From Amphiscolops sp. MND2022 (taxonomy: Eukaryota), in assembly GCA_964187785.1 (NCBI GenBank), contig OZ076417.1, positions 34,162,001 through 34,226,000 of the forward strand: a stretch of 64,000 nucleotides of DNA, in the 5' to 3' direction. The notes under the pieces were generated by a model. The model was given only the letters and a program-made list of their open reading frames with translations, searched no databases and was not told the origin of the DNA. This document shows, piece after piece, positions 1-64,000 of the stretch. The position numbers and the translations under genes were made by a program. The number at the start of each line of letters is the position of its first letter. Within the stretch, counting starts at the first letter, position 1.

Positions 1-146
1 TTGAAATTTTCATTCCATTTTCTAACTTTTGTTCTTGGGAGATGCTCTCTCTCTTCCGCGACAGTTTTGTTTCGGAAGTCAACGGTCATTGTGATTGGCA
101 TATGAACGTCGGACAAGCTAGGGTCAAAGCCGAAAATGTCGAACGA

Positions 147-620
147 TTATATTTTCGGAATTGTTTTTCCATCTACTATAGCATAGTCAACTGTAATTTT
201 TTCATTATAAGTAGTACAGGTGTAATTGCCTATATTATTGTCCGAGCCAATGCGTCCTTTTATGATTAGCATATCACAAGTTTTACAAAGGTCGACTAGA
301 CGTTGGCCATTTTTATTGACTTTTTTGTCCGCATAAGCACGGTTTTGAAACTGTAAATCTTCCTCATCTAATGATTCAAAATGGGGCAGTTCTAGCATTA
401 AAGTCACCAAGTATGATTACATTTTCCTCAGCATCTCTATGTTAGGTAACTTCTTCTTCTATTGAATTGAAAAGTTCCCAGTGCCAATATTTCGAACTTT
501 CACATGGCATATAAAAGAGACCTTTGTCATAGCAAAAATTCGCGTTTGTTATTTCAACCCATAACCCTGAGCCACTCTCCAAAAACTTGCGTTGTAGGTT
601 TTATTTTTCACCATAAGCGC
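147..620 (-). mobile_element. Decayed LINE-type APE endonuclease fragment
   Basis: The minus strand reads FHGVALMV..., VIILGDFNAR (391-420) and NKNGQRLVDLC...GRIGSD...YTC...VDYAIV, typical Exo_endo_phos motifs. Frames are broken. Confidence 0.8.
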
Positions 621-916
621 CACTCCGTGGAAATCTATTATTAGATAACAAATTATTAGATAACTAGTATTAGATAACAGGCGAAACTATTTGAAATACA
701 CAAGTAATGAATCTCACGGACTGCGCCGTATTTACATAAACATTAACAAAGCCATCGTTAATGAGATGTTATGTTAAAAAATACAGATTATTTTTAGCCA
801 GATATTTATACAGATGATACATAGCCGCTTTTTCTCGACTATTTTTGAGCTAATAATTGCAATTTTGAGGCTGAAGTTGTCTGTAAATGCCTTGTTTCTT
901 GTTAATTTTTTTCTCG

Positions 917-3180
917 CTAAAGATAAGTTGATATATTGTTAGTAGATAAATTGCATCGTCCAAAGCGTCTTGAAGGGCTAGTGTTTCTGCTGCAAGTGTA
1001 CTTTTGACTACACGTCTGATGCGTCTCGAACTCCAGCCGAAAATGTGGCATTTTTTCTGCCAAAAACTTAACGAACCTACATTGTGAGCCCCCGTCAGCG
1101 AAATTTTGAAACGCTCCGTCTGACAACACGCACAATTGCAGAGGTGGTTGTAACTGTTTGAAGTTTAATATGACATCTGAATTGAATTTCAACCTTCTGA
1201 GTGAGCGCTTTATTGGCATCAAACACTCTGCTTGACGTCCACATACCGTATCTTACAACTCCAGCTACGGTATTGGCAAGAAAGGAAATATCCGGTCGAG
1301 TTTGGCTAGAAATCCACTGTAGCTGACCCAGTAAGCCACGGAGGTTTTGCATTTCTTCCTCTGTTAGACAGATGTTTTTCTAATCAATTTCGATTTCTTC
1401 TAACTTGTCAATGAAATGCTTTTGCGATAACTTCCGTAGCAATTTTTAGGCTTGTGAACAAGATGGAAACGGATTCCATTTTCTCCTCAACAAATTTCAC
1501 TCTAATTGTTTTACGCACAACTTCTTCGATCTTTTCTGTCCCAGAACATAGAAAATCATCAACATGAACGCAATCAAGACCTTCGCATTGATCTCTATTC
1601 ACCCAAAAAAAAACAATGCTGGTTCGAAAGGACAAGATTTCATACCAGCACCAACCACTTCTTCGCGAACACGTAAATACCCCTGTCGGGGAGCACCTTG
1701 AAGGCCAGAAACTGGCTTTTTCAGTCCCCACACTACGTTTGTTTTTCTCACATCCTTGGGAGGACGAACAATAATCTCACGTTTGAGATTTTTGCCTTGC
1801 AAGAACGCAGTTTTGATGTCTATGGCTTTGAGGATCCATTCGTTTGGAATTGTTGCTGACAGAAATAGCCTTACAACTTCTCTTGTGACAATGGGTGACT
1901 CTTTCTCTGGTCGATCCAAATCTTCCGGAAAACCTCTTACAAGGCGTGCTTTTTTCTTCATTTCACCTGTTTTTTCGTCACTTTTCGTTGTCGTGACCCA
2001 TGTTGTGGACATAATGTCCTGATCACCATTCGCTTGAATTTCTTCGTATACATCAAACGTCTTCAAACACTGAAGCTCGGCAGGTTTCGCTTCGGAAAAA
2101 CCGTTGTTATCACTATCCCCAAAAAGACAGCATTCTGAACTTCACTCCATTCTGAGATGTCGTTTTCGTAGTCAATACAATTCTCTGTGTTTTTTACCTA
2201 GAAAAGAACTTCAGCTTCGAAACCTTCATCGTCTAGTGAATCCTCAGTCGATTTGAAGCGAATATGCGTCTTCGGATTCAGCATTTCGTGTTCCTCTGAT
2301 ATTTGCTACGCAGCTCATTGTGAGAAACCGTTCTTTCGGCACATTTCGTGCTTTCACTTTCTAGTTGATTTTGACCAGAATCTTTCTCTAATTGTTTCTC
2401 AGTTTCTTTATTCTAATTCGCTTTTTCTAATGAGCTTTTTTCTGAATGCATGTTCGTTAACATACGCGGCCTCTGGAAGATACAATTCTTGTTTTTTTTT
2501 GAGATCATTCTGATACCCTGCAGTTTCGCTTGAGGACAGAAGAGTTTGTTGGTCAATTCCAATAGAGTTTTCAGCCACTTTTTCTTCGCTAGATGCCAGC
2601 ATAAGGTGTGTGTTATGAACACAAAAAACGAGACCTCCATGTCTAACAAAATTGACTTTTCCATCAGCACCTATTAGTTTACCAGGCCCTCTCTATCTTT
2701 TGTCTTCAGTTCGACGGTAGTATATCATGTCTCAAGTTCAACTTTCACTTCTGACGAGCGCAAGTTGTGCCTGAGGGCTCGTCCTGTACGTTCGCTGTTT
2801 TAGGCAGCTATACACAATTCTCTGGTCCGCAGCAACGCATTGATGCGTTCTGTGATATATCCGCCATAGTTTTCGAGGTCAATACTGGGGGGTCGTCGAC
2901 TACGTTGTTCGGAGAGCGTTATAATGAGCCAAACATGATCTGTGATGGGGTTGTTGAATGGATTGTTCGTGGCTTTGCAGACCATAGCCATTTTTCTATC
3001 CAAATTGATTTTTGGGTACTCCACGCAATCTTTCTCTACCAGTTCTGTGATGATTGCATTTTGACGTTCACAGATGCCATTACTGAATGGAGAATGAGCA
3101 GCTGTTGTCAGGACTTTCATGTTAAAATGTAATGAAAAGCCCTTAGCGTTTGTTCGCTACACCGGGTGGAGGAACTGATG
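917..3180 (-). mobile_element. Decayed Ty1/Copia-type pol (integrase-RT-RNase H)
   Basis: Integrase SPFSNGICERQN (2800-3120) and RGPGKLIGADGK (~2700). RVT_2 motifs AIDIKTAFLQG, WGLKKPVSGL, HVDDFL and LLGQLQWISSQTRPDI. RNase H LSDGAFQNFADGGSQ. Domain order INT-RT-RH; many frameshifts. Confidence 0.88.
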
Positions 3181-5099
3181 CCATGGATTGAGATTCGGGA
3201 CCAATCACCATAACACCAGCTCATTTTGCCTCCTAAGGATTGCCCGTCCCGAGGAGGGGGAATTGTCTCAAAGAATGATATCCGGCCTGTTCCAGTCTGT
3301 AACTGCTGAGAATAACGGGCATTATGCTTTTTCTCTTCATAACCACCGTCTAGATAGCCTTTAAAAACAACGCCAAGGATTAACAGTGTAAATTTCCAAA
3401 TCCAGGGTGAAATTCCAGGGTGACATGTGAATAAGGTCTAAAAGGGGTACTAAGATCTAAACTGCAAAGAACTAGCGCTCGAGCTAGCTAAAATCAGTGG
3501 AAAGACATCAAAGTAGGCACGAGTAGGGCCAACCTCACAGCTGCAAACTGGGGCGCAGGGACTCCAAGCACCAAACAAGGATAATTAGGCTACAGGACTC
3601 ATTTTGCTGGTTTCCGCTACTTGAGGTAACATAATGTTAAAATCAATGAAAACCGGCGTTAGCACCTCAAAAAGAGTCTATTTTCAGAAGGTCTTGCCGT
3701 CTCTGGCTTCTGTCATGGCGGCTTACCCTTGTGTTTGCTCGTTCTTGCTCTTTTTTTGTCGAAGTACCTGCGAATTTCGTAGAAACCGCGGAAAGAGCAA
3801 TCACATGCTCAGTGCCACGTCACACATCGGATTAGAATTTTTGACAAAATTTCTGAAGATGTCAAAACTCCAAAATCGTCAAACTCGGCTGATTTCGGTA
3901 TATCACAGGGTCCCGTTACAGCACTCCCCGGGCTTTATGCCTGACGTCCCTGTCATGCGGAGAGACTGGAAACATCTCATCATCTTTGTAGTCAACCGGG
4001 AGACCAAACTGATGTTGCTAGGGTACAGTGGCACTATCATCTTTCGCTGATTGGGCAACCTTGAAATCTTGCCTCTTGCCATCCACAGAGCCTGCATCGT
4101 CCACAAACTGTTGAAACAGAGCTAGCTCTCGAGCTAGAAAACAAGTACTGAGAAATGCACCTTGAAATTGATCAAAACCAAAATTCCGTACATCAATCAA
4201 GAAAGCATCCATTGGTTAGGACGAGTTTTCTGCACCAAATTTGAACAGGATCTTGATAGCATTATGTTTTGGCACGCCTAAAATTTCTTTTACGGAGCTC
4301 TCAAGCTCCAAATGCACGTGGTTCTCATCTTTTCCACGGCAAAAAATTTCACTTTGCAGCAAGGTTAAAAGATGTTCTCGGTAAAATTCTTTTCAGCGGA
4401 AAAACCACTGTTTAAAAGAAAGACAAGCTGTTTTTCGATACGTTTTTGTTCACAGTTCGGCTTGGATTGGACAACACGCACTGATGTGCAGCTCCATACC
4501 TGTAACGAACTCAGTAGCATCTGTTAAGGAGCGCATCAAAATCAAACTACAAACTACTCGTGAGATTTAGCACTGGAGTAAAGTAGGCCAAGATAGACAA
4601 AACCCTGCAATTCAGATTTCTGGAGCGCGAGCTCCGCTTCTTCAAATATCTCATTGAAAGCTGGAAGACTGAAACCTCGGAAAAACTTGGAAAAACAGAA
4701 ACCATAGAAAAACGCATATATCACCTTTCAGCAATGCAATACATGTAGAGTTTTAGGGTTAAATCTGACAACGTTTACATGACAAATTGAAGTGTTGGCG
4801 AAGTTTTAAAACAAGTGCTTGAAAGAGCGTCCTTCCTCCACTGAGGCTCCCCGGGTTTTAGTCGACTCCCCGGGTTTTAATCATCGAGCAACCAACAGGC
4901 TAACTTGGGCACTAACGCCCACCCCTTTCCCCCTTGAAAAGAAGTGGAGTGTTGTTTGGATAAATGATGGGCAGCTGCTAGCAGCGCATGCTACCAAAAG
5001 GACGTATCAACAGGAAGTATTAGGAACTCAAACAGGAAAAAAACAAAACCTATGTAACATAAAAGTTAAGTGATGCCAGGAAATTGCACAGTGCTGGCA

Positions 5100-6454
5100 A
5101 TGGAGACATAGACGCGGATCATGTAGGATAGCTGTGATACCAGTTCCTGCAAAAACGTCCATGACCCTATGATAGAAGTTGTCCAAGCTGCGAAGTGGGC
5201 GCTAAGGGTCAACTATGGGGAGTGAATATCTGGGGTTTCTTTGGACAAAAATGAAGCCTTCAAATGCTCCAATCATAGGAAGAATTCATCGGTGATTTGG
5301 GGTGTACGTTGAGAGGGGCGTGTTATTAGTAGGTGAATAATTCGATTATCCACGAAAGATAATGAGGATGGGATAGTGAGAACTCCAACGAATTTTGGGC
5401 GCAGTTGGAATATTTCGTCGTGGCCACACTCGCGAAGAATGTAGCGCAAGGCAGCGGAACTGGTGTTAAGGTCTGCAGGGCAGCAAATTGCTATATGGGC
5501 CTGCACTTGCAGGAAGTCGGTTTGGTCGTATGCAACATAATTGACCAAGTTGGGTCGTAAGACACCGGGAAACACAATTTCACGTCCGGGTCCTTTTTCG
5601 TCTGTTGAGTCGATGTGATTTTGCCCACGAATAGCAGTCAGATCCTGCCATACGGACCTTGATAGGGACCGATTATCTACATTTGTTGGAGACCATGCGT
5701 CAAGAGTACCAAGTGCAGCGTGGAGCGTTACAGGCTCGATAAAGGAATCGGTCCAATTGTCCAAAAGGCGGATACAAGGGAAGCTGGTGAACAACGTGAT
5801 GATCAGCTCTAGCCACCATCGGAACTGGAGTTTTCCACGATAAAGAAAAATGATTTGGAAACATAGAATGAGTTCCTCAGTAACCAGAGTTCGCAAACTC
5901 TCTAGACAGCTACGCAAGCTGTCAGGCTGTACCAGAGAGTGAGTATGTGAAGAGGTTACAAGTAACCACCAATACTGGGCTGGGCGATCCACTTCACCAG
6001 GCTGACAATTGACGCAGTATTTGTCAGCTAGGAGGTCAGCCGTAATACAGCGGACCACCTGGATAGGTTCCCTCTCGAAGTTGAAAGGTCCAAATACAAT
6101 GTTAGGAGTAACTTGAGGCACTGTGGTTGCGAGTGTGAACTCCAAACCTCGGAGATCACACGTCCACTCCTTGAAGTGGGGACAAGGTTCTTCTGCAATT
6201 CTGGATTTGGACAAGTCTTCCAGAATTACATCGACAGGAAAAATTCGGTCTCGTTCTAATCCGGTAAATGACTTCTCCGCGTGGAAAACCATACGACTGA
6301 CAAGAAATTTACCCTTTTGAACAAGAGGGTGAGGTTTTGGATCCACCGGAGGTTTCCGAGGTCCAACTGGGATGGTGGGAGACTTGTTCAGAGCCATGAC
6401 GCAAATGCAATCACGGAGCCCGCGGGTTCCACAACGATACCGAGCGTAAACCAT
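5100..6454 (-). pseudogene. Gypsy 3' ORF with two tandem TARG1/OARD1 (Poa1p)-like macro domains
   Basis: 393-aa ORF plus in-frame read-through past two stops. Copy 1: VVRCITADL...YWWLLVTS...DSLRSCLESL...WWLELIITLF. Copy 2: DQTDFL..AHIAICCPADL...NRIIHLLITR...EFFL*LEHLK...VMDVFAGTGITAILH. Both parallel the OARD1 pattern LAHCISED/RYIYYLITK/ENLQKSLEAM/IEEVFEATDIKITVY. Confidence 0.65.
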
Positions 6455-7113
6455 CCGGCGTAAACCATAGCGCGAGTTGACCTGCGACGCACCTTGGTCA
6501 ATATCGGATGTGAGCTGCGCGGTGGGCGCATCTGAATCGGAATCCGATGTAAATGATGGCTGCGTGTCAATTTCACGAGCTGTTTGCTGTGAAGAAACGG
6601 TAAGGTGTCCTCGGCGCCGTCAAGGAGGTCGTCCTCAAGGACGTCCTCTGCGAACTGGCGTCCTTTGAGCGCGCAAGCATGTGCGCTGAGACTGGGAATT
6701 TGTTGCTCTTGTCGAACAACGAGATAGAACAGCTCGCGATCTGCCCCGACCACGCGTGCTAGGGAGGTTGTTCCGTGCAGCGGGTTCGTTGGTACTGGGT
6801 AACCGGTGTTACGGGCTTCAGTGTCTTGGAGGTTGGAGGTATCGTTCGGCAATTGGGGAATACTAATCGGCATATCCGTCAATGAAGGATTTGTCAATAG
6901 AGGAGCAGATGTAACCGCTAGCGATTCTTCGGCTTCGGATGTTCTGGAAACTTCTTGCGTTTGGGGTACTTCTGGGACGACCCCATGTTGGGAGAATAAC
7001 GGTAGCCCGTCGTCATATGCAGCTTCAGGTGACAGCGGTTGTTCATCGGGAGGCATTGAAGCTTCAAGAAGCGTAGGAGGTTCAGCTTCATAATGAGCTG
7101 GTGCATCGAACAT
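6388..7113 (-). CDS. 241-aa P/S/T-rich ORF of the Gypsy element, between integrase and the macro ORF; function unknown
   Basis: ORF track; low-complexity N-terminal half; overlaps the start of the macro ORF. Confidence 0.35.
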   Translation of the reverse strand: MFDAPAHYEAEPPTLLEASMPPDEQPLSPEAAYDDGLPLFSQHGVVPEVPQTQEVSRTSEAEESLAVTSAPLLTNPSLTDMPISIPQLPNDTSNLQDTEARNTGYPVPTNPLHGTTSLARVVGADRELFYLVVRQEQQIPSLSAHACALKGRQFAEDVLEDDLLDGAEDTLPFLHSKQLVKLTRSHHLHRIPIQMRPPRSSHPILTKVRRRSTRAMVYAGWFTLGIVVEPAGSVIAFASWL

Positions 7114-7318
7114 CTAACCTTCAGAGCGCTCACGCGCTGGGTCGGAACTGGAATAGTCAAATTGCTGTTAGTGGAGACGACTGCCTCCAGCTCGCATTCT
7201 AGTGCGCAATCTCGTGTCCATCCAGTGGCGTCTCCTTGATGGTAGAGATACGTTTGATGCTTCCGATAGGTGTTCCTCCTCGCGATATAAGGGCTGTGAG
7301 CAGTCATCTATGATCTCT

Positions 7319-8581
7319 TCAGCAGGAAATCGCGGGAATCGCAACGAAATCGGTGAGTCCACCATGTTGAGGATTCAGCCGCTCGAAGTGCACTTTTTTT
7401 CCTGAGTCCAGGATATAAACTCGGCCATCTTGCAGTACATAGACGACCTTGTGCGGTCCACGCCAAGCTTTTATCAATTTTGGCGATCCCTTCTGTGGTA
7501 CATAGCGGCAGACCACCCAAACTGGATCTCCCACGTTGTATGCGTTCGCACGAATGGCGCGATCATACTTCAATTTCTGACGTTGTTGCGCCTGATGCGT
7601 GTTTCTCCGCACCAAGTCGTGAATCTCTTGCTGCCTAGCAAGAACATGCTCCACATAGGCTCCATGCGATTCAAATGACCTGGCTGCAATCTCAGGATAC
7701 AGGTAAGTGAGAGGAGTTGACTTTTCGGTCCCTCGGGTCAGCATGTAAGGCGAAAACCCAGTCGTGGCGTGACGTGTCGAGTTGTACTCTCCCATGACTT
7801 CATCCAAATGCTGGTCCCAATCTCTCATGCGGCGCGAGCAAAATACCCGCAACAGGGTAAGCAAAGTCCGATTTTGTCGTTCCACCAGACCTTGGGTGCG
7901 CGGGTGACCCGCTATAAAGGTGACGTTTGTGATCTGGGATGCCCTCATGAACTCATTGGAGTCCTCTGCAGTCAAGTTTGGGGCATTGTCAGACTGCATA
8001 CGCGTAGGCGTACCAAATCTGGCAAACCACTTTTGCAAAAGCAACCTGGATGTTGTGATTGCATCATACTCATCATGGCTGCAAGGCACAGCCTCTGCAA
8101 ATTTCGAAAAATGGTCATTTATTACTAATATGCCGGTGTTGTTACTGTCGGAGGGGCATATCTTCAGGTGGTCATACTGCACCAATTCGTTAAAATACAC
8201 ACTCTGGATATTCTTCAGGTGAAACCGAACGTCACCCGGTTTGTCACGTACTTGCTGGCACGTGAGGCACTAGCTCACATACTGCCCAACGCTGCGACGA
8301 ATGCCTGGCCAGGTGTGGCGTTCTTGTAGTCGCGCCACCTCCTTTGCAATGCTTTGGTGGCCCATAGCATCGTTAGCACGAAACAAGATCTCATGCTGGT
8401 ACAGTTGCAGCATTACAATCATGCACGGACGTTCGTGCAACGGACGTTCGTGCAACAGACGTTGCTGGTTGGATACATCACACAAAGGACCCCGTTTTTC
8501 TTGATGAACAGATGATTTTTTTCTGCTTGTGATAGTTATGCGCGAACGCGCGCACATCCTCGGGAAAAATGTCATGATCAA
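7319..8581 (-). pseudogene. Gypsy integrase
   Basis: DAMGHQ...WPGI...CLTC zinc-binding region; INDHFSK, QSDNAP and LVERQNRT DDE motifs; AWRGPH GPY/F motif. Confidence 0.92.
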
Positions 8582-9128
8582 TAGATTCTTGCGCTACCAA
8601 TTTTTTTATAGCTAGCACATGCACGTCACGGTTCTGCGCCAAAAGCAGATCCTGGATGCCATGCATTGTGTTGGCATGTTCGTGGAGTTCCGTGTCTATG
8701 TCTTTGATGGCTAGGGCAGCTTGCCTAACCACCACTGGTGCGGTAGCCGTTGCCTGCCCACCTGTTTCATCGAGGGCATACGTCAGGCGTGAGGGGATAT
8801 TTGCCACATGCGTAGGCAGCAAGTAATCTTGCCTTGCCTCCTCAGTGACGTCAATCCAATCCTCGGGATGATCTGGGTAAAAGCCTTCGTGAGTTTGCAA
8901 GGTAGACACTCGTGCCTCAAGTAGAGGAGCGCGTAGCGCCCTCTCTTTTTTTTGAGCTGTCTGACGGCGTTTTCGCCGCTGTGCAACACGACGAACGGCA
9001 TTCTTGGGGTCTGGTTCAATGTTCTGCAAGTGAGCAGGCAGTAGGGGGTGATTGGGTATCACCCGACCATGCACATCGAACCAAGGTGCAACGGGCAGCT
9101 GGTCGAATTCCTTCTGTGAGAGGAAATT

Positions 9129-10450
9129 TCATTTGTCCATTACATGGGGCAGCTTCTCGAGCTGCTTCTCTCGCCACTGATAGTCTTTGGTTCGTTTACT
9201 GAGTCCATCGGCATTGCGATGCTGCGTTCTAGGCCTGTGTTCAACCGTGAAATAATACTTGTCCAAGGCCATAATCCACCTTCCAATGATGGCTTGATCA
9301 GTGGAATACGTTTTGAGCCAAGAAAGGGCTTGATTGTCAACCCTCAGGGTGAACTTTCTGGCGCAGAGATAACTGTGATTTTTCAGAATGAAATAAAAAG
9401 CTGCATACATTTCGAGCTTGGGAGCGCCATACTTCGCTTCTGTGACATTCAATTTTTTGCACCCGTACACAATGGGTCTCAAGCGCCTCTCATTTGGCGA
9501 TCCTTGCCACTGATGCAACATGCCAGAAATTGCAACAGCACTGGCGTCAGTGTCCAGCACAAATTCGCCCTCTGAATCCGGTTGCGCCAAGGCTGTTGCC
9601 TCAATCAAAGCCAACTTGATAGCGTTGAAAGCCTGTTGCTGCTCATCCCCCCAGGCGAAAGTTGCGCCGAGGCCGGTAATAGCATGCAAGGGGGCCACAA
9701 GCTTGGCATGCCAAGGAATGAAATTTGCATTTGTGTTTTGTTCCGTGGTACTTCCCAATCGCGGAGTTTAGCCCAAGCTCTATGATCGGGTTTGACACCT
9801 TCAGTGGAGACCACACGTCCCAGGTATTTGATCTCCGACTTCATAAAGTCGCAGTTGAAGCGCGACTCTCATCTTGAAGCCTGCTTCACGCAAACATTCA
9901 AAGACTTCCCTGAGCCGGACCATGTGGTCTTCCACAGTCTCGGTGGCGATGACAGTGTCATCTATGTAAGCAATCACCATGCTGCCTTCCCGGTTCACAA
10001 TTTTCTGTAGCGCTCGCGCTATTGTTCGCTGGAAAGTTGCAGAAGCTTTAAAAAACCCAAATGGCAATCGTCGCCACTCAAACAAACTAAGTTCACAAGC
10101 AAATGCTGTCTTCTGCCTGTCTGCCTTCCGTACTGGTGTTTGCCAGAAAGCCCAGGCCAAATCAATGCTGGTGTAGATCTTGGCCTTACCCAAGCGAGAG
10201 GCTTTCGTCAAGGCGTGGGAGGGGATATGCGTCTTTTATTGTCACCGCGTTGAGAGGGCCAAAGTCGCAGCAGAACCGCAACTCCCCATTCTTTTTCTTG
10301 ACCATCACGATCCCATTCGCCCAAGGTGACAGCGAGTGTTGGATCATGCCCAAAGCTAAGACGTTGCGAACCTCCTGGTTGGCTCACTCTGCCTTCTCGC
10401 GCGACATTCGTCTGGCTCCTTCGCGATGAGTTGTAGCTCCAGGCTCTACT
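9129..10450 (-). pseudogene. Gypsy reverse transcriptase and RNase H
   Basis: IDLAWAFWQ, PFGF..ASATFQR, AYIDD, KYLGRVVS; LDTDASAVAISG, KLEMYAA, VDNQAL, HRNADGLS. Split over three frames. Confidence 0.93.
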
Positions 10451-10841
10451 TCGACCGTATGTTTTGCAATATTACAGCGGCCAATATCCGTCTTGTGCTT
10501 CATGAAGAAGTCGTCAAATTCGGTGAGGATGTTATTCAGAGAGTCGCGGACAGTCTGTTCCACAACTTTTGTACCTCATCCAGCTGAGATTCGGGTCCTG
10601 GATTAGGGGCCAATAGTTCTGGGTCAGTGCGCTTCCTGATCTCGCGCTCTGACAAAGTCGTTCGGCAATTTCGATTTTCTGTCACTTCCATCTTTGTGCG
10701 CTCGAGCACATTGAGGAACTGCTTTGTAGACCAGGCGTACTGGCGCAGCAGTACCAAGCATGGTGGCGCACTTGGTCTTCTGGGCATTGCTTGTCAGGTT
10801 GCCAACAGAGACATAAAACAAACCTGTCTCTTCGACAGTGG

Positions 10842-11606
10842 CTATAGTGTCTTCCACAAATATTGTATTCTCAGCACTCGCTTCAGAGTTGCAAAATTGA
10901 ATACAACAATGCTGAAAGCGAAAGCTTCCAAGTCCGAAGTGACCACTTTAGCACGTAGAACATTACGTTCAAATGGCTGGAGCACCGCAGCTTGGTCCAA
11001 GACTATAGTACTAGAAAGAGCTTCGTCACTCATCTGGGCGTGTGCGTGATGCCACATGGTCTTAGCCGGTGCTCGCACAATTACTTTCATGGAGGTCAGA
11101 TCCACAAGTACATTATATGCTCGTAGGAAATTCCTACCCAACAAGAAATTCTCCAATCCATGTGCATCAACGACTACCACGAAATTGGTTTCAAGCTCGT
11201 ATCCACCTAGTTGGAAGCGCACACGTTCCGGCATTCCAAAAGCCTCTATCGTCTTTCCATTAGCAGCATACAAGTTAAGCTGGTCAGGTTGCAGCGCTAC
11301 ACCGGTTTGCAAGGCTACACGGTTGAAGGCTGAAAAACTCATGATTGATACACCAGATCCCGTGTCGACCATTCCTCGCAGTGGAATTAGGTTAGCATCT
11401 GGCACTGCAAAGGATACCACGAGCGACGCACGGTCATCAATGAGGGCCTCACCTGTGGGCTCCTGCTTGCTGATGCTGTAGCAGCGTAGTTCATGCGCCC
11501 CTAGACATACGCCTTGAGGGAACACATATACTACCACGCTAGCATCAAATTTCATGTCCACGCCATCTATGTTAGCTTGCACAGGAACATGCGAGTATGC
11601 GTGCAT
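10842..11606 (-). pseudogene. Gypsy aspartic protease region
   Basis: GMVDTGSGVSIMS and FLLGRNFL. Confidence 0.88.
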
Positions 11607-12289
11607 GTACTAGCTTCGTCCTCGGTGTACAATTTTTTGGCATTGGTAAGGAGATCCTTTTGACAGCCGGGTTGCTGGCCAACTCCAGCTTCAATTTTTC
11701 CAAGGTCAAATCCGGGCGTGTTTATTGCTCCGAGGCTAACATTAGGTGTACAGACAGTAAAGTTCGGCCACTAGTGTCAAACGTTGTGAACTCCAAGCTT
11801 GTCTGCCCCTGCTTTTTTGCCGCAGGTGCATGTCAATGGTGCATGTACAGTGGCTTGGTCAGCTGGACGCTGCATTAATACCCTGTCATAGTGGGCGAGG
11901 TCTGCGCTGCAACCGCCTTCTCCTCCACTTCAGCATTCTTGCTGAAAGTTTCTGATGGGATAGGCGATGTTGAAACTCAGTTGTGCACGATTTCACAGAG
12001 ACAACGGGCGCTGAAGCCGCTGTCGCAGCAACGTACTGAGGTTGATTATCTGGATCATGAGTAAGACGTTCTTCCGGACGTTCGCGCCCAGAGCAAGCAC
12101 TCTGCAAACAGCGGCCTGTCTGCAAACGGGTGTTGTGTGCACCGACACAGCCGGCATCTGTGCCGACCGGCGTGCAAAGGGAGGGGGCAATTCAAACTGC
12201 GGCACCACTCGTGCGTCTTGAACTTGGTCACCCTGCAGAGGCTGATAAGGTACAAACTGGACGGCGCACCCTGGGTCGCGAGACTGTCG

Positions 12290-13553
12290 TTAGTGACGTC
12301 TCCTTTGAATATCTTGTACCGTGAACCGTAGTGAATCCACTGTCGGTGGGTCTGTTAAATACGCCTCGGTGTCATCAACAACTGTCAGCTCCCGTTGCAA
12401 AATGGGTTCACCGACCCCGTCCATGAAACGATGCAAGATTTCATAGCGTCGGGTAGTGAGAGGCTCGTCGGGAAAACCCTGACTCCTGAGACCTTCCAAT
12501 GCGTCCAAATATTACACCAGGTCTTCCTCCTCAAGTTGGCTTCGCAACCTGAAGGCCTGCCTCACTGGCCTGCGACTACTTCCCTTCCCAAATCTACTAG
12601 AAAGCAAGGTACACACCTTCTCGTGAGAATCCCTTTCGGACTCCGGTTTGTTGATTATGTAACTGCGGGCTCCATCACCTAAATGATCGATTATCGCCCA
12701 TGCTTTGTCAACAGGTGAAGAGTTCGGATATACTCGTCCCACATACCGTTTCATCACGAGCAACCACTCCTCGACAGTTCCGTAACTCGAACCCCGGTAT
12801 GCGGTTGGCCGGACTGCGGATTGATCACGATTGGCAATCAAGGGGGCAAACTCTCTAGGCATAGCTTTGAAAATCGCCTTCGTGACATTTAACTGTTCGG
12901 GAGATATCGATTCGTCTTTTGTGTCATCAATGCCAGGATTGCATTCGAGCAACACGCCATCAGCGTTGTGATCCATAGGCGAATGTGTTGGCCATGCTCA
13001 TGGCTGTATTGTTCAAAGATGCGGTGTCCAGCCCCATATCATGTGTAGGCGCTCTCATCAGTTCTACCTTGGTGTCGGCTGGTAACTTGGTTGTGGCACT
13101 TTCGAGGACCACGGGTTCTTCCTGACGCAACGGATTAGCAGCACATTCGGCCCTTTTTTGCGTCAGGACTTGTGCTGGGCCTTTCATTTCAGCATTCTGC
13201 CGAGTCAACCGCCTGTTCTTTGCTTCGGGTTTTTCCAATAATGCTCTGAGGATAGACGCTCTTCTCGATGATGTTGATCTGGATTTAGATGGCATGGGCG
13301 CTATCGTTCTACTCTTGGACTCAGTAGCTCACGAGCTACCTATTGTTAGCTCTGAGAAGTCAGAGTCAAATCGGACACTGTCTTGCGAAGGCCAGTCTTC
13401 TTCGTTCAGATCTTCCAAATTCGTCGATTGGTCTGATATTTGGGCTTCGTTTTTGACCTTCAAGGTCAATTCATCGATTGTTTGTGCTGCGCTGGTGCCC
13501 TCTCCCCCCTTGAAGAAGAGGCGAAGGCGATCGAATTTCTTCGAACGTTTCAT
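12290..13553 (-). pseudogene. Gypsy gag-like region, fragmented
   Basis: YRGSSYGTVEEWL...KAWAIIDHLGDGARSY...LSSRFG retrotransposon-gag pattern, positioned upstream of the protease. Confidence 0.7.
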
Positions 13554-16500
13554 CTCAACGGCTTTGGAAGACCTCGTCGTGTACCCAAATCCAGTCTCCG
13601 GGTCACAGTCAAGAAATGTTCCAGAGGTCGGAGCGTGCTAAAAACTGCTCCACTCGTTCCAGGCTACCCGCTAAGCTGGAAATTTTTGCGCGCGAGCAAT
13701 TTGCGACAGCAGTGTTGGATAGGGCAGACCAAACAAACAGTGAAGATGTCTGTTGATCTCTCAATTCCAATACATTTGGGGATGTTGTGACTACCCAAAA
13801 ATGCTCTCAACAGAACTGACGTGTCATTCGGTGCTTTTGCTACTAGATACTGCGGAATATTACCAATTAAGGACAAAAAAGAGGTCAACAAGGTTTCACA
13901 CTGGAGTAGTCCCGCGAAACTTCCGTTGTCAGGAGGTTACTCTTCTCAAAATTACGCAACTTTGGTTGAATATGTTCCTTCAGGGTCCTTTTTTAATGTT
14001 CAAAAACCCTGCGCATGCTTCTAGAGTAACGTTTAAAGGTAGTCTGTTTGCACTATTAAGCCCAGAGTGTCCTTAGATTCTCAAGAATTTTCGATTTAAG
14101 CTTTGCAAAAATCAAAAATCGATGTTTCAGGGTTGCCGAAAATTTCTGACCCCTGCCGGCACTTTTTTTGAACCGTGGGATTTGCTTTGTTTGCTCCCAG
14201 GGAGGCCTATCATTTCTGTACTGTTGGAAATTGAACGCTTTTTGTCCCTGCCTTCAGTACAGCGGGAGAAATAATGGTTTACAATGTTCGTTTTTTTGAC
14301 ATTTTTTCGGGGGTCCTTACTGAAGTGCGTGTCTGAAAATAGTCAAAATCTGTTTTAGCAGTCGTAGCCTGCCAAAATTCGCACAGCTTGTTCTGCCGGA
14401 CACACGAAATAGAAAATGAAACTCCTGAAGCAAATACCTTGAGATAGAGGCTTTTCAAGGGTTTTTTGAAATTTCAGATTTGAAATTTCAGATTTTTGAA
14501 CAATACTCAAGTGGCTCTTAAAATCAGTGGAAACGCAGAGTCGGGCTAAAAATTCGTCACACGATCGCACAAAGAACCGGGTACATTGCTATAATCACCA
14601 AATGGTGGCTCAAACTACTAGGTGAGAATTATATCTGACCCTCATGTTCCGTATCACTGTATCTCAATTGACACGACTTTTCACATACAATCAGAAACTT
14701 TCGTCTACAGTGCTGAGCTCGCAACCACACTTTTCTAGCAACAAGGCACCAACTGACACTGATAACATAAGTCCAGAGAAATATACTCCTCCCAACTTTC
14801 GAATAAGGGGCGTCAACAGTTCCAAACGATGGTCTAACTCGTCACAATACCCAAGATATCACAACTGTAAGTAGCAAAAACTATGATCCAACGCAATAGC
14901 ACTCGATTTTGAACAGAATGCACGCAAACAGCAATGGATTCACGACAAGTAGTTCACAATAGGGGTCTACAAGGTTTCCAAAACGTATCTCAGGTTTTTA
15001 TCCCACTTTCCCACTTTTCGTCTCGATGAAACGTTAAGCTGAAGCTATGAATATGCACGTCCGAGAAGTGTCGAAAATGGTTCCAAGGGTTGTAGCGTGT
15101 TGAAAAGTTTACAGCAGTTTAGGACTGATGCATTGATCTAAAAAGTGACTCCAGAAGTGGGGTATTGGGATCCAGTGGTAGATCAGAGTGATTTTTCATA
15201 TTTTTTGGGTTTTTCAAATTCTCTTGAAAAAAAACGCAAGTGACTAGCGCTCACGCTAAAAACGTAGGATCGTTCCCAAAACTTGCCACACAATCTCACG
15301 TAAAGTGAGGTACACGGGAACATTCGCTGATTTGAGCTAGGATGACTAGATGAGATTTCAACACAGTACAGAAGTTCGGTATCACTGTGTTCCAAACTAC
15401 ACTGTTTTTCACGTGTCAACCCAAAATCCTGGTCCACTGCGAAGAGTTCCCAAGCTTGTTCTTTCGGTAGCGATACAACAAATTGCACTAATTGTGATAG
15501 AGAGCAGCGATGTGGCCCCACTCTTTGAATAAGGTGTCCAGACAATCCCAAAGTACTTCGAGAAAATCGTCTTTTTGCGCCCCTTTTTGTGCAGTTTGTT
15601 TTCGTCAATTACTCAATGAGTACTGTGCCAATCAACACAAATTTCACCAGGCGCTGCCATAGGCACCCACAATGTTGTTTCAATGGTCAGATAGAAGCTG
15701 GTTGACTCACAGTGAATCTCCTCAAAATTTTAGTCTTCTACTCGTCTCGGTGAGAACTTAAGCAAAGTGACACCTTTTAGTGTCCCCGATTTTCAGAAAC
15801 ACGTTTTAAGGCTCGTAAGCCGTTTTTACTCACACAGCGTTTTCTCACATGCACACTGTGCTAGAAAATTAACCTGGTTTGGGATGTTTTAATTGCAAAA
15901 ACTAACAGAACACTTTTAAAAGAATTTTGAAAATTTCCGAAAACACCGTGACCACACTCAAGTGGCTCGTGTTTGCACCAGAAGCGTTGGATCGAGCCCA
16001 AAATTGACCAGTAGATCTCCGGGACATGTAGGTTTACGGAATGGAACACAGTTTTGAGCTGCTTTTCTTCTACACAACTTCACCTAGGTACAGACGTGCG
16101 GTATCACTATGTACCAAATTACACTGGTTTTCACGCCTATTTCAAGTTTGCGATTCACTGGAAAAAGCTAGCAGGCTCATTTTCTGTGGAACAACATAAA
16201 TTTTTTTTAAACGATTTTGGGTAAAAATTTGACCCCACCCTTCGGCTAAAGTGCCTGGATTACTCGGGAAAAATTTAAAAAAACAGCATTTTTGCGCACC
16301 TTTTGTGTGGCACGTTTGTGCTATTTTCTCAACAAGTACCGGACAGATTGGCACCAAACTTGGTAGTCTATCCTTGTGAGCATCCACAATGCCACTAAAA
16401 TGCTCAAATCGAAGTGCGGACGCTGATTTAAGACTTTGATTTTGTAGGGAGACCACTCACGAACACTGTTTTTGACTACTTTTTTTACAAATTGACTAAG

Positions 16501-16991
16501 AGGGTCACCTCAGAAAGTGGTGTGGCAGGCAAAACGGCACTAACGTGTTGCGCCACTAGCCGTAGCACTGGGATAAACCTTCAATTGGCTGTGCCCGTTA
16601 GGTATAAGGCATCGACATTCCTGCAGTTTTGGATTTTTTGGGCTCTTTTTTCGCTTTCTGAAGTCGAAACGTCAGAGAGCTTTTCTCGACTTTGCTGAAC
16701 GTTACGCCCATCAACTTTTTGGCACTAGCGTTTATTTTAGTGGTAGTTACGAAAACGCAACCAATTTTTAGCTAGGGTTCAGGAATCAATGACCCGACTC
16801 TAACTCAGAGACAGTCCGGAATGATGAAAAATTGGGGATTTTCAGTGCGTTTTTCAACTTTTCTCAGCACTGAAAAGGAATTTGTTGACGCGGATTTCAC
16901 TCTCACACGTTATTTTTACTATATAAACAGAAAATGAGAGTTCGGAAGCTCCTAGCTAACAAAAAGACAGTGCATGTAGGAACAAGGCAAA

Positions 16992-17250
16992 GTATAAAAC
17001 GTGCCTCAGATGTCCCCATATCTTCTAGTGCCCCGCGGCCCCTTGGGGCCGCTTATGTTGCCATTTTGCTAAACGAGGTCGAACAGGAGCAAAGAACTAC
17101 CGGGTACGGAGATATGCGAGGCGATTGTAGTGGGAGTTGGTCTTTGTGACGGCGAGGGCGAGCGTGCATACACCGGATATGCCCTCACATAAGAAGGGGA
17201 AAGTACTCAAATTTTTGTGAGACATTTACGAAAGGTAAGATTTCATTCTT
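16992..17250. repeat. ~250-bp dispersed repeat core, copy 1 of 4 (others ~17720-17910, 21795-22055, 24484-24745)
   Basis: Shared gtataaaacgt...gcggccccttggggccgc...gagggcgagcgtgcatacaccggat. Perfect 8-bp hairpin at 17035-17052. Confidence 0.85.
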
Positions 17251-17539
17251 AGATAAAGTGATTTGAGATCTGACAATTTTATAAAATCAATGGGGAAAAC
17301 GAAAGGAAGTATTTAATATTTAATGGTTTTTTTGTGTTGATTGCCTCACTTTCATCCGCTGGATGTTTTTTTCTGATGTTTTGGCAATTAAGTCTGGCTT
17401 CAAACGTTTTTTCTTCCACGGAAAACCTCTTTTCAGGTCTGTTTCCGTTTTTAGGCCTTATTCTTTTTCAATGTCTCTATCTACTACTTTTGGGTTTTAG
17501 ATCTTATTCCTTCGGGTTTTATTCCTTTTGGTATGGAAC

Positions 17540-18095
17540 CAGTTTGTAGAATCCGGTTTGAAGAAAAGTGAGATGCAGTTTGTAGAATTTTTTCCACAAA
17601 CTGGATTCTACACACTGGAATTCTACAAACTGGTTAGGTCCAGTTTGTAGAATACCAGTTTGTAGAAATCTCGAATTGAAGAAAAACAATAAGACCAATT
17701 ATGTAGGAACGATGCAAAGTCTAAAACGTGCCTCGGATGTCCACATTTCCTATGGTGCCCCGCTGACCTTTGAGGCCGCTTTTGTTCCAACTTGCTAAGC
17801 GAGGTCGAACAGGAGCAAAGACCTACCGGGATTGAAGATCGCGAGGCAATCGTAGTGGGAGCTGCTCCTTGTGACGGTGAGGGCGAGCGTGCATACACCG
17901 GATATGCCCCACTGTCCAGTTTTTAGATCTTATTCCTCTAGATTTTAGGCGGTGGAGCTCTCAGAATCTTGTGTGAAGGATGTCCAGTTTGTAGAATTCA
18001 ATGATCCAGTTCGTAGAGTTTATTGATACAGTTTGTAGAAGCACCTAGGACCAAGTTTGGAGCACCTAGGACCAGTTTGTAGAATTCTGCATACT
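17540..18095. repeat. MITE-like array of CCAGTTTGTAGAA motifs in both orientations, enclosing a repeat-core copy
   Basis: About 10 motif copies with irregular spacing. Confidence 0.7.
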
Positions 18096-18650
18096 GGACC
18101 TAATTCTTCCTTTTGAACCTTTAGGTCTTATTCCTTAGGTCCTATTCCCTTATTTCCGGTCTCCTTTAGGTTTAATCAGCTCTTGTTCCATCGCTTCACA
18201 TTCCTCGTATAACAGACCTATTTCACCGTCACTCCACCATTCTGGTCGTTTCTCAAAAATTTTTCAAGAATCTCTTGCCTTGGACTTGTGTTGCATTATT
18301 ATGCAGAAGACATGGAAGATTTTCAGTGATTCGCAGTGAAGGGAGGAATTTTTGACAAATATATGAAGTATTCGTTCGGCTTCTTGAACAAAATGTTTCA
18401 CCGGATCGTCGTCATCAATCAGCGTTTTAAAACACCCTTCTTTATTCGTCATGTGCCCGAGGACAGACAAAAAACTCCGACGAAGATAGGAAACAAAAAG
18501 AATTGAAAAACGAGATCATGCAACCTGAGAGTTCAATGGATCGAGGACATTTCAATTCCGAAACTCAAGGGGGCTCGTCAAAAAGTAACGATTATGAAAC
18601 AAAGAACACATAAATTTCTTGAATAAACAAAACTGTCATTGAACACAGAT

Positions 18651-20330
18651 TTACAAGTAGTAAAGTTCGCTTAAATGGTCTTCGTCCCGAACCGTTCTAA
18701 CTACACTGGCCGCATTGCCTGCCTGGATTGCGAGAGAGAGTCTCTGCCTGAAAAATGACCCGGCTCTATTTTCCTGGTTGCACACGCACAACTTTTTACA
18801 GAGGTTTTTCAAGAAGGTAGACGTAGAAGGTCCGACTCCTCCCTGAATTTCAAAGGCTAAAGGTTGGAAGATGTATCCTTTGTCAGTCAAACAAACGTAC
18901 TTAGCTGTTTTCATTTCCTCTGCATCCTCAGCGGCTGTGCCTGGGTTGGCAACAGATCCGTTCTCTTTTCTGCTGGAGGCAAGAAGATCGATACAAGTAA
19001 CCTCCCAAACTAATTGCTTGCCTTCCTCCCAGGGCGCAAGGGTAATTCCGTCTGGGCGCTTTCCGTCTGTTCGGGTCAGTCCATTCGGTTCCAGAATTGA
19101 GGGAACTTTGATGAGGGAACTCAGCGCCTGTTTCACTATATAAATAAGGTTGTGGTGCCTTGAGAAACGTCCGGCGCTTCTGGCACAGGAACGACCATGA
19201 TGTCCGTTCTCTTCGACAAGTTTACCACAACAGCAAGAGTGTTTCTCGCAATTATCGCGCCGAGGCGAAGGGATAACGAGATGCGCAGTTGCTGATCTGT
19301 TAACTTCAGACCGAGACTTTTGCTTGGTACAGCATTTAGCCAAGCGGAACCAAAGGGGTCTTGGTAAGCGTTCAATCTTTTGACATATTCCACATCAAGG
19401 TCTGTTATAAATTGATTAAAAGTAGCATCACTCACAGGAGATGCCAATGTTTTTGGATGAAGCCGACGGTGCTTCTTATAGGTTCGCCTTCGTCAGCCAC
19501 AAATTTGATGCCTTTTCAAACGATGCATCAACATTGTCTTCCGGAAGGATACAAGACAGAGCACATTTGGCGCCCTTCACTGAAGGTAAAAAAGCAGGAA
19601 GAGCAATCTGGGAAGCCGATGCAATGCCTATGCCCCCTTCGGAGACTGGGAGAATCGCCTGAGTATAGCTGCTTTCATTAAAATTGACATTACAGATTTT
19701 GGACAATGATTTGCGGATAATGGAATCATATTGCTGTAAGAGATCCAACTCTTTAAAGCAAGGGCTGGTGCGAAGAAATTACAGTAAGTTGGGTAGACTG
19801 AAACAGTTCTTCAACAGGTAGAAAGCATAGTGGGCGTCTAATTTCGTATTAACTTCAGAGAGTCTTTGCAATTCAATCATTTTTTTGTTCAACAGGACTC
19901 GACGAGCATTTGCGCCCATTGGCAACACTAAACTTTCCTAATTCTCATGATCCTCTACTTTGATACCCAGGCAAATTTCTTCAAAAAGCGTTTTTATTCT
20001 CTTTTTTGAGCTTTCGGTACATTTTCCGAGGAAAATCAGGTAACATTTAGTTTTTTCGTGAGACAACCCATACTCGTCGGCGCTAGTAATTATTCGTTTG
20101 AGGTCCTCAAGGACCGTCCGATCGTGATCCGAAAGATTTCCGTCGTCGAGGTACCAAACATTATAATGCGGAACCATTTGGTAAACGAGGTCTTGAATAG
20201 TGTCGGAGAAGAGAGCTGGACCTTCGGGGTCCCCTTGCTGACAGCCCTCTTGCGATTGAATTACTTTCACCGGATTACCATCTGGTATGTCAAAAAAATT
20301 TTCTTCCAAAAGACAATTTTTTGTAAATTT
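18651..20330 (-). mobile_element. CRE-clade non-LTR retrotransposon (RT, zinc knuckle, restriction-like endonuclease), decayed
   Basis: SQEGCQQGDPEGPALF, WYLDDG, GGIGI, GSAWLNAVP...LRLGA, CCCG..HGRSC, RPDGITL..W, PLAFEIQGG, QRLSLAIQAGNA. Confidence 0.9.
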
Positions 20331-21120
20331 CTTAAATTCTACGATAGAATGTTTCGTTGTTCGTTGTGGCGTTCGGCAACAGGCAAGGCAAGGTAATTGA
20401 TGGTGTTTCCATGCCCTGCGGTAAACTATGTCGAAACATCATTTTTAGGACTAAGGGGTAAGTAAAGTCTGAGAATCTTGACATTTGCAGACCATGTCGC
20501 CTGCCAATTTTTACGACGTTGGAAGTCCACTGCACATGACATGGACGAAACCAGAAAAATGGCACCAAATATCTTGGTTTTTTTGAGACCACAATTACGA
20601 AAACTACATTTCATTTGATCGGTTTTTTTTGTTACACAGGAGGATATCGACAACGCCCTTTAATTTTCCGAATTTTTTTTTTGGAAAAGTTTCCTCGCTT
20701 TTAGTGCGAGTGACTTTCTCACGACGATTTTCTAGGAAACATTCGAAGATGTTTCATTTGCAAAAGCGCTTGAGAAAAAATTGAGTTTGACGAATGAACA
20801 GGAAAGTCCTCTCGATGGAACCCAAAAAAATTGGACACAACCTGTCTTCATCAAAACTGCACAAGATTTGATTTCTAGAATGGATGACAAATGTTCGAAA
20901 GTTTTCAACGCTCATCAAGGTAAATTCGGGTCTCAATGGCTGAACGTCGTTCCTTGCAAGAACCTAGGCCTGAAACTTGATGATCAGCAACTTCGAATTT
21001 CAATTGGTTTGCGTCTCGGTGCCAGCATCTGCGTAGGGCATACGTGCCACTGTGGTAAAAGAGTTGAACGGGACGGTTTACACGGTCTTTCTTGCACTAA
21101 AAGTGCTGGTCGCTTCTCAC

Positions 21121-21467
21121 GGGTGGGCGGAAACAGGTCGAAGGAACGGGATCGAAAATCAGAGTTAGTCCTCAGGTCGACATACCAAATTTTTGAATGG
21201 GATCGAAACAACTCGGATCGAAATTTTTATAACGTAGTCAGATATGTTCACTTACCCCTAGTGCCTTGAATGCAGGAGCGAAGCGAAGCGGAGCGACGGT
21301 GACATATGGCCATGCCTCAATGTTGCTATTTGGCGAAGGGAGCGAAGCGACCGAGCTATACAACTACGATAAAATTCGACCGCATTCCATTCGATCCCTG
21401 CAATTCGATCAAAAGGTTCGACCTCTGTCCTTTCGACCAGAAAAATTCGACCTTTTTACAGCCACCC
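21121..21467. mobile_element. MULE-like MITE (duplicate at 23809-24155)
   Basis: 9-bp TSD gcttctcac (21112-21120 and 21468-21476); imperfect TIR gggtgg...aggtcgaa; removal restores the GRFSRH frame. Confidence 0.8.
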
Positions 21468-21670
21468 GCTTCTCACGTCATGCTACTCTCAGTTATCTCA
21501 TAAAGCAGACGTTGGGATCTCTCGACTTCAATGCTCGAACCGCGTGGACTGTACCGAACTGATGGCAAATTCCCAGACGGTGTTACCATGATTCCTTGGG
21601 AAATGGGTAAACAGCTGGTGTGGGATGTCACGGTTGTGGATGCTCTTGGATCCAGTCGTCTGAATCAAGG

Positions 21671-22456
21671 AGGCACGGTAATAAGTTCGAACGCATAAGT
21701 TCGAATTTTGATTTCGAATGGACTAAGTTCGAATTTTCCAAAAACCGGAACAAGTTCGAATCACTGTGTTCGAATTTTGAACGAACCGCCGTAAGTATAA
21801 AACGTACCTCTGATATTTCCCCAATTCATCTCGTGCCCCGCGGCCCCTTGGGGCCGCTTATGTTCCCATCTTGCTAAGCGAGGTCGAACAGAAGCAAAGA
21901 CCTAGCGGGAACGGAGATCGCGAAGCGATCGTAGTGGGAGCTGGTCTTTGTGACGGTGAGGGCGAGCGTGCATACACCGGATTTGTTCTACATTAGAAAG
22001 GAAAAGTATTGAATATTTTCTGAGACATTTACGAAAGGTAATGTTTTATTCTTGACATACCGGATATGCGCGATATGAAAATTCGAACTTGGTGTCTCGA
22101 AACTATTCCTATTCGAACTTATTCCACTAGTTCACATTCGAACTTAGTAAATCGAACTTATTGCCCGAAGTTAATAAATTGCAACTCATTTCTTAATTGT
22201 AGCATGCTCTCAAAATTTATATCAAAATCCAAAACGCTTGTTATTTTGTTATTGACTAATTGACATATTGACTAATGTTAAAATTATTTCAATTCCAATT
22301 ACTCAAAAACATTTCAATTCCAATTCCAATTGAAATTAAACGTTCCAATTCCAATTCCCTGAAAAAAAATCATTTCCAATTCCAATTAGCAAATTTGTAA
22401 TTGATCAATTTTTTTCAGAAAAAACGTAATTGAACTGACAACCCTGGCCCGAAGCC
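21671..22456. mobile_element. Composite insertion: TTCGAA-array MITE holding a repeat core, plus a hAT-like MITE end
   Basis: Flanked by the 9-bp direct repeat gaatcaagg (21662-21670 and 22457-22465). TIR-like cggtaataagttcga / tcgaacttattgcccg; cagggttgtcagttcaattac on the minus strand at ~22428-22447. Confidence 0.7.
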
Positions 22457-25027
22457 GAATCAAGGCTCTTTATGCAACCCGGGAACCACCGCCACCGTAA
22501 AATTGAGAAGTATCGCGAATTAATAGACAATGGGTACATTTTTCAGCCAGTGGCCTTTCAAGTACAGGGTTCTTCAGGCGAGAGCAGTGAAATTTTCATC
22601 ACGCGATTCTGTAAAATGCTCTGTCGTTCTCACGACGATCAACGAGCTGGCAGCTTTTTGAAGCAACGGATTTCAATGGCTTTTCAGATCGGCAATGCGG
22701 CCTGTGTTCTAGGAACTGTGAGCAACAGTGATGCGTTCGAAGAAATTTATTACATATAACCTAATTTTTTGACCTTTATATCATAGCAGCTTTGAAAAAA
22801 TTCTACCGGTCGACTGCCTAGTGGCTGGTTTGAGTCGGTTGTTGGTTGTTTTCATTGTTACTGGTATAGTGGCTGGTATGTGATTCCCTATTTTCGTTGC
22901 AGACCAAGGGTGTGTGTCTTCTCCCCCCAACATGATGATACACATGGCACGTGATTGATGACGAAGATCTGATATCTGATAGAGGAAAAAAATTTCGCTC
23001 AAAAATATATTTTGTCCCACGATTTCTACCGTTTCGCATATCTCGATGTCGTTAGCTGGATCTGTTGAGCTTCTAATAGGTTTTGCATGCAGGCCAATGA
23101 GGGTCCATGTTTAACTTTCAGACTTCTCTTAGATGACATAAATTGTCATTAATCTAGTGCCGTTTAGGTCATCATGTGAGAATAAATTGCATTTTAGCGT
23201 TGCGCTGAGTTATAGTGATTTGCAAATTGATAGTTTGGCCGGTCTACTGTGATAGTGGCTGCAACGATTACAATTTCTTTGTTTTTCTTCGAATGTTTTG
23301 TCCTGTTTTCAGTCCAGCGCTGTGTTGCATAATCTCCCCTGAAATAATGACTCATTCATCCTATAATTGTGGTCTGCATGACTGCATATTTTTTTCTTGG
23401 AATCATTTTAATGAGCTTTATTCGATGTTTTTAACCTTCGAAGTTGATAACGATAAGTGTAACCGATACGAGGCTGTTATATTTTAGTGTCAACTGGAGG
23501 ATTTAGTCGACCACCACAACCGACACAACCTGTCTTCATCAAAACTGCACAAGATTTGATTTCTAGAATGGATGACAAATGTTCGAAAGTTTTCAACGCT
23601 CATCAAGGTAAATTCGGGTCTCAATGGCTGAACGTCGTTCCTTGCAAGAACCTAGGCCTGAAACTTGATGATCAGCAACTTCGAATTTCAATTGGTTTGC
23701 GTCTCGGTGCCAGCATCTGCGTAGGGCACACGTGCCACTGTGGTAAAAGAGTTGAACGGGACGGTTTACACGGTCTTTCTTGCACTAAAAGTGCTGGTCG
23801 CTTCTCACGGGTGGGCGGAAATAGGTCGAAGGAACGGGATCGAAAATCAGAGTTAGTCCTCAGGTCGACATACCAAATTTTTGAATGGGATCGAAACAAC
23901 TCGGATCGAAATTTTTATAACGTAGTCAGATATGTTCACATACCCCTAGTGCCTTGAATGCAGGAGCGAAGCGAAGCGGAGCGACGGTGACATATGGCAA
24001 TGCCTCAATGTTGCTATTTGGCGAAGGGAGCGAAGCGACCGAGCTATACAACTACGATAAAATTCGACCGCATTCCATTCGATCCCTGCAATTCGATCAA
24101 AAGGTTCGACCTCTGTCCTTTCGACCAGAAAAATTCGACCTTTTTACAGCCACCCGCTTCTCACGTCATGCTACTCTCAGTTATCTCATAAAGCAGACGT
24201 TGGGATCTCTCGACTTCAATGCTCGAACCGCGTGGACTGTACCGAACTGATGGCAAACGCCCAGACGGTGTTACCATGATTCCTTGGGAAATTGGTAAAC
24301 AGCTGGTGTGGGATGTCACGGTTGTGGATGCTCTTGGATCCAGTCGTCTGAATCAAGGAGGGCACGGTAATAAGTTCGAACGCATAAGTTCGAATTTTGA
24401 TTTCGAATGGACTAAGTTCGAATTTTCCAAAAACCGGAACAACTTCGAATCACTGTGTTCGAATTTTGAACGAACCGCCGTAAGTATAAAACGTACCTCT
24501 GATATTTCCCCAATTCATCTCGTGCCCCGCGGCCCCTTGGGGCCGCTTATGTTCCCATCTTGCTAAGCGAGGTCGAACAGGAGCAAAGACCTAGCGGGAA
24601 CGGAGATCGCGAAGCGATCGTAGTGGGAGCTGGTCTTTGTGACGGTGAGGGCGAGCGTGCATACACCGGATTTGTTCTACATTAGAAAGGAAAAGTATTG
24701 AATATTTTCTGAGACATTTACGAAAGGTAATGTTTTATTCTTGACATACCGGATATGCGCGATATGAAAATTCGAACTTGGTGTCTCGAAACTATTCCTA
24801 TTCGAACTTATTCCACTAGTTCACATTCGAACTTAGTAAATCGAACTTATTGCCCGAAGTTAATAAATTGCAACTCATTTCTTAATTGTAGCATGCTCTC
24901 AAAATTTATATCAAAATCCAAAACGCTTGTTATTTTGTTATTGACTAATTGACATATTGACAAATGTTAAAGTTATTTCAATTCCAATTACTCAAAAACA
25001 TTTCAATTCCAGTTGAAATTAAACGTT

Positions 25028-25030
<3 letters not shown>

Positions 25031-25063
<33 letters not shown>

Positions 25064-25628
25064 GAAGACTTAATTCCCTTTTTATATAAAGGAACATTCA
25101 AGCAGTTGTAATGTAGGCTTTACAAACTGAGTTGATCAAATCTAAGAGCGGCAGATGCTACAGAGACATTTTATAAACCAGGAGCAGCTTCGGTCTAAAT
25201 TGAACATTGGGACTTGATTGCGTAGGTATGCCATGAGTTCACGTTTAAATTTTTCAGTTGGGTCAAAAACGTCAATCTCTTTTGTGGCGAGGAAGTTGGA
25301 GTAGTCACAGACTCTTTGGAAGAAGGAGTCTCTCGTGGAGAATTTGCGACATCTTTTGACTGGCAGGAGTTGTTGGTATTTGGAACTTCTGAGATCCTTG
25401 CAACGTTTGCTGAAACAAATAAAGGTGCTGAGATTTAGGTCATATTTGTTATTTATGGCCTTGTTGAGGAAGACCATGTCATTTAGGACCAAATAGAATG
25501 ATAGAGGTAGGGTATTGGACGCTGCCAGCTGCTGTGAATAATTTTGTAAACCAGTTACCCAAAAAAGACATTCTTTATTGAATAGTTTCAACTTCCGTCG
25601 GTAATTAATGGAGGGGTACGATATTGGA
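25031..25628 (-). mobile_element. 5'-truncated CR1/L2-group LINE 3' end with (TAG)n tail
   Basis: C-terminus FNLDRSCSWFIKCLCSICRS*; (cta)11 at 25031-25063; gttcca on both flanks; absent from the matching site in unit 1. Confidence 0.82.
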
Positions 25629-26778
25629 GTTCCAATTCCAATTCCCTGAAAATAATCAATTCCAATTCCAATTAGCAAATTTGTAATTGATCAAATTTTT
25701 TCAGAAAAAACGTAATTGAACTGACAACCCTGGCCCGAAGCCGAATCAAGGCTCTTTATGCAACCCGGGAACCACCGCCACCGTAAAATTGAGAAGTATC
25801 GCGAATTAATAGACAATGGGTACATTTTTCAGCCAGTGGCCTTTCAAGTACAGGGTTCTTCAGGCGAGAGCAGTGAAATTTTCATCACGCGATTCTGTAA
25901 AATGCTCTGTCGTTCGCACGACGATCAACGAGCTGGCAGCTTTTTGAAGCAACGGATTTCAATGGCTTTTCAGATCGGCAATGCGGCCTGTGTTCTAGGA
26001 ACTGTGAGCGACAGTGATGCGTTCGAAGAAATTTATTACATATAGCCTAATTTTTTGACCTTTATATCATAGCAGCTTTGAAAAAATTCTACCGGTCGAC
26101 TGCCTAGTGGCTGGTTTGAGTCGGTTGTTGGTTGTTTTCATTGTTACTGGTATAGTGGCTGGTATGTGATTCCCTATTTTCGTTGCAGACCAAGGGTGTG
26201 TGTCTTCTCCCCCCAACATGATGATACACATGGCACGTGATTGATGACGAAGATCTGATATCTGATAGAGGAAAAAAATTCGCTCAAAAATATATTTTGT
26301 CCCACGATTTCTACCGTTTCGCATATCTCGATGTCGTTAGCTGGATCTGTTGAGCTTCTAATAGGTTTTGCATGCAGGCCAATGAGGGTCCATGTTTAAC
26401 TTTCAGACTTCTCTTAGATGACATAAATTGTCATTAATCTAGTGCCGTTTAGGTCATCATGTGAGAATAAATTGCATTTTAGCGTTGCGCTGAGTTATAG
26501 TGATTTGCAAATTGATAGTTTGGCCGGTCTACTGTGATAGTGGCTGCAACGATTACAATTTCTTTGTTTTTCTTCGAATGTTTTGTCCTGTTTTCAGTCC
26601 AGCGCTGTGTTGCATAATCTCCCCTGAAATAATGACTCATTCATCCTATAATTGTGGTCTGCATGACTGCATATTTTTTTCTTGGAATCATTTTAATGAG
26701 CTTTATTCGATGTTTTTAACCTTCGAAGTTGATAACGATAAGTGTAACCGATACGAGGCTGATATATTTTAGTGTCAA

Positions 26779-27618
26779 ATGGAGGATTTAGTCGACCACC
26801 AACCAGAAGAATCCGTGAAAATGTTCATTCGAGCTCATGATGATTTGTTTCAAAAGCAACTGGTAATAGCTGGGCGTGACCTCTATGTTACTCCTGTTGA
26901 AGGCTCTGTTTGCGAATACGAGCTTGAACTTGTTCAGGCACCTGGAAGTATATCTAAATCTAACTTTCCTGAATCTCCTCTTAAACTTGGCTTCCATCCA
27001 AATCTACTGACCTATTTTGTTAGCAGGGCTTTACAGAGCATGAATGCATCTGAAAAGGCTAAGTTTTCATTTCAGTACGAGTCGGAGCTACTCCTAATTG
27101 AACTGCATTTGATTTCATTCGACGAGAAAAACGACATTTTTGAATGGACAAATGAAGATAAATTGCATTTTAGCGTAGCGCTGAAGAATTATGGCAATGA
27201 GCTCTATAAAGAGAAAAACTTTGTTTGGGCATTTCACCATTACCATCGCTCTCTTCTGTTTTTCTCAAGCGCGTCCGATGATGTCGACGAAAAAGTAAAA
27301 GACTTGAAATCTCAGTTAATAATGAATATTGCGCTCTGTCAATCTAGTGTTCGCGCAGACGAATTATCCAAGCCGATTGCCAATTTGTCTCTAGTTTTGC
27401 ACCATGAGCCTAATAACGTGAAAGCTTTGTACAGGCGCGGCAAACATTACCTTACTTTGAATGATTTTGAGCAGGCGGGAATTGATCTTGAGAAAGCGTA
27501 TGCGCTGGATCCTACGAACACAGCTGTTATGGAACAAAAGCAAATTCTGAAAAGGAAGAAACAACAGAATGACGATGTCACAGCCACTGCAATGTCACGA
27601 TTCTTTAGTTCCAGCTAA
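26779..27618 (+). CDS. FKBP-like TPR protein (degenerate FKBP domain plus TPRs; FKBPL/FKBP4-like architecture), single exon
   Basis: 279-aa ATG ORF: TP.EGSVC, SRALQSMNASEKAKF, IELHLISF, LKNYGNELYK, NIALCQ, NVKALYRRG, A..DLEKA..LDPTN. Confidence 0.85.
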   Translation: MEDLVDHQPEESVKMFIRAHDDLFQKQLVIAGRDLYVTPVEGSVCEYELELVQAPGSISKSNFPESPLKLGFHPNLLTYFVSRALQSMNASEKAKFSFQYESELLLIELHLISFDEKNDIFEWTNEDKLHFSVALKNYGNELYKEKNFVWAFHHYHRSLLFFSSASDDVDEKVKDLKSQLIMNIALCQSSVRADELSKPIANLSLVLHHEPNNVKALYRRGKHYLTLNDFEQAGIDLEKAYALDPTNTAVMEQKQILKRKKQQNDDVTATAMSRFFSSS

Positions 27619-27959
27619 ATCGCTTCAGTGAGACTAAAGTTACCTGATTCTTGATAAAGCTGAGCTGAGATGGAATGGTGATCGATGTGAATGAGATTAA
27701 TGACTCGATTCAATGATCAGGAAGCGACGGCTTAGCACATGACAGCCCATTTTCAAGAGATTGAGGAATGAAGTTGTCATGAAAGCTCCATATCGATTGT
27801 ATTTAGCTAAACCCAAGAGAACAAACTTAACGAATTTCAGTAATTTTTGACTTATTTGACGAATTGATTGAATTTTTAGTAGTTACCAAAGCCGTTGTTC
27901 AGTCTTGATCTTCCTATATTTTAAAAGTTGAAGTGCTCAGTGATTTTTTCAGAGTAATA

Positions 27960-28685
27960 ATGAAACTAGCATTGTACTACCTGACCAAACTGTTGGAAAT
28001 GAATCAAGAAATATTGCAGAAGGCACTGCCAATTGCCAAGATTTTTAATAGTAATATATCTATTCCTATGCAACGCAGAATGAGCCAGCGTTTCGCCTTA
28101 GTTATCATGCCCGCTCTGTGCATTCTGAACAGATATGACAACAGCCGTGACAATTTCTTCCGTCAAATCAACCTGCGACATCTGTTTCTTACTTACATTC
28201 TAAAATGCCACCTCAAAATTTTATCACGAAAATATTCAAATATCACTTATATTTCTCAAACATTGAAATCACTGCTGGACAATCAGTTAGTGAGCCTTTC
28301 AATTTGCTATGGAATTTTTCATGCCTCCGAATCATTGAAACACTATTCCTTAATGTGGAACAAACTTTTAGCAGTTTTGGAAACTTGTTACATGCTTGGA
28401 GTACTTGGTTATTGTGTTAAGGATTTAGTTGATCAAAGAAGCATCTCTGAATCACAGTCGGACACAATAAGTGAGGAAGATCGTTTTGGAAATAACGATT
28501 TTACTGGTGCCTCCCCGTGTCCTCTTTGCTTGAAAAACCAAAAAGTAGCAGCCTCTTGTATCCCATGTGGGCATTCTTTCTGTTGGAAATGTATTCACTC
28601 CGCTTTGAAAGTTAAACCTCAGTGTCCTATATGTCGCTTCCCTGCATCTTCATCACGTGTTGTTCAGCTGAAAAATTCACTTTAA
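27960..28685 (+). CDS. RING-HC protein with PEX10-like C-terminal RING finger
   Basis: First in-frame ATG at 27960. CPLC...CIPCGHSFCWKCI...CPICR at the C-terminus after a hydrophobic segment. N-terminus too divergent to confirm PEX10. Confidence 0.7.
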   Translation: MKLALYYLTKLLEMNQEILQKALPIAKIFNSNISIPMQRRMSQRFALVIMPALCILNRYDNSRDNFFRQINLRHLFLTYILKCHLKILSRKYSNITYISQTLKSLLDNQLVSLSICYGIFHASESLKHYSLMWNKLLAVLETCYMLGVLGYCVKDLVDQRSISESQSDTISEEDRFGNNDFTGASPCPLCLKNQKVAASCIPCGHSFCWKCIHSALKVKPQCPICRFPASSSRVVQLKNSL

Positions 28686-29108
28686 TTCAATTTCCTGATT
28701 TGTTGTGAATGCTATTATCATCAATACTTTTAATCAAACGTGCATACTTCCAACAGTGAATGACTTTCAGATGCAACTATGACTAATTACGGATTACCTG
28801 CACACCATGTTGGTAAGTTCTCTTGGGATTCTTGAATTCGCAATTATCGGAATAGGAGTTAATAATTTACGGTACCAATTGTATAGTGACTCTACCCAAG
28901 ACATCATGCAATTTATATTTACCCGTGTAGTACCCGTAGTATTGACTCGTTGGTTGTACTTGAGCGAGTGATGATCAATTTGCTGAAGTATTGTGGTATA
29001 AAAATGCCAAAATTGGTCATGTCTTTTCACCCAAAGCACATATGGTAAAGTTTAGGTATCTTGTAAGGGCGAAGTTGTGTTCCTTCATCCATTGTGAGTG
29101 GTATTGGC

Positions 29109-32100
29109 ATGGTTTTAGTGAAGTGTGCACACGGAACTGTGATGCCGAAGCTGATCTATGGCACTGCGTGGAAGAAAGATGACACAACGAGGCTGGTGGA
29201 GCTGGCTCTCTCCAGGGGCTTCAGAGGCATCGACACCGCCTGTCAGCCCAAACACTACCAAGAAGAACTAGTGGGCAAAGCTATTCAAAACTACATGAAA
29301 GCTGGTTAGTAGCACCCTGCAGTTTCTTCCAAACAATTCAACCGTTTTGAAACGAAGTGCTGATGAAAGTTTCAAATTTTCCTCCTGTAGTCGGCGCTTT
29401 TGAAGAAATGTACCGAATCTTACTGTGGGTAATTAATAGAAAACAATCAGTGGTGAAAACGTCTTCGGCAATTAATGTCATCATCAGTTCTGAAAAATAT
29501 ATGAAAACTATGAGTGTATGTCATGAAAACAAAATGCAAACATGACTAGATACCCGAGCGTGCTCATGGAGTCGTGTTGTAAGGTGGCGGGTTGTCTGCC
29601 CGACGTAGCTGGAATTGCATCCAGGACATTTAATCTGGTATACAACACGGCTCATAAGGGTTTTCGGAATGTTTGATTTCAGCGAAGGCAATGCTGTCTT
29701 CATTTTCCTCATTGTGAATATGACTGGAATTTCAGCCAATTGAGTTTTTTAGCCAGTTGGTCGCTTGTTTCTCCCCTGTACTGTAGGATGAGCGGGAGGA
29801 TTTTACTCGCAGTGTGGTCTTTGTTGCTGACCACAAGACCAAATTGGACTTCCCTTTTAGCTCACCACTCAATAGCGACTGCGGGTACTTTTTAGGAATC
29901 GGAAAAAATTTCGACTACTTATGCAATCTTACCTTTTTGCTCCCCACTTTTAATGAAAATTTCATATTCCTCAAAAACTGTCCGAACGAATTTCATGAAA
30001 TTTTGCACAGTCAATCTACACTCAAAGGGGCTTGTGCGTGCGCAATGGCATCAAAATCGTATGACTGGGTGTGTGGGGGAATCCCCGAAAAAACACCCCG
30101 AGGGCTACTAACAGCTACTGTTTTTCATTTCTGTATAACCTCGACAGTGATTTCGTCCCCAAATGAGGACATCGATTTTTTTCGCAATCAATAATTACGA
30201 CACGCAAAAAGCATAGAGGAAAACTAAAAATTGTCTTTTTTTATCGACAATCGATTGGACTATCTGGTATGAAATGTTTGTGTCAATATAGATTTTTTTC
30301 CGAGCCACTGGCAAAAAAGTAACTGAAAAAAGGTGAAAAATTGCAAAAAATGTTTCAGAAAATTCGTTTTTTCGCAGTTACTGAGTAACTGTTTGCTAAG
30401 TTACTGTCCCACTCTAGTAACACAGTTTGCCACCATTGAAAACACATATAGAAGATTTTTTTTCAATGGAGCTTCAGTTATGAGTTCAACCGATATTTGA
30501 GAGGCCCGGCGCCGCCGGGGTGGCGCTCTCACCCCAACGAGTGGCGCCAACTCGCGACCTATTGTGCATTTGAAAGCTTAGGTAAAGGGCTTTAAGGAAC
30601 AGAAAACCGATTGGAGCTGCGGCTATTATTTGTGGAGAAATGATGCTTTGAAAAATTTTTGTCAATTTTTCGACTTCTGGGTGTACTGTCGAGGTTAAGT
30701 TTGAGTAGGATTAGACAAGGAAGTTCCTAATAACCAGTGTAGTAATATTCAAAATAGCCTTCTGTGGCGGAAAAGTCACTGCTCATTAATTTTTAAAAAG
30801 GTATCGGAAGGACAGTAAACAAGGACCGCAAATGAAACTACAATAGCTTGTTTGTGCCCATAGTGCAGAGGGGGCGTGCCGGTAAAGATCATTGAAAAAA
30901 AATAGCAAAAGATCTAGTGTCAAAAGGCTGCAAGCTGCAGAGCCTCTTTACAGTGTCGTCACAGTGTCAGTAACGGTCCCATAAAAGCAAATTCTGAAAA
31001 AATCGGCAAAGTGAAGGTTGATTTATAAAATAGGTCAGTATATCTCAATTTTATTGAACGTCCAGAGAAAAAAGTGTTGATTCTATGATTAGTCGCACCC
31101 GAAGAATTGTCAAGTTCATGACAGCCTTGCCTTGTGGACAACAGCGCTAATCGATGATTCCTTGGCGGGTTGACTGTGCGTCGACCTACAGCCCCTTAGA
31201 CAGCGCATATAGCTGCCGAGTAGGGCGAAACCTATTTTAATTCGGATATAGCTAATGACTTCAGAGTAGCTTTCATTACCTTTTTCGTTGACTTTTGACG
31301 CAAGTCTGGTTATGACTTTCGTGGCTGATGGTCAAGCTCCACCAGTGCAGGCAAATACCAGCGGGTTGAGAGTGCTCTTTCCAACGTTGATAATTCGCGA
31401 CTCATATTTGAGCGTTTTCTGTGTTTTGTGGAACTTGTATGCCTCGTTGATATCTTTCGGGCATGATTTTGCTAGTGGGTTAAAAAATTTCACGTCGAAG
31501 AAGGCAAAAACATGAATCCCAGAGTCCATTGGTTTTAATTTCTAGTCCTGCTTCGTGTTCTGTTGTCGTGGTTTCATGAACGAAGGACTCGCCTTCTAAT
31601 GACAAGCGTCGGCTCGATTTCGACTGACCTCCTTCATGATGGCAGCGAAGGTGTCTCGAAATTCATCATGTTGCATTTGTGTATAACCGGCCTTGTTGCA
31701 TTGGAGGGAATGCGACAGGTTACAAGGGTCTCCGCACCGACATATTGAGGGTATTTTGAGTGGTTCCCAACCATAGCGCAAAACTAAACCGTCTCGGAAA
31801 TCGGATTTTGTCAAGTAAGAATAGCGGTTCAGCGGCAATATCTAAAGCGTAGCTTTGGTTTTCGTCAAGTCTATCCTTCAAAAAGTTATTTTCTTTTTTT
31901 TTGGGGGGTGTTCTCATTTCGAATCTGTTTTATTACAACGTGTTTTGCTGCATTTACGCGACCACATCATCACTTTCTAGACTTGTTGAGATGTCTCTAG
32001 ACCAGTTGATTTTTTGCAGTCGGTCTTCAGGTAGACTTATGTTTAGCCCTCCGTCCCTAACCGGTGAAGAAAAGGAAAGCGTTCGTCTTCGGAAACTTCT

Positions 32101-35100
32101 TGCTTGCCTGTCAAAGCCGGTATCAATTTGTTCCTAATGTTTCGTTGTTTCTTGAAGATTCTCTAAGATTGCGGGCTTAGTGCGAGATAGGAATGTTAAT
32201 TTGTTCTCAATCAGTGGAACAGTGATACGCTTTTTGCGGGGAAGTTTTAGCGTATTTTGATAGCTTTTCCACAACTCGTTTTGCTTCACGTTCTCTCAAT
32301 GCTGTAGTTATTGATTTTCCTTGTTCCGCAGCGCTAGATCCCGGTTCAGGCTTTTAAAAGCGTTCTTCTGGTTTCTCCAACTGGTTTCGGAGACTTCCTT
32401 TTGCGTTTTCGGTTCCACGTTTTCGACCTAGGTTTGTACCAAAGAGCTTAAGGTAAATCTGTATGTATCGGAGTATACTTCAACCTATGATACCTCTGGA
32501 ATTTCTCCAACATCGATTGGACTTACGCCTGGTTTATTGTCTAGTGGAATCGCGTTGTAAGGCTCTAGAAATTCACGGTCCATTTCTTCAGTGACGATTC
32601 TCACTGCGATGTGCGCGACTGGGCGACAGTGATGTCGACGATCGGTTGAAATTGGAAAGCCAGGGTTGGCGTCTACGCCAAAGGGTCCATTGCTTCCGTA
32701 CGTCTTCATCGCTACTAATGACCCTGCCTTGAATTTTGTCGGAAATCTTATGGTTGTAGGGTGTGACGTTCGGGGGGTTTTCCACTATATAACGGTCATC
32801 GCATCGCATGACAGGGGAATCTTTATCTTTTAGTATATCGGACAGATTTGTTATTGATTCTCTGCCAGTGAAAGAACGCCTTCTTTCTCACAGTCGTTGA
32901 TACATCTCAATGTATTCGAGATCTTTCCCGCGGACAAATTTGCATCAAATTCTTTGAGTTCATCCTTCTATTCGACTTCGGTTTTGTTGACCTTTTTTGT
33001 AATGCTTCTGCCTCGTGAAAGAATTCTTCGATATCACCTGTCAGCTACATTCTGAGTCTTCTCGTGGTTACTTTGTTTCGGGATGTGTTAGGCTCACTGC
33101 TGGTTGTCGCGAAACCTATTTTAATTCGGATATAGCTAATGACTTCAGAGTAGCTTTCATTACCTTTTTCGTTGACTTTTGACGCAAGTCTGGTTATGAC
33201 TTTCGTGGCTGATGGTCAAGCTCCACCAGTGCAGGCAAATACCAGCGGGTTGAGAGTGCTCTTTTCAACGTTGATAATTCGCGACTCATATTTGAGCGTT
33301 TTCTGTGTTTTGTGGAACTTGTATGCCTCGTTGATATCTTTCGGGCATGATTTTGCTAGTGGGTTAAAAAATTTCACGTCGAAGAAGGCAAAAACATGAA
33401 TCCCAGAGTCCATTGGTTTTAATTTCTAGTCCTGCTTCGTGTTCTGTTGTCGTGGTTTCATGAACGAAGGACTCGCCTTCTAATGACAAGCGTCGGCTCG
33501 ATTTCGACTGACCTCCTTCATGATGGCAGCGAAGGTGTCTCGAAATTCATCATGTTGCATTTGTGTATAACCGGCCTTGTTGCATTGGAGGGAATGCGAC
33601 AGGTTACAAGGGTCTCCGCACCGACATATTGAGGGTATTTTGAGTGGTTCCCAACCATAGCGCAAAACTAAACCGTCTCGGAAATCGGATTTTGTCAAGT
33701 GAGAATAGCGTTTCAGCGGCAATATCTAAAGCGTAGCTTTGGTTTTCGTCAAGTCTATCCTTCAAAATGTTATTTTCTTTTTTTTTTGGGGGGGGGGGTG
33801 TTCTCATATCGAATCTGTTTCATTACGTGTTTTGCTGCACTTACGCGACCACATCATCACTTTCTAGACTTGTTGAGATGTCTCTAGACCAGTTGATTTT
33901 TTGCAGTCGGTCTTCAGGTAGACTTATGTTTAGCCCTCCGTCCCTAACCGGTGAAGAAAAGGAAAGCGTTCGTCTTCGGAAACTTCTTGCTTGCCTGTCA
34001 AAGCCGGTATCAATTTGTTCCTAATGTTTCGTTGTTTCTTGAAGATTCTCTAAGATTGCGGGCTTAGTGCGAGATAGGAATGTTAATTTGTTCTCAATCA
34101 GTGGAACAGTGATACGCTTTTTGCGGGGAAGTTTTAGCGTGTTTTGATAGCTTTTCCACAACTCGTTTTGCTTCACGTTCTCTCAATGCTGTAGTTATTG
34201 ATTTTCCTTGTTCCGCAGCGCTAGATCCCGGTTCAGGCTTTTGAAAGCGTTCTTCTGGTTTCTCCAACTGGTTTCGGAGACTTCGTTTTGCGTTTTCGGT
34301 TCCACGTTTTCGACCTAGGTTTGTACCAAAGAGCTTAAGGTAAATCTGTATGTATCGGAGTATACTTCAACCTATGATACCTCTGGAACTTCTCCAACAT
34401 CGATTGGACTTACGCCTGGTTTATTGTCTAGTGGAATCGCGTTGTAAGGCTCTAGAAATTCACGGTCCATTTCTTCAGTGACGATTCTCACTGCGATGTG
34501 CGCGACTGGGCGACAGTGATGTCGACGATCGGTTGAAATTGGAAAGCCAGGGTTGGCGTCTACGCCAAAGGGTCCATTGCTTCCGTACGTCTTCATCGCG
34601 GCACTACTAATGACCCTGCCTTGAATTTTGTCGGAAATCTTATGGTTGTAGGGTGTGACGTTCGGGGGTTTTTCCACGATATAACGGTCATCGCATCGCA
34701 TGACAGGGGAATCTTTATCTTTTAATATATCGGACAGATTTGTTATTGATTCTCTGCCAGTGAAAGAACGCCTTCTTTCTCACAGTCGTTGATACATCTC
34801 AATGTATTCGAGATCTTTCCCGCGGACAAATTTGCATCAAATTCTTTGAGTTCATCCTTCTATTCGACTTCGGTTTTGTTGACCTTTTTTGTAATGCTTC
34901 TGCCTCGTGAAATAATTCTTCGATATCACCTGTCAGCTACATTCTGAGTCTTCTCGTGGTTACTTTGTTTCGGGATGTGTTAGGCTCACTGCTGGTTGTC
35001 GCTATAATTAGGTGGGGTAAAAGCATTGCAGCATAGAGAGCTATGTTCGCTTTGCTATTCTTTGCAAATGGTGTCAAAAGGCAGTTCATTGTTTCGAAAA

Positions 35101-37569
35101 ACTTGTCCTGTTTTAGTTTTGGGTAAGGTGACAAACTGCGGTTTCCAATGGACTACTTGGGTGTAAAAATAACGAATTTGGGACTTTCTCCGGGGTGGTT
35201 TGTCCAGAAGTATCAGCAGTTGGCATTCCATCTAGTTGGCTTCTAAGGAGTTTTTGATCCCCGGGAGTGATCCCGATGTCGGGTTTCGGTTCGTTGGTTT
35301 GGTCCGGTGTGAACGTATCCGCATACGGCGCATCACACTCCTCGATTTCGTAGGTGGGTATGGCAAATGCTAGTGTGTTTTTTAATTTGTTGACTTTTCG
35401 GAGGGAGAGCTTTTGTCAATTCTTTTCGGGGACTACATGAGAAAAAATTTATATGAAACTGTACAAACTTTCAGTGAAGAAAAAGTTCCCAAATCTGGAG
35501 AAATGAATGCCGTCCCTGCTTAAAGTTTTGTGATCAAAATCACGGTTGAGTTGGGGAGAGACTATCGGGAGATTCAATGATCTCAGTAAGTTATATAAAG
35601 AAAATTCTATTTGTTTATTTTCCTGTTGAATAAATGATTATTGAGGTCGAAATGGTCTTGGATTAATTAATTGTGAGGGGCAAAACATCAAGTCCACTAT
35701 TTGAATTAAAAACTTCCAATGATATACAAAAGAATTTACTGCTTCGCGATGATCATTGAAGCAGGCTTCAAGGAAAAGTGTGTTGATTTTCGGGTTCGGA
35801 TATCGCTCGACTGTTACAGAGCTCGAGAAGGGTTGCATCTCGGTATGAATGAACAGCCGCACCGACTTCTTTTGATCTAATGTATCTAGTTGTGGAGGTG
35901 CCGATTACAAGATTGGTCGCTCGCTTGCTCAACTGGCTGGGTTGAAATTGGGACATCCTGAAACAGAAGCGGAGTATTATCGGAAGATCATTTGGTTTTA
36001 TAAAAAAAGTTCTTGAAAAATAAAAAAATTGGGTTCAAAAATTTTCGATCTCAGGTGGGAATGTGGTTTAAGAGAAAATAGGACTGAAAGAACCTTGTAT
36101 TGGAGGGGTTGTGTCGGTTGTTGATACTCCTTCCTTGTGCCTCGCCGCACCACTGGGTGAACTGAAAGCTCACGAGCTTTAATCGTCTATTGAGGCAGTA
36201 CTAGCATACAATGCCGGCCACTGAAAACCCTATGTAGAATTAAGGTTACCCAATCCAGAATGTCCGGGCTTACATATCACATCTATTTAAGACGTTTATC
36301 ACTACAATTAGGCTAAAAGCTCTTTGACAGAAAAGGTGATGAAGCATTTCATGCACAATCATTTCATTTCAAGTTGAAAAGTGTTTGAAATTCTCCCATT
36401 TTCATCAATTTTCAAAAATGAACATATACTTTTCAGGAAAATTGAAGCGTGAAGATTTATTTGTCCAGACAAAATTCACATCGTTGAACGGACAGGATCC
36501 AAACAGAATTCCTTACGACCGTAAAGCACCCTTGGATAAACAGGTGCAACAGTCCCTTGCCAAGTCTTTGGAGAATCTAGGCGTCTCTTACTTGGATTCC
36601 TTAGTACTACACGGACCTCTTCGGACCCATGAAGAAAATATGAAAGTGTGGAGAGAGTTCGAGACAGCCCATGGCAACAGCGTGACAAAACAAATAGGTA
36701 ATAAATCTTACTTTTAAGTAGGTTTTTTGGATTCGCTGTCTGAAAAGTTTTATCGTAATAGTTTCTTTTGCTGGTATATAAATTGTGCATCTGAAGTGAA
36801 TGAAGTCCCGAACTCGATTTTAAACTCGGCGTCTTCAATAACCTATTTTTATAGTGAAGTTTCAGTTTTCATCAGTTTTTTCACCAATGCAGTATTTTAG
36901 GTGTGAGCAACTTCTACGACTTGAAAATGCTTCAAGCTCTTTTCAAAGATGCCAAGATCAAACCGGCTGTTGTGCAGAATCGATTCTACCCTGAGACTAA
37001 TTGGGACAAAGAATTGCGAGCGTGGTGCTCCGAGAACGGGATTTACTATCAGTCTTTTTGGACATTGACCGGAAATCCCCAGTACTTGAGTCATCCTTCA
37101 ATTACCAATGCTGCTGCAAAGTTGGAATGTACTTCGGCACAGGTGCGAAGCAATGGAGCAATAATTGCTCGAGTAATTTCTCCGCGAAAAAATCTTTTCA
37201 GTGATTGCTCCTAATGTTTTACGGAAACCAAAAAAGTTTGTGGCATGAAAGTCCGCTCAAAATTTAAGAGATGATAAAATTTGAAGACTCTTGTAAGATA
37301 CTGTAGGAGAGTCACCTCTAGATCATGAACTGATTTACTTTGTATTCCAGCGTAAGATGAGTCCCGATTTTATTGTTCGAAGTGTTCAGAGGTGCATCTA
37401 TTCGACTGTGTTGTTGCTTCAGGTTTTCTTTCGATTTGTGATGGATCTCGGAATATGTCCTCTAACTGGAACGAAAAACCCAACTCACATGGACCAGGAC
37501 TTGAAAGTTCTTGACATGAAGTTACCCAAAGAAGATTTTGAAAATATTCGCAAAGTAGCTCACCTTTGA
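29109..37569 (+). CDS. Aldo-keto reductase, 4 exons: 29109-29304, 36437-36697, 36901-37142, 37423-37569
   Basis: GT-AG junctions with matching phases (1,1,0) give MPKLIYGTAWKK...GFRGIDTACQPKHY...REDLFVQTKF...YLDSLVLHGP...IGVSNFY...VQNRFY...QSFWTLTGNP...PLTGTKN..HMDQDL. Confidence 0.92.
29521..29739 (-). mobile_element. Penelope-like GIY-YIG endonuclease fragment in AKR intron 1
   Basis: SRVVYQIKCPGCNSSYVGQTTRHLTTRLHEH. Confidence 0.8.
31225..35430 (-). mobile_element. Third CRE-like family, decayed and internally deleted, with a 1884-bp tandem duplication (31225-33108 / 33109-35002)
   Basis: PLDNKPGVSPIDVGE, FRDGLVLRYGW...CRCG...HSLQC..G...HDEFRD, FFDVKFFNP, PLVFACTGG. RT core (QGDP/YxDD) not seen. 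Confidence 0.85.
35638..35960 (-). pseudogene. Degenerate SGNH-esterase-like fragment (LINE ORF1 type)
   Basis: LVIGTSTTRYI...VHSYRDATLLEL, then after a frameshift TLFLEACFND, resembling the IGDS / V.S.PGAT / LHVGTND blocks. Confidence 0.45.
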
Positions 37570-50039: not shown

Positions 50040-53000
50040 ATGAATAGATTTTTTCATAGGATCCTTCTTACTTGTAATACACCATAGTACCAACTGCTTC
50101 TTTTTTCTCCAGTTCTACTCAATGTTTACATCGTTACATTTGATTTTCGATGTTGAAGATTTTATCTGTGATTAATTGTTTCAGGTTGAGACCTCTAGAC
50201 ATCATCACGATGAAAAAACTGCATGACAAAGTGAATCTTGTGCCGGTGATTGCGAAAGCGGATATAATCACCAAGGAAGACTTGGCACTGTTCAAAACTA
50301 AAGTTCGTATTAATCATTTTTTATTCAGTTTTTGTTCATATGGGATGGACCAAATACGGTGAACTTTTGAAATCTCATTTTTACGATCCTGCATAGTCGA
50401 ACTTCTTGCTTTTTTTGAGTTATAAAATACGTTTTGTGCAATATTTTATTACTTTTCTTGGCATAGTGCTTGGCGTGGAGATCCGATTTTAGATATTCTA
50501 AGAGAAATATGTATTTCATGCAACAAGGACTTTTGCTAATATATTTTGGTGGCGATGTAACATTCATTCATTGACCATCCTTCAAATGGTTTTTAGCCGG
50601 CGCTTTTCATGAGAAAGTGCCCGACTATTGCAGTGGCTAGTTTTTTTTTCGTCAGACCACAGTGCTCACCCTTTTTATGTACCACTTTTTAGTAGATTTT
50701 AATCGGTTTAGGGGGAACCCAGCGGTCGCGGGTTCGAGTCCCTGCTTCAGGCAGAAACTTTTTCGTGCTTTTTCGAAACCGGACGAGTCTAAAGAATCCC
50801 CCTTTCAATTTTTGGCACTAAGATTTTCGATTTTTTTGTCTCCAAAGGTCCCCTCAGTTTTTTTCATATTTTGCAACAAACTGGAGTTTCAAAAAGCCCA
50901 AAGGGTCTCCCTTTTACATTTTCGGCAATATGAGACTGTTTCGAAATTCACATTTTTCGTCTGAAATTAGGTTTTCTCAATATTTACCCACGGATAATTT
51001 TTTCAATAATATCCGAAAATTTTGACGTAAGTAGTAAAGGAAGGGGGGTTATGAACGTTTTGGATGAATTTTCTAAGATAGAATTCTTGTGCACGTTTTG
51101 GGCTCCCAAGCGAAATTATTCTAAGATAGATTCACTGTGCACGTTTTGGGCTCCCAACTCGAAAACTTCCAAAGTCTTAAAGGTCAAACTGATTCTTCAT
51201 TCAAAATGTGTGGCATATGTCAAGCTTTATTTACATAGCAAAATTGATTAGAATAATCTCGACTCGGGAGCCCAAAAAGTGCAATGAGAATCTGAGAATA
51301 ATTTCGGCTAAAGAGCTGTAAACATGCACAAACTAGATCGAATAGAAGTCCAATACTACCATGTTCATAGGATCTCAGCTACTTTGGTCCTATAGTACGG
51401 TACTGTAAATTGAAAGATAGATCGAATATAAGTTCTAAAAACTATGTTAATTGAATCTTAGCTACTTTAGACCTACTGTATTGTAATGTATACTGAAATA
51501 TAGATCGAATATAAGTCCTATACGAAAGTGTTCATCAAATCTTAGCTACTTTACAGTATGGAACTGTATTTTGAAAAATAGATCGAATATAAGTCCAATA
51601 GTATAGTAATGTATATTGAAAGATCAAATATAAGTTCTCTACGACCGTGTTCATCGAATTTTAGCTACTATAGACCTATAATTTTGTACTGTATATTGGA
51701 AGATTGATCAAATATGAAGCCCATACGATCGTAGTCACCTAATAATAGCTACTTTAGACCTAGTATGATACTGTATATTGAAACATTGACCGAATATAAG
51801 TCCTATACGAAAGTGTTCATTGAATCTTAGCTAACTTTAGTCGTATAGTATTGTACTGTATATTGAAACATAGATCGAATATAAGTCCAATACTACCGTG
51901 TTCATCGAATCTTAGCTACTTTAGACCTATAATATGGTACTGCATTATGGAAGATAGATCGAACAAAGGTCATTTACGGCTGTGTTCATAGAATCTCAGC
52001 TACTTTAGTCCTATAGTATGATACTGTATTTTGGAAGATAGATCGAATGGTCTGGTGATACAAACAAACTGAAACTTTGTTGACAACTCAAACGAACTTG
52101 CAATCCAAGTTGAACTTAGAAGTTTCTAATCATCCTAATAGTGGTCAATATCGCCACACAATCAACTGAAACCTGAGCGAGTTGATTCAACGAGGTCTGT
52201 TGATATAAGCAAACTGAAACTATCTTGACAACTTAAACGAACTTTTCATTCAAGTTGAACTTTGAAGTTTCCATTCATCCTAATAGTCAATATTAACAAA
52301 GAACCGACTTAAAATTTCTACGTTGTCTATTGGAAGTGAAACAAACGGATTTCGGAGTTGATAAAAGCAAACCTGACTCAAATAAAAACCGTTGCTATTA
52401 TTGCACATGACGAAGTCAATGTGCATTGCAGTCCAGCTAAGAAAGTTTTTTTTCCACAATAGTCAACTTCATAATGAGCGCCTTTTAGACAAAAGCCAAA
52501 ACCCCTGAGAGATTCGAACCTGCAGCCTCCCGATTGCACGGCATAAGTGTTGACCACTGTGCCATAGGGACGTTATTGAACAAAGTTGAACTGTTGAATA
52601 TATACGCATGCGATGAAATAATATATATACGCATATTGAAATAATGTCTTCGTCATGTGTTGCGAAGCACGGCTTCGCCTCTGTGTCATAACACTTTTTG
52701 AGGATAAACGCTGTTGGACGAAGTTCTGCAACAAAAACGCAATGAACAAATCCGGATCGATTGAAGCAATTATTGGCCCTATGTTTAGCGGGAAAACGAC
52801 TGATCTTAGACTTGTCAAACGTTATAGTCATCGTCAAAAATCCTGCGTCGTGGTCAAATACGCAGGTGACTTGAGATACAGCTCCACACATGTTGTTTCT
52901 CACGACGGGCAATCATTTGACGCAATTGGGACATTGACGCTGATTGCAGTTTACGAAAAAATGTCGCAATATGACGTTGTAGGTTAGTTGTGGTACCTCG

Positions 53001-56000
53001 CTTTTCCATTCTTTTTGTCTGAACAATTGCTCAGAAATTGTTTCAGGCATTGACGAAGGACAATTTTTCGATGAAATTGTTGAAATGTGCGACCAATTGG
53101 CTATGGCAGGGAAAATTGTCGTCGTCGCGGCACTGATTGGTAATCACCGCAGAGAGGGCTTCAAAAAATTTCTCAATCTACCCAAAGTTGAATCAATTAA
53201 GATGTTGACCGCTATTTGTGGTATGTGTTCGGAAGAGAAAAGTTGTTTCACGAGGCATCGACCATTAGTGGAACCAGAAGAAATAACAATTGATGGTGAA
53301 AAAGAATTCATCACACTGTGCCGCAAGTGCTGGAAACTCGAAGAATAAAACTAATGAAGAAATCGAGCATTTCAACCTCGATCACAAGACTTAATAGGCA
53401 ACTAAATAACTCTGATTTTCATGTGCAACCCGTGAAAGTAAAAGATTTAATTTCAAACTTCTCTAGTCAGAGAACACATAATGCAAAATAGTCCAGTGAA
53501 CAATTTCAGGACTTAGGAGCTTGAGCTAATTATTGGTTGTGGATGTTCAACTGGTGGGGTGCAACTTATTCGTTTTCTGTGCTATAGAGTTTTCTTTCAA
53601 CACAATTTTCATTCATTGTTTTGAAAGTTTAAAATATTTGTGTCAACTCAGTGAAAAATTCTTTTCGGTCCCTTGTGCTGCACAAGCAAGCAGTGAACCG
53701 TTTGAAAACTCGCGATAAAGTTATTTTGACAAAACTCGCTCATGTTCATCTCATTGAACTGTCAAGCAAGTTTCAAAAAACTTCCGGCGCGCACACCTGC
53801 CACCATTTTCAACAAAACAAATCAAGTTAGGTTTTGAATAGAGTGATTAAGGGTCGTCCGATTGTGCTGTCACGGGAACGTCTGATTTAATATCCAACGT
53901 TCCCTTGTTTAAATTTTCGGTTTGCAGAAAACTTCGCCGTTACAATACTTAAGCGAATAGTTAAAAATTTCATCGCTAAATACAGTCTATCTTTCCAGGT
54001 ACATTGCTGCGAGCATCGTGACTGAACCAAGGCTGAATGTTTTTCGGTTGGTGTCAGACAATCAACAAAAAGTGCATAGCAACAAATTGTACATTACTCA
54101 GAGTTTGGTCTTGCAGCTTTTTACGAATTCATCTGACTTGTATACAGCGATCGCACTGTATCAGAACAGTGGCTAAACTGGGATTGCTGTGTCTGTTCTG
54201 CTGAGAAGAACTTGAATTGCTGCTGCTGTTGTTGGTGTTCATGATTGAATACGAAGAAGAAAAATTGACTTGCAACGTCTGAATACTGGTTTGGAAATCC
54301 ACAGGAAAAAAGTGAATAAATAATTCTACAGAGTGACCAAGAACTTGTTTTTCTTGCTAGCACTTTCATTCTGAATCGCGAGATGATTTTTGTGAATCCT
54401 GGCGCAAAATTAATTTTCATGAACCTTTGCAAACCATGTATTTTCATTAGACGTCGACAGTGTTGAAACAATTTTATAACAGTTTCCAAAAACCTTTTGA
54501 ACGTGTACTCTAAAAAAACTGTAGGTCAAAAACAACTTACAATCACTTTTCCAAAGACCAACTCCAAAACGGATTCTATTTGTATCGAAATCACTCCCAC
54601 AAATTATCGAACTTTTACCGTTTAAACATTGTGCTTCTTGTGTTGGAATTGGTGTGGTCTGAGTGATTAGTCCTGCAGCTAGATACTATACTAATCTGAA
54701 TTGTACCGAGCGATCGAATCACTGGGGTCACACTACTGTTTTGATGGGACAATCGAAGACTAGTCGCTCATTTCGTGAAGTCTTACATTAACTGCTTCGG
54801 GTTTGATTCATTTCTTCACTGAGAGATTGCCGTCTCACTCATTGATCTCAAAGCGACTCCTTCATCAAAATGTGGCTCCGGAGGCAACTGACCAAAAACC
54901 AAACGACGTCGAAAAAATTGTGACTTTCACTATGCAGAGGTTTTTTGAGACTCCAAGTTGTTTTTGGAGAGCGGTTCAAATTTCGGTTGGCACGGAAATG
55001 TGAAATTTGAACCGCTCTCCATAAAAAAACTTGGGGTCTCAAAAAACCTCTGCATAGTGAAAGTCACATTTTTTTCGACGTCGTTTGGTTTTTGGTCAGT
55101 TGCCTCATTTTGATGAAGGAGTCGCTTTGAGATCAATGAGTGAGACGGCAATCTCTCAGTGAAGAATTGAATCAAACCGAAGCAGTTAATGTAAGACTTC
55201 ACGAGATGAGCGACTAGTCTTCTATTGTCCTATCAAAACAGTAGTGTGACCCCAGTGATTCGATCGCTCGGTACAATTCAGATTAGTATAGTATCTAGCT
55301 GCAGGACTAATCACTCAGACCACACTGTCTGCTTGAATTGAAGTTTTCGTCTCAGCGTTAGCGGGCACTCAATTTCAACACAAGAAGCACAATGTTTAAA
55401 CGGTAAAAGTTCAATAATTTGTGGGGGGGGTGATTTCGATACAAATAGAATTCGTTTTGGAGTTGGTCTTTGGAAAAGTGATTGTAAGTTGTTTTTGACC
55501 TACAGTTTTTTTAGAGTACACGTTCAAAAGGTTTTTGGAAACTGTTAGAAAATTGTTTCAACACTGTCGACGTCCACTGAAAATACATGGTTTGCAAAGG
55601 TTCATGAAAATTAATTTTGCGCCAGGATTCACAAAAATCATCTCGCGATTCAGAATGAAAGTGCTAGCAAGAATAACAAATTTTTGGTCACTCTGTAGGA
55701 TGACAACAGTGTCATCGAAACTTTGTCCTTCGTAAATGCCTGAAACAATTTCTGAGCAATTGTTCAGATAAAAAGAATGGAAAAGTCAGGTACCACAACT
55801 AACCTACGTCATTTTGCGACATTTTTTCATAAACTGCAATCAGTGTCAATGTCCCAATAGCTTCAAGTGATTGCCCGTCGTGAGAAACAACATGTGTGGA
55901 GCTGTATCTCAAGTCACCTGCGTATTTGACCACGACGCAGGATTTTGGACGATGACTATAACGTTTGAAACGTCTGAGAAGCTCAGTCGTTTTCCCGCTA

Positions 56001-58732
56001 AACATAGGGCCAATAATTGCTTCAATCGATCCGGATTTGTTCGTTGCGTGTTTGTTGCAGAACTTCGTCCAACAGCGTTTATCGTCAAAAAGTGTTATGA
56101 TAATAGCAACGGTTTTTATTTGAGTCAGGTTTGCTTTTATCAATTCCGAAATCCGTTTGTTTCACTTCCAATAGACAACGTAGAAATTTTAAGTTGGTTC
56201 TTTGTTAATATTGACTAATAGCATGAATGGAAACTTCAAAGTTCAACTTGAAAGGGAAGTTCGTTTATGTTGTCAAGATAGTTTCAGTTTGTTTATATCA
56301 CCAGACCTCGTTGAATCAACTCGCTCATGTTTCAGTTGATTGTGTGGCGATATTGACCACTATTAGGATGATTAGGAACTTCTAAGTTCAACTTGGATTG
56401 CAAGTTCGTTTGAGTTGTCAACAAAGTTTCAGTTTGTTTATATCACCAGACCATTCGATCTATCTTTCAATAAACAGTATCATACTATAGGTTTAAAGTA
56501 GGTGAGATTCTATGAACACAGCCGTAAAGGACCTTTGTTCGATCTATCTTCCATAATACAGTACCATATTATAGGTCTAAAGTAGCTAAGATTCGATGAA
56601 CACGGTAGTATTGGACTTCTATTCGATCTATGTTTCAATATACAGTTCCATACTATGTCTGAAGTAGCTAAGATTCGATGAACACTTTCGTATAGGACTT
56701 ATATTTGATCTATCTTTCAATATACATTACTATACTATTGGACTTATATTCGATCTATTTTTCAAAATACAGTTCCATACTGTAAAGTAGCTAAGATTTG
56801 TTGAACACTTTCGTATAGGACTTATATTCGATCTATATTTCAGTATACAGTACAATACAGTAGGTCTAAAGTAGCTAAGATTCAATTAACGTAGTTTTTA
56901 GGACTTATATTCAATCTATCTTTCAATTTACAGTACCGTACTATAGGACTAAAGTAGCTGAGATCATATGAACATGGTAGTATTGGACTTCTATTCGATC
57001 CATTTTTCGATATACAGTTCCATACTATAAAGTCTGAAGTAGCTATGGTTCGATGAACACTTCGGTATAGGACTTATCGCGTTTTACTAAGGAGGACGCT
57101 GAGGTTCGAAAACATGCGCTTCCATGAAAACGTCCCACGCATATTTTAAAAACTGTGCTTTTGAGCCTTAGATATAGTGCCGACTTTGGACGTTCCCGTC
57201 TTGTTCTTTTGGATAAATGTTCCCCTTCCACGATCTTTTTACCACTGGTTTTTCTACATCTTGAGTATTTTGTAGATCCGAGCAGACATGAAAGAGAATG
57301 GCATCATAGCTTACGAGTTCCCGCTAGATGACGAGAGCAACGAGGAGCTGGTGGCCGAGAATAAGGAGGCCAACGAGAACGTGCCTTTCGCAGTCGTCGG
57401 CAGCACAGAGAAGATGAACGGAAAACGAGTGCGCGTATACCCATGGGGAACAGTCAATAGTTAGTGCCAAGAACTATAGACTCTCTAGTGCAACGAAAAT
57501 ACCACTTTGCAGTCTTTTCCCCCATAATGAGATTGTAAAATCACTTAGAAAGTGAACATTGTGGTTTCAACCGCACTTTCCTTTGAACGATTCAACATGG
57601 TTGCATAAAATACGTAACGAAGAGTTTCTGAAAATGATGCTTGCGTTATACTGCAAATCATGACGGACGTTGAAAAGAAGTACAATCATATTGGTTGAAT
57701 GAATGGTCCATCTTGCATGTTGGCGAATTGTTGGGTTTTGTTTCAGTCGAGAACAGAGATCATTGTGACTTTGAACTTCTGAGACAATCTGTGATTTGCG
57801 CTAACTTGGATGATTTGTGCGTGACAACAAACGAAGTGCACTACGAGGCATTCAGGAAGAGAAAGTTGCCCAAAATGGGGTTTGTTCTTCATACCGAATG
57901 TTATAGCTTTGAAGAAATCTGTATCGAAGTGTAATCCTTCAGTAGGATCGCCTGCAACCTCTCATTAAAGTAGAACCAAATTCAAATGTTTTCCAATCAC
58001 AGTTTTGGTTAATTGCCATCATACTAATGCGGTACTCACGAAACTTCGAATGTTCAGGTATGTGTCGTCAACTGACTCGAACCTTTCCTTCACGGAGACC
58101 CTGGAACGGGAGAGGGCAAGAGTTACGCAAGAGCTGCAAAGGCGCGAGGAGGAGATGCGGGCGACCTTCATCAGGAGGGTCAAGGACAAAGAGAGTGAGT
58201 TGCAGGTGGCCGAGCAGTCTCTCAACAACAAGTACAACAAACTCAAAGTACGACCTCTTGTATTTCCCCCCGCTTGTTTACAGTCTGATTGTCAGTTGTA
58301 TTTTTTGTCAATCTGTCGAATGTAAAGACTCGCTGACTGTTTTCAAAAAAGTTTCAAAATGTCGCGTTCTATGAGGAGATTTAAGTACTTTATTATAAGT
58401 TCGTGGAAGCATTGATTTTGAAATTACGCCCTTGGTTGATGCCGAAAATTGCCGGCCCTTTTTGCTAAAACATTTTTGAGCTTTTTCGTTGGATTGATCT
58501 CTATTAAACAACTATCATACTATGCTGACTTCGGGGACAGACAGAGTATTTGCAGGGTGAACTTGAGATCAAGAAGCTGGAGTTGGAAGAAGAGAGAAGC
58601 AAGTTGGATACGGCCAAGGCGGAGTTCGAGAAGGCCCAGGAGGAGCGACGTAGAATGCTGGAGGAACAGGCGGCCGCCGCAGCCCTCACCGCTTCCAACA
58701 CTGCCACACTCGGCAGGAGCAAAAAGAAGTGA
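49763..58732 (+). CDS. Septin, SEPT6 group; 5' exons missing. Exons 49763-49903 (duplicate at 46933-47073), 50185-50302, 57276-57459, 57747-57879, 58058-58247, 58541-58732
   Basis: [14 protein letters not shown]...[15 protein letters not shown]|[22 protein letters not shown]|...PFAVVGS...YPWGTV|[10 protein letters not shown]...HYEAFR|...[20 protein letters not shown]; GT-AG phases consistent; coiled-coil C-terminus. Confidence 0.9.
51030..51334 (+). mobile_element. Solo copy of the AGTAGT-starting terminal sequence also found at 61402-61686 (Polinton-like terminus or MITE)
   Basis: Homology starts at agtagtaa...gggggg and ends at aaagagctgtaaacatgca(c/t)aaact; shared gcacgttttgggctccca and gaataatctcgactcggga motifs. 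Confidence 0.65.
51335..52050 (+). repeat. Diverged ~84-bp tandem satellite (~9 units); inverted copy at ~56455-57077
   Basis: Unit approximately tagatcgaatataagtcc...gtgttcatcgaatcttagctactttagacctatagtatggtactgtatattgaaa. Confidence 0.9.
52401..52685 (+). mobile_element. Family B element, copy 3, inserted upstream of TK1 without a TSD
   Basis: Empty site ctatta|tcataac is visible in the inverted arm (~56095-56110). Confidence 0.85.
52742..53348 (+). CDS. TK1: Thymidine kinase (TK1 type), divergent; exons 52742-52982 and 53047-53348; nested in a septin intron
   Basis: [25 protein letters not shown]|IDEGQFF, AICGMC and LCRKC; 64-bp GT-AG intron; 180 aa open. Confidence 0.85.
55712..56044 (-). 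pseudogene. TK1: Inverted, truncated TK1 copy (ATG>ACG; exon 2 cut after ~10 codons)
   Basis: [18 protein letters not shown], same intron, GIYEGQSF, then a deletion junction. Confidence 0.88.
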
Positions 58733-60479
58733 TGTCATCATGACGTCATTCACAGTCTACTACCAGAAGCGAAAAGTGATTTCACAATTACAATCGTAAA
58801 ATCACACCACTCAATTGTCGTCTTTTACTTTAGTTTTAGTTCTTTACATTTACCCTACTACCATAAAAACTAGTGGCAATTATAGCTGTTACCATATAAT
58901 AACGCCGATATAATGCTTCCAATAGCACTTTTCTCTGCATTTTTGCAATATCTTGAAAAGAAATTCTACTCGTGGGGAAAATGCTTGATTTCTTCAAAAA
59001 GTTTTCATGTCCTCTCTCCCAACAACAAACTACTTAAATAAAATCAAGACTTTTCACATCCTATCTATTTGATTGAAGAGCATGCTGCAACTTTCATGTC
59101 CGTCGAGGCAGCATTCGTGCATGTTTTTGATACCATTTTTCCACAAGTATTAATGTGCAATAAGTTTTTTAGATGTTCCCTAAATGTCTAATCCTAATTT
59201 TTGTGCTGAAAATTTTGGAGCAGCGATTGATTCGCGAAATTCGCGAAAATTCATTTGTAAATATTACTTTTATTTTTTGTCCTCGGACGCTTTCAAATCA
59301 TTAAAATTGTTTGCCAATCTTCTCTTCTCTATCCGCAACACTATCCAGGCTGGAATATCAAAAACTGAAAATGGACATAACAGAAATGAAAAATCAATAT
59401 TACTGGACATTGCTAGAAGATATTCTGCAACCAAAACTTGATGAATCACAACATTGACTCAACATGAACTCTAAACTATTTTCAACTTTACTTCCTGACT
59501 TTTCACTTTTGTTTTCATACTTTTGTTCAAACTGTTGATCGGACTGGTGATTCAATGAATGAAATATAGGACGTTTCTTATATGTTTTGGCGCTTTTTCA
59601 ATTTGACTTTCGAAGCCAACCTTTTCGATGAAATTCTGATGCAGCCCCAGAAGAATTTATTCTTTGGGTTTCTTTTCCGGGCTCTCTCAGGAAAACTGGG
59701 TTAGTCCATTTCAATTTTTCGTGGTTCTCAACTCCCACAATTCATCTCCACTACAAGGATTTTGCTTCCCACTCCAAAAATCAGCCTTTTTGGAAATATT
59801 TCTCACTTCCCTCAAGCAGCAAAAATGGTTCTCGCTTCAATCAAACGACAAAAATGGTTCTTCACCAAACAGAAAAGCACTTTTTTCGAACGCCAACCGA
59901 ATTGACAATCATTAAAGCTACTCTCGAGTGTGTACTACAATCTAGCTAGCCACTTCAAAGTCTCCATACACGAAGTTTTTTCCTTAACACATTGGGGTGA
60001 TACAAGTGTAAAACGTATTACCTTTCTCTGATTAGAGTAAGAAAAGTAAATATTCAAAAAATTCTCGGAACGCACACCTCTGATGAGAGGTCTCAAAACG
60101 CCTCAGTCGTTTTCGTCAGATTTTTTCTCCATATTCGAATTTCAGATTTTTCTAAAGTAGCGTCCAGTCCCGTCCAGTTCCTTCAACAACCGTCTAGCAA
60201 AGGTAAGTAACAGATCGTTCGTTTCGTACGGATGAAACGTTTACCCGTTGAGACCCAAACCGTCGCTCGTTCGAAATTTCATCGCGGAACAGGAAAAACT
60301 TCAATTTGCTATCCTTAAGTTTCTTTTTTTTTTTACCGGTTCGCAGCGGATGTCTTTCCGTAAGCTGTTTTACTTCTTCTACGATCAACGATGGTGAACC
60401 TGAAGATCGATACTCAAAAATCACTTTCGACTGAAAGCAGTGCAGATTTGAGAACACGTCGAACTACCTTACATCGAAG

Positions 60480-61380
60480 TTGACCTCTGACAACAACATC
60501 CAGCCCCTGCATTATATTCTTGCGCAGTTGCAAACTATCGCCGCCAAATTTAAAAAAATCTGCGAACAGATGTCTGCCTTTATGACGCTCGATGATTTGG
60601 AGCCATTTCTGCAGAAGTCAGTCGAATTCTTTTTAATTCTTTTACACTATGCTGACAAAATCGATAATTTAACTCAGAGCGGCCCAAGTCGCTCTTCATC
60701 GACCTTTGCTCCCTTCGAGCGCCGATGCGAAGATTCAACTTCAGCACCCACCATTCCAGTCTCAACAGCAGCCGGATTTTGCAACCGCCCGCAGCAACAC
60801 GACACCTCTGCCGGAGCTTCTCATCAACTCCGGACAACCTGCAACTCGCGCTCCACAGCCACAACTTACCACTCATATCATGTACATGACGGGTCCCGCT
60901 ACTTAGGAAGTTTGGATAACTCATGTTTCTGCAACCGCTCATCAGGACCCTTCCTACACCGAAGACATACAAAGAAACACCGAGTTTGATCTGGAACAAC
61001 AGAACATCGCCTCTGAACCCAATCCTTCACAGATCAGTTGGACAACTCAGTCTTCACCTCCCCCTCACCAACAACAACCACTGAGTATTGCCCGTCATTT
61101 GCCACACCCGTCACCCTTAACAACTGCAACCTGCTGACTAGACTACGCCACCAACTATCATCTACCAACTTTCGACACTGTTTTGACAAACAGCGTCCAA
61201 CCATCATATCAGATCTTCAATCCCCACTTTCCGTTAGTTACCCCACCTGAAAATTGCCAATCTTCAACATCTTCCACCTTCATCAGTTCCGCCTCCAGCC
61301 GAAACACCATCAAAATTTCATCCGTCGTCCAATCACCAGACTTTTCCTCCTGTATTGCAACCCATTGCCGTTCACCCTGA
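60480..61380 (+). other. Decayed coding-like region: helical N-terminus then Q/P/T/S-rich, frameshifted; origin unknown (gag-like?)
   Basis: Chained ORFs 60480-60989, 60706-60906, 61038-61250 and 61183-61380; no recognisable motif. Confidence 0.25.
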
Positions 61381-61914
61381 CATTGCTTTGCCACTAACAC
61401 CAGTAGTAATAGACGGGGGGGTTTATGCACGTTTTTGGCTCTTTTGAAAATTTTCGAAGATTTTCAATGCACGTTTTGGGCTCCCAAACCGAAAATTTTC
61501 TAAGCTCATTTTGTTTGAGCTGTCAAATTTTGTAAATTTTACCACTCGGCTGTCAAATTTCATTTACTATACGTCAAAATAGACTTTTCTGACTTATATG
61601 TCGAATAATCTCGACTCGGGAGGCCAAAAAGTGCATTGAAAATATTCGACTAATTTCAGCTAAAGAGCTGTAAACATGCATAAACTTGCAGTAGACGTGA
61701 AGAAAACTAACCTTTCGTTGGCGGAACAATGACAAAGTGTAAGTACATGTAAAAAAGAGACATTTGGTAAAAGCAGAATGAAGTCTTCCATGTTCTGAGA
61801 AACTAGAAACACACGAGCGGCAGTATCTTGTTTTTTTTTCATTTTACACTTAATGCTTAGTTGTGACATTCTACAGCATATAAAACTAATCCACTAAATT
61901 TACTCAAAAGTGCC

Positions 61915-62604
61915 ATGACAGCGATCAGTAGCCTACGCAATCTCATCCTCATTACTCACGAGGAATATATATCTTTGAAACAACAAGCAAAGAAGCCAGA
62001 CGCTCGCGAAAAGCAAAAGCAACAAATACTTTCAAACGTCAGTCAAGATACACAACATGTGCATCAAGAACAAAACAACATGAACGTTTCTGAAACAGTA
62101 CAACAGTTATCAGAAGAGGCTCTAGTCGCGCAGCTGAATCTAAATTCAAGGTATCCTACAGAAACGGAGCTCCTTAAAAGCAGTGAAAAAGTGAACGAAT
62201 CACGTCAGAAACCGTCCGATCAAGTTTTGTCGAGTTTACTGGAATCTGGCGTCACAGGCGGGAAAGTTGAGAGATCACGACAAATTTTGAAGAAGATTGA
62301 AGATTGTGAGCGAACCACAATAGATGACACCAATCATATTATATTATTGGACCAACAAGACACAGGAATCAGTATAGTTGAATTTTTGTCTGCATTACAG
62401 GTGAATACTAAACAGTTGCCGAAAAGGTTTCTAACTTTGGTTGAAGTTCTCAGACTTCCGCAATTTTTACTGGCCAACACCTATGCAAGGCACACTAGCA
62501 GTCAGAATCAACATCAAATTAGACTTGCTGCCGGTGCTTCGCCCTACAAAAGACAGAAACTCGACAACGAAATCGCAACTAATCAGTGGCTCACGAACTT
62601 TTGA
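61915..62604 (+). CDS. 229-aa ORF resembling an uncharacterised Polinton accessory protein
   Basis: LILITHEEYISL N-terminus, ISIVEFL...LP..FL...LP..LLAN core and a terminal W; recalled similarity only. Confidence 0.5.
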   Translation: MTAISSLRNLILITHEEYISLKQQAKKPDAREKQKQQILSNVSQDTQHVHQEQNNMNVSETVQQLSEEALVAQLNLNSRYPTETELLKSSEKVNESRQKPSDQVLSSLLESGVTGGKVERSRQILKKIEDCERTTIDDTNHIILLDQQDTGISIVEFLSALQVNTKQLPKRFLTLVEVLRLPQFLLANTYARHTSSQNQHQIRLAAGASPYKRQKLDNEIATNQWLTNF

Positions 62605-62606
62605 GA

Positions 62607-62797
62607 ATGAAAAATAGAAGTGGTTCTGTGGATCATGCAAAACAGGTCTGGGTAAAGGGACAGAGAAAACTCCATCACTTTGGTGTCACGTTTGCGGATG
62701 GGTTCACTTCAAATGCAGTGGACTAACGGACAGCAAAGACTATCACGACAATTTCTTGTGCTCCAATTGCAAAAAAACACCGAAAATTGCTAGATGA
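62607..62797 (+). pseudogene. PHD-finger mini-ORF (not in the ORF track)
   Basis: From 62621: WFCGSC-x14-CHVCGWVHFKC-x13-CSNC, a C4HC3 pattern; stop TGA 62795-62797. The ATG at 62607 is one base out of frame. Confidence 0.75.
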
Positions 62798-63735
62798 TGA
62801 AGTAGACGGAGACTACGCATGCCTTCACAAAAATCCACGATTACTACACCAACCCTAAAAAGAGGTCTGCTTTCGGGGGTAGACTAAACTTGATAAAGGA
62901 ATCCAAGTTCCGTCCAAAAGATGTAGAACGTTATTTGAACTCGAGCGAAATTTACACAAAATTCAAACTGACTAGAAAACGTTTTCCACGGTTGAAAGTT
63001 TTTTGCTGTAGGCTGAATGAAATTTGGTCGGTCGACTTGGCTGACATGCAACAGCTGGCAAACAGTAATTCCGCCATCATATATCTATTTGTGACTGTAG
63101 ACGTCCTGAGTCGTTATTTATGGGTTGAACCCATCAAGATGAAAACAGCACAGTCATGTAGAGAAGCGTTGAAAACAATCATTGACAAGAATGAAAGGCA
63201 AAGCCCAGAAAAAATTTGGGTTGACAAGGGACGTGAGTATTCCGGCGACTTTGCTACTTTTTGCAGTCAGAAGGGGATTCAGATTTATTCCACCAGAAGT
63301 GAGACAAAGTCTGCATTAGCCGAAAGAAATATTAGATCTCTAAAATCGTTAATATTCAAATATATGCACGAACATGACCAAAGTAGATATTGTGATAAAC
63401 TTGACCAATTTGTGGCAATCATTAACAATCGGGTGAATCGAATGACAAAGTTAGCGCCGTCTTCAGTTTCAAAGAAAGACGTCAACTATTTAGTTTCTCT
63501 CTGTCACATAAACGCTCAAATGAAGCCAAAGTTCAAAATCGGCCAACAAGTTCGCATTCGACGAAAGATTGACACTTTTCATCGAGGTTACAAAATACAA
63601 TTCACAGAAGAACTGTTCACAATTATAGCAATACCAACTACCAATCCTCCAACTTACGTTGTTAAAGATTGTGACGGCGAAATTATCCAAGGTAAATTTT
63701 ACGAGCCTGAACTCGTGCGATTCGCTCCACATTGA
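62794..63735 (+). CDS. Polinton-type DDE integrase, with a nonsense codon just after the likely start
   Basis: IHDYYTNP..SAFGG, WSVDLADM, TVDVLSRYLW, VDKGREY, AERNIRSLK, FKIGQQVRI, GKFYEPEL. In-frame ATG ATG AAG TAG at 62794-62805, then open to 63735. Confidence 0.9.
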
Positions 63736-64000
63736 CAGTCTTCAACAATCTAGCGATGGCAGCTCAACTCTAAACACTAGTAGAGGGTTTAACTCAATAC
63801 GATGGTGTGTAAGTATTGAATGTGTGTATATGAATATGAACTATTGGGCATGATAAATGAACAATGTACAATGATAAAAAGAATGAGGTAGTACAATGCC
63901 AAAGACTTAAAAATAAGACGTTAAGATGAATTTCGGACGTCACAATAACGAATGTGTTACATTAGACAATACTGTGAACGTTGTGGATGGCAGAACGGGA

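Follow-up and report, generated by a model that had tools for sequence, protein, structure and literature searches.

The window, by which we mean the whole 64-kb stretch of DNA analysed here, contains a decayed Gypsy LTR element on its minus strand, running from ~13,570 to 3,270. Comparison with an intact polyprotein by tblastn divides this copy into at least nine frame segments, with pieces in three frames, and the copy is dead. Its parts, in window coordinates, are:

3273..3878, minus strand: 3′ LTR remnant; its alignment with the 773-bp LTR of intact copies of the family spans 613 columns at 80% identity
5100..5542, minus strand: domain 2 (D2), predicted TARG1-class macro fold with a rebuilt pocket (Foldseek and VIA on the model of an intact natural copy)
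5276..6454, minus strand: 393-codon ORF, the surviving open portion of the Gag-Pol tail (ATG at 6454, stop at 5273–5275)
5543..5755, minus strand: inter-domain segment, two predicted helices in the model, dN/dS 0.05–0.07
5756..6103, minus strand: domain 1 (D1), predicted shortened macro fold without glycine loop 1 and part of the next helix
6398..6436, minus strand: four-cysteine cluster, C-x2-C-x4-C-x-C in intact copies, with one Cys lost in the window copy
6600..6800 (limits approximate), minus strand: basic segment with RGRP (AT-hook-like) motifs, decayed in the window copy
6800..7321, minus strand: acidic, proline-rich linker from integrase to tail, frame broken near 7330 and 6803
7322..8593, minus strand: integrase (H2C2 zinc domain and core), broken (Pfam rve, Integrase_H2C2)
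9132..10235, minus strand: reverse transcriptase (RT) and RNase H, broken (Pfam RVT_1, RT_RNaseH)
10845..11609, minus strand: aspartyl protease region (Pfam gag-asp_proteas)
11600..13571, minus strand: Gag-region remnants (tblastn of intact Gag-Pol), presumed to be Gag from their position

The 3′ LTR remnant is the sole LTR match in the window, where no match for a 5′ LTR was found. Within D2, the window copy is disrupted by stops at 5273–5275 and 5202–5204 and by frame changes near 5220 and 5115. A first-pass annotation of this DNA had described a separate, extra 3′ ORF of 393 amino acids behind the integrase, continuing in frame past two stops. The 393 codons are indeed present; their separateness is a product of the window copy being cut up, and the methionine at 6454 has no counterpart in the translated intact copy. 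The continuation was misread, because the family frame shifts at the first of the two frame changes and returns at the second, placing the read-through off-frame for ~35 codons, exactly across the 'GLD' loop.

Elsewhere in the window, remnants seen by eye belong to what we take to be a Copia-type element (850–3437, minus strand), a non-LTR retroelement (18651–20438, minus strand) and a Polinton-type integrase (62806–63735, plus strand). A near-identical tandem duplication of 2.69 kb lies at 20834–24742, and two compact frames that look host-like by eye, one TPR-like and one with a RING-like cysteine pattern at its end, occupy 26773–27618 and 27909–28685 (both plus strand).

The ORF recurs in other family copies and is not a one-off insertion: a DNA search of the same genome with this segment returned 733 first-look candidates, of which 40 were scored and 30 fetched. 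The integrase core and the end of D2 lie in one frame in 22 of the 29 copies other than that of the window. Further subfamilies of the same genome were found by protein searches. Six subfamilies (A, B, B2, C, D and D2) supplied 11 full-length copies, picked for long frames, and every one of them contains one Gag-Pol frame of 3,048–3,310 codons with the tail at its end. For one intact copy with a 3,031-aa polyprotein, Pfam detects protease, RT, RNase H and integrase in Gypsy order, with no match for the tail and none for Chromo at E values up to 1. The pair of domains had been thought to stand in place of env; it in fact ends a single Gag-Pol, at the place that the chromodomain takes in chromoviruses.

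In intact copies the order is integrase, acidic linker, basic RGRP segment, four-cysteine cluster, D1 and D2. The linker between integrase and tail is the least conserved part. The basic segment holds 23–29 Lys and Arg residues in the 130 amino acids preceding the cysteine cluster, with RGRP motifs in nine of the 11 full-length copies; Pfam AT_hook is matched only at E 0.2, in 6 of 40 aligned members. The cysteine cluster is present in all 11 full-length copies and is a possible zinc site. Tails of the six subfamilies are 42–60% identical to one another with the frame kept, and a 37%-identical database protein (P0341) has the same layout as the Gag-Pol tail. The best own-genome matches of P0158 and P0064 among scored candidates are 35–36% and 48%, and these two proteins likely come from other genomes.

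Four of four family A copies, with element lengths of 15.6–16.4 kb, have 773-bp LTRs that start with TG and end with CA, along with a polypurine tract. Their LTR pairs are 98.2–100% identical, which argues for recent mobility of family A. The tail is the C-terminus of the single Gag-Pol of an abundant, recently mobile Gypsy clade. At ~34.03–34.11 Mb of the same assembly (G000:C1; L183, L184 and L195), family A elements form a head-to-tail array with LTRs in common, with a polypurine tract before each LTR and an internal start after each LTR. A likely primer-binding site (TGGCG...) is seen in families A and B2 ~15–16 bases past the 5′ LTR, not adjoining it (L062:6010–6035; L216).

The usual target duplication of Ty3/Gypsy elements is 4–6 bp, from which this family departs. 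Six of six paired flanks agree over 3 bases, not 4–6, and a 3-bp duplication is present in eight of nine resolvable insertions (these six, C10 and one B2 copy), with no target duplication seen for the C9 copy. Since LTR pairs were recovered in only two of nine copies of subfamilies B–D2, one of them partial, the 3-bp length is established only for A and a single B2 copy. It brings to mind the Troyka group of Gypsy-like elements, which have target duplications of this same length. The term Troyka is absent from PMC5408684 and from the other papers checked. The duplicated bases themselves are AT-rich (53 of 63 compared with a background of 0.63, p 2e-4; L172–L201 and L216/L217, families A and B2). 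Past them, base composition is unbiased in the flanks of 21 insertions (AT 0.63–0.64 in every bin), with no sequence sign of targeting, and AT-rich targeting was rejected because the AT-richness is confined to the three duplicated bases. Nothing connects the 3-bp duplication with the tail.

We modelled the C-terminal 401 residues of an intact, naturally occurring copy with AlphaFold from a 74-row alignment (pLDDT 80, pTM 0.48, the latter leaving the relative arrangement of D1 and D2 uncertain). The resulting tail model matches TARG1 (4j5q) with a Foldseek E value of 2.4e-10 and a TM-score of 0.81 by target, and D2, comprising model residues 224–386, aligns with TARG1 over 143 residues in VIA (Z 16.5, rmsd 4.1) and keeps the full minimal macro fold in the model. 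D1 folded alone (pLDDT 82, pTM 0.74) also has TARG1 as its first Foldseek match, at E 7e-6 and a TM-score of 0.61 by target. By VIA this shortened domain gives a weaker match (Z 10.8, rmsd 4.3, 123 aligned), tied with DarG and a Bacteroides protein, and its top five rows all belong to the TARG1/ALC1-like class. Both domains are therefore predicted macro folds of the TARG1/ALC1-like class, and the two OARD1-pattern segments that the first-pass annotation had picked out in tandem (~6103–5756 and 5542–5100) are borne out by the models, with TARG1 the best match for each.

Sequence identity of the domains to TARG1 is 15–19%, and sequence searches see them faintly. With tail profiles, five TARG1 chains rank 1–5 of 177,635 PDB sequences, weakly (E 0.07, and E 0.01–0.02 in a second search), D2 being the best match to TARG1 by profile as well as by structure. 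A single-sequence PDB search gave no match at E 10. Pfam Macro had no match in 12 window pieces, five intact-copy pieces, 40 aligned members or the full polyprotein, so that the macro assignment rests on profile and fold comparison. A weak Pfam match to KCTD_C (E 0.05–0.26) was rejected against the fold searches. Macro clusters at 0.81–0.82 in the ESM Atlas are a lead only, and a viral fold search returned macro-containing proteins and nothing closer.

TARG1 catalysis depends on Lys84 and Asp125 (PMC9411070, PMC7050489). Its G123E and G43E variants each lack ADP-ribose binding and catalysis, and G123E abolishes recruitment to DNA damage with RNA binding kept (PMC5928194). Mapping these positions by profile alignments, not model coordinates, onto the rows of the 74-row alignment that cover at least 60% of each domain (55 rows for D2, 47 for D1), we found that the pocket has been thoroughly changed. 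In D2 the Lys84 position is Arg in 50 of 55 rows and Lys in two; Gly43 is replaced by Ala in 49 and kept in none; Gly121 is Asp in 48 and Leu124 is Arg in 46; and Asp125 is Pro in 33, Ser in 11 and Asp in none. The Gly123 position carries Glu in 42 of 55 rows, a natural equivalent of G123E. In D1 the corresponding residues are Ala (33) or Ser (13) at Lys84 (46 of 47 rows), Asp at Gly121 (44), Tyr (39) or Phe (5) at Gly123 (44 of 47), Arg at Leu124 (45) and Gly at Asp125 (44). The LVTS and LITR read in the window copy at the Lys84 position were correctly noted at first pass; so was the loss of the GLD aspartate, which extends to the intact relatives despite the off-frame reading at that point. 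One element of the ancestral site persists: the adenine-side Asp of the N-terminal GDL motif is kept in 46 of 55 D2 rows and was not seen in D1. We take this residue to be Asp20 of TARG1.

The TARG1 catalytic pair and both glycine loops have thus been replaced by a conserved set (Arg, Ser-Ala and Asp-x-Glu-Arg). This pattern survives thinning to below 70% identity, which retained 21 of 42 near-complete D2 rows and 13 of 43 near-complete D1 rows; among the D2 representatives, Arg is found in 18 of 21, Asp in 17 and Glu in 15. Six of the 25 most conserved of 149 D2 columns sit at former pocket positions, which argues that the pocket was rebuilt and is not drifting. By comparison, 69 intact-type domains, chosen by likeness to an intact domain and hence a contrast rather than a survey, keep Lys84 in 68, Gly123 in 68 and Asp125 in all 69. 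Charge differs too: D2 is acidic in five of six subfamily representatives, and the intact-type domains are basic in four of four checked.

Selection was gauged by Nei-Gojobori dN/dS between subfamilies, with ratios from the two close pairs only (B versus B2, D versus D2) because dS is saturated between distant subfamilies. For B and B2, dN/dS is 0.06 in D1 and 0.12 in D2; for D and D2, it is 0.04 in domain D2, with D1 saturated (pN 0.10 against pS 0.79). The linker gives 0.13–0.19, and RT and integrase 0.00–0.02. Across these gathered copies, D1 and D2 are under purifying selection wherever the ratio is measurable (0.04–0.12), and the tail is, by this measure, functional in the living family.

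The relationship between the two domains was compared by hhalign on trimmed columns, as the whole alignments share rows. The D1 and D2 profiles match with a probability of 88.5%; none of 30 column shuffles exceeded 2.8%, and the reversed control reached 0.3%. When the reference is a profile built from intact TARG1-like domains of retroelements, D2 reaches 97% and D1 only 28%. Together with the Asp-x-x-Arg common to both in loop 2, these results suggest that D1 is an internal duplicate of D2, made after the pocket had changed.

In the same genome, a Pfam Macro search picked out three exons that look like host MacroD/macroH2A as well as three long frames of retroelements, and no host TARG1 gene. 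One of the retroelement Macro domains has at least 150 scored matches among 1,442 candidates in this genome. We examined 23 loci with a single TARG1-like domain. In most, this domain follows the integrase (L129, L130, L152–L160, L165 and L167–L171); in L161 it lies between RNase H and integrase, and in L162 between protease and RT. Most of these single domains keep the Lys and the Asp in loop 2, and the intact-looking ones are candidate active erasers. In two more of the 23 loci (L163:848–9521 and L164:1041–9370), a TARG1 domain follows the protease in an element lacking both RT and integrase. With 1.95-kb LTRs that are 99% identical, a 5-bp target duplication and one 834-codon frame that likely encodes Gag, protease and the intact-looking TARG1 domain, this is a non-autonomous LTR element.

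Because the single domains of other Gypsy lineages in this one genome occupy three sites along the polyprotein, TARG1 capture by LTR elements looks recurrent and position-independent. In an unrooted RT tree of 26 rows, the six tandem-tail subfamilies fall on a long branch apart from 18 rows with a single post-integrase TARG1 domain; deep branches are long and weakly resolved, leaving the number and order of captures unsettled. In three post-integrase single domains outside the tandem-tail clade (L152, L153 and L166), neither the Lys nor either loop motif survives, which suggests that catalytic sites have been lost more than once. Within the post-integrase TARG1 lineage, L129:3439–9213 also has, between protease and RT, a weak match to dUTPase (E 0.003). 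Relatives in the databases include retrovirus-type fish sequences with a TARG1-like domain after the integrase, and other Gypsy polyproteins with one between RNase H and integrase. Intact-looking TARG1 domains occur in the database retroelement proteins P0315, P0306, P0307, P0311 and P0290, among which are retrovirus-type (fish) and Gypsy-type proteins and one RT protein that is DIRS-like by eye.

For the tandem tail, we tentatively favour the reading that the two TARG1-like folds form a non-catalytic binding module travelling with the integrase, to which we give somewhat less than an even chance. On this view, a TARG1 eraser would have been taken up by an ancestral element, in the way that other Gypsy lineages appear to have acquired theirs; remodelling of the pocket and a duplication of the domain would have followed. 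The tail would be produced and packaged as part of each Gag-Pol and would remain on or near the cDNA-integrase complex. It would no longer hydrolyse or bind ADP-ribose in the manner of TARG1; the basic segment would grip DNA, and the rebuilt, acidic D2 pocket may bind a host protein, for example a chromatin component. The complex would thereby be tethered or shielded, much in the way of the chromodomain in chromoviruses. Intact TARG1 domains occupy three other sites in Gypsy polyproteins and also occur in an element that lacks integrase, which speaks against a module bound to integrase and suggests that the ancestral job was independent of it. The long linker could also be cut by the element's protease. 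Three further points count against this reading: the insertion flanks bear no sequence sign of targeting, D2 keeps the adenine-side Asp, and SCO6735 is a hydrolase without either TARG1 catalytic residue (PMC9411070).

Replacement of the catalytic and glycine-loop residues, including the G123E equivalent, makes a non-catalytic binding module likelier than the reader or decoy of ADP-ribose proposed at first pass, a proposal that is weakened now that both diphosphate-binding loops prove to be replaced, with Glu at the D2 Gly123 position. In a modified form, the tail would recognise poly-ADP-ribose (PAR), ADP-ribosylated protein or host PARP in a changed way and shield the element's RNA, cDNA or integrase; we regard this as rather unlikely. 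The TARG1 descent of the tail, the retained adenine-side Asp, Arg at the Lys84 position and the concentration of conservation at the former pocket agree with it, and repeated TARG1 capture by retroelements implies ADP-ribosylation pressure; moreover, PARPs modify RNA bases and TARG1 reverses this (10.64898/2026.03.31.715305). Set against these are the loss of both glycine loops from D1 and D2 alike, the Glu, Tyr or Phe that takes the Gly123 position, the mostly acidic D2, and the failure of TARG1 G123E in ADP-ribose binding and damage recruitment (PMC5928194). The same loop replacements make it unlikely that integration is steered to PARylated, damaged chromatin, as had also been suggested. 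A role in countering PARP defence fits the intact-looking single TARG1 domains of other Gypsy lineages better.

The charged trio admits another interpretation, in which D2 is an enzyme of new chemistry or substrate, with Arg, Asp and Glu as its catalytic set and D1 as a structural or substrate-holding partner. Retention of these residues in divergent D2 representatives and the variety of mechanisms within the TARG1 macro class (PMC7050489, PMC9411070) would be in keeping with this. We nevertheless hold it to be unlikely, as D2 no longer has the glycine loops in which the diphosphate sits, the trio could equally make salt bridges closing the pocket, and no result suggests a substrate. A cleaved tail, released by the element's protease to act alone in the particle or cytoplasm as an RNA- or host-protein-binding accessory like the coronavirus SUD, would make sense of the long, poorly conserved linker, of intact TARG1 domains whose placement bears no relation to integrase, one element with such a domain having no integrase at all, and of the RNA binding kept by TARG1 G123E (PMC5928194). 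We consider it improbable: no cleavage site was identified, the basic RGRP segment adjoining the domains points to DNA, and the folds are not basic. Finally, the broken window copy and the low identity to TARG1 could suggest a captured host fragment decaying without function, a reading left with next to no chance, as it is refuted by the dN/dS values and disfavoured by a frame kept in six subfamilies despite their divergence.

What is new here is a Gypsy Gag-Pol ending in selected, tandem, pocket-rebuilt TARG1 folds, set within genome-wide capture of TARG1. Macro domains of Poa1p-like type are annotated in databases for some Gypsy polyproteins of insects, so intact-type Gypsy TARG1 domains may already be known informally. 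A literature search, outside most subscription journals and Repbase Reports, found no study of macro domains in Gypsy retrotransposons, and by term search such domains are unmentioned in a review of accessory domains (PMC6338049) and a paper on extra ORFs (PMC5408684). Tails of this kind are invisible to standard annotation because Pfam misses both D1 and D2. One animal genome offers both intact-looking TARG1 at three positions in Gypsy lineages and a rebuilt tandem pair. With these small soluble domains two questions become testable: is ADP-ribosylation a weapon of hosts against LTR retrotransposons, and which ligand does a TARG1 fold take up after abandoning ADP-ribose?

Viral macro domains counter PARP-based immunity. 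Against this background, one could picture Gypsy elements as waging a general ADP-ribose conflict by repeatedly capturing TARG1, with the domain here duplicated and rebuilt into a reader of chromatin or host protein on the integrase, not of ADP-ribose, and so a macro-fold counterpart of the chromodomain; as a whole, this picture is possible if on the doubtful side.

Among known systems, the closest structural match of D1 and D2 is human TARG1 (OARD1, C6orf130; PDB 4j5q, 4j5r, 4j5s and 2lgr) of the ALC1-like class, from which the tail differs in having all of the Lys84, Asp125, Gly43, Gly121 and Gly123 positions replaced and in consisting of two tandem copies, D1 shortened, fused to a retrotransposon polyprotein. 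A macro domain in an LTR retroelement has a precedent in the macro domain ORFs of fish epsilon-like endogenous retroviruses (PMC4977317, a review), and in P0306 and P0307 an intact-looking TARG1-like domain directly follows a retrovirus-type integrase. The fish retrovirus domains are single and keep the Lys and GCGLD motifs, unlike the tandem Gypsy tail with its rebuilt pocket. Tandem macro folds without ADP-ribose binding are described for SUD-N and SUD-M of SARS-CoV nsp3 (PMC2674928); that loss was shown for SUD and is presumed for the tail. SUD binds G-quadruplexes via surface lysines, whereas D1 and D2 derive from TARG1 and range from neutral to acidic, and SUD structures rank low in fold searches with the tail domains (Z 6.5–7.1), which speaks for analogy, not kinship. 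Chromoviruses such as MAGGY are Gypsy elements whose integrase ends in a chromodomain (bioRxiv 10.1101/2021.11.30.470311). As in the tail, a host-derived domain there ends the integrase within a single polyprotein, and the proposed logic of tethering would be common to both, by analogy, with macro folds in place of the chromodomain that the Gypsy tail lacks.
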